This document shows, piece after piece, positions 1 through 64,000 of a DNA stretch of 64,000 nucleotides (the stretch's first letter is position 1; each line of letters starts with the position of its first letter). The notes beneath the pieces were generated by a model, which saw only the letters and a list, made by a program, of their open reading frames with translations, was not told where the DNA came from and did not search any database. A program made the position numbers and the translations under genes. Origin of the DNA: Dehalococcoidia bacterium. Lineage in GTDB: Bacteria > Chloroflexota > Dehalococcoidia > UBA2979. The DNA is taken from contig OZ219871.1 in assembly GCA_964291495.2 (NCBI GenBank), positions 1,024,001 to 1,088,000 on the forward strand. Reading direction: 5' to 3'.

Positions 1-830
1 CCGTCGCGCACGGGGTAGCCGTTGGTGTAGAGCAGCCCGGCCGCGTTCTGGGTCAGCACCTGCAACCCGCGCGTCTCGAGGATCTCGCGGTAGCCGCCGC
101 CGGCCTCCCGCACCGCGCGCACGCGCTCCAGCATCGGGCCGCTGGTCACGGCGTCGACGGCGGGGAGGCGGGAGACGTAGTAGGAGAGCAGGGAGACGGC
201 CGTCGCCACCAGCGGCGCGCTGATGTACTGACCGCGGCCGGTGCGTTCGCGCCGGAAGAGCGCCGCGCAGACTCCCATCGCGCCGGCGATGCCGCCCGCG
301 TAGTCGGAGAGCACCGTGCTGCTCATGCGCTGCGGCGCGCCGAACTCGTCGATCTTGCTCTCGGCCGCCATGAGGCCCGTGTAGGCCTGGATCACCACGT
401 CGCCGCCGGGCCGCTGCGCGTCCGGGCCGCGCGTGCCGTAGCTGGTGTGCTCGACGTAGATCAGGTCCTCGCGCAGCCCTCGCAGCGTCTCGTAGTCGAT
501 GCCGAGGCGCTGCGGCACGCCGGGGCGGGCGTTGATCACGAACACGTCGAAGCCCGGCGTCAGCCGGCGCAGCGCCTCGCGCGCCGCCTCCTGCCGCAGA
601 TCGAGGACGACGCTGCGCTTGCCTCGGTTGAGCGTGTGGAAGAGCTTGCTCTCGTTCGGCGCGAAGCCGGCGAGCCGGCGCGTCGGGTCGCCGCCCGGCG
701 GCTCGATCTTCACCACCTCCGCGCCGAGGTCGGCAAGGTTCTGCGCGCAGTAGGGCCCGACGACGTGCGTGCCCACCTCGAGCACGCGCACGCCCTCGAG
801 AGCGCCCCCGTCGAGCAGCGGCTCGGTCAT
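1..830 (-). CDS. Family III (CaiB/BaiF) CoA-transferase, truncated by the window edge
   Basis: Manual translation from ATG at 830: MTEPLLDGGALEGVRVLEVGTHVVGPYCAQNLADLGAEVVKIEPPGGDPTR...LNRGKRSVVLDL...STVLSDYAGG (catalytic Asp present). Not in the ORF track because it runs off the edge. Confidence 0.88.
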   Translation of the reverse strand, partial: MTEPLLDGGALEGVRVLEVGTHVVGPYCAQNLADLGAEVVKIEPPGGDPTRRLAGFAPNESKLFHTLNRGKRSVVLDLRQEAAREALRRLTPGFDVFVINARPGVPQRLGIDYETLRGLREDLIYVEHTSYGTRGPDAQRPGGDVVIQAYTGLMAAESKIDEFGAPQRMSSTVLSDYAGGIAGAMGVCAALFRRERTGRGQYISAPLVATAVSLLSYYVSRLPAVDAVTSGPMLERVRAVREAGGGYREILETRGLQVLTQNAAGLLYTNGYPVRD

Positions 831-849
831 CGCCAGCCCGGCTCCCGCG

Positions 850-1803
850 CTACTTGATCGCGTAGGCGTTGGGCGGCGAGCCGACACCGCCGAGGATGTT
901 GAGCGGCGAGGAGACGAGCATGAACTCGTAGACGCCGTCCTCGGCGCAGTCGGCGGCGAGCGGCGCGAGGTTGAAGTACTCGCCGATCGCGATGCCGAGC
1001 ATCGGCAGCAGGCGGCGGTGCTGGAAGCCCTCCTCGGGCTTGACGTGCAGCGCCTCCATCGCGTGCGTGTCGGCGGCCACCGCGCTGATGCCGCGGTTCC
1101 AGAGCCACGCCGCCGTCTCGCGCTGGCCGTCGAGGCCGGGCGCCTGCATCCCCTCCGGCGTCGGCGCGACCGACCCCTGCAGGGCCATCCGCGTATCGAG
1201 GTCGAGCGAGAGCAGCCACTCGAGCCAGCCGGTGTTGAGCAGCAGCGTGTCGCCGGGCTCGATCGCCACGCCCTGCGCCTCCGCGATCTCCTCGATCATC
1301 GGGCCGGTGATGGCGAAGCGCTCGTCGGGCGCGCAGTCGTAGTGGCGTTTCGCGTCGATCAGCACGCCGCGGCCGACGATGCCGCGCTCGGCCCACTGGT
1401 CGATGCCGCACTCGCGGCCCTCGTTGACGTCCTCGTCCTGGCGGCCGCCCCAGTAGCCGTACTGGCGGTAGCGCACGTGGGCGAGGGCGTCCCACTGGCT
1501 GGAGCCCTGCAGGAAGAAGCCGTCGACCCAGTCGTCGCGGGTCTGGCGGCCGGTCTCGATGTGGTGGACGAAGCGCGTGCGGTGGCTGAGCGGCGGGTCC
1601 GGCTCGTTGAGCGGCAGATCGAGGTTGATCACCTTGCCCGTGCGCACCAGCCGGGCGGCGGCCACGACGTGCTCCGGGGTCACGCGGTTGAAGGAGCCGA
1701 CCTGGTCGTCGCGGCCCCAGACGTCCCAGGCGTGGCGCTCCTCGCTGCCCTCGTCCATGGTCGGCAGATCCTCGAAGGCGGGCGTTCCGGTCGCTGGCGG
1801 CAT
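850..1803 (-). CDS. Cyclase family / kynurenine formamidase-like metal-dependent hydrolase
   Basis: WGxDDQVGSFN, QGSSQWDALAH, GIVGRGVLID, GDTLLLNTGW, GVGSPPNAYAI motifs. Confidence 0.85.
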   Translation of the reverse strand: MPPATGTPAFEDLPTMDEGSEERHAWDVWGRDDQVGSFNRVTPEHVVAAARLVRTGKVINLDLPLNEPDPPLSHRTRFVHHIETGRQTRDDWVDGFFLQGSSQWDALAHVRYRQYGYWGGRQDEDVNEGRECGIDQWAERGIVGRGVLIDAKRHYDCAPDERFAITGPMIEEIAEAQGVAIEPGDTLLLNTGWLEWLLSLDLDTRMALQGSVAPTPEGMQAPGLDGQRETAAWLWNRGISAVAADTHAMEALHVKPEEGFQHRRLLPMLGIAIGEYFNLAPLAADCAEDGVYEFMLVSSPLNILGGVGSPPNAYAIK

Positions 1804-1907
1804 CGCTGCATCCTTCCGGTCGATTCGGTGTGCGGCGGCGGCCGGACGATTCTAGAGGCTCGGGCCGGGGCGGGCAGGCGACGGCGGGCGAGGCACGCCG
1901 AAGACGC

Positions 1908-2147
1908 TCAACGCCTGTGCAACTCTTCGCGCGAGGGGTGCGCCTTCCCGCCGCTCAGGGAGCGAGGCCGCCGTGCGAAGTAGGAGCGGCGCGCCTGCTC
2001 GTAGCGATCGGCCTCGCGGCCGGCACGGGCCATCTGCTCGCGCAGCAGGCCGACGACGAACTGCGAGACACTGGTGTCTTGACGGGCCGCCTCGATGCGG
2101 GCCCAGCGAGCAGTCTCGTCGTCCAGGGTGATAGTCACGTTTCTCAC
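1908..2147 (-). CDS. Ribbon-helix-helix (CopG/VapB-like) antitoxin-type protein
   Basis: MRNVTITLDDETARWARIEAARQDTSVSQFV N-terminus; C-terminal SREELH typical of VapB-like antitoxins; TAGAGT 6 nt before the GTG. Confidence 0.75.
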   Translation of the reverse strand: MRNVTITLDDETARWARIEAARQDTSVSQFVVGLLREQMARAGREADRYEQARRSYFARRPRSLSGGKAHPSREELHRR

Positions 2148-2190
2148 GGATTCACTCTAGCCTGACCTGGATCGCGCGTAGAGGCCCCGA

Positions 2191-3432
2191 TCACCCCGCC
2201 GCCGCCCGCTCACGCGTGCTCGCGGGCGGGCGGAGCAGCAGCAGCAGGACGAGGTTGGCGGCCGCGGCGGCGGCGATGCCGCTCGCGAGGGCGACCTGGT
2301 CGATCTCGATCAGCTGGCTGAAGGTGATGTTGTAGACCGTGGCGATCGCCATCTGGGCGAACCCGAGCACCGCCGAGGCGAGACCCGCCATGCGCTCGAA
2401 GGGGATCATCGCGCCGGCCATCGCCGGCGGGCGGGCGAGACCGTTGCCCGCGGCGAACACGAACATCGGCAGCAGGACGGCCCACGGATTGGCGACGCCG
2501 CCCCAGGCGAGCCCCGCCATCACGCCGCCGGCGCCCGCGCCGAAGACGGCGCCGAGCAGCACCACCCGCGAGTTCGCCCAGCGCACCACCAGCCGGCTCG
2601 AGAGCCACGCACCGCTCATGATCCCGACCGCCGCGAATCCGAAGGCGAGCCCGAACTGGCCGGCGGTGAGCCCGAGCTCGTCGATCAGCACGAACGACGA
2701 GCCGGAGATGAAGACCAGTTGGCCGCTGAACATCAACCCCATCGTCAGCGAGTAGGCGAGGAAGATGCGGCTCGAGAACAGCTCCCGGTAGTTCCTGCCC
2801 ATCTGCACCGCGCCGAGGGCCGTCCGGTCGCGGCGCACGTTCGTCTCCGGCAGCACCAGCTGGTAGGCGACGAGCAGGAACACGCCGATGCCGATCAGCG
2901 TCACGAAGACGGCGCGCCAGTCGAACAGGTCCTGCAACACGCCCCCGATGATCGGCGCGAGCGTCGGCGCCAGCGGCGTGGCGATCGTCATGTACGCCAG
3001 CACCCGCGCGGCGCGGTCCCGGCCGAACACATCGAGCACCATCGCGCGGCCGATCGCGGGACCGGCGCCGCCGCCGACACCCTGGATGACGCGCCCGACG
3101 ATCAGCGCCTCCGCCGACCACGCGAACAGCGACATCAGGCCCCCGGCGATGAAGAGCACGAGGCCGGCGACGAGCGCGGGACGCCGTCCGAAGCGGTCCG
3201 AGACCGGCCCGTAGACGAGCTGCGAAGCCGCGAACGCAAGCAGGAACAGCGTGACCGCGAGCTGAATCGTCGAGGTCGGCGCCTCGAACTCCCTCGCCAT
3301 GTTCGGCATCGAGGGGAGGAACATGTCGATCGCGAGGGGCGCGGTCGTGTTCAGGCCGATCAGCAGCGCGACGGCGCGCTTCGACTCGGCGCGCTCGCGG
3401 ATCGAGGACGCGGGGGGATCGTTCGTGGCCAA
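2191..3432 (-). CDS. Bcr/CflA family MFS drug-efflux transporter
   Basis: LAIDMFLPSMP, YGPVSDRFGRRP, APTLAPIIGG, LPET motifs; about 12 hydrophobic segments. Confidence 0.9.
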   Translation of the reverse strand: MATNDPPASSIRERAESKRAVALLIGLNTTAPLAIDMFLPSMPNMAREFEAPTSTIQLAVTLFLLAFAASQLVYGPVSDRFGRRPALVAGLVLFIAGGLMSLFAWSAEALIVGRVIQGVGGGAGPAIGRAMVLDVFGRDRAARVLAYMTIATPLAPTLAPIIGGVLQDLFDWRAVFVTLIGIGVFLLVAYQLVLPETNVRRDRTALGAVQMGRNYRELFSSRIFLAYSLTMGLMFSGQLVFISGSSFVLIDELGLTAGQFGLAFGFAAVGIMSGAWLSSRLVVRWANSRVVLLGAVFGAGAGGVMAGLAWGGVANPWAVLLPMFVFAAGNGLARPPAMAGAMIPFERMAGLASAVLGFAQMAIATVYNITFSQLIEIDQVALASGIAAAAAANLVLLLLLRPPASTRERAAAG

Positions 3433-3633
3433 GGGCGCCCGTTCTGGCCGCTCGCTGCGTCATCGGCGACCCCTGGAGCATCGGGGCGGCGCGCGGGTGG
3501 ATCAATCGTCCGGCCGCGCCCGGGTCGCGAGTGGGGGTGGGGAGCGGGCCGGGTGGTCCAGTCCGGTATGCTCGTTGTGGTTCTTCACACACCTCGGCGA
3601 GCGAGCGTCAGCCGGTCGGAAGGGAGCCCTCCC

Positions 3634-3951
3634 GTGGAACTCGCCCCGCTACTGGCGCTGATGGCGGTGTGCGCCGCCGCAAGCGGCGCCGTCGCCAGGT
3701 GGAAGCGGCGCCGGATATGGCTGTGGGCCCTGCTAGGGGCGCTCTTCACCATCGCCGCCCTCATCATCGTCGCCGTCGTGCCGCGAAGCCGCACGCGAGT
3801 TGCGGGCGGCGGCAGCCTCCCCGAAGGGGCGGACCACGACTCACGGCTGCGCGCGCAGGCCGAGGGAGCGGAACTCCGGCGTCGTTCGGACGACGCGCGC
3901 TCCGAAGCGCACCGGGACATGTCGTCCCACATCCCCGGCGGGGGCTTCTGA
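3634..3951 (+). CDS. Small membrane protein (hypothetical)
   Basis: GTG start; two hydrophobic segments around ARWKRRRIWLWALLG; charged tail. Confidence 0.6.
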   Translation: MELAPLLALMAVCAAASGAVARWKRRRIWLWALLGALFTIAALIIVAVVPRSRTRVAGGGSLPEGADHDSRLRAQAEGAELRRRSDDARSEAHRDMSSHIPGGGF

Positions 3952-4205
3952 GGCGCATCGCGAAGGTGGAGCTTACTCGCGCCGAACCTCGCCCGCTGGG
4001 CGCAGCCCCTGACTCGACCCTGCGATAGGCTAGACGCCGCCTCGAGTCCCCCGAGGACGACCAGCCGCGGCCGCTTCCCGCCGGCCGCTCGCGAGGGAGC
4101 GCGCCGACGACTGCACAACCCCGCGACGACGACCGCGAGGATGCGCCCTCGCACGAGGGCACGCGCCCGGACGCGGAGGCGGAAGGGCTCCCCACGCCCG
4201 CGCAA

Positions 4206-5429
4206 CTGATCAGGGGCGTCGCCGCGGCGCCGACGTTCGCCTCGCTGCACGACCGCGATTTCCGCTGGTTCTTCTTCGCCTCGCTCAGCCAGAACGCGGC
4301 GATGAACATGCAGATGCTCGCGCGCGGCTTCCTCGTCTTCGAGCTGACCGGCTCCTACGCCGCTCTCGGCACCCTCGCGCTGGTGCACGCGGTCTCGATG
4401 CTCGCGTTCTCGCTCTACGGGGGCGTGCTCGCCGACGGCCGCTCGAAGCGCATGATCCTCCAGCTGGGCCAGATCGCGGCCGCCCTCAACGCCGCGGCGG
4501 TCGCGACGCTGCTCTTCGCGGACCTGCTGCGCTGGGAACACCTGCTCGTCGCGGCCTTCGCCCAGGGCGTGACCAGCGGGCTGATGATGCCGGCCCGCCA
4601 GGCGATGCCGCCCGAGATCGTCCAGCCCTCGCTGCTCCAGAACGCCGTCTCGCTCAACACGGCGAACATGAACGTCATGCGCCTGCTCGGGCCGGCCCTC
4701 GCCGGCGTGCTGCTCGCGGTCACCGAGGCGGAGTGGGTCTACACGATCATGACCGTGCTGTTCACGCTCTCGATCGTCCTGCTTGCCCGCGTGCCGAAGC
4801 GGGCGCCACGCCCGCGCTCGATGAGCGCCGCGAACGTCCTCAGGGAGCTGCGCGAGGGCTTCACCTACATCCGGCGCACGCCGACGGTGTTCTCGCTGCT
4901 GGCGATCGGCTTCACGACCTCGCTGCTGGGGATGCCCTACATCCGCCTCATGCCGGGCTTCGTCGCCGACGTGCTGAACGGGGACTCGGCGCAACTCGGC
5001 ATCCTGATGAGCCTCGCCGGCTTCGGCTCGCTCACCGGGGCGCTGGCGCTGGCCTCGTTGCGATCGAGGCGGCGCGGCAAGCTGCTGCTGTTGAGCATGG
5101 TGGTGATGGGTCTCGGCCTGACGGCGTTCTCCGCATCCTCGATCTTCGCGATCTCGATCGTCCTGATGTTCGTCGTCGGGATCGGCGAGGCGGGGCGGCA
5201 GGCGCTCAACGTGGTGCTGATCCACCAGTACGCCGACGACGCCTACCGGGGCCGCGTGATGAGCGTGCTCATGACGCAGGTCGGCACGATGGCGCTCGGC
5301 GCCTTCATCGTCGGCCTGATCGCCGAGGCGGTGGGCCCGCAGGTCGGCCTCGGCAGCTTCGCGCTGTTGCTCGTCCTCGTCGCGATCGCCGTGCACCTCT
5401 TCGTCCCGCGGGTGCGCGAGATCCAGTAG
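4206..5429 (+). CDS. MFS transporter (MFS_3/DHA3-like), paralog 1; start uncertain
   Basis: TFASLHDRDFRWFF (TM1) lies upstream of the first ATG (4302); YGGVLAD and YRGRVMS motifs; CTG at 4206 is a tentative start. Confidence 0.85.
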   Translation: MIRGVAAAPTFASLHDRDFRWFFFASLSQNAAMNMQMLARGFLVFELTGSYAALGTLALVHAVSMLAFSLYGGVLADGRSKRMILQLGQIAAALNAAAVATLLFADLLRWEHLLVAAFAQGVTSGLMMPARQAMPPEIVQPSLLQNAVSLNTANMNVMRLLGPALAGVLLAVTEAEWVYTIMTVLFTLSIVLLARVPKRAPRPRSMSAANVLRELREGFTYIRRTPTVFSLLAIGFTTSLLGMPYIRLMPGFVADVLNGDSAQLGILMSLAGFGSLTGALALASLRSRRRGKLLLLSMVVMGLGLTAFSASSIFAISIVLMFVVGIGEAGRQALNVVLIHQYADDAYRGRVMSVLMTQVGTMALGAFIVGLIAEAVGPQVGLGSFALLLVLVAIAVHLFVPRVREIQ

Positions 5430-5535
5430 CGCGCGCCCGTGCGCTACGCTGGGGGCCGCTGCGAGCCCTCCCGGCCGCTTCGCGAACACGCCGACGACTC
5501 GACAGCGCCGCGAGGACGACCGCGAGGACGCGCCG

Positions 5536-6816
5536 ATGCGAGGCAGCACGCGCCTGGACGCGCAACCGGAGCGGCCCGCGGCCACCTCGCGGCTGCTTCG
5601 CGGCCTGACGTCGGCGCGCACCTTCGAGTCCCTGCACGACCGCGACTTCCGCTGGTTCTTCGTCGCCACGCTCGGCCTGAACGCGACGATGAACATGCAG
5701 ATGCTCGCGCGCGGCTACCTCGTGTTCGAGCTCACCGGGTCCTATGCGGCGCTCGGAACGATGGCGCTGTTCCTGTCCGTGGTGATGCTCGGCTTCTCAC
5801 TCTACGGGGGCGTGATCGCGGACCGGCGCTCCAAGCGCCTCGTGGTCCAGGTCGGGCAGATCGGAGCCGCGCTGACCTCGGCGGCGGTGGCCGTGCTGCT
5901 CTTCATGGATCAGCTGCGCTACGAGCACCTGCTGGTCGCCGCGATGGCGCAGGGAGCGACCAGCGGCGTGATCTTCCCGGCGCTGCAATCGATGCCGCCG
6001 GAGATCGTCGGCCTGGCCCGCCTGCAGAACGCCGTGTCGCTCAACATGGCGGGCATGAACACGATGCGGCTGTTCGGCCCGATGCTCGCCGGGGTGATGC
6101 TCGCGATCGTCGGTCCGGAGTGGGTCTACGTGCTGATGACCGCGCTGTTCCTGCTCTCCGTCGTCCTGCTCCTCCGGGTGCCGGCGCGCGAACCGGACGC
6201 GGGCGCGGTGCGCAGGCGCGGCGGGATCGAGGAGTTCCGCGAGGGCCTCGCCTACATGCTCCGGACGCGCACCGTCTTCCTGCTGCTCGTCCTCAGCTTC
6301 GCGACCTCGCTGCTCGGGATGCCTTACATCCGGCTCCTGCCCGGATTCGTCGCCGACGTGCTGAACGGAGACGCGGCGCAACTCGGCCTGATGATGAGCG
6401 TGGCCGGCATCGGATCACTGGTTGGGGTGCTCGCGCTGGCCTCGCTGGACTCGGGGCAGCGGGGCAAGCTGCTGCTGCTGAGCGTGGTGGTGACCGGCCT
6501 CGGCCTAACGGCCTTCTCCGCCTCCTCGCACTACGTCCTCTCGCTCGCGCTGATGGTCGTCGTCGGGGTGGGCGAGTCAGGCCGGCAGGCGCTGAACAAC
6601 GTGCTGCTCCACACGCACGTGGAGGACGCCTACCGCGGCCGCATGGCGAGCGTCTTCATGATGCAGGTGGGAACCATGGCCCTCGGTGCCTTCGCGGTCG
6701 GTCTGATCGCCGAGGTGGTGGGGCCGCAGGTCGGCCTTGGCAGCTTCTCCCTGCTGCTCGTCCTGGTTGCGCTCGCGATCTACGCCTTCGTCCCGCGCCT
6801 CCGCGACCTCGAGTAG
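5536..6816 (+). CDS. MFS transporter (MFS_3/DHA3-like), paralog 2
   Basis: TFESLHDRDFRWFF, YGGVIADR, YRGRMAS; colinear with the upstream paralog. Confidence 0.9.
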   Translation: MRGSTRLDAQPERPAATSRLLRGLTSARTFESLHDRDFRWFFVATLGLNATMNMQMLARGYLVFELTGSYAALGTMALFLSVVMLGFSLYGGVIADRRSKRLVVQVGQIGAALTSAAVAVLLFMDQLRYEHLLVAAMAQGATSGVIFPALQSMPPEIVGLARLQNAVSLNMAGMNTMRLFGPMLAGVMLAIVGPEWVYVLMTALFLLSVVLLLRVPAREPDAGAVRRRGGIEEFREGLAYMLRTRTVFLLLVLSFATSLLGMPYIRLLPGFVADVLNGDAAQLGLMMSVAGIGSLVGVLALASLDSGQRGKLLLLSVVVTGLGLTAFSASSHYVLSLALMVVVGVGESGRQALNNVLLHTHVEDAYRGRMASVFMMQVGTMALGAFAVGLIAEVVGPQVGLGSFSLLLVLVALAIYAFVPRLRDLE

Positions 6817-6840
6817 CGCCGCCCCTCGATGGACCCTCTC

Positions 6841-7282
6841 CCTTCCGGCCCCCTCTCCTGGGGGAGAGGGTTGGGGTGAGGGGGCTCGCCCGCCGCTGCT
6901 CCTGCCTCGAGGGGTTGTTGCGCCGCCCTCGCCGTTTGGCCGGGATGACTCGGCCGGCTGGATTCCGGCTTTCGCCGGAATGACGGGAAGGGAGCCGGAA
7001 TGACGGAGTAGCGAGGGCACCCCCTCCGGCCCCCTCTCCCGGGGGAGAGGGTGGGGGTGAGGGGGCTCGCCCGCCGCCGCTCCTGCCTCGAGGGCTTGTT
7101 GCGCCGCCCTCGCCGTTTGGCCTGGACGACCCGGCCGGCTGGATTCCGGCTTTCGCCGGAATGACGGGTAGGAGAGCCGGAATGATGGAGTAGCGAGGGC
7201 GCTCCCCTCCGGCCCCCTCTCCCGGGGGAGAGGGTTGGGGTGAGGGGGCTCGCCCGCCGCTGCTCCTGCCTCGAGGGGTTGT
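6841..7282. repeat. Tandem array of about 2.5 copies of a ~182-bp composite palindromic repeat
   Basis: Units start near 6841, 7022 and 7205. Each has CCCCTCTCC-N-GGGGAGAGGG(T/G)TGGGGTGAGGGGG; the two full units also have CTGGATTCCGGCTTTCGCCGGAATGACG. Lies between convergent genes. Confidence 0.9.
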
Positions 7283-7313
7283 GCGCCCTCGGCGCTGCTC
7301 GCACCCGCCGCGA

Positions 7314-7748
7314 TCAGCGGACGGGCCGGCGGTCGCGGACGATCTCGGTGAGGATGCCGTCGGCGGAGGCGGGGTGGAAGAAGGAGGTCGTGATGTCCTC
7401 GATCGGCTCGCCGAAGTCGATGTAGCGCAGGCCGTTGTCGATGAACTGCTTCGTGTCGGCAACCACGTCGTCGCTGCCGTAGCCGATGTGGTGCAGCCCC
7501 GGCCCGCGCCGCTCGAGGTAGCGACCGATGCCGCTCTGCGCGTCGTCGGGCAGCAGGATCTCGATCTTCGTCTCGCTGACGCCGACCCGCACGAAGAAGA
7601 TTCGCGTGCGCTCCGGGGCGAAGTAGCCGCCATCAGGCATGGGCGCGCGGTCCGTGTCCCAGGCGAGGCCGAGCCGCTCGACGAGCACGTCGCCAGCCTG
7701 CTCGAGGCTGTGCGACACGATCCCGATGTGGTCGACGTAGGTGATCAT
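7314..7748 (-). CDS. VOC family protein, methylmalonyl-CoA epimerase-like
   Basis: VDHIGI, KIEILLP, RGPGLHHIGY, FFHPASADGILTEI metal-ligand pattern (H, H, E). Confidence 0.8.
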   Translation of the reverse strand: MITYVDHIGIVSHSLEQAGDVLVERLGLAWDTDRAPMPDGGYFAPERTRIFFVRVGVSETKIEILLPDDAQSGIGRYLERRGPGLHHIGYGSDDVVADTKQFIDNGLRYIDFGEPIEDITTSFFHPASADGILTEIVRDRRPVR

Positions 7749-7873
7749 CCCGTCCCCCTCCCGCGCTCGCCGTCGAGGCGAAGCCTAGCGGCTGCGGCTC
7801 GCCGTCGCTGCGACTACTCAACCAGCCTCCGTATACTCACGAGCCACGAGGACTCCCACCACCCGGAGGCGTC

Positions 7874-10351
7874 ATGGGCGAGCTCGAAGCGCCGCTGACC
7901 GGCATCCGCGTGCTCGATCTCGGGCAGGCCGCCGTCGGCCCGGTCGCCGCCGAGTACCTTGCGTGGCTCGGCGCGGACGTGATCAAGGTCGAGTCGCCAC
8001 AGGGCGACATGGTGCGCAACACCCGGCCCGAGCTGCGCGGCATGGGCCACACCTTCCTCGGCAACAACCTCGGCAAGCGCGGGATCGTGCTCGACCTCAA
8101 GCAGCCCGAGGAGTTCGCGCGAGGCGAGGACCTGATCCGCACCGCCGACGTGCTGATCGAGAACTTCCGCTCGCCCGCCGTGATGGAGCGGCTGGGCCTC
8201 GGCTGGGAGCGCTTGCAGGAGCTCAACCCGCGCCTCATCTACCTGCAGAGCTCCGCCTTCGGTCCCGTCGGGCCGATGGTCGGCATGACCAGCAACGAGT
8301 GGTTCTCGCAGGCCGCCGGCGGGGCGACCAGCCTCAACGGCCAGTCCGGCGGCCCGCCCGAGTTCTCGCGCGGAACGCCCTCGATCGACTGGAACGGGGC
8401 GGCCGTCAACCTCGAGGCGCTGCTCGTCGGGCTGTGGGTGCGCGAGCGCACCGGCCGAGGGCTGCGCATCCACAACTCGCAGCTGCAGTGCACGATGTTC
8501 GGGGCGACCACGCGGATCGCCGAGTACCTCGCGACCGCCGAGCCGCCGCCGCGGCTCGGCAGCGCGCGCAGCAACATCGTGCCGGACCAGGCGTTCGCCA
8601 CCGCCGAGGGCTACGTGGCGGTGAGCGCGCTCAACCAGCGCCTCTGGACGCGGCTCTGTGGGGCCCTCGAGCGCCCGGACCTCGCCGCCGACCCGCGCTT
8701 CGCGAGCAACGCACTACGCGTCGAGAACCGCGAGGCGCTGATCCCGCTGCTGGAAGCGGCCTTCGCCGAGCGGAGCGCCTCGGAGTGGGTGGAGCGGCTG
8801 CACGCCGCCCGCGTCCCGGCCTCGGAGGTGCTGACCGGGCTGCCGCTGATCGAGGGCCTGCTGGCGCATCCGCAGGCAAGCGGGCAGCGCTTCCTCAGCG
8901 TGATGGACACGCCCTGGGGCGACATGGGCACGGCCGAGCCGCACTGGCGCTTCGACAAGTCCCGCGCGCGCATCACCAGCCCCTCGCCCGCGCAGGGCCA
9001 GCACACCGACGAGGTGCTGCGCGAGCTCGAGGACGAGGTGGCCGCGCTCCCGCCTCCGGCGCCCGTCGCGCGCATCGGCGCGCGCGGCAACGGCGCCACG
9101 GCGGCAAGCGATGACGCCGCGCCCGCCCTCGCGGGCCTGCGCGTGCTCGACCTCTCGCAGGGCGTCTCCGGCCCGATCTGCGCGATGCAGCTCGGCGACC
9201 TCGGCGCGGACGTGATCAAGATCGAGCCGCCCGAGGGCGACTGGATCCGCGAGATCGGCCCATTCCACACTCCGGCAGAGGGCGAGCCGGAAAGCGCGCT
9301 CTACCTGCAACTCAACCGCAACAAGCGCGGCATCGCGCTCGACCTCAAGTCGCCCGAGGGCAGGGCCGTCCTCGAGCGGCTGCTCGACGGCGCCGACGTG
9401 CTGCTCGAGGGCTACCGGCCGGGCGTGATGGAGCGCCTCGGCCTTGGCTACGAGGAGCTCTCGAAGCGCTATCCGCGGCTGATCTACCTCTCGATCAGCG
9501 GACAGGGCGCCGAGGGGCCGCTGGCCGAGGCGCCCGCGAGCGAGCTGGACGTGCAGGCCGTGGTCGGCTCCAACCGGCACCTCGGTCGGGCGAGCGAGCC
9601 GCCGGTCCGCTACGGCTACGACCTCGCCTCGGTGGGAGCCGGCATCGCCGGCGTGCACGGGGTGCTGACGGCGCTGCTCTGGCGCGAGCGGAACGGCCTC
9701 GGGCAGCACGTGCAGACCTCGCTGCTGCAGACCTTCATCGCGATGCACCAGTGGACGATCAGCGCGGAGCTCGCCGTCGAGGATCGCGTCGGCCGCCCCC
9801 TCACCGGCGCCGACGAGGAGCCCGACCACGGCTTCGAGACCGCCGACGGCCACGCGCTGATCACGATGCGTGGCGACGAGGGCGCCTGGGCCAAGTTCCT
9901 GATCGCCATCGACCGCCCCGAGGTGCTCCTCGACCCGCGCTACGAGGCGCCGGACACGCTGATGCGCAACCTGCACCTGCTGCCGCCGCTGGTGAACGAC
10001 CGCACGCGCCAGATCCCCTTCGAGGAGCTGCGCACGCTGGTGCAGGACGAGCTCGGCTACACGATCGTGCGCATGCACGACCTGCGCTCGCTGCTCGCGG
10101 ACGCGCAGACCGAGGCGCTTGGCATGATCCAGACGATCGAGGGCCACCCCACGCTCGGCCCGCTGCGCACGCTCAACGTCCCTTGGGGCTTCGAGGATGG
10201 CCTCGCCTCGCTGCGCCTCCCGCCGCCGCTGCTCGGCCAGCACGGCGCCGAGGTGCTGGCGGAGGCTGGCTACGAGGAGGCGGAGATCGCCCGCCTCGCG
10301 GAGTCGGGCGCGGTGCGCCTCGCGCCTCGGGCGGCGCTCGCCGGGGCGTAG
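7874..10351 (+). CDS. Tandem two-domain family III CoA-transferase
   Basis: Two copies of LxGxRVLDL...LGADVIK(V/I)E(S/P)PxGD...NxxKRGIxLDLK joined by an Ala/Pro linker. Confidence 0.9.
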   Translation: MGELEAPLTGIRVLDLGQAAVGPVAAEYLAWLGADVIKVESPQGDMVRNTRPELRGMGHTFLGNNLGKRGIVLDLKQPEEFARGEDLIRTADVLIENFRSPAVMERLGLGWERLQELNPRLIYLQSSAFGPVGPMVGMTSNEWFSQAAGGATSLNGQSGGPPEFSRGTPSIDWNGAAVNLEALLVGLWVRERTGRGLRIHNSQLQCTMFGATTRIAEYLATAEPPPRLGSARSNIVPDQAFATAEGYVAVSALNQRLWTRLCGALERPDLAADPRFASNALRVENREALIPLLEAAFAERSASEWVERLHAARVPASEVLTGLPLIEGLLAHPQASGQRFLSVMDTPWGDMGTAEPHWRFDKSRARITSPSPAQGQHTDEVLRELEDEVAALPPPAPVARIGARGNGATAASDDAAPALAGLRVLDLSQGVSGPICAMQLGDLGADVIKIEPPEGDWIREIGPFHTPAEGEPESALYLQLNRNKRGIALDLKSPEGRAVLERLLDGADVLLEGYRPGVMERLGLGYEELSKRYPRLIYLSISGQGAEGPLAEAPASELDVQAVVGSNRHLGRASEPPVRYGYDLASVGAGIAGVHGVLTALLWRERNGLGQHVQTSLLQTFIAMHQWTISAELAVEDRVGRPLTGADEEPDHGFETADGHALITMRGDEGAWAKFLIAIDRPEVLLDPRYEAPDTLMRNLHLLPPLVNDRTRQIPFEELRTLVQDELGYTIVRMHDLRSLLADAQTEALGMIQTIEGHPTLGPLRTLNVPWGFEDGLASLRLPPPLLGQHGAEVLAEAGYEEAEIARLAESGAVRLAPRAALAGA

Positions 10352-10416
10352 CGAACTGCCCTCGACGTGATGGCACGGGCATGCTACGATGCGTGCTCCC
10401 CCAAGAGAGAGGGCTC

Positions 10417-10638
10417 GTGCCCGAGCAGAGCGCCAACGGATCCGTCCCGCTGGACGTCGTGCGCCAGGTCGTGCGCGAGGAGATCGCGCCGCTCGCTCGC
10501 GACGTCACGCAACTGCGGAGGGACGTAGCCCAGTTGGCTGAGGGCCAGAAGGTGCTCCTCGAGGACATGGCCGAGGTCAAGCAGGTCGTGCGCGGACACG
10601 AGGCCCGAATCACCGCCCTCGAACGCGGCCAGCTGTAG
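10417..10638 (+). CDS. Small coiled-coil hypothetical protein
   Basis: GTG after AGAGAGG; heptad pattern LARDVTQLRRDVAQLAEGQKVLLEDMAEVKQVV. Confidence 0.55.
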   Translation: MPEQSANGSVPLDVVRQVVREEIAPLARDVTQLRRDVAQLAEGQKVLLEDMAEVKQVVRGHEARITALERGQL

Positions 10639-10661
10639 TCCTCGCCGACCGGCCGCTCGGG

Positions 10662-11072
10662 CTAAGCCCGCGCCCGCGGGTCCACGTGGTTGACGCGGTA
10701 GCGAAACTTCCAGCCCTCGGCCGTGCGCACGTAGACGTCGTCGTACCAGCCGGTCGCGAGGATGCGCGCGCGCGACTCGCCGGTGGTCGCGATCGTCACG
10801 AGGAACATCGCCTTGCCGCGCACGCTGCCATCGGCTTCCGGCTCCTGCAGCCGGATGTTGGACACCATGTGCCGCCGTGGCGTTGGCTCCTCGACCCAGC
10901 GGTTGGCGACCAGCTCGCGGATCGCCTCGCGGCCCCGCACCTCGCTGCCGGCGCGGCCGAAGACCGCATCCTCGCTGAAGAGCGCGGCGAAGGTGTCGTG
11001 GTCGGCGCTGTCGAAGGTGTAGCAGTAGTCCGTGATCAGGTCGTGGATCGCCTGCCGGTCCGCGGGGTCCAT
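10662..11072 (-). CDS. SnoaL-like / NTF2 family protein
   Basis: DRQAIHDLITDYCYTFD, LFSEDAVF, GREAI, HMVSN, GWYDDVYVRTAEGWKF; GGAGG upstream of the ATG. Confidence 0.85.
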   Translation of the reverse strand: MDPADRQAIHDLITDYCYTFDSADHDTFAALFSEDAVFGRAGSEVRGREAIRELVANRWVEEPTPRRHMVSNIRLQEPEADGSVRGKAMFLVTIATTGESRARILATGWYDDVYVRTAEGWKFRYRVNHVDPRARA

Positions 11073-11228
11073 CGTCGCCTCCGTTCGCAGCCGCACGCGC
11101 GCGGGCCATCGTAGCGGCCTCGTGCGTCCGATGACGGCCACGGGCTGGCAAGGCCTGTTGCGCGGGAGTAACCTTGGAGTTCGTCACGGGTTCAACAGCG
11201 CACGACCGCACGGGGAGGGAGGCGGACG

Positions 11229-12410
11229 ATGTCGATTCGCGGGAAGGCGGCGATCGTCGGGTTCAGCGAGCTCCCGACGCTGCGCCAGTACGGCGAACGG
11301 AGCACCACGGGCCTCCTCGCCGAGGTCGCCCGGGACGCGATCCGCGACGCCGGAATGCGCAAGGACGACATCGACGGCGTGATCAACCGCGAGGACGTGA
11401 ACTCCCTCGAGCTCTGCGAGGCGCTCGGCATCAGGCCCCGCTATACCTCCTCGATGACCACGCACGGGGCGAGCGGCGCGGCCTCGATCCTGACAGCGGC
11501 GATGGCCGTCGCCTCTGGCGTCGCCAGCAACGTGCTCTGCATGCTCGGCCAGTCGCGGCCGGCCAGCGCGACGCGGCTCGAGGCCGGGGCGGGCGCGCGT
11601 GGCGGCGGCGGCCCGGCCAACATCCTCACGGAGTGGGAGGCGCCGTTCGGCACCGTGATCGCCGCCAACGGCGGCTACGGGATGATCAAGGCGCGCCACA
11701 TGCACGAGTTCGGCACCACGCAGGAGCAGTTCGCCAAGTGCGCCGTCGACCAGCGCTTCAACGCGCTGCGGAACGAGAACGGGCTCTGGAAGGACCCGAT
11801 CACCATCGACGACGTGCTCAACTCGCGCTTCGTCAACGACCCGCTGCACCTGCTGGAGTGCGTGATGCCGTGCTCCGGCGCGAACGCCGTGATCGTCACC
11901 AGCGCGGAACGCGCGAGGGCGTTGCCGAACCCGCCCGTCTACATCCTCGGCGTGGGCGGACCGGCGACCAGCCACAGCGTCGTCTGGCAAAACGACAGCA
12001 TCACCACCACCCCGGTCGTGCAATCCGCCCCGGTGGCGCTGCAGATGGCGGAGTACAGCGCGCGCGACATCGAGTTCGCCCAGTTCTACGACTGCTACAC
12101 GATCCTCGCGATGATGTGCCTGGAGGACGCCGGGATCTGCGCGAAGGGCGAGATCGGGGCCTTCTACGAGAGCACGGACACGACCTACGAGGGCGACTTC
12201 CCGATCAACACCGACGGCGGCCAGATCTCGGCGGGCCAGCCCGGCGGCGGCGCCGGCGGCTTCCGCCACGTGGTGGAGGCGACCCGCCAGATCATGGGCC
12301 GAGCCGGGGTGAGGCAGGTGAAGAAGGGCGACCTCTGCCTTGTCAATGGCTGAGGCGGCACCGGCAGCGTCATGACGACGCTGGTGCTCGGTTCGGGCGC
12401 CACCCTCTAA
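11229..12410 (+). CDS. Thiolase-like protein (SCP2/Ltp2-type) with in-frame TGA at 12351-12353; full length 393 codons if recoded
   Basis: AAIVGFSE, PLHLLECVMPCSGANAVIVTS, FYDCYT, PINTDGGQIS, EATRQIMG. After the TGA the frame continues GGTGSVMTTLVLGSGATL-TAA, the expected final beta strand. Confidence 0.85.
12354..12388 (+). promoter_or_regulatory. Candidate bacterial SECIS-like hairpin immediately 3' of the UGA
   Basis: GCAC(CGG)CAGCGTC-ATGAC-GACGCTG-GTGC; the apical loop starts 18 nt after the UGA. Confidence 0.5.
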
Positions 12411-12443
12411 CTCCAGCAAGCAAAGACCACACCGAGGTCCACG

Positions 12444-12863
12444 ATGGCCGAATACGAGAAGCCTCTCCCGCGACAAGCAGACCCTGCGCTCACACAGCCC
12501 TTCTGGGACGCGGCGAAGCGCCACGAGCTGGTCCTCCCGCGCTGCCTCCAGTGCAGCCGCCACTTCTGGTACCCGCGGCAGGCCTGCCCGCGCTGCCTGA
12601 GCCCGGACTGGGAGTGGACGAAGGCGAGCGGCCGCGGCCGCCTCCACACCTACACGATCGTCCGCCAGCCGCAGAACCCCGCCTTCAACGACGACGTGCC
12701 CTACGCCTACGCGATGGTCCAACTCGACGAGGGCGTACGCATGATCTCGAACCTCGTCGACGTCGAGGTCCCCGACGGCGTGCGGATCGACATGGAACTC
12801 GAGGTGACGTTCGAGGACGTCACCGAGGAGTGGACGCTGCCGCGCTTCCGGCCCGCGTCGTAA
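12444..12863 (+). CDS. DUF35-type Zn-ribbon/OB-fold protein (thiolase partner)
   Basis: PFWDAAKRHELVLPRCLQC, YPRQACPRC, SGRGRLHTYT, VPYAYAMVQLDEGVRMISNL. Confidence 0.92.
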   Translation: MAEYEKPLPRQADPALTQPFWDAAKRHELVLPRCLQCSRHFWYPRQACPRCLSPDWEWTKASGRGRLHTYTIVRQPQNPAFNDDVPYAYAMVQLDEGVRMISNLVDVEVPDGVRIDMELEVTFEDVTEEWTLPRFRPAS

Positions 12864-12878
12864 CCCGCGGAGCGTCCC

Positions 12879-13292
12879 TCAGCGCTGCGGAGCCCCCTGC
12901 TCCAGCAGCGCCAGCGCGGCCTCGGCGGCACGGCCGGCGTAGGCGACGTACTCGGCCGGGCTCAACTCCTCGAGGGGTACGCGCAGCTCCGAGCGGGTCG
13001 TCGCCGGGTCGTCGGTGTCGAGCTGGTCGGCCTCGAAGCCGATACGCAGCTCGTAGAGGCCGCCGTCCTCGCCCAGCACGACGCAGCCGGGGGCGTCCTC
13101 GGCCTGGCCGCCCGGCGGCGGCTCGACCTCGATACCGTAGGAGAAGAACGAGCCGGGGTACTCCGGGAACGGGTCGAACGAGGCGGCGATCTCGCGCAGC
13201 AGCTCGCGGTACTCCCGCGCGGCCTGCTCCATGATCGCGTCGGCGTGCGCGCGGAAGCGCAGCGTCCCCCCGCTCGCGGCCTGCCCGCTCAT
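12879..13292 (-). CDS. Hypothetical protein
   Basis: Coding-like composition (LDPFP-like and GCVVLGEDGGLYEL segments); co-oriented with fbp. Confidence 0.65.
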   Translation of the reverse strand: MSGQAASGGTLRFRAHADAIMEQAAREYRELLREIAASFDPFPEYPGSFFSYGIEVEPPPGGQAEDAPGCVVLGEDGGLYELRIGFEADQLDTDDPATTRSELRVPLEELSPAEYVAYAGRAAEAALALLEQGAPQR

Positions 13293-13320
13293 CGTCCCCC
13301 CGAGCGGAGCTCGCCTCGCC

Positions 13321-13593
13321 TCATGACAGGCAATGGCAGTCCGTACTCAATTCGCCGTCCACCTCTTCGCGTTCGGCCCACTCGATCAACTCCTGGCGGT
13401 CGAGGGAGCAGATCTTGACGGACTCCCCCGTCGTGTAGCGCTGGCCCGGCTCCGCGATCAGCTCGCAGACGGCGAGATGCAACACGATCGGTATCGAGGG
13501 CTGCGGGGTGCGCCCGACGTTGAGTACGTAGCCCTCGGGCTGCCAGCGCGTCCACACCAGGTACGCCTCGTCGGCGTCGACGAACATCTGCAT
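13321..13593 (-). CDS. Hypothetical protein, possible metal-binding domain
   Basis: YLVW..PEGYVLN...VLHLAVC...KICS...WA...CHC. Confidence 0.6.
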   Translation of the reverse strand: MQMFVDADEAYLVWTRWQPEGYVLNVGRTPQPSIPIVLHLAVCELIAEPGQRYTTGESVKICSLDRQELIEWAEREEVDGELSTDCHCLS

Positions 13594-13626
13594 CGGGCGG
13601 CTCCCGTACCGCCGGGCTCCCGCCCC

Positions 13627-14724
13627 CTAGTCGATGTCCTCCCAGCGGTCGTGCAGCATCGCGGCGACGGCCGGCATCGTCGTGTACTCCATCTCGTCGA
13701 GGGGCAGGCGGTGCGGCTCGAACGGGCCGTGCTTGCGCAGGTAGTCGCTGACCCGGTTCGCCTCGTCGCGCGCGTTGTCGTACGAGGGGTCGTCAAACAG
13801 ATCGCGCGGACCGATCAGCATGCCCTCCGCCAGCTGGAAGCCGAGCGCGATGATCCGCGGCGGGCCATCGAAGCGCGAGGGGTGCGCCTGCTCCACCGAG
13901 GTCGGCATCCACGGCCCGTAGTGCGAGCCGCGCATGAAGCCCTCGACGGTCCAGGCGGTGGTGAACGGCTCGATCACCTCGCCGACCGCCGGGAAGTTGC
14001 CCTGGCAGCGCACGATCGCCGTCGGGTCGTCCTTCCCGATGTAGCGGCCAGCGATGAGCGAGAGCTTGTCGGTCGAGGAGACGGCGGCGACCTCGCCCGT
14101 GACGCGGCTGCGCACGCGCTTCACGGCGTAGCGCGCCGGGGAGCCGATGAAGACCAGCAGGTCGTACATCTCCTCGGGGCAGGCGAGGTGGATGCGCTTG
14201 TGCTCCTTGACGTCGTGGACCTCGTACTCGAAGCCCTTGTGCAGCGGCTCGGCGATCACGAGGCCGGCGGTGTTGAAGGGGTCGGCGAACATCTTGAAGA
14301 ACGGCAGGTTGAACGAGCCCGCCGAGGTCTTGTCGCCCATGAACACGATCACCGGCTCGGAGGGGCGCTCCTCCAGCTCCAGTTCGGCCGAGCCGGGGCC
14401 CGCGCCACGGATGTTGCCGGAGAAGGCGTCGACGAGGATGTCCTGTCCCGCGCCGTAGAGATGCAGCTTCTGGGCGACCGCGGTGCCGGTCTGGAACGTG
14501 TCCCAGGCGAGCTGGTGGACCGCCTCGTCGTCTTCGCCGCGGTCGTGCGACATCACGAGGAACAGGTCGTCGCCGCAGGCGTGCGCCTGCGCGTCGATCA
14601 GCAGCCCCGACTGCACGGCCTGGGCGAGCGACTCGCGGCCCGCGTCGAGCAGTTCGGGGTGCATCGCGGAGTGGCCGACGTAGCCGCCGACATCGGCCTT
14701 GATCACGCTCAGGGTTTGGGGCAT
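13627..14724 (-). CDS. fbp: Fructose-1,6-bisphosphate aldolase/phosphatase (class V FBPase)
   Basis: LSVIKADVGGYVGH, CGDD, LYGAGQD, FSGNIRGAGPG, DPFNTAGL, YIGKDDP, MRGSHYGP, GPFEPHRL. Confidence 0.95.
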   Translation of the reverse strand: MPQTLSVIKADVGGYVGHSAMHPELLDAGRESLAQAVQSGLLIDAQAHACGDDLFLVMSHDRGEDDEAVHQLAWDTFQTGTAVAQKLHLYGAGQDILVDAFSGNIRGAGPGSAELELEERPSEPVIVFMGDKTSAGSFNLPFFKMFADPFNTAGLVIAEPLHKGFEYEVHDVKEHKRIHLACPEEMYDLLVFIGSPARYAVKRVRSRVTGEVAAVSSTDKLSLIAGRYIGKDDPTAIVRCQGNFPAVGEVIEPFTTAWTVEGFMRGSHYGPWMPTSVEQAHPSRFDGPPRIIALGFQLAEGMLIGPRDLFDDPSYDNARDEANRVSDYLRKHGPFEPHRLPLDEMEYTTMPAVAAMLHDRWEDID

Positions 14725-14926
14725 GACGCCGTCCTTCGTCTCGCTCCTGCGGGCGAATCGTACTGTGCCGCCCGGCCTCGGTTGGGTGTGACGCGCCGCG
14801 AGGAACCGCGACGCTCCGTCGTTTCGCCGATTCTACACGACGGACCGTTAGCGCCCCGCGCGGTAACGCCCCGTCACACGCCGTATCCTGCAGTTGCCTC
14901 GAAGCGCTGAGCCGAGGGGGCGACCC

Positions 14927-15259
14927 GTGAAGCTGCTACGGGCGTCCGGCCTGCTCCTCGGACCTCCGGCGGCCGCGCTGGCGGTCGTGCTCTCGCGCGA
15001 TCCGGAGTTCGGGGACGCCGCCGGCGTCTGGCTGGGTCACTTTGCGATCAGCTACTGGCTGGTCATTATCCCGTGGACTGTGATCGCCGGACGGCTCGCG
15101 CCGCCCGACCCGCCCGGGACTGGTATCAGGCTTGTGCTGGCGACCGCCGGCTGCGCGGCGATGTACCTGCTCTTCTGGTGGGGAGGGCTCGGCTTCGGCG
15201 CCGCACTGCTGGTACTCGCTGTGCTCCCGCGCGCGAATTGGATCGCATCGAGCCGCTGA
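14927..15259 (+). CDS. Small membrane protein (hypothetical)
   Basis: GTG after GAGGGGG; 3-4 hydrophobic segments; TATCCT upstream. Confidence 0.55.
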   Translation: MKLLRASGLLLGPPAAALAVVLSRDPEFGDAAGVWLGHFAISYWLVIIPWTVIAGRLAPPDPPGTGIRLVLATAGCAAMYLLFWWGGLGFGAALLVLAVLPRANWIASSR

Positions 15260-15305
15260 GCCGCCGGCTCCCGCATCAAGGACCGTGAGCGCCCCGGCGC
15301 CGCCA

Positions 15306-16019
15306 TCAGCCGTAGCGCTGGCGCAGCTCGTCGCGGACGCGCTGCGCCAGCGGCTCGGTCAGCGCGCGCAGATCGCCGGCGAGGCGCGCGCCCTCGAGGA
15401 AGGCGTCGAGGGTGGCGATCGTCTCGAGGCCGCGCGTGCGGGCGTGTTCCTCGTTGGTCGCGCGGAAGCCCTGCAGCTTGCGCGGGCCCTCGCGGCCGCC
15501 CTCGGAGATGTACCAGTCGCGGAACGCCACGCCGCAGCCGAGGTCGAAGAGCAGCGCGCCGAGCGGCGTGGCGACGGGCGGCACGTCGGCCGCCAGCGCG
15601 CGCGCCGTGCTCGCCCGCGGGCGCGAGTCGTACTCCGCCATCAGGTGCCCGCCCGCCGGGACGAGGCCCGCGAGCTGCCCGAACAACGCCCGCTCGACCT
15701 CGGGCGATACGGGCTGCACGCCTCCGGCGGCGAGCGGCGGCGCGTCCGTGTAGTCGAGCACCTCGATCCAGTTGAAGCCGGGAAACGGCCCGGAGTTCTG
15801 CAGCCCGAAGATCACGGGCGCGGACGTCGGGCCCTCGGGGCCGTCGAGGATGCAGCGGAAGTAGGTCGAGCCGACGGAGCTGCGCGGCCCGAGCAGCACG
15901 ACGAGCCGCAGCCCCCCGACGAGCGAGGCGCCGTCGATGGGCGCGAGCGGGTGTTCGGGACGCTCGGACGCGGGCTGCCAGCGCCCGTCGGCGGGGTCGC
16001 CTCGCGGTGTCGTGGTCAT
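15306..16019 (-). CDS. DUF1122 family protein
   Basis: NWIEV, GGHLMAEYDS, TPLGALL, FRDWYISEGGREGPRKLQG. Confidence 0.8.
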   Translation of the reverse strand: MTTTPRGDPADGRWQPASERPEHPLAPIDGASLVGGLRLVVLLGPRSSVGSTYFRCILDGPEGPTSAPVIFGLQNSGPFPGFNWIEVLDYTDAPPLAAGGVQPVSPEVERALFGQLAGLVPAGGHLMAEYDSRPRASTARALAADVPPVATPLGALLFDLGCGVAFRDWYISEGGREGPRKLQGFRATNEEHARTRGLETIATLDAFLEGARLAGDLRALTEPLAQRVRDELRQRYG

Positions 16020-16099
16020 GCCCGCGACGCTAGCACGGGCGGTCGGGGTGGGCGAGCGCGGCAGTCCGCCCCAAACGGGCGAAGGGCTATCCTCGCACC

Positions 16100-17476
16100 A
16101 TGACCACCACCCCGCCCGGCGACCTCCCGGACGACGCCACCCTCGCGGCCTACGCCGAGGCCGTGCGCGGCCTGCTCGCGCGCGGCGGCTACGAGCGCAG
16201 CGGCGATCCACGCGAGGCGAAGCGCTTCCGCCTGAGCCACATCGAGGCGTTCCTCGAGGCCGCCGGACGCCCGGACCGGCGGCGCACCGTCCACATCGCC
16301 GGCTCAAAGGGCAAGGGCTCGACCGCGGCGCTGGTCGAGGCGCAGCTGCGCGCCGCCGGCGCGCACACCCTGCTGCTCACCTCGCCCGATCTGCACCAGG
16401 CCCGCGAGCGCGTGCGCATCGACGGCGAACCGCTCGGCCACGCCGCCTTCGCCCGCCTCGCGCGGGCGTTGCTGGACGACGCGGCGACCGAGGGCTGGTC
16501 CTACTTCGAGCTGCTGACCGTGCTCGGCTGGCTCGCGGGCGCGGAGGCCGGCTGCGACTGGCAGGTGCTGGAGGTCGGCCTCGGCGGGCGGCTGGACACG
16601 ACGAACGTCGTCGCCGCCTCGAAGGCGGTCGCCGTGATCACCCCGCTCGACCTCGAGCACACGGCGATCCTCGGCGACACGATCGAGCAGATCGCGGCGG
16701 AGAAGGCGGCGATCATCCGCGCGCCCGGCGCCGCCGTCGCCGCGCCGCTGCGCGAGCGCGCGCTCGACGTGGTGCGCGCGCGGGCATCCGAGGTGGGCGC
16801 GACGCTGCACGAGGTGGCGGCCGAGTGCGCGCTGCGGGTGACCGCGCAGGGTCTCGACGGGCAGACGCTGGACCTGCGCACGCCGCTGCGCACCTACCGG
16901 CGGCTGCGGCTGCCGCTGATCGGCCGCCACCAGGCGGAGAACGCGGCGACAGCCGTGCGCGCGGCGGAACTGGCGTGGGACGCCGCCGGAGGCGAGCTGC
17001 CCGAGGCGGCCGTGCGCGACGGTCTCGCCTCGGTGCGTTGGCCCGGACGCTTCGAGGTGCTGCGCCAGCGCCCGCTGGTGGTGCTGGACGCGCTGCACAC
17101 GCCGCTCGCGGCGGAGCGGTTCCGGGAGACCCTGCGCGAGCTGCCGCTGCCCCATCCGCATGTGCTGGTGGCTGGCCTGCTCGCCGGCCGCGACGTGCCG
17201 TTGCTGGCCGCGCCGCTGCTCACCGGCGGCGAGACCGTGATCGTCGCCCCGCCGTCCTCGGAGCGGGCGGCCGATCCCTCGCAGGTCGCCGCCGCCTTCG
17301 CCGCGGCGGGCGCGGTCGTGCAGCAGCAGCCGAACGTCGCGGCCGCCCTCGCTCTGGCGCGCGCGCTGGCCGGCGAGGGGGGCGCCGTCTTCGTCGTCGG
17401 CAGCCTCTACACCGTCTCCGAGGCACGCGAACAGCTCCTCGGTGTGAGCGGGGACCGCGCACTCGGGTTGCGCTAG
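16100..17476 (+). CDS. folC: Folylpolyglutamate synthase/dihydrofolate synthase
   Basis: HIAGSKGKGST, SYFE, LEVGLGGRLDTTNV, EHTAILG, HQAENA, WPGRFE, GSLY. Confidence 0.92.
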   Translation: MTTTPPGDLPDDATLAAYAEAVRGLLARGGYERSGDPREAKRFRLSHIEAFLEAAGRPDRRRTVHIAGSKGKGSTAALVEAQLRAAGAHTLLLTSPDLHQARERVRIDGEPLGHAAFARLARALLDDAATEGWSYFELLTVLGWLAGAEAGCDWQVLEVGLGGRLDTTNVVAASKAVAVITPLDLEHTAILGDTIEQIAAEKAAIIRAPGAAVAAPLRERALDVVRARASEVGATLHEVAAECALRVTAQGLDGQTLDLRTPLRTYRRLRLPLIGRHQAENAATAVRAAELAWDAAGGELPEAAVRDGLASVRWPGRFEVLRQRPLVVLDALHTPLAAERFRETLRELPLPHPHVLVAGLLAGRDVPLLAAPLLTGGETVIVAPPSSERAADPSQVAAAFAAAGAVVQQQPNVAAALALARALAGEGGAVFVVGSLYTVSEAREQLLGVSGDRALGLR

Positions 17477-17514
17477 ACTGTGGCCCGGTAATCGGTCACG
17501 TCGATGGAGGCCGG

Positions 17515-18777
17515 ATGACGCAACGCAATGGCAGGGATCGCCGCGTTGTCGTGACCGGCATGGGCGTGATCTCTCCCCTCGGCAGCACCGTCGACGAGCT
17601 GTGGGAACGCGCGCTCAACGGCGAGTCCGGCATCACCGCGCTGACGGCGATCGAGCCCGGCGACTACCCCTGCAAGGTCGCCGGGCAGGTGCATGACTTC
17701 GAGCCCAACGAGTGGATGGACCGCAAGGACGCGCGCCGCATGGCGCGCTTCTCGCAGTTCGCGATCGCCGCCGGCAGGCAGGCGATTGCCGACGCCGGAC
17801 TGGACCTCGAGGCAATCGACCGCCACCGTGCCGGGGCGCTGCTCGGCACCGGCAACGGCAGCCTGCCGCACGCCGACCAGGCGATGCGCACGATCCTCAG
17901 CCGCGGCGGGCACCGCCTCGACCCGCTCTATATGGCGAAGATGCTGCCGAACATGGCCGCCGGAAACCTCACCATCCAGCTCGGCCTGCGCGGCTACACC
18001 AACACCGTGACCACCGCCTGCGCGGCCGCCACCCAGGCGATCGGCGACGCGACCGAGGTGATCCGCCGCGGCCACGCCGACGTGATGCTGGCCGGGGGCA
18101 CCGAGGCCGGCATCTCCGAGCTGGGACTCGCCGGGTTCTGCGCGATGCGCGCCCTCACCACCTCCTACAACGACCGCCCCGGCGAGTCGTCACGCCCCTT
18201 CGATCGCGACCGCGACGGCTTCGCCCCCTCGGAGGGCGCGGGGGTGCTGGTGCTCGAGGAGCTCGAGCACGCCCGCGAGCGCGGCGCAGAGCCCCTCGCC
18301 GAGGTGGCCGGATACGGCGTCACCGCGGACGCGACCTTCCTCGTCGCGCCGCCCGAGGACGGCGGCGGCGCCGCGCGCGCCATCCAACTCGCCATCGAGG
18401 ACGCGGGCATCACCCCGGGTGAGGTCGACTACATCTCCGCCCACGCCACGGCGACCGAGGTCGGCGACATCGCGGAGACGCGGGCGATTCGCTCGGTCTT
18501 CCGCGAGGACGCGGATCGCATCCCCGTGACCGCGTTCAAGTCCCAGATCGGCCACCTGCTCGGGGCCGCGGGCGGCGTCGAGGCGGTGGCGGCCGTCCAG
18601 ACGCTGCGCACCTCGACGATCGCGCCGACCATCAACCTCGAGAACCCCGATCCCGAGTGCGACCTCGACTACGTCCCGCTCCAGCCGCGCGGCGCCGATG
18701 TGCGCACCCTCGCCAAGAACTCCTTCGGCTTCGGCGGCCAGAACGCCGTGCTGATCCTGCGCCGCTTCGAGGACTGA
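17515..18777 (+). CDS. fabF: 3-oxoacyl-ACP synthase II
   Basis: RRVVVTGMG, TTACAA (Cys), HATAT, KSQIGHLLGAAG, NSFGFGG; ATG 17515 after GGAGG. Confidence 0.95.
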   Translation: MTQRNGRDRRVVVTGMGVISPLGSTVDELWERALNGESGITALTAIEPGDYPCKVAGQVHDFEPNEWMDRKDARRMARFSQFAIAAGRQAIADAGLDLEAIDRHRAGALLGTGNGSLPHADQAMRTILSRGGHRLDPLYMAKMLPNMAAGNLTIQLGLRGYTNTVTTACAAATQAIGDATEVIRRGHADVMLAGGTEAGISELGLAGFCAMRALTTSYNDRPGESSRPFDRDRDGFAPSEGAGVLVLEELEHARERGAEPLAEVAGYGVTADATFLVAPPEDGGGAARAIQLAIEDAGITPGEVDYISAHATATEVGDIAETRAIRSVFREDADRIPVTAFKSQIGHLLGAAGGVEAVAAVQTLRTSTIAPTINLENPDPECDLDYVPLQPRGADVRTLAKNSFGFGGQNAVLILRRFED

Positions 18778-18908
18778 GCCGCCCCCGCCGCCCGGCCCGC
18801 GCCACCGCACCGCTGGTATGATGGTTGCGGCGGGGCGCCGGTCGTGGCGCCCCGTTGGCGTGCGCGCCGCGCAATCCTCCCCACGGATCGGGCCGGCGGA
18901 TCGGGCCT

Positions 18909-20897
18909 ATGGGCACCTGGGTCGGACGCTACGCCATCGTCGGCGGCGAGGTTCGCGAGGACGGACCTTGGCTCGCCGAGCAACTGCGCTTCAGCGACGA
19001 GGAGCGCGTCCATCTCTTCGTGCTCGCCGATCCCGCGGACGAGCGTTCCGCCGACTTCTGCCAGGAGGTCGCCAGCGCCGTCGCCGACCTGTTCGCGGCG
19101 GAGTCGCTGTCGCTGACCGGCGGGCTGCTGCGCGCGCTGCGCCAGGCGCACCGCAACCTGGCCGAGTGGAACAGCCGCTCGCTGCGCGAGCACCGCGTCT
19201 CGATCGGCGTCACCTGCCTGGCTGTGCGCGGCGACAGCGCGACCGTCGCCCAGGCCGGCCCCGGCGTCGTCTACGTCGCTGCTCCCGACGGCGTGCGCCG
19301 CATCACCTCCGAGGGCGCCGACGCCGCGCAGCCCCTCGGGGGAGTCGACCGGCTTGAGCCGCTGTTCACGGGGATGCCGCTCGAACAGACGAAGATCCTG
19401 GTGCTCAGCAGCGCCGCCGAGGAGGCGGCCGGGTCCGCGGCGATCAGCCAGGCGCTGGAAGGGGATCCGGACCGCGCCCTCGCCGAGGTCTTCCGCCTGA
19501 CCCGGGAGGTGGACGACATGACGGCGGTGCTGATCGCCGACGTGCCCGACGCCGCGACCGAACCCGCCCCCGTGGAGATCGATTTCCCGGACCGCGAGGC
19601 TCCCCCTGACGACCAGGGAGCAGCCGTCGCCGAACCTCCGGCGCCGATCATCACCTCGCCGGCTCCGCAGCCGGCGTCCGGCAGACGGCGCTTGCCGCGC
19701 CTGCGCCGCCCCCGACTGGCCGGCGCGCCGCGCAACCGGCGGCGCTGGCTGATCGCCGGGCTGCTGGTAGTCGCCGCGCTGCTCGCCTCGGCCGCCACGT
19801 ACTACCTGCCGCCGCTGTTCGAGAGCGATCCGCAGGCCGAGGTCGAAGAGCGGCTCAGCGCCGCCAACGCCTTCCTCGATGCGGCTGCCGAGAACGACGA
19901 CATCGCGTGGCAGCGCCAGCACTTCCAGGCGGCGCTCGCCGAGCTTGAGCAGGCGCGAGCGGCCGGCACCGAGGATCCGCGCATCAATGAGCTCCAGGCC
20001 GGCGTGCAGCAGCGCCTGGACGACCTCAACGGCGTCGTCGAGGTCGGCGATCTGCGGCGCATCCTGCAGTTCGCCGGATCGCTGAGCGCGCCCCTCACTC
20101 CGGCGAATCTCGTCCTCGGCGGCGACTGGCTGTGGCTGCTCGACGGCGATCGCGGGCGTGTCTTCGCGATCGATCCCGCGGGCCAGGAGCCGTCGCTCGA
20201 GGCGTACCGCGCGGGGGTGCGCTACGGCGCCGCCATCGCCGCGCGTCCCAGCGTCATCGCCTGGGACGAGGTGGCCGCCCGGCTGCTGCTGATCGACGAG
20301 TCGCGCAGGCTGTTCGACCTCGTGCCCGGGGAGCTGCCCACTGCCCTGCCGCTGCGCGACGCCGACGAACTGGGGACGATCGACTCCATCGCCGCCTACG
20401 AGGGCAACCTCTACGTCCTCGACACGCTCGGCGCCGAGGTCTGGCGCTACCGCCCGGTCGACGACGGCTTCGACACGGAGCGCACCGGCCTGATCGGCGG
20501 AACGCTGCCCGGCGCGGCGGGCGGCGCGCCGCACGAGGGCGCGCTGCGGCTGATCGTCGACGGCGATCTTCACCTGCTCGTCGGGGACACCGTCCGCCGC
20601 TTCAGCCTCGGCCGGCAACTGGGCCCGCTGCTGGAGGGCATCGATCGGCCGCTCAACACGCCGGTCGGCATCGCCCGCGATTCTGCCGACGGCGTCCTCT
20701 ACGTCGCCGACCGCGGCAACCGCCGCATCGTGGTGAGCGGCGACGATGGTGCGTTCCTGCGCCAGTTCGTGCACCCCACTCTGCTCGACATCCGCGCGCT
20801 CGCACTCTCCCCGGACGGCGCCACGATCTACATCCTCACCGGCACGAGCATCGAGGCCTTCGATCCCGCGGCGAACCTGCAGCCGGAGGCGGAGTGA
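18909..20897 (+). CDS. Membrane protein: PP2C-like N-domain, single TM, NHL/beta-propeller C-domain
   Basis: ALRQAHRNL...GVTCLAVRGDSATVAQAGP (PP2C-like, degenerate); TM WLIAGLLVVAALLA; YEGNLYVLD and LYVADRGNRRIV repeats. Confidence 0.7.
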   Translation: MGTWVGRYAIVGGEVREDGPWLAEQLRFSDEERVHLFVLADPADERSADFCQEVASAVADLFAAESLSLTGGLLRALRQAHRNLAEWNSRSLREHRVSIGVTCLAVRGDSATVAQAGPGVVYVAAPDGVRRITSEGADAAQPLGGVDRLEPLFTGMPLEQTKILVLSSAAEEAAGSAAISQALEGDPDRALAEVFRLTREVDDMTAVLIADVPDAATEPAPVEIDFPDREAPPDDQGAAVAEPPAPIITSPAPQPASGRRRLPRLRRPRLAGAPRNRRRWLIAGLLVVAALLASAATYYLPPLFESDPQAEVEERLSAANAFLDAAAENDDIAWQRQHFQAALAELEQARAAGTEDPRINELQAGVQQRLDDLNGVVEVGDLRRILQFAGSLSAPLTPANLVLGGDWLWLLDGDRGRVFAIDPAGQEPSLEAYRAGVRYGAAIAARPSVIAWDEVAARLLLIDESRRLFDLVPGELPTALPLRDADELGTIDSIAAYEGNLYVLDTLGAEVWRYRPVDDGFDTERTGLIGGTLPGAAGGAPHEGALRLIVDGDLHLLVGDTVRRFSLGRQLGPLLEGIDRPLNTPVGIARDSADGVLYVADRGNRRIVVSGDDGAFLRQFVHPTLLDIRALALSPDGATIYILTGTSIEAFDPAANLQPEAE

Positions 20898-20937
20898 GCG
20901 GCCGGACCGTACGGCTCGCCGCGATATCCTGTAGCGC

Positions 20938-21948
<1,011 letters not shown>

Positions 21949-21959
21949 CCCGCACCCGA

Positions 21960-22283
21960 CACCCGCCCTCGATCCGGCCCCCTCTCCCTGGGGAGAGGGC
22001 GGGGGTGAGGGGGCTCGTCGGCCTGGCTCCCGGCTTGATCGGTTGTTGCGCCCTCCGGGGCCCTTCGAGGGGCCCTCGAAGCGTTCGTTGCCCCTCGGGG
22101 CTTCGGTGCGCGCCTGCTGGCCGTGCTGGCGCGGCTGGATTCCGGCTTTCGCCGGAATGACGGGAACGGGCGCGGAATGAGGGAAGGGCGGACCCGGAAT
22201 GACGGAGGCGACGGAGCCGAGGGGTGTGGGGGCACAGCCCCCACGAAGCGGGGGCGCAGCCCCGCATCCATCGAGGGCGGGTG
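21960..22283. repeat. Composite palindromic element bounded by a 14-bp inverted repeat (MITE-like)
   Basis: CACCCGCCCTCGAT (21960-21973) / ATCGAGGGCGGGTG (22270-22283); contains both modules of the 6.8-kb repeat. Confidence 0.75.
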
Positions 22284-22347
22284 GGTGGGGAGAGGGAGCC
22301 GGATCCGGCCTCGGTGGGGCCGACGGCGTGAAGGGCGGGAAGGCGCG

Positions 22348-23637
22348 CTACGTGAGCGGGGTGCAGACCAGGTCGTAGGGGAGGGCGGTGTCGACGCGCA
22401 CGCGGACGAACTCGCCCGAGGCGTACTCGCCGCGCACGAAGGCGAGGCCGTCCACCTCCGGGGCGTCGCGGTAGCTGCGGCCGACGACGAAGCGCGAGCC
22501 GTCCTCCTGCTCGCTCGGCTCGTCCGACTCGATCAGCACCTCCAACTCGCTGCCGACCAGCTCGCGGTTGCGCTCGATCGAGATCTGCTGCGCCAGCTCC
22601 ATGAGGCGGCCGTAGCGCTCCGCCGCGACCTCGTGCGGCACGGCCTCGCCGAGGTCCGCCGCGGGCGTGCCGGTCTGCGGCGAGTAGGTGAACGCCCCGA
22701 CGTGGTCGAAGCGCTGCTCCTCGACGAAGTCGAGCAGCTCCTCGAACTCCTCCTCCGTCTCGCCGGGGAAGCCGACGATGAAGGTGGTGCGCAGCGCGGC
22801 CTCGGGCATCGCCTCGCGCAGCGTCTCCAGGCTGCGGCGGGCGACGCGCAGGCTCGGTCGCCGCATCCGCCGCAGCACGCTCGGCGATCCGTGCTGCAGC
22901 GGCATGTCGAGGTAGGGCGTGACGTTCGGCAGCCGCGCCATCGTCTCCGCGAGCCGGGGCGTGACGCGCCCGGGGTAGGCGTACATCAGCCGCAGCCAGC
23001 GCACCTCCGGGACCGCCTCGGCAAGCCGCTCCAGCAGCTCGGCCAGGCCGTCGCGCTGCGCGCGGTCCTCGCCGTAGGCGGTCGAGTCCTGCGCGACCAG
23101 CACCAGCTCGCGCACGCCCGAGGCTGCCAGCGCCCGCGCCTCCGCGATCAGCCAGTCCTCCGGCTCCGAGTGCATGCGGCCCTTGATCGTCGGGATGATG
23201 CAGAACGTGCACGGCCGGTCGCAGCCGTCCGAAATCTTGAGGTAGGCGCTCGGCCCCGTTGCCAGCAGCGCCGGCTGCGGGATGTCGAAGTCCGCCGAGC
23301 CCGAGCCAAGCGAGGCTGCGACGGCGTCCCAGGCCTCGACGCCGAACGTGGCGTCGACGGCCGGTACGGCGCGCCGCACCTCCGCCTCGGCGATCTGCGT
23401 GAGGCAGCCGAGCACGTAGAGCTGCTGGTCGGGCCGCCGCTCGGCATCCAACTCGGCGATCACCTCGAGCGACTCGTCCTTCGCGTCGTCGATGAAGCCG
23501 CAGGTGTTGACGAGCAGCAGCTCGGCCTCGTGTGCGGACGCCATCGCCTGGTGCCGGGCGTGGCGCAGCGCGCGCTCGAGCCGCATCGAGTCGACGGTGT
23601 TCTTGGCGCAGCCGAGCGTGACGAGGTGGTAGCGCAC
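22348..23637 (-). CDS. rimO: Ribosomal protein S12 methylthiotransferase
   Basis: LGCAKNTVDS, VNTCGFIDDAKDES, YLKISDGCDRPCTFC, LMYAYP, APEVDG, TRAM domain. Confidence 0.93.
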   Translation of the reverse strand: MRYHLVTLGCAKNTVDSMRLERALRHARHQAMASAHEAELLLVNTCGFIDDAKDESLEVIAELDAERRPDQQLYVLGCLTQIAEAEVRRAVPAVDATFGVEAWDAVAASLGSGSADFDIPQPALLATGPSAYLKISDGCDRPCTFCIIPTIKGRMHSEPEDWLIAEARALAASGVRELVLVAQDSTAYGEDRAQRDGLAELLERLAEAVPEVRWLRLMYAYPGRVTPRLAETMARLPNVTPYLDMPLQHGSPSVLRRMRRPSLRVARRSLETLREAMPEAALRTTFIVGFPGETEEEFEELLDFVEEQRFDHVGAFTYSPQTGTPAADLGEAVPHEVAAERYGRLMELAQQISIERNRELVGSELEVLIESDEPSEQEDGSRFVVGRSYRDAPEVDGLAFVRGEYASGEFVRVRVDTALPYDLVCTPLT

Positions 23638-23646
23638 GCGGGCGGC

Positions 23647-24399
23647 CTACTCGGGTTCCCTGGCCACCACCAGCGTGACCCCCTGCCCTGCCGCCAGCAC
23701 CTCGCCCGGCGCCGGTGTCTGGGCGAAGACGTGACCGGGCTCGGCCTCGCTGCTCTCGACCTCGACCACCAGCGCCGTGGTGCCGAGTTCGAGTACCCGC
23801 TGCTCCGCCTCGGCCTTCGTGAGGCCGCTGAGGTCCGGCATCTCCTCCGCGAGCGGCGTCGCCGTGCTCTCTGCGGTGGGGGCCACCGACCCTTCGCCAT
23901 TGGTCCCATCGTCGGAGCCGCCGAATCCGATGTTGGGCACGCCGAAGATAAACGCCGCGACGAGGACGATCGCCGCCGCGGCCGCAAGCAGGATCCAGCG
24001 CCGGCTGATGGCGGGCAGCACGCCCACGCCCTCGCGCAGCCGCAGGCCGGGCAGCGGATCGAGACCCGGCGGCTCCGGCAGGTTGTCAGGCAATCGCTCG
24101 ACCGCGTCCTCGGGATCGATGCCGAGGAAGCGGGCATAGAGACGAACGAAGCCGCGCACGTAGACGGGCGCGGGCAGCACGTCGAAGCGATCGGCCTCGA
24201 TCGCGTCGAGGTAGCCGTAGCTGATGCGCGTCTCCTCGGCGGCCTGATCGAGCTCAAAGCCGGCGGCGAGCCGGTGCTCGCGCAGCCAGCTGCCGAGGGT
24301 GTTCGGCAGGGCGCCGGTTTCGGGGCCGGGCGCGTTCGCTTCCTCGCCGTCCAGCGACGCGTTCCTGTCAGAGCGGCGGAACAACCCGCGCAACACCAC
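23647..24399 (-). CDS. RodZ-like HTH, TM and PASTA domain protein
   Basis: LGSWLREHR..ETRISYGYLDAIEADRFDVLPAPVYVRGFVRLYARFLG; C-terminal MPDLSGLTKAEAE...GHVFAQTPAPG...VTLVV. Confidence 0.85.
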   Translation of the reverse strand: MVLRGLFRRSDRNASLDGEEANAPGPETGALPNTLGSWLREHRLAAGFELDQAAEETRISYGYLDAIEADRFDVLPAPVYVRGFVRLYARFLGIDPEDAVERLPDNLPEPPGLDPLPGLRLREGVGVLPAISRRWILLAAAAAIVLVAAFIFGVPNIGFGGSDDGTNGEGSVAPTAESTATPLAEEMPDLSGLTKAEAEQRVLELGTTALVVEVESSEAEPGHVFAQTPAPGEVLAAGQGVTLVVAREPE

Positions 24400-25445
24400 T
24401 ACGCGCCATCGACGCCCGGGAACTCCACGAGCGACTTCAGCCCCTCCATCGCCAGCCTCGAGGCGTAGGCCTGCGGGGCGTGCTCGATCCCGTAGCGGTT
24501 TGTCACGACCTCATCGATGTGTGCGACGTGGGGGAGCAGCGCCACCGTGCGGCGGTACTGGTCGCTGGTGGCGTTCTGCGAGCCGGTCAGGATCACCTCC
24601 CCGTAGTGCACGAGGTTCGGGTCGAACGGCACGTCCTCGCCCGGCGGGAAGCCGGCGAAGAGGTTGACCACGCCCTGCGGCCGCACGAGCTCCAGCGCGG
24701 GTCCCACGAGGGCGGAGACGCCCACGGAGAGCACCACGCCGTCGGCGCCCGCGCCGCCGGTCGCATCACGTACGGCCCCGGTCACGTCATCGGTGGCGGG
24801 GTCGAGCACGAGGTCCGCGCCCCAGCGCGCCGCGATCGCGCGCCGCTCGGCGAGCGGCTCGCTCACGATGATCGGCGCGGCCCCGGCCGCGCGGGCGAGC
24901 AGCACGTGCAGCAGCCCCATCGGCCCCGCGCCGATGATCGCGAGCGAGCTGCCGATACCGGTGGCGCACAGCTCGAGCGAGGCGGTGACGCAGGCAGCCG
25001 GCTCGGTCAGCGCGGCCACGTCCAGCGGCAGCTGGTCCGGCGCGCCGATCACCTGTCCGCGCCCCACGATCTCGGCGGGCACCAGCAGCGACTCGGCGAA
25101 GCCGCCGTCGATGTCGTAGCCGAGCGTCCGGCGGTTGGTGCAGCGGTTGCGCTTCCCGGTCTGACAGAAGCGGCAGCGTCCGCAGGAGACGATCGGGCAG
25201 ATCACCACGCGGTCGCCCTCGGCGACGTCCGCGACGCCCTCGCCGACCTGGTCGACGACGCCGGCGATCTCGTGGCCGGGGATGACGCCGGGGCGGGCGT
25301 GCTTCTCACCCTTGTAGACTCGCACGTCCGAGGCGCAGAGAGAGGAGGCGGCCGTGCGCAGCCGCACCTCGCCGGGCCCGGCTTGCGGGGTGGGGCGGTC
25401 CTGGACGGAGATCTTGCCGGGCTCTTCGAAGATCGTCGCGCGCAT
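24399..25445 (-). CDS. Zn-dependent (MDR) alcohol/polyol dehydrogenase
   Basis: CASD, GHEIAG, CGRCRFC..C, GAGPMG. Confidence 0.9.
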   Translation of the reverse strand: MRATIFEEPGKISVQDRPTPQAGPGEVRLRTAASSLCASDVRVYKGEKHARPGVIPGHEIAGVVDQVGEGVADVAEGDRVVICPIVSCGRCRFCQTGKRNRCTNRRTLGYDIDGGFAESLLVPAEIVGRGQVIGAPDQLPLDVAALTEPAACVTASLELCATGIGSSLAIIGAGPMGLLHVLLARAAGAAPIIVSEPLAERRAIAARWGADLVLDPATDDVTGAVRDATGGAGADGVVLSVGVSALVGPALELVRPQGVVNLFAGFPPGEDVPFDPNLVHYGEVILTGSQNATSDQYRRTVALLPHVAHIDEVVTNRYGIEHAPQAYASRLAMEGLKSLVEFPGVDGA

Positions 25446-25523
25446 CGAGTGTCCCGGTTCCTCACTGTCGCCGTCGGGCCGCGGGCCTGTGCCTCGCAGT
25501 ATCGCAGCGTGCGGCGAGGGCTG

Positions 25524-27167
25524 CTACTCGCCGCCGCCGCGCAGCCCCGCCAGCCACTGCACGCCCGCGTGGTACTCGCGGCTCCCGAGCACTGCCGCGG
25601 CCGCGAGGAAGGCGAACAGCCCCCCGAGGCCGCAGGCCGCCGTCAGCACAAGCGAGCCGAGCAGCTCCTTCGGATCCGCCCCCGCCGCGCGCAGCAGGAT
25701 CAGCAGCAGGATCAGCGTCAGCACCATCACCAACGTCGCCAGCAGCGTGTGCCCCGCCGAGACCGCGAGCGCCGAGGCGTCGAACCCCTCGAGGCGGCCG
25801 CGCAGCGCCCGGAGCAGCAGCAGCAGCTCCACGATCGCTGCGACGGAGGCCGCCGCCGCCAGTCCGCGAATGCCGAGCGGCTCCACCAGGGCGGCGCAGA
25901 GCACGACGTTGATCACCATCCCGACCAGCGCGAACGTGACCGGCGTGCGCGTATCGGACAGCGCGTAGAAGCCGCGGCTGAGGATCTCGATTGCCGCGTG
26001 CGCCCAGACCGCGACCGCGTAGATCGTGAGCGCCTCGACGACGAGGTTTGTGGAGGCCGCGTCGAAGGCGCCGCGCTGCAGCAGCAGCCGCACCGCCGGC
26101 TGGGCGAGCAGGATGAGTCCAGCCGAGGCGGGGATCGCGAGGAAGAGGATCATCCGCAGCGTCGCGTCGAGCGAGCGGCGGAGGCTCGCGATGTCCTCGC
26201 GCGCGGCCTGCTGCGAGAGCTGCGGGAAGGCCGCCGTCGAGATCGCCATCCCGATCACGCCCACCGGCAGCAGCATCACGAGGAAGGCGAAGTTGATCGC
26301 GCTGATCGCCTCGTCCGAGATGAACGAGGCGAAGAAGATCACCACCACCAGGTTGACCTGCGCGGCCGCCAGCCCTACCACGCGCGGCCCCATCAGGCGC
26401 AGCACCTCGCGCACCCCCGCCGAGGCGACATCGACCGCGGGCCGCCAGCGCATGCCGACGGCGCGCAGCGCGGGCAACTGCACCAGCAGGTGCCCGCTCG
26501 CTCCGATCACCACGCCCCAGGCGAGGCCGTGCACGCCCCAGCGCTCCGCCAGCACCACCGCCCCGAAGATGATCCCGAGGTTGTAGAGGGAGGGCGCGAT
26601 CGCCGGAGCGAGGAAGTGCTGCCGCGCGTTGAGGATGCCGGTCAGCATGCCGGAGATGCCGAACAGCAGCGGCGAGATCAGCATCAGCCGCGTCAGCTCG
26701 ACGGCGAGCGCCTGCAACTCGGCCTCGCGCCCGCTCGCCTCGCCCAGTCCGGGCGCGAGCAGCGGGACGATCAGCGGCGCGAGCACAAAGCCGATCGCCG
26801 CGGCGACGAAGGTGGCGAGGGCGATCAGGTTGAGCACGCTCGAGGCGAGCCACCAGCCCTCGTCCTCGCTCTCGCGCAGCACGACGCGGCTGAAGGTGGG
26901 GATGAAGGCGGCGGAGAGGGTGGCGCCGGCGAGCAGCTGGAAGATCGCGTCGGGCACCCGGAAGGCGACCCAGTAGGCCCCCAACTCGGGCTCGGTGCCG
27001 AAGGCGTCGGCGATCGCGACCGAGCGCAGCAGCCCGAGCAGCCTCGAGGCGATGAAGCCGCCAGCGACGATCCCGGCCGCTCCGGCGGCGGTTCGCGGCG
27101 TCAGTCCCCGGCGCAGGATCCGGAGCAGTCGATGCACGAGCCCGGCCGCGGGCGGCGATGAGGCCAT
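25524..27167 (-). CDS. murJ: Lipid II flippase MurJ/MviN
   Basis: SRLLGLLR, AFRVPD, AFIPTF, RGFYALSDTRTP. Confidence 0.9.
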   Translation of the reverse strand: MASSPPAAGLVHRLLRILRRGLTPRTAAGAAGIVAGGFIASRLLGLLRSVAIADAFGTEPELGAYWVAFRVPDAIFQLLAGATLSAAFIPTFSRVVLRESEDEGWWLASSVLNLIALATFVAAAIGFVLAPLIVPLLAPGLGEASGREAELQALAVELTRLMLISPLLFGISGMLTGILNARQHFLAPAIAPSLYNLGIIFGAVVLAERWGVHGLAWGVVIGASGHLLVQLPALRAVGMRWRPAVDVASAGVREVLRLMGPRVVGLAAAQVNLVVVIFFASFISDEAISAINFAFLVMLLPVGVIGMAISTAAFPQLSQQAAREDIASLRRSLDATLRMILFLAIPASAGLILLAQPAVRLLLQRGAFDAASTNLVVEALTIYAVAVWAHAAIEILSRGFYALSDTRTPVTFALVGMVINVVLCAALVEPLGIRGLAAAASVAAIVELLLLLRALRGRLEGFDASALAVSAGHTLLATLVMVLTLILLLILLRAAGADPKELLGSLVLTAACGLGGLFAFLAAAAVLGSREYHAGVQWLAGLRGGGE

Positions 27168-27280
27168 CGCAAGCCATCTTCCCACGCCCGCGCCTCGGCG
27201 GGCCATCGAGCGCGCGGTTGCTCCGGCGTTGCCGCCGAACGGGGGCGTCGTGCATCGTGGGCCACGGTTCGGGGGTGCAC

Positions 27281-27919
27281 ATGACGAGCGATAGAGCCAG
27301 TACGGAGCGGATCCAGCGGGTCTACGCCTCCAGCGACTCGGCCGAGCTGACCAGCGAGTACAACCGCTGGGCGGGGGAGTATGACGCGGACCTCGAGGCG
27401 CTCGGGTACAGCGCGCCGAGGGCCGGGGCCGAGCTGCTGGCGACGTACGTGGCGGACAAGCGGGCGCGGGTGCTCGACGCCGGAGCCGGCACGGGGATGG
27501 TCGGCGAGGAGCTGGCCCGCGCCGGCTTCGAGCGCATCACAGCGCTCGACATGTCGCCGGGAATGCTGGCCCAGGCAGAGCAGAAGGCGGTCTACGAGGC
27601 GCTCGTGGTCGGGGAGCTGGGGAAGCCGCTGCCCTTCGAGACGGGCGAGTTCGCCGGCGTGACGTGCATCGGCGTGCTGACGTTCGGCCACGCTCGGCCG
27701 GAGGCGCTGGACGAGCTGGTCCGGGTCACGGCAGCGGGCGGGGCGGTCGTGTTCTCGATGCGCACGGACTACTACACCGAGGGCGGGTTCGACGTCAGGC
27801 AGACCGCGCTCGAAGCGGCCGGGAAGTGGCGCCTGCTCGAACGCGGCGAGCCGTTCCAGGCGATGCCGGACGGCGAGCCCGACATCTGGCACGAGATGTG
27901 GGCCTACGAGGTGCTGTAG
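27281..27919 (+). CDS. Class I SAM-dependent methyltransferase
   Basis: YNRWAGEYDADL, VLDAGAGTG, DMSPGML. Confidence 0.85.
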   Translation: MTSDRASTERIQRVYASSDSAELTSEYNRWAGEYDADLEALGYSAPRAGAELLATYVADKRARVLDAGAGTGMVGEELARAGFERITALDMSPGMLAQAEQKAVYEALVVGELGKPLPFETGEFAGVTCIGVLTFGHARPEALDELVRVTAAGGAVVFSMRTDYYTEGGFDVRQTALEAAGKWRLLERGEPFQAMPDGEPDIWHEMWAYEVL

Positions 27920-27989
27920 CAGCGCTGATAGACGCTCGCACGCATCGGCGCTAACGTGGTTCGTCGCGAAGCGCGACGAAGGAGCAACG

Positions 27990-28259
27990 GTGGCGCACTC
28001 GAACCAGGCGAAGAAGCGGATCCGCCAGAACGAGCGGCGCGCCGCGCGCAACCGCCCGCTGCGCACCCGCGCCTCGCGCCGCGTGCGCGACGCCCGCGAG
28101 GCGATCATGGACGGCGATCCGGACGCCGCGCTCTACGTGCGCCGCGCCCAGTCCGCCCTCGACAGCGCCGCGAGGCGCAACGTGATCCACCGCAACGCCG
28201 CCGCGCGGCGCAAGAGCCGCCTCGCCGCGCAGCTCAAGGCCGCGCAGATCGCGGACTGA
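27990..28259 (+). CDS. rpsT: 30S ribosomal protein S20
   Basis: AKKRIRQNERRAARN...IHRNAAARRKSRL; AGGAG RBS. Confidence 0.95.
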   Translation: MAHSNQAKKRIRQNERRAARNRPLRTRASRRVRDAREAIMDGDPDAALYVRRAQSALDSAARRNVIHRNAAARRKSRLAAQLKAAQIAD

Positions 28260-28405
28260 GCCTCGAGGCGGGCCTCGCGCCCCCGTTCCAGCAGAAGCCG
28301 TATACTGAGTCGGCCCCGATTCCGGCCCCACACCACAAGGCCGCATCGCGAGCGCGACCGACGCGCCGGGGCCGAAGGCATCGGGCGTGAGCAGAGGAGG
28401 CACCA

Positions 28406-28852
28406 GTGCCAAGCGACCGTGAGCTGACCTGCCGCGACTGCGGCGCGAGCTTCGTCTTCACCGCCGGCGAGCAGGAGTTCTACGCCAGCAAGGGCCTGCA
28501 GCACGACCCCGTGCGCTGCCCCGCCTGCCGCGCCAACCGCAAGGCGATGCGCCCCGAGGACCGCGAGCTCGCCCCCAGCTACGGCACATACGTCTCCTGG
28601 GGCGGCCGCACGCCTCGCCAGCTCCACGTCGCCACCTGCGCCAAGTGCCAGCAGATGACCGAGGTGCCGTTCCTGCCTCGAGGGGACCGGCCCGTCTTCT
28701 GCTCCGGCTGCTACAACTCCGTCCGCGAGGAGCAGGAGGCGGAGGAGGAAGCCGCCGCCGCGCGCCTCGCCGCCCAGATCTCCGGCAGCGGCCACCAGTC
28801 CGAGCGCCCCGAGGGCGCCGGACCGGCCTCCACGATCTCGCTCAACTCGTAG
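28406..28852 (+). CDS. Double zinc-ribbon protein (zf-trcl + CxxC-x17-CxxC)
   Basis: LTCRDCGASFVFTAGEQEFY..PVRCPAC; CAKC..VPFLPRGDRPVFCSGC; GAGGAGG RBS. Confidence 0.88.
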   Translation: MPSDRELTCRDCGASFVFTAGEQEFYASKGLQHDPVRCPACRANRKAMRPEDRELAPSYGTYVSWGGRTPRQLHVATCAKCQQMTEVPFLPRGDRPVFCSGCYNSVREEQEAEEEAAAARLAAQISGSGHQSERPEGAGPASTISLNS

Positions 28853-28872
28853 CCCGCGCGCGCTGGCAACTC

Positions 28873-29110
28873 GCCCCTCCGGCCCCCTCTCCCCGAGGGA
28901 GAGGGCGGGGGTGAGGGAGGCGCACGCCCGCGCGCCCTCGAACGCAGCGAGGGCGCACCGAACCCCCGACGCCGGATTCGGCTCCCTCTCCCTCGCGGGA
29001 GAGGGCGGGGGTGAGGGGGCGTCGCGCGGCAGCGCGGCCAACGAGGGCGCAACGCAGCCCCGGAAGGGCGGACCCTCCCTCACCCTGACCCTCTCCCTCG
29101 GGGAGAGGAG
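28873..29110. repeat. Three copies of the CCCTCTCCC-N4-GGGAGAGGG-GGGGTGAGGG palindromic module
   Basis: Copies near 28873-28918 and 28984-29020; inverted copy near 29076-29110. Confidence 0.85.
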
Positions 29111-29174
29111 ACCGGAGGGCCGTGCGCCGCGCGCCGTTGATCGCCGCGCGATCGCGGCCATAGACTCGACAGAC

Positions 29175-29485
29175 AGGCTGAGACGGAGACAGTAGCCCGC
29201 CGCAGCCAGCTGCCAAGCGAGTCCGGGACGGTGCGAGCCGGACGCAGCCGCGACGGGTGAAGATCACTCCCGAGCCGCCGACCGAACGCGCGGGCGCCTC
29301 GAAGGCATCGAGGACCGGCGCCAGTAGGCTCGGCCGGAGCGCCCACCGTTAGCAGGGGCAGCGCCCTCCGGTTCGCCGGGCGGCGCGTGAAGCGGCGTCG
29401 CCTGCCGGCAGCGGGCCGGACGCGACGCAACGCGGGTGGTACCGCGGGCAACCACGCCCGTCCCGCAGAGGGGCGGGCGTTTTGA
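29175..29485 (+). promoter_or_regulatory. T-box riboswitch (Ile specifier) with intrinsic terminator
   Basis: AGCGAG and GGTGCGAG stem I motifs; GAAG-ATC specifier (29263-65); AGTA and CCGTTA boxes; T-box AACGCGGGTGGTACCGCG (~29429-46); terminator ACGCCCGTCCC..GGGCGGGCGTTTT; upstream of ileS. Confidence 0.93.
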
Positions 29486-29524
29486 CGTCCACATGAAGAG
29501 CGCGGCAGCGCGAGGAGGCCAGCG

Positions 29525-32821
<3,297 letters not shown>

Positions 32822-32822
<1 letters not shown>

Positions 32823-33934
32823 TGGCCGATCCGGCGGACCGGCGCACGCTCGTCTGGTGCACGGGCATCAGCGGCTCGCAGCGCACCGACTACGTCAACG
32901 AGGCCGCCGAGGCGATCCGCGCCGAGGGCCGCAGCTGCCTGGTGATCGACATCGGCGATCTGCTGGAGCAGGTGCCGGAGCACCTCAAGGTCGGCACCAG
33001 CCGCACCGAGCTGCTCGACGGCAACGAGGACGTGCTGCGGCTGCACCGGTCCTACGCGCTGCAGAACATGCTGCGCATGATCGAGGAGACCGAGGCCGAC
33101 GTGGTGCTGGTCTCCACTCACGCCTGCTTCCTGCGCAACGGGCGGCTGATGCCCGGTCTCGACATGCACTTCATCAAAGAGCACTTCGCCGGGCGCATCT
33201 CCGCCTTCGTGACGGTGGTGCTCGACACGCCGGACGTCTGGCGGGCGCTCGCGCAGCGGCCGGAGTGGACGGGCCGCCTGCGCCTCGCCGAGGTCGCGCT
33301 CTGGCGCGACTTCGAGGTGGCGCTCACGCGCATGCTCGCCGAGTACGAGGGCGCGCCCTTCTACCTTCTGGCCCGCCGCGATCCCGCCGAGGGCCTGGCG
33401 CGGCTGACGCGGCGCCCGCCCGCGCCCAGCGCCTACCTCAGCTACCCGATCACCGCGATCCTGCAGTCCGGCAGCACCGAGCTGATCGAGGGCGCCCGCA
33501 CGCTGGCCGCGCGGCTGCGCGACGAGGCCGGCCTCGTCGTCTTCGACCCGCTGTCGATCGAGGACCTGCCGCAGACGAAGGAGGGCGTGTCGCCGCACGA
33601 CGCAGGCGAGGAGGACGAGAGTGGGACACCCTCGATCAGCGCCGAGATGGAGGACGAGGCGGAGCCGTACCTCGTGAGCCACACCGTGGCCACGGACCTG
33701 CAGCTGATCGACCAGGCGGACATGGTGGTCGTCTACTACCCGACGGACAAGGTGTCGCCGGGCGTGTTCACGGAGATGTCGCACGCCCGCGACCGCCGCA
33801 AGCCGCTCTACCTCTGCGAGTTCCCCGGCGCGCCGGAGCGCGTCAGCCCCTTCCTCGGCCTCTTCCACACCGCCTCGTTCGAGGCGGTCGACGGCCTGAT
33901 CGCGCACCTGCTGAGCGAGCAGCAGGCGGGCTGA
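32822..33934 (+). CDS. P-loop nucleotide-kinase-like + nucleoside 2-deoxyribosyltransferase-like fusion
   Basis: ATG overlaps the ileS TGA; WCTGISGSQRT (degenerate P-loop), VLVSTHACF; AYLSYPIT...DLQLIDQADMVV...SPGVFTEM. Confidence 0.7.
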
Positions 33935-33957
33935 GCCGGGAACGAGGCAGGCGGCCG

Positions 33958-34839
33958 TCAGCCGTCGCGGCGGCGCCGCGAGGCCTCGGCGGCGACTTCC
34001 GCGCCGAAGAGCAGGATCAGCGAGCTGACGAAGACCCAGGCGAGCAGCGCGATCACGCCGCCGAGCGAACCGTAGACGATGTCGTAGGCGCCGAAGTTCT
34101 CGAAGTAGATCGCGAAGCCGAACGTGCCGACCTGCAACCCGATGGTCGCGATCAGCGCCCCCGGCCAGAGATCGACCGCACGCAGCGAGCGGTTGGGCAA
34201 GAAGAGGTAGAGCAGCAGCAGCCCCACGAAGCTGAGCAGCGCCGGGATGGCGATCGCGCCGACCTCCCAGAACAGCGTCACCTCACCGAGGAGCGTCGTC
34301 TCGCGGGCAAGCGCCTCAAAGAACCGCCAGACGGTGGAGAGCAAGAGCGAGGCGATGAAAAGCAGGCCGAGCACCGGCAGCACCGTCATGTCGACCAGCC
34401 AGCCGATCAGCAACGGACGCCGGTGCTCGGTACGGAAGATCGCGTTGAGCGAGCCTCGCAACGCGCGAGCGAGGGCGGTGGCCGCGATCAGCGTGCCAAT
34501 CAGGGCGAAGACGCCCATGCTCGCGCCTCGACCCGCGACGTTGCTGACCGCCTCGGAGATCGTCGGCGCCTCGACCGGGAGCGCCGCCACGATCTCGGTC
34601 AACACGCGCTGTTGCAGCTCGTCGTCGCGCAGCACCACGCCGAAGATCGCGAGGGCGAGCAGCAGGAACGGGAAGATCGAGAGCAGCGCGAAGTAGGAGA
34701 TCGCAGCCGCCATCAGGTGCACGCGGTTCCCGCCGAAGTTGAAGGCGGCATGCCAGAGCACGAGCACCCAGTGCACGACCGACGCCGGGAGGCGAACGAA
34801 CCACCGCGCCAGCGCCCGAGCGATCGTCTCGACGGACAC
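33958..34839 (-). CDS. YihY/virulence factor BrkB family membrane protein
   Basis: AAAISYFALLSIFP, LYLFLPN, WPGA, YGSLGGVIALLAW, LFGAE. Confidence 0.9.
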   Translation of the reverse strand: MSVETIARALARWFVRLPASVVHWVLVLWHAAFNFGGNRVHLMAAAISYFALLSIFPFLLLALAIFGVVLRDDELQQRVLTEIVAALPVEAPTISEAVSNVAGRGASMGVFALIGTLIAATALARALRGSLNAIFRTEHRRPLLIGWLVDMTVLPVLGLLFIASLLLSTVWRFFEALARETTLLGEVTLFWEVGAIAIPALLSFVGLLLLYLFLPNRSLRAVDLWPGALIATIGLQVGTFGFAIYFENFGAYDIVYGSLGGVIALLAWVFVSSLILLFGAEVAAEASRRRRDG

Positions 34840-34939
34840 GTGCCCTCCCCTCACCGGCCGGGCGCCACACGAGCCTCGACCCTCGCCGCTCGTGCGGCGA
34901 TCCTATGATCGGAGGGCGTGGCGAGGCCAAGCGAGGAGC

Positions 34940-36130
34940 ATGGTGAGCGAAAGCGGCAGCGAGGGCACGCGCACGGAGGGCGGCGGCGAAGCGCGCGAGC
35001 CGCTGCATCGCCGCGTCGTGCTCAAGGTCGGCACGAACCTGCTGACCGGGGGCGGCGATCACCTCGACCGCGCGATCATGACGACCATCGCCGACCAGCT
35101 CGCCGAGGCGCACGCCGCCGGCTGCGAGATCGTGTTCGTGACCTCGGGAGCAATCGCCGCCGGCCGCGATCGCCTCGCCGCGGCGCGCGGCGGTGACGAG
35201 GCTATCCGGCTGCCGCACCACCTCACGAGGAAGCAGGTGCTGGCCGCGCTCGGCCAGGGACCGCTGCTCTCGCTCTGGGACGAGCTGCTTGCCGCGCGCT
35301 CGATCACCATCGCGCAGGCGCTGCTCGGAGGCTCCGACCTCGCCGACCGGCAGGGCTACCTCAACGCGCGCAACACGCTGCTCGCGCTGCTCGACCTCGG
35401 CGTCGTACCGGTCGTCAACGAGAACGACGTCGTCTCCGTGGAGGAGATCCAGGACGCCACGATCGGCGACAACGACAGTCTCTCCGCGCACGTCGCCAAC
35501 CTCGTCGACGCCGACCTGCTGCTGATGCTGACCGACATCGCCGGCCTCTACAGCGCGGACCCGACACGCGACTCCGGAGCGCGGCTAATCGAGCGCGTCG
35601 ACCACATCGGCGCGGCGATCGAGGCGGCCGCGCGGGGGCCGGGCGCGCGCGGCCGCGGTGGGATGCGCACCAAGGTGGAGGCCGCGCGCCTGGCGACGCA
35701 GTCTGGTGCGCACGCGGTGATCGCCGACGGCCGCCGCCCGCACGTCGTGCGCGACGCCGTGCGCGGCGAGTCGGTCGGTACCTGGTTCGCACCGACCACG
35801 GACCGCCTCGAGAGCCGCCGCCGCTACCTGCTCTCCCCGCTGCACGTGCAGGGCTCGATCACGATCGACGAGGGCGCCGTGCGCGCGCTGGTGCGGCACG
35901 GGCGCTCGCTGCTGCCGGCCGGCATCGTCGCCACCAGCGGCGAGTTCGAGCGCGGCCACGTCGTCCGCATCGAGAGCCGCGAGGGCGAGCACATCGCGAG
36001 CGGCCGCGCGAACTACGGCGCCGAGGCGCTGCGCCGCATCAGCGGCGTGCACTCGGACCGCATCGAGGAGCTGCTCGGCTACGACTACGGAGACGAGGCC
36101 GTGCATCGCGACAACCTGGTGCTGCTGTAG
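34940..36130 (+). CDS. proB: Glutamate 5-kinase
   Basis: VLKVGT, TSGAIAAG, NENDVV, GDNDSL, GGMRTK, PUA domain ending HRDNLV. Confidence 0.95.
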   Translation: MVSESGSEGTRTEGGGEAREPLHRRVVLKVGTNLLTGGGDHLDRAIMTTIADQLAEAHAAGCEIVFVTSGAIAAGRDRLAAARGGDEAIRLPHHLTRKQVLAALGQGPLLSLWDELLAARSITIAQALLGGSDLADRQGYLNARNTLLALLDLGVVPVVNENDVVSVEEIQDATIGDNDSLSAHVANLVDADLLLMLTDIAGLYSADPTRDSGARLIERVDHIGAAIEAAARGPGARGRGGMRTKVEAARLATQSGAHAVIADGRRPHVVRDAVRGESVGTWFAPTTDRLESRRRYLLSPLHVQGSITIDEGAVRALVRHGRSLLPAGIVATSGEFERGHVVRIESREGEHIASGRANYGAEALRRISGVHSDRIEELLGYDYGDEAVHRDNLVLL

Positions 36131-36397
36131 CGGTCGGACCCCCTCCGTCGTTGCGGATGCGGGCTCCGCGTACGAGGGCTCGCCGGGCGGCGCCCGCCGA
36201 TCAACTCCGTTCCGGGCAACAGAGTGCCGCGGACTGACCGTCCGACCCGCACGAGCGGGGAGCGGCAGACTACGCACGCTATGCTCTCTGCCCACCCCCC
36301 GAAGTCGTGCGCGTGCCGCCGGTGAACCACGTGGCCGGCAGCGCCGTCCGGCGTTACCGGCAGCCCGCGAGCAACTGGAGAGTGATCGGAGGCCATC

Positions 36398-37483
36398 GTG
36401 ATGCTGATGCAAAGAGGGAAGACCGTCGTCATTGGGCTGCTCGTGGCCGTGATCGCGCTCGGCGCGGGGATCGCGGCCGCGCACGACAGCGGCACAGAGG
36501 TGCGAATCACTGCGATGCGCCTCGAAAACGGTCGGATCGAGGTAGCGCTCCAGGAACGCGAGGGCAGCGGTTGGGGCGAGCACATCCTGCCCACGCGCCG
36601 GTTCTTCCCGGCGAGCGGGACGACGGGCCGGTGGCTGAGTTCATCGCCAATCACCGTCGGTATGGTCGAAACGCCAGACCGTGCAGTCACGAACCTCGAG
36701 TCGGCGACCTACCTGACCGAGAACGCCAGCGCAGGCAGCGCCACGCTCGAGGACGGCGAGTTCCGCGAGCAGGCCGCGCCGGGTTCGGCAACCGAAGTCG
36801 TGATCCGGCTCGGCAAGTGGTCGCTCGGCGACATCGACGGGCAGGGCGCCCTCGATGCAGTTGCGATCACCGTCGAGGATCCGGGCGGAAGCGGCACGTT
36901 CCGTTACCTGCACGCGCTGATCAACGAGGATGCCGACCTGCGGGACGCCGGCGTTGCCTTCCTCGGCGACCGCATCCGGATCGAGGGCGTCTCCGTCCAC
37001 GCGGGCCTCATCACCGTCGCCATGCTCGACCGCAGGCCGGACGAGCCCTACGCCGCGCCGCCCACGGTCCCCGTCATCCGCCAGTTCCGTCTGCACGGCG
37101 CCGAACTGACCGAGGTGAGCAACAGTGCCGGCGACAGCGTGTTCGCGTGCGACTCGACGCTGCCGGAGGCCGCGCTGGTCATCGTGCGCTCGCCGGAAAG
37201 CGGGGCCACGGTCGCGAGTGGGTTCGAGGTAAGCGGCTGCTCGCGGACGAACGAGTCGAACGTCGTCTGGCGGCTGCTCGATCGCAGCGGCGCCGTGCTG
37301 ACCGAGGGGTTCACCAGCGGCGGCGGCTTCGACGGCCCGGGCGAGTTCAGCTTCACCGTCGAGTACGAGAGCGCCGAGCGACAGCTCGGGCACCTCGAGG
37401 TGTTCGAGGTCGACGAGTCCGGGGGCCAGGGCTTCCCGCCGCCGCGCGACGTCGTGCCGCTGTGGCTTGAGGCGGCGCCCTGA
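36398..37483 (+). CDS. Secreted multidomain protein with C-terminal Gmad2-like Ig domain
   Basis: Signal peptide (GIAAA-HD); C-terminal VRSPESGATVASGFEVSG..ESNVVWRL..GFT..GEF. Confidence 0.7.
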   Translation: MMLMQRGKTVVIGLLVAVIALGAGIAAAHDSGTEVRITAMRLENGRIEVALQEREGSGWGEHILPTRRFFPASGTTGRWLSSSPITVGMVETPDRAVTNLESATYLTENASAGSATLEDGEFREQAAPGSATEVVIRLGKWSLGDIDGQGALDAVAITVEDPGGSGTFRYLHALINEDADLRDAGVAFLGDRIRIEGVSVHAGLITVAMLDRRPDEPYAAPPTVPVIRQFRLHGAELTEVSNSAGDSVFACDSTLPEAALVIVRSPESGATVASGFEVSGCSRTNESNVVWRLLDRSGAVLTEGFTSGGGFDGPGEFSFTVEYESAERQLGHLEVFEVDESGGQGFPPPRDVVPLWLEAAP

Positions 37484-37526
37484 GCCGGGGGAGACGGTCC
37501 GGCCAGCGGCGGATAGACTCGTTGGC

Positions 37527-38798
37527 ATGACGACGACAACACAATCCGAGGCAGTCGAGCGCGCCACCCGCGTGCGCGAGGCGAGCCGCCGCCTTGGCAC
37601 CACCCCCAGCGCCCGCAGGGACGCGGCCCTCGAGGCGATCGCCGACGCCCTCGAGGCCCAGACCGACGCGATCCTCGCGATCAACGGACCGGAGCTCGAG
37701 CGCGCGGAGGCGAACGGCGTCGCCGGATCGTTCCTCGACCGCATGGCGCTCACGCCGGAGCGCGTCGCCGGAATCGCCGGGGACGTGCGCGCCGTCGCCG
37801 CGCTGCCCGACCCGGTCGGCCAGATCGAGGAGCTGCGGACTCGCCCCAACGGCCTGCAGGTGGGCCGGATGCGCGTGCCGCTCGGCGTGATCGGCGCGAT
37901 CTACGAGTCGCGTCCCAACGTGACGATCGACATCGCCTCGGTCTGCCTCAAGTCCGGCAACGCCGTGCTGCTGCGCTCCGGCAGCGACGCGCACGCAAGC
38001 TCCGGGGCACTGGCCTCGATCGCCGCGCGCGCCGCCGAGGAGGCGGGCCTGCCCGCGCACTGCGTCGAGTTCATCCAGTCCACCGACCGCGCCGAGGTGG
38101 GCGAGATGCTGCGCGCCCATGAGCAGATCGACCTGATGATTCCTCGCGGTGGGTCCGACCTGATCCGCCGCGTCCGCGACGAGGCCACGATGCCCGTCGT
38201 CGCGGGCGGCATTGGCGTCTGCCACACCTACATCGACGCCGACGCCGACCTCGAGATGGCCGAGCCGATCGTCGTCAACGCGAAGACGCAGCGGCCCTCG
38301 GTCTGCAACGCGATGGACACGCTGCTCGTGCATCGCGACGTCGCGGCGCAGTTCGTGCCGCAGATCGTCCGCGTGCTCGGCGATCGCGGCGTCACCGTGC
38401 ACGCCGACGCGCGCGCCGGCGCCCTCGCTGGCGAGGCCCCGAACGCCGTCCCCGTCGCCGAGGAGGACTACGACCGCGAGTGGCTCTCGCTCGACTGCTC
38501 GCTGCGCATCGTCGATTCCCTCGACGACGCGCTCGCGCACATCGAGGAGCACGGCAGCGGGCACTCCGAGGCGATCGTCAGCGACTCGTACGCGGCGGCG
38601 CAGCGCTTCCTGCGCGAGGCGGACGCCTCGGCGGTCTTCGTCAACGCCTCCACCTACTTCAACGACGGCGCGCAGTTCGGCCTCGGCTGCGAGGTCGGCA
38701 TCTCCACGCAGAAGATGCACGCGCGCGGTCCGATGGGGCTGCGCGAGCTGACCTCGTACAAGTGGGTCGTGCTCGGGCGCGGCCAGATCCGCACCTGA
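37527..38798 (+). CDS. proA: Gamma-glutamyl phosphate reductase
   Basis: VPLGVIGAIYESRPNVT, PRGG, SVCNA, HSEAI, NAST, EVGISTQKMHARGPMG. Confidence 0.96.
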   Translation: MTTTTQSEAVERATRVREASRRLGTTPSARRDAALEAIADALEAQTDAILAINGPELERAEANGVAGSFLDRMALTPERVAGIAGDVRAVAALPDPVGQIEELRTRPNGLQVGRMRVPLGVIGAIYESRPNVTIDIASVCLKSGNAVLLRSGSDAHASSGALASIAARAAEEAGLPAHCVEFIQSTDRAEVGEMLRAHEQIDLMIPRGGSDLIRRVRDEATMPVVAGGIGVCHTYIDADADLEMAEPIVVNAKTQRPSVCNAMDTLLVHRDVAAQFVPQIVRVLGDRGVTVHADARAGALAGEAPNAVPVAEEDYDREWLSLDCSLRIVDSLDDALAHIEEHGSGHSEAIVSDSYAAAQRFLREADASAVFVNASTYFNDGAQFGLGCEVGISTQKMHARGPMGLRELTSYKWVVLGRGQIRT

Positions 38799-38834
38799 CG
38801 CCCGCGCTTCATCCGCGTCACCAAGGAGGGTCAG

Positions 38835-39164
38835 ATGGCTGAGTTCCGGTTCACGCGAGAGGCGCGCACTCCGCACTCCGAGTCCTACCGTGTCGACGAC
38901 GGCGAGCACGCGATCGCCCGCGCCGACATCCACCTCACGGCGGCCGGCGCGCACGCCACCCTCGCCGTCCACCAGTCCGTCTCCGACGACACCCTGCACG
39001 ACCTCCTCGAGGCGCTCGACGACGAGATCGTTTCCACGGCCGACCCCTACCGCGAGGACCTGATCGTCACCGTCTGGCGCGGCGAGGAGGTCGGCGTCTT
39101 CGCCGACGACAGCGACGATGAGGACGAAGACGAAGACGAGGATGCCGACGACGACGAGTCGTAG
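38835..39164 (+). CDS. Hypothetical acidic protein
   Basis: AGGAGG RBS; FTREARTPHSESY; D/E-rich tail. Confidence 0.75.
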   Translation: MAEFRFTREARTPHSESYRVDDGEHAIARADIHLTAAGAHATLAVHQSVSDDTLHDLLEALDDEIVSTADPYREDLIVTVWRGEEVGVFADDSDDEDEDEDEDADDDES

Positions 39165-39930
39165 GGCGTCGCTGCCCGCACCCGACCAGATCGAGGCGAT
39201 CCTCTTCGACCTCGACGACACGCTCGTCGACGCGCGCGGTAGCTGGCGCGCCGGCTTCGCCGAGGCGATCGCCGAGCTGCACGCGCGCAGCCCCGTCCTC
39301 CAGCGCCTCGGATCGCCGACGGCAATTTACGACGGCTGGTTCCGCCACTACAGCGAGGACGCGCACCGCGCCGCCGGCTTCGGTGAGTGGCAGGCGCGCT
39401 TCACCATCGAGGCGTTCGAGCGGCTCGTCGCCGAGCACTTGGGCCCGGATCCGGCGCTCACCTCGCGGCTCGTCGCGCGCTACCAGGCGGCCACGCCCGG
39501 ACACCTCGCGATCTTCCCGGACGCCGAGCCGCTGCTCGAACGGCTCGGCGCGCGCTACCCGCTCGGCCTAATCTCGAACGGACCGGGCGAGCTGCAGCGC
39601 CCGAAGATCGAGAAGTTCTCGCTCGAACGCCACTTCGAGGTCGTGCTGGTCTCCGGCGAGTTCGGCGTGCGCAAGCCGGACCCGCGGATCTTCGCGAGCG
39701 CCCTCGAGGCGCTGGACGTCTCGCCGGAGCACGCCGTCTTCATCGGCGACAACCCCACCGACGACGTCGCGGGCGCATGCGCCCTCGGGCTATCGGCAAT
39801 CTGGGTGAACCGCGGCGACTGGCCGGCCCCGGACCCCGGCAATGCAGCCGCGCTGCCCCACGCCGAGGTCCACGAGCTGCGCGAGATACCGGGAGCGCTT
39901 GGCCTCGGAGGCAGCGAGGGCGCGAAGTAG
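39142..39930 (+). CDS. HAD-superfamily hydrolase (YjjG-like); start uncertain
   Basis: FDLDDTL, LISNG, KPDPRIF, FIGDNPTDDVAGA. Confidence 0.88.
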   Translation: MPTTTSRRASLPAPDQIEAILFDLDDTLVDARGSWRAGFAEAIAELHARSPVLQRLGSPTAIYDGWFRHYSEDAHRAAGFGEWQARFTIEAFERLVAEHLGPDPALTSRLVARYQAATPGHLAIFPDAEPLLERLGARYPLGLISNGPGELQRPKIEKFSLERHFEVVLVSGEFGVRKPDPRIFASALEALDVSPEHAVFIGDNPTDDVAGACALGLSAIWVNRGDWPAPDPGNAAALPHAEVHELREIPGALGLGGSEGAK

Positions 39931-39937
39931 GGTTCGC

Positions 39938-40888
39938 TTAGCCGGACTTGCGGCCGACGGCGCGCAGCGCGGCGGCGGCGATCGCCTGCGGGGTCAGCCC
40001 GACGATCTCCAGCACCTCGTGCCAGACGCCGGACTCGCCGTAGCGGTTGTCGATGCCGACGAACTCCATCGGCACGGGCGCGCGCGTAGCCAGCGCCTGC
40101 GCGCACATCGCGCCGAGGCCGGAGTGCATCAGGTGCTCCTCGGCGACGACGATCGCCCCCGTCTCGGCGGCGGCGCGGGTCAGCGCCTCCACGTCCAGCG
40201 GGCGGATCGTCGCCATGTTGAGCACGCGCGCCTCGATGCCCCCCGCCGCCAGCGATTCAGCGGCCTCCAGAGTGCGCTCGACCATCAGCCCGTACGAGAT
40301 GAGCGTGACGTCGCCGCCCTCGCGCAACTGGTCGGCGCGGCCCAGCTCGAAGCGCGCGCCGTCGGTGTAGAGCACCGCGTGCTTCGGGCGGTCCGTGCGG
40401 ATGTAGAACGGGCCGGGCGTGCGGATCGCCGCCTCGATCACCGCCTCCGCCTCGACCACGTCGGCCGGCACGACGACGTTGAAGTTGACGAGCGAGGACA
40501 TCACCGCGATGTCCTCGACAGACTGCGCCGAGGCGCCGTCCTCGCCGACGGAGACGCCGCCGTGGGAGGCGATCATCTTGACGCTGAGGTTCGGCTGCGA
40601 GACGGACATGCGCAGCTGGTCGTAGGCGTGCTCGGCGAAGACGGCGAACGTCGTCGCGACGGCGATGCGGCCCATCGCCGCCATCCCCGCTGCGGCCGAG
40701 ATCATGTTCTGCTCCGCAACGCCGAAGCTGAAGAAGCGCTCCGGAAAGCGGTCTCCGAACAGCCGCGCCGAGGTCGACTTCCCGAGGTCGGCGTCGGCCA
40801 CGACGATGTCGTGGCCCTCCTCGTGCAGCCGGATCAGCGTCGGGCCGGTCGCCTCGCGGGTTGCGGCGGGAGCGGGTGCGGTGGTCAT
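39938..40888 (-). CDS. Transketolase, C-terminal subunit
   Basis: DADLGKST, GVAEQNM, GEDGASAQ, EEHLMHSGLG. Confidence 0.92.
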   Translation of the reverse strand: MTTAPAPAATREATGPTLIRLHEEGHDIVVADADLGKSTSARLFGDRFPERFFSFGVAEQNMISAAAGMAAMGRIAVATTFAVFAEHAYDQLRMSVSQPNLSVKMIASHGGVSVGEDGASAQSVEDIAVMSSLVNFNVVVPADVVEAEAVIEAAIRTPGPFYIRTDRPKHAVLYTDGARFELGRADQLREGGDVTLISYGLMVERTLEAAESLAAGGIEARVLNMATIRPLDVEALTRAAAETGAIVVAEEHLMHSGLGAMCAQALATRAPVPMEFVGIDNRYGESGVWHEVLEIVGLTPQAIAAAALRAVGRKSG

Positions 40889-41763
40889 GCCTGCGCCTCC
40901 GGCGTCACGCCCAGCTCGGCGAGCGCCTGCTCGTACTGCTCCGGGGAGGGCGGCGCGCCGTGGAAGCCGGGGTTGTCCTCCATGAAGGAGACGCCGCGCC
41001 CCTTCACGGTGTCGAAGATCACGCAGGCCGGCTGCCCGCGCACCTCGGTGGCCCAGCGGAGCGCCTCTTCGACGGCGGCCGTGTCGTGTCCGTCCACCCC
41101 GCTGCGCACGGCCCAGCCGAACGACTCGTACTTGCGGTCCAGCGGCTCGGTCACCATCGTCGAGGCGGTGTGGTCGTCGTTCTGGATGCCGTTCTTGTCG
41201 ATCAGCGCGATCAGGCCCTCGGCCGCGTGGTGCGAGGCCGCCATCGCCGCCTCCCAGACCTGGCCCTCGTTCTGCTCGCCGTCGCCCATCAGCACCCACA
41301 CGCGCGTGTCCGCGCCGGCGAGGCGCGCCGAGAGCCGCATGCCGAGGCCGAACGAGAGCCCCATGCCCAGCGAGCCCGCGCTGTTCTCGACACCCGGCGG
41401 CTTGCCGAGGACGGAGTGCCCCTGCAGCCGCGTGCCCTTCGTGCGGAAGGTGTCCAGCTCCTCGACGGGGAAGTAGCCAAGCTCGGCGAGCAGCGCGTAC
41501 TGCACGGGCGTGGCGTGGCCCTTGCTCATCACGAAGCGGTCGCGCTCCGGCCAGTCCGGGCGCTGCGGATCCTGGCGCATGATCCTCGTGTAGAGCACGG
41601 ACATGATCTCGGCGGCGGACATCGAGCCGCCGATGTGGCCGGAGCTGGCCTCGAAGACCATGCGCACGATGTGCCGGCGGACGCGCCGGATCAGCGCATC
41701 GAGATCGGAGTCGTCAGTGGCGGAACTGGTCCCATCGGGACCGCGCTGTGTATCGGTGACCAT
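40885..41763 (-). CDS. Transketolase, N-terminal subunit
   Basis: SGHIGGSMS, RDRFVMSKGH, LQGH, GDGEQNEGQVWEA, TVKGRG. Confidence 0.93.
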   Translation of the reverse strand: MVTDTQRGPDGTSSATDDSDLDALIRRVRRHIVRMVFEASSGHIGGSMSAAEIMSVLYTRIMRQDPQRPDWPERDRFVMSKGHATPVQYALLAELGYFPVEELDTFRTKGTRLQGHSVLGKPPGVENSAGSLGMGLSFGLGMRLSARLAGADTRVWVLMGDGEQNEGQVWEAAMAASHHAAEGLIALIDKNGIQNDDHTASTMVTEPLDRKYESFGWAVRSGVDGHDTAAVEEALRWATEVRGQPACVIFDTVKGRGVSFMEDNPGFHGAPPSPEQYEQALAELGVTPEAQA

Positions 41764-41881
41764 CGCGCCCCTGCGTACCGGGGAGGCCCTGCGATCGCAG
41801 GGTGTGGCGCGAGTATACGCACGCGCAATCCGCAGGCGCTACGCCGCCGCGGGCGCGATCCTCAAGCGACCTCCGAGGGCG

Positions 41882-42088
41882 CTACGAGGCGCAGCCGGAG
41901 TAGCCGCAGACGGGGCAGAGCGAGCAGCCCTCGCCGAAAGCGAGGGGACCGGCGCAGTCCGGGCAGCGCGGCCCGAAGGCGGGCATCCGGCGCAGCCGCC
42001 GCAACGGCGCCGCCTCGCCTCCGGCCCGGGCCGCGCCGGCCGCGCCCTCCGCCACCGTGCGATCGACTGGAGCAAGCGTGGTGACCAT
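41882..42088 (-). CDS. Small Zn-ribbon protein resembling the NrdJ C-terminal zinc ribbon
   Basis: CPDCAGPLAFGEGCSLCPVCGYSGC; ATG at 42088 (alternative TTG at 42100). Confidence 0.7.
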   Translation of the reverse strand: MVTTLAPVDRTVAEGAAGAARAGGEAAPLRRLRRMPAFGPRCPDCAGPLAFGEGCSLCPVCGYSGCAS

Positions 42089-42105
42089 CTCGGCATCCAA
42101 GTAGC

Positions 42106-42153
42106 GAACATGCGTTCCGTAGCAAGTATCGCAAGAACGTGTGTGCTAGTCAA
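42106..42153 (-). promoter_or_regulatory. Sigma70 promoter with two LexA (GAAC-N4-GTTC) boxes
   Basis: Minus strand TTGACT-17 nt-GATACT; perfect box GAACATGCGTTC 42106-42117; one-mismatch box GAACGTGTGTGC 42135-42146 in the spacer. Confidence 0.8.
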
Positions 42154-42192
42154 GCCGGAACCCCCGCGTCGCGGGGCGACGGTCCGGATCCT

Positions 42193-42225
42193 CCCTCACC
42201 CTAACCCTCTCCCTCAGGGAGAGGG
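42193..42225. repeat. Single copy of the palindromic module
   Basis: CCCTCACCCTAACCCTCTCCCTCAGGGAGAGGG, flanked by CCGGATC direct repeats (42184-90, 42228-34). Confidence 0.8.
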
Positions 42226-42291
42226 CACCGGATCGGCGCAACAGACGTCCGAGGGCGGGTGCTTGCCGCCACTCTCGGCTAGGATTCGGCC

Positions 42292-42471
42292 ATGGCGCGC
42301 CTCATCTTCTACGCCCTGCTCGCGAGCGCGCTCGCAATCGCCTGGCTGGCGCTCATGCAGCCGAGGCGACTGCGGCTCCTCGGGAAGCACGCGCGCACGC
42401 TCGGCTACGCCTACGTCGCCGCGATCCTGATCGGCTCGGCGCTGCGCCTGCTCTTCGGCTGGGGCACCTGA
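42292..42471 (+). CDS. 59-aa two-TM membrane protein (below the ORF-track cutoff)
   Basis: MARLIFYALLASALAIAWLALMQPRRLRLLGKHARTLGYAYVAAILIGSALRLLFGWGT*; TAGGAT 6 nt before the ATG; stop 4 nt before the next gene. Confidence 0.75.
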   Translation: MARLIFYALLASALAIAWLALMQPRRLRLLGKHARTLGYAYVAAILIGSALRLLFGWGT

Positions 42472-42475
42472 GCGC

Positions 42476-43615
42476 GTGCGGCTGCTCGTCTGCCCGCAGG
42501 AGTTCAAAGGCTCCCTCACCGCGCCCGAGGCCGCCGCCGCGATCGCCGAGGGCGCTCGTCGCACCTCGGGCATCACCGATGTCCGCACGCTCCCCCTCGC
42601 CGACGGCGGCCCCGGCACGGCGGCGATCGTCGCCGCGGCGACCGGAGGCAAGCTCGTCAGCACCGAGGTGACCGGCCCCCTCGGCGACCGCGTCGAGGCT
42701 CGCTACGCGCTGCTGCCGGCCGCGCCCGGCGGCCCGCCGGCCGCGCTGATCGAGTCCGCCGCCGCAGCGGGTCTCGTGCTCGTCCCGCCCGACCTGCGCG
42801 ACCCCGGCCATGCGACGAGCTACGGCGTCGGCGAGCTGATCCGCGACGCCGTCGACCGCGGAGCGCGCTCGCTCATCGTGGGCGTCGGCGGCACCGCGAC
42901 CAACGAGGGCGGGGCGGGCGCCGCGCAGGCGCTCGGCTACCGCCTGCTCGACCGGGATCGCGATCCGCTGCCGGAGCCGGCGGGCGGCATCCACCTGCTC
43001 AACGTCTTCGCCATCGACAGCTCCGGCGTCGACCGCCGTCTCGCCGACGTCGATCTGCGCGTCGCCGTCGACGTCACGAACGAGCTGCTCGGCGAGGACG
43101 GCGCGACCGCCGTCTACGGCCCGCAGAAGGGCGTCGCCGGTGAGCTGGGCGAGATGCTCGAGGACGCGCTCGGGCGCTGGGCGCGCACCGTGCGCCACGA
43201 CCTCGGAGTCGAGCTCACGGACCTGCCCGGCGGCGGCGCGGGCGGCGGCCTCGCCGCCGGCCTGATCGGCGCGGTCGGGGGCGGAATCGAGTCCGGCGCA
43301 GCGCTCGTCGCAGACGCGGTCGGCCTCGACGCGGCGATCGAGGCCGCCGACCTCGTCGTCACCGGCGAGGGCTCGCTCGACGCACAGACGACCTTCGGCA
43401 AGACCGTCGCGCACGTGATCGAGCGCTGCGCCGCGCTCGGGCGACCCTGCGTCGCGGTCGCCGGCGCGGCGAGCGGCCGCCCCGAGGGCGTCGCCGACCT
43501 CGAGGCCCTCGTGGGCGAGGGCGTCACGGAGGCGGAGGCGATGGCGCGCGCGGCGGAGCTGGTGGCGTACGCCGCCGAGCGGCTGCTGCGCCGCGTCGTC
43601 GCGGGCGGAGCCTAG
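42476..43615 (+). CDS. Glycerate kinase (GlxK/GarK family)
   Basis: CPQEFKGSL, ADGGPGT, SYGVGELI, GGTATNEGG, GPQKG, VTGEGSLDAQT. Confidence 0.92.
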   Translation: MRLLVCPQEFKGSLTAPEAAAAIAEGARRTSGITDVRTLPLADGGPGTAAIVAAATGGKLVSTEVTGPLGDRVEARYALLPAAPGGPPAALIESAAAAGLVLVPPDLRDPGHATSYGVGELIRDAVDRGARSLIVGVGGTATNEGGAGAAQALGYRLLDRDRDPLPEPAGGIHLLNVFAIDSSGVDRRLADVDLRVAVDVTNELLGEDGATAVYGPQKGVAGELGEMLEDALGRWARTVRHDLGVELTDLPGGGAGGGLAAGLIGAVGGGIESGAALVADAVGLDAAIEAADLVVTGEGSLDAQTTFGKTVAHVIERCAALGRPCVAVAGAASGRPEGVADLEALVGEGVTEAEAMARAAELVAYAAERLLRRVVAGGA

Positions 43616-43974
43616 TCGAGGCCGAGCCGCTCCATCTCGCGCTCCTCGAACCCGAAGTGGTGCGCCAGCTCGTGCAGCACCGTGCGCTGCACCTCGTCCG
43701 GGATGTCGCGAGGATGGAAGGCGCGCTCCAGCGGGCCCTGGAAGATCAGGATCCGGTCCGGCAGCGTCATGTGGTACTCGCCGCGGTCGGTGAGCGGCGT
43801 GCCGACGTAGAGGCCGAACAGCGTCGAACCGGGCTCGACGCCCGCGTCCTCGAGATCCTCGCGGCTGGGCTCGCGCTCGATCACGATCGCGACGTTGTCG
43901 AGGTAGGCGTCGATCTCCGGCGGCAGCGCGTCGAGCGCCCGCTGGACGAGGCGGCGAAAGCGGGAACGCTCCAC
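43612..43974 (-). CDS. Zincin-like metallopeptidase family protein
   Basis: LFGLYVGTPLTDR, LPDRILIFQGP, TVLHELAHHFG. Confidence 0.88.
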   Translation of the reverse strand: MERSRFRRLVQRALDALPPEIDAYLDNVAIVIEREPSREDLEDAGVEPGSTLFGLYVGTPLTDRGEYHMTLPDRILIFQGPLERAFHPRDIPDEVQRTVLHELAHHFGFEEREMERLGLD

Positions 43975-44061
43975 GCGCCGCAGTCTACAACGGCAGGCCC
44001 GGGCGTCCCTCGCTGGCCGCCGGTTCGCCTTTCCCTGCCCCGACTTGCGACAATCAGGGCG

Positions 44062-45195
44062 ATGAGAGGCCTCCCGCCCGCGCCGCACCCCCGCGTCGCG
44101 CTGCACGCCGCGCTGCTGCTGCTCGCGCTCGCCGCCGCGGGTTGCCGCGTCGAGCGCGTCGACGAGCCCGCCTTCACGGCGACGCCGCTCCCGGAGGCCG
44201 GCGAACCGCGCCCGTTCCGGCTCGGCTTCTCCTCGCTGCCCGCGCGGCTCGACGACGCCGCCTACGTCGAGGCGCTCGACCTTTCGGCGCTGTACGGCGA
44301 CCTGGTGCTGATCCAGCGCAGTCCCTCCTGGGCCGCGTTCCTGCCCGGCGCCGAGCCCTCCGAGGAGTTGCGCGAACTGACGCGGCGCGAGGTGCGCGCC
44401 ATCGAGGAGCGCAAGCTGACGCTCTTCTACGCCATCGATCCGTACAACCCCGCGGACCGGAGCCGCCTCGCGGCGTTGCCGGACGGGTACGCGGGGGCGG
44501 GGATCCTGAACCCCGATCTGCGCGCCGCCCTCGTCGCCGAGGCCCGCTTCGTCGCCGGCGCCTACGAGCCCGCCTACTTCGCGTTCGGGATCGAGGTGAA
44601 CGCGACGTTCGATCGCTCGCCCGCAGAGTACGAGGCCTACCTCGGCGTGTACCGGGAGGTCTACGACGCGGTGAAGGAGATCAGCCCGCGGACGCTGGTC
44701 TTCCCCACCTTCCAGTACGAGCAGCTGCTTGGCGTGACGCCGTGGGAGATCGCGCATCCGCCTCGCTGGGAACGCCTGGCCGAGTTCGGCGAGCGGCTGG
44801 ACCTGGTGGCGATCGCGACGTTCCCCTCGCTGGCCCACGAGGTTGCGAAGGCAATCCCGGCGGACTACTACGCGCAGCTGCGGGACCACACGAACCTGCC
44901 GATCGCCTTCGCGGCGACCGGCTTCTCCTCGGGGACCGGCCCCGGGGGGATCAACTCCTCGACGCCAGACGAGCAGCGCCGCTACCTGGTGCGCCTGCTG
45001 GGAGACGCCGAGGCGCTGCAGTCCCCGTTCGTGATCTGGTACGCCGGCCGCGATCCGGCGTTCGTCTCCGATCTGCCGATCGAGCTGCTGCGGAGCAGCG
45101 GCCTGCAGGACACGGCGGGCCGGCCGAAGGAGGCCTGGCCGGTCTGGGCGGAGGCCGCGCGGCGCCCGTATCGCGCGCCCTCGGCGGCGCCGTAG
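44062..45195 (+). CDS. Lipoprotein with glycoside-hydrolase-like TIM-barrel
   Basis: Lipobox LAAAGC; GIEVN, FPTFQYE, PIAFAATG, GLQDTAGRPK. Confidence 0.65.
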   Translation: MRGLPPAPHPRVALHAALLLLALAAAGCRVERVDEPAFTATPLPEAGEPRPFRLGFSSLPARLDDAAYVEALDLSALYGDLVLIQRSPSWAAFLPGAEPSEELRELTRREVRAIEERKLTLFYAIDPYNPADRSRLAALPDGYAGAGILNPDLRAALVAEARFVAGAYEPAYFAFGIEVNATFDRSPAEYEAYLGVYREVYDAVKEISPRTLVFPTFQYEQLLGVTPWEIAHPPRWERLAEFGERLDLVAIATFPSLAHEVAKAIPADYYAQLRDHTNLPIAFAATGFSSGTGPGGINSSTPDEQRRYLVRLLGDAEALQSPFVIWYAGRDPAFVSDLPIELLRSSGLQDTAGRPKEAWPVWAEAARRPYRAPSAAP

Positions 45196-45231
45196 CGCAC
45201 GATGTGCATACAGCGTGCACCAAATGCGGAT

Positions 45232-45260
45232 TTGGCAAAGAATCCGCGGTGCGGTACGCT
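45232..45260 (+). promoter_or_regulatory. Putative rpoB promoter
   Basis: TTGGCA-17 nt-TACGCT in an AT-richer intergenic region. Confidence 0.55.
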
Positions 45261-45440
45261 TTCATATCTGTGCCTTGTGGGGTAAACTCGTTGCAGCGTT
45301 GGGCGCGGCAATACCACATCTACTGACCGACATCGAACTCCGGTCACGCCGGGGGCGCACGTGTGCGGCCCCGGTATGTGCGTGTGTCGCGGCCCTGCCA
45401 CGCCCGATCAACCGCGGTGATTAGTCGGAGGAGTCGCCCC

Positions 45441-53607
<8,167 letters not shown>

Positions 53608-53654
53608 CGGCGAACCCCGGGGGCAACCCCGGAGGCATACCGCGCTACGCGCAC

Positions 53655-53684
53655 AACGGGAGGGCTTCGGCCCTCCCGTTTCTC
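53655..53684 (+). terminator. Intrinsic terminator after rpoC
   Basis: AACGGGAGGGC-TTCG-GCCCTCCCGTT-TCTC. Confidence 0.85.
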
Positions 53685-53708
53685 GTCCGCGCCGCCGCGC
53701 GGCGCGGG

Positions 53709-54425
53709 TTACAGGTCCTTGCGGCGGAACCAGGAGATGCCGGACACGGTGGCGATCACCGAGAGGGCGCCGAAGACGGCCAGCACCCGAAGCTGCTCGG
53801 CGGCGGACACCTCGCCCCGGAACACCTCGGGCAGTCCGCTGACCACGCCGGTCGTGCTCAGCCAGTCGAGGGCCAGGAACTGGAACACCGCCCCGGATGC
53901 GACGGTGGACACCAGCACCGTCAGCACGGAAGCCAGCATGTTGCGGAAGATCGCCGAGAGCGCGATCCCGAAGGCTGCGAGGAAGACGAGCAGCGAGGCG
54001 ACCGTCAGCAGCCCCCAGACAATCCCTCCGATCGTCGCGTCATCCACCGCGAAGCGGAGCACCAAGTACGCCAGCGGCACGGTCACGGCGACATAGACGG
54101 CCAGGAACACGGCCACGCGCGCCGTGAACTTCGACCAGATGTAGGCCCGGCGCGTGACGGACCTCGAGAGGATCGAGTCGGCGACGACGTCTGCTTCACC
54201 GTTGACCGCGCTCGCCGAGAGCACCGCGACCACGAGCCAGGAGAGCGGCGCAAGCACGGCCGTCACGTAGGCCGCCAGCGTCTCCGAGGCGAGTTCGCGC
54301 TGGTTGGCGGCGACCACCACGAAGAAGCCCGCCGGCCCGATCAGCAGCAGCACCCAGATGCGCACCAACCAGGAGCGCGCCAGTTGCTCCATGTCGAGAC
54401 GAAGCAGGAACAGGTAGGCCTGCAT
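53709..54425 (-). CDS. ABC-2 type transporter permease
   Basis: Six hydrophobic segments, ILSRSVTRRAYIWSKF, C-terminal FRRKDL. Confidence 0.85.
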   Translation of the reverse strand: MQAYLFLLRLDMEQLARSWLVRIWVLLLIGPAGFFVVVAANQRELASETLAAYVTAVLAPLSWLVVAVLSASAVNGEADVVADSILSRSVTRRAYIWSKFTARVAVFLAVYVAVTVPLAYLVLRFAVDDATIGGIVWGLLTVASLLVFLAAFGIALSAIFRNMLASVLTVLVSTVASGAVFQFLALDWLSTTGVVSGLPEVFRGEVSAAEQLRVLAVFGALSVIATVSGISWFRRKDL

Positions 54426-55616
54426 CTAGGCTGCCCCGCTGCGGGATCCGTCCTCGTGACTCACGGCTTCGGCGCTCGGCTGCCGTCCGCCGTCCTGTGC
54501 GGCCCAGTCCGGAGCGCGCAGCAGGCCGCTCGAACGGTCCTCCTCCAGGCGGCGCAGGAACGCCTCCTCCACCTCGTGGCTGCCGGTATCAAGCCTCAGC
54601 AGCTCGACACCGCTGCGCTCGACGAGCCCGAGCAGGCGCTTGAGGTACTCGGTCACCGCCCCGGTGCCGAGGAAGGTGATCCGAATCTCCGAGCCTACCC
54701 GCTCCCAGCGCACCGCGCCCGGCTCGTCCAGCTCGGAGATCTGCCGCTCGAACGAGGCGACATTGCCCTCGATCTCGACGGTGATCGAGTCCTGCCGCGC
54801 GAGTCGCCGCATCTCCGCCATCGGCCCGTCGTAGATCAGCCGCCCCTGCGCGATCACGCCGACGTCGGTGCAGACGCGCTCCACGTCGTTGAGGATGTGC
54901 GTGGCGATGATGATCGTGCGGTCGCGTCCGGAGAGCTCGCGAATCAGCTCGATCATCTGCCTGCGTCCGGGCGGGTCCAGGCCGTAGGTCGGTTCGTCCA
55001 GCACCAGCAACTCGGGATCGTTCATCAGCGCCGCGGCGATGCCGAGCCGGGTCGCCATGCCGGTCGAGAAGCCCTCGATGCGCTGCGAGGCGACATCGGC
55101 GAGGTCGACCGACTGCAGCAGGGTCGTCATCCGGATCTTCGCGCGCTCGGGCGGCAACCCGACGATGCTGCCGACGAACTCAAGGTAGGAGATCGGCGTC
55201 ATGTGGCGCGGGAACGCGGGAGCCGTCGGCAGGAACCCGATGCGCCGTCGCAGCTCCGCGCTCTCGGCGCGCATCGGGCGGCCGAGCACCCTGATCTCGC
55301 CGGCGGTTGGCCTCTGCAGGCCGAGCATGAGGCGGAACGCCGTCGACTTGCCCGCGCCGTTGGGGCCGACGAGGCCGTACACGGCGTTCTTGCGCACGCG
55401 CATGTTGAGCGCGTTGAGCGCGATGTAGCGGTTCTCGTAGATCTTCGTGAGATCGTGCGCCTCGATGACGTACGCCGGTCCGGGGCGCCGTCCCGACAGC
55501 TCCGTCGTGACGGCGGGCCCGTCCTGGCCCTGGCCACCGTTCTCGCTCTCGCCGTGGCGGATCGCCCTCAGCGATCGCCGCAGGGAGGCTGGCGCAAGCT
55601 TCATCGCACGCTCCAT
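54426..55616 (-). CDS. ABC transporter ATP-binding protein
   Basis: GPNGAGKST, FSTGM, LVLDEPT, THIL; start uncertain. Confidence 0.9.
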   Translation of the reverse strand: MERAMKLAPASLRRSLRAIRHGESENGGQGQDGPAVTTELSGRRPGPAYVIEAHDLTKIYENRYIALNALNMRVRKNAVYGLVGPNGAGKSTAFRLMLGLQRPTAGEIRVLGRPMRAESAELRRRIGFLPTAPAFPRHMTPISYLEFVGSIVGLPPERAKIRMTTLLQSVDLADVASQRIEGFSTGMATRLGIAAALMNDPELLVLDEPTYGLDPPGRRQMIELIRELSGRDRTIIIATHILNDVERVCTDVGVIAQGRLIYDGPMAEMRRLARQDSITVEIEGNVASFERQISELDEPGAVRWERVGSEIRITFLGTGAVTEYLKRLLGLVERSGVELLRLDTGSHEVEEAFLRRLEEDRSSGLLRAPDWAAQDGGRQPSAEAVSHEDGSRSGAA

Positions 55617-55741
55617 ACCCTCGCCGCCGTCGGCGCGCGGCGAGGCGTCGCGGCATCTTACCACCACGCCGCGCCGCTACGGCGGAGCCGGGCGGTGGGG
55701 TTGGCCCCGCACGGCTCGATGTGGTTCCCTACACTGCCACG

Positions 55742-56419
55742 ATGCAATCCGTGCTCCTGATCAGCGACAACGCCGATCACCTGGCGGTCGTGCGCGCGGC
55801 GCTGCGCGGGGACGGCCACGCCCTGCGCAGCGAGCCGACAATCGATCGAGGGCTGATCGCCGCGCGCGAGCAGCAGCCGGATCTGCTCTGCCTGGACCTC
55901 AGCAGCGCGTCCGCCGTGAACGGCCTCAGCGCGCTGCTGCGCGACCCCGATCTGCGGGCCGGGCCGCCGCTGCTTGCAATCGCGGCGCCGGAGCAGTTCT
56001 ACCTCGTCGGTCCCGGCTCCGGCGTGAGCGACGTGATCGTGACGCCGCTCGACCGTGACGAGTTGCAGCTGCGCATCTCGCGCCTGGTCTCGGCGGCAAG
56101 CGCCGAGGACAGCCAGCTGCTGCGCCGCGGCGAGCTGCTGATCGATCAGGAGCGCTATACCGTCCGCCTCGGCGACGCCGCCGTGGACCTCACCTACAAG
56201 GAGTACGAGCTGCTGCGCTTCCTGGCGCAGAACCCCGGCAAGGCCTTCACGCGCGAGATGCTGCTCAACCAGGTGTGGGGCTACGACTACTACGGCGGCG
56301 CCCGCACCGTCGACGTCCACATCCGCCGCATCCGCGCCAAGATCGAGCGGCACGAGCCGTACATCGAGACCGTCCGCAACGTCGGCTATCGCTTCGTCGA
56401 GGAGCCGCGCTCGTACTAG
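55742..56419 (+). CDS. OmpR-family response regulator, GlnR-like
   Basis: DLTYKEYELLRFLAQNPG..VWGYDYYGGARTVDVHIRRIRAK..TVRNVGYRF; atypical receiver; adjacent to glnA. Confidence 0.85.
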   Translation: MQSVLLISDNADHLAVVRAALRGDGHALRSEPTIDRGLIAAREQQPDLLCLDLSSASAVNGLSALLRDPDLRAGPPLLAIAAPEQFYLVGPGSGVSDVIVTPLDRDELQLRISRLVSAASAEDSQLLRRGELLIDQERYTVRLGDAAVDLTYKEYELLRFLAQNPGKAFTREMLLNQVWGYDYYGGARTVDVHIRRIRAKIERHEPYIETVRNVGYRFVEEPRSY

Positions 56420-56439
56420 CGCGCGCATCCCTTCCGGTC

Positions 56440-56599
56440 CCCTCTCCCCGAGGGAGAGCCAGTGCTTTCTGGGGGGACCCCCCCAACCCCCCGCGGGTGA
56501 GGGAGGATCCGCCCTCCGGGATTGCGTTGCGCCGGCGGGGCCTTCGAAGGGGCGCGGGAGTCCTCCCCCTCACCCCCGCCCTCTCCCCAGGGAGAGGGC
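56440..56599. repeat. Palindromic repeat modules between the regulator and glnA
   Basis: CCCTCTCCCCGAGGGAGAG; GGGGGGACCCCCCCAACCCCC; CCCCCTCACCCCCGCCCTCTCCCCAGGGAGAGGG. Confidence 0.8.
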
Positions 56600-56663
56600 G
56601 CCGGGCTTGTGCGAGTTCGCAAGGGCCCCATCCCGGTCCGTGCGCGCCCGTTCCGGCCGCCGC

Positions 56664-56717
56664 GAAACATGCCCGAAACGCGGCGGTAATCCGGGGGTAA
56701 TCGTTCGCTCGTACGCT
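56664..56717 (+). promoter_or_regulatory. Four 11-bp-phased pentamers (GlnR-type boxes) plus a -10 element upstream of glnA
   Basis: GAAAC-n6-GAAAC-n6-GTAAT-n6-GTAAT (56664-56701); TACGCT 56712-56717. Confidence 0.7.
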
Positions 56718-56823
56718 CATCCTCGAGCGCCGGGGGGCTTGCGGGCCTCGCGGCGCGGTTCGAGCGGGCCACGAGTGAAGGCAGCGCCAGACGGGCGGCT
56801 GCACGCGAGATTGGAGACGGCGA

Positions 56824-58266
56824 GTGGACCTTCAGGAACTCCAGCAACTGGCGGCCGACAACGGGGTGACCCGGGTCGATCTGCGCGTAACCGACCTGCC
56901 GGGGCGCTGGCAGCACTTCACGCTCCCGCCGGACGCCCTGGACGAGGACCTCTTCCAGAACGGCAACGGCTTCGACGGATCCAGCCTGCGTGGCTTCCAG
57001 GAGATCCACGAGTCCGACATGCTGCTGGTGCCGGACATCAACACCGCCGTGCTCGACCCGATTCCGGATCACTCCACGATCTCCCTGATCTGCAACGTGA
57101 TCGACGCCGTCACGCACGACGCGTACACGCGTGACCCGCGGAACGTCGCCATCAAGGCGGAGGCCTACCTCGCCTCCACGGGCATCGCCGACGAGGCCTT
57201 CTTCGGCCCCGAGCCCGAGTTCTTCCTCTTCGACGACGTCCGCTACCAGCAGGGCCAGCAGACCGCCTTCTACTACATCGACTCGGAGGAGGCGCACTGG
57301 AACTCCGGCAAGGACTACACCGAGGCGTTCCCCGGGGGCTTCAACACCGGCTACAAGATCCCCGGCAAGGAGGGCTACGCGCCGCTCCCACCGTTCGACC
57401 AGACCGCCGGGGTCCGCGCCGATATCGTCGCCGCCATGAACGCCGTCGGTGTCGACACGTTCATCGACCACCACGAGGTCGCGACCGCCGGCCAGGGGGA
57501 GATCGGGCTCGGCAAGGCCACGCTGGTCGACCAGGCGGACCGCGCCCAGTGGTACCGCTACATGGTGCGGAACGTGGCGCACCAGCACGGCAAGGTCGCC
57601 ACCTTCATGCCGAAGCCGATCTTCGAGGACAACGGCTCCGGCATGCACACCCACCAGTCCCTGCGCAAGAACGACGAGCCGCTCTTCTACGACGCCAACG
57701 GCTACGCCGGGCTCTCCCAGCTCGCACGCTGGTACATCGGCGGCTTGCTCAGGCACGCCGCCGCGGTGCTCGCCTTCGCGGCCCCGTCGACCAACTCCTA
57801 CAAGCGACTGGTGCCCGGCTACGAGGCGCCCGTGAACCTCGCCTACTCGATGCGCAACCGCTCGGCGGCGATCCGCATCCCCACCTACCGCATCGGGCAG
57901 CCGAACGAGGCCTCCGACAAGCGCGTCGAGTTCCGCCCGCCGGACCCGACCGCCAACTGCTACCTCGCCTTCTCGGCGATGCTGATGGCCGGCCTGGACG
58001 GCATCCAGAACCAGATCGACCCTGGCGACCCGCTGGACCGCAACATCTACGAACTCCCGCCGGAGGAGGCCGCCGCGGTGCCGACCGTCCCGGGCTCGCT
58101 CGGCGAGGCCCTCGACGCGCTCGAGGCGGACCACGACTTCCTGATGCAGGGCGGCGTGTTCACGCAAGACCTGCTCGACATGTGGCTCGACATGAAGCGC
58201 GACGAGGTCCTGAACGTCTCGCTGCGGCCCACGCCGTACGAGTTCGAGCTCTACTTCAACAACTAG
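56824..58266 (+). CDS. glnA: Glutamine synthetase type I (GSI-beta)
   Basis: FDGSS, ESDM, GPEPEF, HHEV, NGSGMH, GYEAP, NRSAAIRIP; adenylylation site NIYELPPEE. Confidence 0.96.
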   Translation: MDLQELQQLAADNGVTRVDLRVTDLPGRWQHFTLPPDALDEDLFQNGNGFDGSSLRGFQEIHESDMLLVPDINTAVLDPIPDHSTISLICNVIDAVTHDAYTRDPRNVAIKAEAYLASTGIADEAFFGPEPEFFLFDDVRYQQGQQTAFYYIDSEEAHWNSGKDYTEAFPGGFNTGYKIPGKEGYAPLPPFDQTAGVRADIVAAMNAVGVDTFIDHHEVATAGQGEIGLGKATLVDQADRAQWYRYMVRNVAHQHGKVATFMPKPIFEDNGSGMHTHQSLRKNDEPLFYDANGYAGLSQLARWYIGGLLRHAAAVLAFAAPSTNSYKRLVPGYEAPVNLAYSMRNRSAAIRIPTYRIGQPNEASDKRVEFRPPDPTANCYLAFSAMLMAGLDGIQNQIDPGDPLDRNIYELPPEEAAAVPTVPGSLGEALDALEADHDFLMQGGVFTQDLLDMWLDMKRDEVLNVSLRPTPYEFELYFNN

Positions 58267-58395
58267 CGTCCGCAGCATCAGCGCCGGGCGGCAGGGCGGG
58301 CGGTCCGCGGACCGCCTCCCCGGCCGCCCGGCCTGCGGAATGGAGTCGCACACCGGGCCGATCGCACCGCAGGACACGAGCCCGCGGAGAGCAGC

Positions 58396-59763
58396 ATGAC
58401 CTCAGACGCGAACAACGGCAGCGGCGCCCGCCGGGACAGCATCGATCAGCGGCAGCACGTCATCCAGGCGTGCTACGACCACGACGTCAAGTTCATTCGG
58501 CTCTGGTTCACCGACATCCTCGGCATCCTCAAGTCCGTCGCGATCACCATCGAGGAGCTCGAGCACGCCCTCGACGACGGCGTCACCTTCGACGGCGCCT
58601 CGATCGAGGGCTTCGCGCGCGTCGACGAGGCGGACGTCGTCGCCGTGCCCGACCCTTCGACCTTCCAGCTGCTGCCCTGGCGGCCGCGCGAGCAGGCCGT
58701 GGCGCGCATGTTCTGCGACCTCCGCTCGCCCCTCGGCGAACCATTCGAGGGCGACTCGCGCCAGGTGCTGAAGGACGCGATCGAGCGCGCGGCGAAGCAG
58801 GGCTTCACCTTCTACGTCTCGCCCGAGATCGAGTTCTTCTACTTCCGCGGACCGGACGGCACGGAACCGCTGGACGCTGGCGGCTACTTCGACCTCACGC
58901 CGCTCGACTCCGGGTCCGACCTGCGCCGCGAGACGGTGCTGACGCTGGAAGAGATGGGCATCGGCGTCGCGCTCAGCCACCACGAGGCGGCGCCCAGCCA
59001 GCACGAGATCGACCTGCGCTACACCGACGCGCTGACGATGGCCGACTCGATCATGACCTACCGCCTCGTCGTCAAGGAGGTCGCGCTGCGGCACGGCGCC
59101 TACGCGACCTTCATGCCGAAGCCGAACTCCGACCAGAACGGCTCCGGGATGCACCTCCAGCTCTCGCTGTTCCGGGGCGAGCAGAACGCCTTCGCGGACG
59201 AGTCGGCGCCGCACGAGCTGTCGGCCACGGCGCGCTCGTTCATGGCCGGGCTGCTGCAGCGCACGCCGGAGCTGATGCTGGTCACCAACCAGTGGGCGAA
59301 CTCCTACCGGCGCATCGTCCCCGGCTTCGAGGCGCCCACGCACGCGACCTGGTCCACCACCAACCACGCCGACCTGCTGCGCGTGCCGCAGCACAAGCCG
59401 GGCGAGGCAGTGGCGGCACGCATCGAGTACCGCGCGCCGGACGCCGCCTGCAACCCCTACCTCGCCTTCGCCGCGATCCTCGAGGCCGGCCTCGACGGCG
59501 TCGCCCGCGATGTGGCGCTCCCGGACGAGCTGGAGCGCCATATCGGCGAGCTCCCGGAGGAGGAGATCGCGAGCCGCGGCATCGAGGCGCTGCCCGCCTC
59601 GCTCGGCGACGCGATCGCGGCGTTCTCGGGCTCGGAGTTGATGGCGGACGTGCTCGGCAGCCACATCCGCGACTCGCTGGTCGCGAACAAGCGCCACGAG
59701 TGGTCGGAGTTCCGCGCCCAGGTCTCGGAGTTCGAGCTGCGCCGCTACCTGTCCGTGCTGTAG
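58396..59763 (+). CDS. Glutamine synthetase-family protein (GSI-alpha-like, divergent)
   Basis: RLWFTDILG, FDGASIEG, HHEAAPSQHEIDL, NGSGMH, GFEAP, RIEYRAPDAACNPYL. Confidence 0.9.
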   Translation: MTSDANNGSGARRDSIDQRQHVIQACYDHDVKFIRLWFTDILGILKSVAITIEELEHALDDGVTFDGASIEGFARVDEADVVAVPDPSTFQLLPWRPREQAVARMFCDLRSPLGEPFEGDSRQVLKDAIERAAKQGFTFYVSPEIEFFYFRGPDGTEPLDAGGYFDLTPLDSGSDLRRETVLTLEEMGIGVALSHHEAAPSQHEIDLRYTDALTMADSIMTYRLVVKEVALRHGAYATFMPKPNSDQNGSGMHLQLSLFRGEQNAFADESAPHELSATARSFMAGLLQRTPELMLVTNQWANSYRRIVPGFEAPTHATWSTTNHADLLRVPQHKPGEAVAARIEYRAPDAACNPYLAFAAILEAGLDGVARDVALPDELERHIGELPEEEIASRGIEALPASLGDAIAAFSGSELMADVLGSHIRDSLVANKRHEWSEFRAQVSEFELRRYLSVL

Positions 59764-59776
59764 CGGGCGGCCGCCC

Positions 59777-61222
59777 CTACCCGAACAGCACCGCCGAGGC
59801 GTCGTCCGCCACCTCGAGGACCGGCGCGGCCCAGAGGCCGACGACGAAGATGCCGATGAAGAGCACGCCGGTCACGCCGTAGGCGAGCAGCGAGGGCCGC
59901 CAGCGACCCTCCGCGCCCTCGGCCGGCGCGACGACGTACATCACCCGGATCACCTTCAGGTAGTAGTAGAGCGAGACCGTGCTCATGATCACGGCCACGC
60001 CAGAGAGCCAGAGGAAGCCCTCCTCGGCCGCCGCCTGGAAGATGAAGAACTTCGTCACGAAGCCCGCCAGCAGCGGCATCCCGCTCAGCGAGAACAGCCC
60101 CGTCGTGATCACCAGCGCGAGGTACGGCTGCGTCTCCGCCAGGCCGCAGAAGTCCTCGATGCGCTCGCTGCCGATGCGGTTGTAGACCGCGATCACGGCG
60201 ATGAAGACCGCGAGATTGGTGACCAGGTAGCCCGCCAGGTGCAGCAGCAGCGCCGAGCTCGAGGCGTCCGAGACGGTCGTGACCGCCATCAGCATGAAGC
60301 CGACCTGCCCGATCGAGGAGTAGGCGAGCAGCCGCTTGATGTTGGTCTGCACCAGCGCGATCAGGTTGCCCGTCACCATCGTCGCCACGGAGAGCGTGGC
60401 GAGCATCCACTGCCAGTCGTCCTGCACCGGCAGCAGCCCGGTCCCGAACAGCCGCAGCAGCAGCGCAAACGTCGCCGCCTTCGAGGTGGCCGCGATGTAG
60501 GCCGTCACCGGCAGCGGCGCGCCCTCGTAGGCGTCGGGCGTCCACATGTGGAACGGCACCGCCGAGGCCTTGAAGCCGAGCCCGCCGACGAGGAAGGCGA
60601 GGCCGAGCAGCAGCACCGGCGAGCCCTGCACCGAGGAGTCGCTGAGCGCCGCCGCGATGCCCTCGTAGCTCGTCGTGCCGGCTGCGCCGTAGATCAGGCT
60701 GAGGCCGTAGAGCAGCATCGCGGAGGCGACGCCGCCAAGCAGGACGTACTTCAGCCCCGCCTCGCCGGAGCGGCGGTCGTCCTTGGCCAGCGAGACGGCG
60801 ACGTAGAGCGAGAAGGAGAGCAACTCGATCGAGATGTAGGCGGTGAGCAGCTCGCGCGCCCCCGCCATGTAGATCGCGCCGATCGTGGAGACCAGCAGCA
60901 GCGCGTAGAACTCGCCCTGGTGGCGGATGTTGCGCTGGACGAACTCGTGCGAGCCGAGGATCACGACCAGCACCGTCACCGTGAACAGCACGCGGAAGAA
61001 CAGCGTGTAGTCGTCCACGCCGATCAGCCCGGCGAAGTCCGTGCTGCGGTCCGCGTAGAAGAGGCTGGCGATGCCCGCCGCGAGCGCACCGAGGGCGGCG
61101 ATCGCCGGAATGAGGCGCCTCGAGACTCCCAGGTCGCGCCGGAAGGCGTCGACCAGCAGCACGACCGCCGCGGCGCCGGCGAGGATGAACTCCGGAATCA
61201 GCAGCGCGTATTCGAAGTTCAC
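59777..61222 (-). CDS. nuoN: NADH-quinone oxidoreductase subunit N
   Basis: EAGLKY, FKASAVPFHMWTPDAYEGAP, KRLLAYSSI; GTG overlaps the nuoM stop. Confidence 0.93.
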   Translation of the reverse strand: MNFEYALLIPEFILAGAAAVVLLVDAFRRDLGVSRRLIPAIAALGALAAGIASLFYADRSTDFAGLIGVDDYTLFFRVLFTVTVLVVILGSHEFVQRNIRHQGEFYALLLVSTIGAIYMAGARELLTAYISIELLSFSLYVAVSLAKDDRRSGEAGLKYVLLGGVASAMLLYGLSLIYGAAGTTSYEGIAAALSDSSVQGSPVLLLGLAFLVGGLGFKASAVPFHMWTPDAYEGAPLPVTAYIAATSKAATFALLLRLFGTGLLPVQDDWQWMLATLSVATMVTGNLIALVQTNIKRLLAYSSIGQVGFMLMAVTTVSDASSSALLLHLAGYLVTNLAVFIAVIAVYNRIGSERIEDFCGLAETQPYLALVITTGLFSLSGMPLLAGFVTKFFIFQAAAEEGFLWLSGVAVIMSTVSLYYYLKVIRVMYVVAPAEGAEGRWRPSLLAYGVTGVLFIGIFVVGLWAAPVLEVADDASAVLFG

Positions 61223-62709
61223 AGCAGCACCTCGGGGATGCCCGCCTCGAGGCCGGCTGCCACGCGGTCGATCCACGGCGAGGGCCAGAGGCCGAGCGCG
61301 AAGATCGAGATCGCCAGCACGGTCGCGCCGGCGCGCTCGGTCCAGCTGATCTCGCCGACGCTACTCCAGCGCGGGCTCGGCTCGCCGAAGAAGGTCTGGG
61401 CGAACATTCGCAGCAGGTAGGTAGCCGTGATCGCCGCCGTGAGCACCGCGAGCGCCCCGACCAGCGGGTAGGCGCGGAAGGCGCCGATGAAGATGTGCAG
61501 CTCGGCGATGAAGCCGGACAGCCCGGGCAGGCCGAACGAGGCGAGGCCGGCGATCACGAAGAACACCGCCCAGATCGGCATCCGCCGCGCCATGCCGGAG
61601 TAGTGGTTGAACTCGCGGTCGTGCGACTGGTCGTAGAGCGCGCCGATGAGGAGGAAGAAGAGGGCCGTCATCACGCCGTGCGCGAACATCTGCAGCACCG
61701 CGCCGCTCATCCCGATCAGGTTGAGCGTCCCGAGCCCGACGAAGACGTAGCCCATGTGCGAGACCGAGGAGAAACCGGTCATCAGCTTGAAGTCGGTCTG
61801 GCGCAGCGCACCGACCGCCCCGTAGAGCGCGCCGACGATGCCGAGCGTCAGCAGCGCCGGCGCCCAGAACTCCGCGCCCTCGGGCAGCATCTGGAAGCCG
61901 AGGCGGATGATCCCGAACGCGCCGAGCTTCATCAGCACGCCCGCGTGCAGCATCGAGACCGCCGTCGGCGCGGCGGCGTGGCCGTCGGGCGACCAGGGGT
62001 GGAGCGGGAAGATGCCGGCCAGCGTGCCGCAGCCGAGCGCGACCAGCGGGAACATCACCAGCTGGAAGTTGCGCCCGTACTCCGCGTCGAACAGCGCCGG
62101 CATGTCGAACGTCCCGAGGCCGGCTTCCGTGAAGATCCCGAAGATCGGGATGAAGATCAGGATCGAGGCAGCGACGAGCATCATCATCAGCTTCATCGCG
62201 CCGTACTCGCGCCGCCCGGAGCCCCAGACCGCGATCAGCAGGTACATGGGCAGCACCGCGGTCTCGTAGAGCAGGAACCAGAAGAACAGGTCCAGCGCGA
62301 CGAACGTGCCGTAGACGCCGGCGACGAGCACGAACAGCAGGACGAAGAAGTCCTTCAGCCTCTCCTGGATCTTCCAGGACACCCACGTCCCGCTGAGGAT
62401 CACGATCCCCGTTAACAGCACCATTGGCGCCGCGATGCCGTCGACCCCGACCTTGAGCTGGATCCCGTTCTCGCCGAGGAAGCCGGCGTTCTGCAGCCAG
62501 GGCCAGTCGATCACGCCCTGGAACTGGTCGCCGCGGTAGTCGAAGGCGAAGAAGACGTAGACGGAGATGATGAACATCGCGAGGCTCGCGAGGCCGGTGA
62601 TGGCCTTGATCGCGTTGCGCTCGCCGGACGGCGTCAGCATCAGCAGGATCGCGCTGCCCAGCGGGATCAGCGGCAGCGCCAGCAGCAGGTAGCCCTCGCT
62701 CGTGGTCAT
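61219..62709 (-). CDS. nuoM: NADH-quinone oxidoreductase subunit M
   Basis: GVDGI, PMYLLIAVWG, PLHPWSPDGHAAAPT, GVLMKLG, SSVSHMG, GLPGLSGF. Confidence 0.93.
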   Translation of the reverse strand: MTTSEGYLLLALPLIPLGSAILLMLTPSGERNAIKAITGLASLAMFIISVYVFFAFDYRGDQFQGVIDWPWLQNAGFLGENGIQLKVGVDGIAAPMVLLTGIVILSGTWVSWKIQERLKDFFVLLFVLVAGVYGTFVALDLFFWFLLYETAVLPMYLLIAVWGSGRREYGAMKLMMMLVAASILIFIPIFGIFTEAGLGTFDMPALFDAEYGRNFQLVMFPLVALGCGTLAGIFPLHPWSPDGHAAAPTAVSMLHAGVLMKLGAFGIIRLGFQMLPEGAEFWAPALLTLGIVGALYGAVGALRQTDFKLMTGFSSVSHMGYVFVGLGTLNLIGMSGAVLQMFAHGVMTALFFLLIGALYDQSHDREFNHYSGMARRMPIWAVFFVIAGLASFGLPGLSGFIAELHIFIGAFRAYPLVGALAVLTAAITATYLLRMFAQTFFGEPSPRWSSVGEISWTERAGATVLAISIFALGLWPSPWIDRVAAGLEAGIPEVLL

Positions 62710-62721
62710 ACCCCGCCTGCC

Positions 62722-64000
<1,279 letters not shown>

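Follow-up and report, generated by a model that had tools for sequence, protein, structure and literature searches.

The gene at positions 11229–12410 of the 64,000-nt stretch of DNA analyzed here (the window) very probably encodes a 393-residue selenoprotein, in which a UGA at codon 375 is decoded as selenocysteine (Sec) through SelA, SelB, SelD and tRNA-Sec, probably helped by one or more hairpins 3′ of the codon; this reading is made at the level of sequence. The product, which we call the Sec375 protein, is predicted to be a nucleophile-less thiolase-superfamily member of the Sal/Ltp2 branch that works in a complex with the DUF35 protein of the neighboring gene. Taken as a whole, the explanation that we favor, a selenoprotein that is a Sal/Ltp2-type aldolase with Sec375 as a second chalcogen, appears likely. 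An earlier note, made from the letters of this DNA alone, had proposed that the UGA is decoded as Sec, and this is now supported by conservation of the TGA, by a coding tail downstream of it, by Sec genes in the genome and by the presence of Cys in a few homologs; the checks that the note had set as refuting all favored Sec. The features of the locus are as follows:

7874–10351, upstream of the thiolase-like gene: fused double family-III CoA-transferase
10662–11141, minus strand: SnoaL-like gene, divergent, between the CoA-transferase and the thiolase-like gene
11214–11222, plus strand: Shine-Dalgarno-like purine run 6 nt upstream of the ATG, read from sequence
11229–12350, plus strand: thiolase-fold (Sal/Ltp2-like) gene, codons 1–374, with Gly80, Tyr287/Cys289 (YDCY) and Gln332/Gln337
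12351–12353, plus strand: in-frame TGA, codon 375, read as selenocysteine from TGA conservation and the Sec genes in the genome
12354–12410, plus strand: 18 more sense codons and a TAA (12408–10), assigned from the Pfam span, codon statistics and the AF2 model
12358–12387, plus strand: hairpin 1, SECIS candidate, with core stem 12365–71/12377–83 and loop 12372–76
12384–12400, plus strand: hairpin 2, second SECIS candidate, 7 bp (two G-U) with a 3-nt loop
12444–12863, plus strand: DUF35 partner gene, 139 aa (Cys4 zinc ribbon and OB fold), matching both zf-ChsH2 and OB_ChsH2_C

The reading frame continues past an in-frame TGA

The called ORF (11229–12353) comprises 374 codons with the TGA at its end, and re-reading it together with the 18 sense codons that follow confirmed the TGA-interrupted frame of 393 codons, ending at a TAA, that the earlier note had described. 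The Pfam profile Thiolase_C_1 aligns across the TGA, with residues 245–388 matching profile positions 2–143 of 144, and a confident AF2 model (pLDDT 89.5) contains strands at residues 369–376 and 381–388. In this model the codons past the TGA encode a turn and the last β strand, consistent with the original argument that a stop at VNG would cost the fold a structural strand.

The tail also evolves as coding sequence. The next in-frame stop lies exactly 19 codons past the TGA in 92 of 93 copies, and the entropy at the three codon positions is 0.60/0.49/1.24 downstream of the TGA vs 0.76/0.48/1.25 upstream. Among differing codon pairs in the tail, the synonymous share is 53% in frame 0 vs 9% and 4% in the other two frames. 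Both codon-position entropy and synonymous share thus match coding sequence, and the 18 downstream codons are conserved.

The TGA recurs across Dehalococcoidia and SAR202 genomes

Tabulated in homologs, the TGA proved to be conserved in dozens of independent genomes, and many database proteins end there. Specifically, in genomes of other Dehalococcoidia/SAR202 species it occupies the same codon at 75 of 80 loci and is kept down to 55% identity, a count that includes one otherwise broken locus (L087, with a frameshift and an extra stop), and among 151 sampled genomes of the class 16 of 30 loci, together holding 17 gene copies with the TGA, have it at that codon. Exact termination at the TGA codon is seen in 106 of the 120 nearest database proteins, nr ‘thiolase family protein’ entries included, and the relatives of the gene, which come from ocean, sponge and groundwater bacteria, are likewise annotated as truncated. 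Because gene callers and the NCBI pipeline truncate the family, Dehalococcoidia/SAR202 proteomes and the metabolic reconstructions made for them hold systematically broken models.

The earlier note had also raised the concern that the TGA might be a miscalled TGG or TGC, which is contradicted by the same TGA in seven orthologs from other assemblies (L051–L057, 92–97% identity) and by Logan contigs. Contigs from three runs of three studies span the TGA site; those of the likely source run show 0 differences from the window over 11925–12863, and among the differences listed for the other two runs there is none at 12351–53. A sequencing or assembly error or a pseudogene at this locus might have been suspected from another probable error elsewhere in the window and from the frameshifted ortholog L087, but it is effectively refuted, with a negligible chance of being correct, because the TGA recurs across other loci and genomes. 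In a metatranscriptome run, short contigs cover only 11406–11584 and 12772–12863, leaving the UGA uncovered, and do not amount to proof of transcription.

Selenocysteine genes and candidate SECIS hairpins

The Sec genes sought in the host genome, selA, selB, selD and the gene for tRNA-Sec, are all present, with profile scores of 425 bits for SelA, 302 bits for SelB and 368 bits for SelD, whose gene carries a TGA of its own, and a tRNA-Sec scoring 77 bits with anticodon TCA. SelA was detected in 15 of the 17 genomes that carry TGA forms, and the remaining two have SelB above the cut-off. TGA serves as an ordinary terminator too, since some homologs end in TGA, and internal TGA codons are absent from 31 of the 34 Thiolase_C_1 paralogs of the host genome.

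A hairpin with its loop 18 nt past the UGA had been drawn from the sequence, and we located it at 12358–12387, although the minimum free energy (MFE) register in ViennaRNA is slightly off the hairpin as first drawn. The segment 12351–12395 folds at −24.6 kcal/mol (z = −3.61), with 0 of 200 shuffles as stable. Hairpin 2 is strong in clades in which hairpin 1 is weak, and a hairpin of −9 kcal/mol or better is found in either of two sequence windows in 75 of 79 distinct Sec-form sequences.

Tests of covariation in this hairpin gave mixed results. The alignment of hairpin 1 contains compensatory changes, some of them synonymous on both sides, the core helix shows both-side changes at 4 of its 7 pairs, and its pairing and covariation scores were equalled by 0 of 500 shuffles, whereas RNAalifold, run on 67 distinct sequences, recovered neither hairpin as a consensus. 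A weaker, shifted helix takes the place of the core helix in 17 of 67 distinct sequences. A single fixed SECIS helix for all clades, which leaves 72% of cells paired while slides of −2, +2 and +3 still pair about 50%, was rejected as a poor fit, and because no single helix fits all clades we treat the region as holding two alternative hairpins and propose no single SECIS model. We also set aside an invariant 5-bp long-range helix proposed by RNAalifold, joining the UGA to a downstream Leu-Gly codon pair, which shows no covariation.

The bacterial SECIS model has its loop G at position 1–2, and the loop G of the conserved core helix is at position 3; an Rfam scan of 12250–12500 at E values up to 10 returned no match. 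Hairpin 1 can also be folded in distant Asn-form homologs (mean −6.2 kcal/mol vs −9.1 in Sec forms), three of which reach −10 kcal/mol or better, so its fold potential is partly due to the codons of conserved residues. Even though no curated SECIS model matches, we find it very unlikely that the UGA is read by near-cognate Trp or Cys or by a suppressor, or that it is a true stop yielding a 374-residue product: the tail is under coding selection, has a fixed length and supplies the last strand of the fold, Sec-specific genes occur in every genome with the TGA form, TGA elsewhere in these genes and genomes acts as a normal stop, and hairpins follow both this TGA and a second one described below.

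The protein resembles nucleophile-less aldolases

The protein had been described as thiolase-like, and it does have the thiolase fold, but its nearest relatives are the nucleophile-less Sal/Ltp2 aldolases and not true thiolases. The best match by both sequence and fold is 9myr, the CtSal–ShyDUF35 aldolase (249 bits, TM 0.89, 37% identity), followed by 4u4e and Ltp2 (6ok1). The motifs are as the earlier note had read them, with the nucleophile Cys absent and Gly80 at its position (xGASG), HDCF replaced by YDCY (287–290) and GHP by GQP (336–338). Both Gly80 and Gly377 are invariant in the family alignment, and the Gly80 position is Gly in 128 of 150 representatives. In the alignment to CtSal, Tyr302/Cys304 correspond to Tyr287/Cys289, Gly89 to Gly80, Gln347/352 to Gln332/337 and Gly391 to Gly377, and the oxyanion-hole residue Gln161 aligns with Ala146. 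According to excerpts of the CtSal study (PMC12329534), Tyr302 and Cys304 are experimentally essential, the two Gln (347/352) stabilize the thiolate, and the oxyanion hole is made up of the Gln161 side chain and the Gly391 backbone.

Sec375 ends the penultimate strand, two residues ahead of Gly377. It lies in what we take to be the loop that bears the second catalytic Cys of classical thiolases. When aligned by hhalign to a classical thiolase of the same genome (probability 83%, low confidence), Sec375 falls opposite the third Gly of Cys-x-Gly-Gly-Gly, and it is Cys370 that falls opposite the classical catalytic Cys; because this puts Sec375 off that cysteine, the equivalence of the two is something that we infer, not a result. 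By position, the proposed selenol in a catalytic loop is supported, but across the wider family this residue is no conserved catalytic Cys.

The DUF35 neighbor, also named at first reading, was confirmed in that the next ORF matches both DUF35 profiles, and a DUF35 homolog adjoins the thiolase-like gene at 102 of 110 loci. The suggested acyl-CoA catabolic cluster fared less well: the CoA-transferase does lie upstream, but the divergent SnoaL-like gene intervenes, and an FBPase gene lies downstream of the thiolase-like/DUF35 pair. Other neighbors at the 110 loci include a family-III CoA-transferase (about 22–28), an MFS transporter (15) and an enoyl-CoA hydratase (13), and no steroid pathway is evident in the gene neighborhood of the Sec375 gene. 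As neighbors beyond DUF35 are not conserved, they do not allow a substrate to be inferred.

Residues 375 and 289 in the wider family

Among 150 representatives, residue 375 is Asn in 28, Thr in 15, Gln in 11 and Cys in only 1, with many other residues making up the rest, and it is Cys in 2 of 10 full-length close homologs. Cys at the TGA site, which the earlier note had proposed looking for in homologs, is therefore present but in few proteins (P0063, P0073 and P0134). Asn is the commonest replacement, and passing from the Sec codon to an Asn codon takes three base changes. Close relatives that carry Asn, Ser or Val at this position show almost no other differences, and yet the tree requires at least 10 Sec/non-Sec changes (FastTree, arbitrary root). 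Cys homologs are usually abundant for selenoproteins but rare at this site, whose residue varies across the wider family, and any chemical role for Sec375 is therefore tentative.

A second TGA occurs at the Cys of YDCY (site 289) in 22 distinct two-Sec proteins, which form a subclade and are cut at about 289 residues in databases. A hairpin follows the site-289 codon in 18 of 20 distinct Sec forms vs 26 of 77 Cys forms. Cys occupies site 289 in most close homologs and in 57 of 150 representatives. Without exception (87/87), the distinct Sec375 proteins have either Cys or Sec there, whereas the three Cys375 proteins have Gly, Gly and Ala.

Possible roles for Sec375

By analogy to CtSal, the enzyme may carry out a retro-aldol C–C cleavage of a 3-hydroxyacyl-CoA, in which the base would be Tyr287 and the enolate would be protonated by the chalcogen at 289, which is Cys here and Sec in the subclade; we see the case for this proposal as evenly balanced. 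More tentatively, we speculate that Sec375 is a second active-site chalcogen working with Cys/Sec289, the two forming either a proton relay or a transient Se–S couple.

Sec is better as a nucleophile than as an acid or base, which would count in favor of a different assignment, in which Sec375 is a relocated nucleophile, a selenoester acyl-enzyme is formed with 3-ketoacyl-CoA, and Cys289 takes the acid/base role known from SCP2-type thiolases. In effect, an aldolase scaffold would have been turned back into a thiolase. The strict presence of Cys or Sec at 289 would provide the two-chalcogen set that thiolases need, and the Cys375 forms without Cys289 show that positions 375 and 289 interact functionally. 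The loop position of Sec375 also adjoins the oxyanion-hole glycine, as judged from the CtSal alignment and excerpts of PMC12329534. We nevertheless consider a relocated nucleophile improbable, as Gln replaces the His of GHP and Tyr stands first in the HDCF motif, as in aldolases, and near-identical relatives that carry Asn, Ser or Val at 375 indicate that the scaffold works without a nucleophile at this position.

Alternatively, Sec375 could be non-catalytic, forming a reversible selenenylsulfide with residue 289 (a diselenide in two-Sec forms) that protects or inactivates the Cys when oxidized. Clostridial thiolases have active-site disulfide switches, and such a role would fit the strict co-occurrence of Sec375 with Cys/Sec289, the variable residue 375 of non-Sec relatives, as expected of a non-essential add-on, and the oxic marine, sponge and groundwater samples from which the TGA-form carriers come (by record titles). 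We find it doubtful, however, since paying the cost of Sec across a whole clade for regulation alone would be unusual, and the second Sec at a catalytic residue suggests a catalytic benefit.

A selenoprotein with the thiolase/aldolase fold would extend selenium biochemistry to C–C cleavage of CoA thioesters. The family amounts to a natural experiment, in which Cys can be compared with Sec at the catalytic Cys known to be essential in a Sal-type aldolase, and Sec with Asn, Ser or Cys at the position in the loop beside it. It also suggests that these abundant bacteria need selenium to catabolize organic acids. On the relocated-nucleophile assignment these would be the first selenoenzymes of the thiolase superfamily, using Sec for C–C bond chemistry and not for redox, with Sec375 as the nucleophile and, in two-Sec forms, Sec also as the acid/base, a prospect that we rate as unlikely; selenium would then be a nutritional need for part of SAR202/Dehalococcoidia acyl-CoA catabolism in the ocean and in sponges.

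Comparison with known systems

In the 1980s, selenomethionine and not Sec was reported in a thiolase from Clostridium kluyveri. We are highly confident that the Sec375 proteins are a real selenoprotein family, and we did not find it in the literature searched. The same search yielded no Sec-containing thiolase, although selenoprotein family lists (BSepDB, Haft & Tolstoy 2025) could include it. Specifically, the portion consulted of the bacterial selenoprotein table in a 2022 review (PMC9312934) has no thiolase-type entry, its nearest theme being the crotonase/enoyl-CoA hydratase family, and excerpts of PMC2398784, PMC12013277, PMC13326102 and PMC5109826 contain no Sec-containing thiolase.

The locus shares with known bacterial selenoprotein families an in-frame UGA with a 3′ hairpin, Sec genes in the genome and truncated ORF calls, and the Sec/Cys pair typical of those families is matched here at the second site (289). 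Bacterial selenoproteins are mostly redox enzymes, and most known families have abundant Cys homologs, whereas at site 375 the commonest replacement is Asn.

Classical and SCP2-type thiolases have the same fold and the same C-terminal Gly-rich loop, and the Cys of HDCF in SCP2 thiolase corresponds to Cys289. True thiolases differ in having a nucleophile Cys, the His of GHP and the His of HDCF, where the Sec375 protein has Gly80, Gln337 (GQP) and Tyr.

Closer is the steroid aldolase Ltp2–ChsH2(DUF35) of Thermomonospora curvata (6ok1), which has in common with the Sec375 protein a nucleophile-less thiolase fold, a DUF35 partner and Tyr as the first motif residue, though the two share only 30% identity. 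Ltp2 carries YDHF and a second catalytic Tyr344, whereas Gln occupies the 344 position both here and in CtSal, according to excerpts of PMC12329534.

The closest known system is CtSal, the bile-acid side-chain aldolase of Comamonas testosteroni, solved with the Shy DUF35 domain (9myr). It has the same Gly at the nucleophile position, YDCY and both Gln, and its complex has the oxyanion-hole loop Gly and the DUF35 partner in common with the Sec375 protein. The two differ at the oxyanion-hole residue Gln161, where the Sec375 protein has Ala, and in the partner, as the DUF35 that goes with CtSal is joined to a MaoC hydratase and its zinc site is Cys3His, whereas here DUF35 is a separate 139-aa protein with four Cys. 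At the position of Sec375 itself CtSal has Thr, and it is not a selenoprotein.

Conservation of the TGA and of the codons beyond it

The thiolase-like gene at 11229-12410 (+; 393 codons, TGA as codon 375) is arranged as the earlier note had described it from the sequence, with an ORF ending at TGA, a frame open on to TAA, a hairpin, and a DUF35 gene next:

11229-12353 (+): ORF of 374 codons to the TGA at 12351-12353
12354-12410 (+): in-frame extension, 18 codons and then TAA at 12408-12410
12358-12387: G+C-rich hairpin 3′ of the TGA
12444-12863 (+): DUF35 ORF, Pfam zf-ChsH2 and OB_ChsH2_C

Pfam Thiolase_C_1 aligns to residues 245-388 of the read-through protein (profile positions 2-143 of 144), and the match therefore spans the TGA. 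NCBIfam returned generic PRK-type thiolase or lipid-transfer models, each under its cut-off (top model PRK06158, 289.5 bits vs 421), and the release searched contains no dedicated model for this family.

Among 151 genomes of the class, a read-through search identified homologs with an internal TGA in 17, the window's own included. Tabulating the codon, a check that the earlier note had put forward, placed TGA at exactly codon 375 in 17 gene copies (16 of the 30 listed loci) and Asn in 13 more distant copies (below ~50% identity), with one copy cut by a contig end. A pattern scan that took one genome for each species gave 317 matching stretches, of which 309 were confirmed as relatives. The best 80 of the 309 loci have TGA in 75 and Asn in 2, with 3 ending before the site, although related genomes in these counts are not independent samples. 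The loci are labelled Dehalococcoidia, SAR202 or Chloroflexota MAGs, and one is labelled Actinomycetota. Counted among the 75 is L087 (2501-3680), an ortholog of 93% identity from another assembly. It keeps the TGA and tail, but its frame shifts near residue 130 and meets a further in-frame stop close to residue 166, the mark of a gene in decay or of a mistake in long-read assembly. Among the 120 best protein-database matches, 106 end at codon 375, 10 are full length (residue 375 being Asn in 6, Cys in 2, Ser in 1 and Val in 1) and 4 are fragments; in nr, the family appears as truncated records named ‘thiolase family protein’.

A sequencing error at 12351-12353, with TGG or TGC miscalled as TGA, had been raised as a caveat and is rejected, because the same TGA is conserved across other genomes and assemblies, including seven orthologs of 92-97% identity that all share it. 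Three runs, each from a different study, have contigs across the site; the run that is the likely source has 0 differences from the window over 11925-12863, and the other two have none at the TGA among the differences listed.

The 18-codon tail is translated. Across 83 distinct sequences, entropy by codon position is 0.60/0.49/1.24 bits in the 18 codons after the TGA and 0.76/0.48/1.25 bits in the 10 before it; in frame 0, 53% of codon-pair differences in the tail are synonymous, whereas the other two frames give 9% and 4%, and the next in-frame stop lies 19 codons past the TGA in 92 of 93 copies, all of which marks the tail as conserved coding sequence. An AlphaFold2 model of the read-through protein (32 read-through homologs, U entered as C; pLDDT 89.5, pTM 0.90) places the last two strands at residues 369-376 and 381-388. 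As the second lies past the TGA, a stop at 374 would remove a core strand, in agreement with the earlier claim that truncation at VNG deletes a structural strand. TGA is no general sense codon here, since several homologs terminate in it and it is internal in only 3 of the 34 Thiolase_C_1 matches of the window's genome.

Sec machinery and candidate SECIS hairpins

In the window's genome (3.08 Mb, 8 contigs), a search for selA, selB, selD and tRNA-Sec found every one: SelA (425 bits), SelB (302 bits, over its cut-off), SelD (368 bits) and tRNA-Sec (77 bits; tRNA-SeC with anticodon TCA by ARAGORN). SelD has an in-frame TGA of its own and is therefore a Sec-containing selenophosphate synthetase:

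G000:C5:1608812-1609747 (−), locus L048: SelD with in-frame TGA

Of the 151 genomes sampled, 101 have SelA, among them 15 of the 17 that carry TGA forms; the other two of these 17 are 71% and 95% complete and have SelB over its cut-off.

The segment 12351-12395 folds at -24.6 kcal/mol (z = -3.6), and two adjacent hairpins 3′ of the TGA recur among 79 distinct Sec-form sequences:

about +16 to +33: hairpin 1, 5-nt loop at +22 to +26
about +34 to +51: hairpin 2

At -9 kcal/mol or below, hairpin 1 is found in 49, hairpin 2 in 49, both in 23 and neither in 4. They are complementary across clades: in the clade where hairpin 1 is weak, hairpin 2 forms a perfect 7-bp stem, and in the two-Sec clade (see below) the strengths are reversed. 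Alignment A2 (67 distinct sequences) shows changes on both sides for 4 of the 7 pairs in the core helix of hairpin 1 (28 cells), a covariation reached by 0 of 500 shuffles. Some of the compensations leave the amino acid unchanged on either side (Val and Thr third positions; in locus L076, Ser and Thr third positions). Hairpin 1 is lost in the close Asn-form paralogs L084 and L085 (-0.5 and -2.4 kcal/mol). Against this support, Rfam gave no match to the region 3′ of the UGA, RNAalifold recovered no consensus hairpin, and hairpin 1 is also foldable in distant Asn forms, which counts against a SECIS. We therefore consider a SECIS 3′ of the UGA likely, but not established; the covariation that the earlier note proposed to test is seen as compensatory changes but not as an RNAalifold consensus.

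Genomic context and paralogs

The unit comprises two genes, thiolase-like and DUF35, which adjoin in 102 of 110 loci; other neighbours vary. Upstream in the window, the CoA-transferase lies further away than the SnoaL-like gene, which has its promoter region in common with the Sec gene, and an FBPase lies downstream:

7874-10351 (+): fused double family-III CoA-transferase, 825 aa, 2 complete tandem domains (612 bits, 2 stretches)
10662-11141 (−): SnoaL-like (NTF2-fold) gene, divergent, 88 nt from the Sec gene start

A 946-aa ORF at 15937-18777 (+) has a beta-ketoacyl synthase as its C-terminal half (ketoacyl-synt N and C domains) and no Pfam match in its N-terminal ~530 residues. None of the long ORFs at 18825-20897, 22123-24468 and 24480-27161 (+) matches Pfam at 1e-5, which makes it probable that the true genes of 18825-27161 use other frames or the opposite strand.

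Besides ~29 DUF35 matches, the genome has two further paralogs whose equivalent codon is TGA (70% and 44% identity), as well as a close paralog of the Asn form in which Pro replaces the YDCY-motif Cys:

G000:C5:687274-688416, C5:178843-179997 and C5:712051-713187: extra TGA paralogs and Asn-form paralog

A probable second Sec site and the evolution of position 375

TGA also occurs at the Cys of YDCY (position 289) in 22 distinct proteins, almost a single clade. This second TGA is followed by a hairpin (5-nt loop at +22 to +26) in 18 of 20 distinct Sec forms; under the same cut-off, 26 of 77 Cys forms have one. Database proteins ending just past ‘YD’ (P0090; 4 of 150 representatives) are truncated two-Sec forms. 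At L012/L099, one contig has a pair of two-Sec paralogs in head-to-tail order, ~80 nt apart with no DUF35 gene between.

Position 375 is variable in the wider family (among 150 representatives, Asn 28, Thr 15, Gln 11, Val, Ser and Ile 9 each, Cys 1, and others). A quick FastTree phylogeny of 116 distinct proteins was given an arbitrary root, the most distant Asn forms. Its basal lineages have Asn, and a well-supported clade of 101 rows is mostly Sec375 with Asn, Ser, Cys and Val forms nested; at least 10 Sec/non-Sec changes are needed under this root. Position 289 is Cys in 65 and Sec in 22 of 87 Sec375 proteins, and Gly, Gly and Ala in the three Cys375 proteins seen. Because all 87 Sec375 proteins have Cys or Sec at 289 and these three Cys375 forms lack it, the pattern suggests that the two chalcogens are functionally linked, one able to substitute for the other.

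Relation to known enzymes

Full-text literature searches found no Sec-containing thiolase-fold protein, and the family is absent from the portions covered of the 2022 review's family table, the GOS paper, the deep-Sep paper and the BSepDB main text; we think it rather unlikely that it was already listed somewhere. The review's table includes a crotonase/enoyl-CoA hydratase family selenoprotein (PMC9312934), so Sec had already been predicted in another CoA-thioester enzyme.

The top solved relative by sequence and fold is 9myr (249 bits, TM 0.89, 37% identity), the Sal-Shy(DUF35) aldolase of Comamonas testosteroni (CtSal), with the putative thiolase 4u4e and Ltp2-ChsH2 DUF35 (6ok1) also among the nearest and true thiolases lower. 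By this likeness to CtSal, and with Gly at position 80 in 128 and Tyr at position 287 in 133 of 150 representatives, we assign the family to a Sal-like, nucleophile-less branch. In CtSal, YDCY contributes two essential residues, Tyr302 and Cys304; Gly89 stands where thiolases have their nucleophile, the thiolate may be stabilised by Gln347 and Gln352, and the oxyanion hole is built from Gln161 and the Gly391 backbone (PMC12329534). When these residues are mapped by sequence alignment, with the 9myr numbering corrected for its 24-residue tag, Tyr287, Cys289, Gly80, Gln332, Gln337 and Gly377 correspond to Tyr302, Cys304, Gly89, Gln347, Gln352 and Gly391, whereas Gln161 is opposite Ala146 and Thr389 opposite Sec375, two residues ahead of the oxyanion-hole glycine counterpart.

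Conservation of the recoding signal is demonstrated, as are the protein's fold, its catalytic motif and its partner gene, and the TGA is very probably decoded as Sec. The enzyme would cleave a C-C bond of a CoA thioester, by a retro-aldol reaction or a related lyase reaction, using Tyr287 and Cys/Sec289 as CtSal uses its Tyr and Cys; Sec375 is a putative second active-site chalcogen. Sec375 might instead be the relocated nucleophile of a seleno-thiolase, or serve in a Se-S redox switch; hhalign did not confirm it as the exact counterpart of the classical thiolase Cys. The acid/base Cys comes from the 375-type loop in classical thiolases and from the 289-type loop in SCP2 thiolases, and a functional link between positions 375 and 289 would parallel these two acid/base loops.
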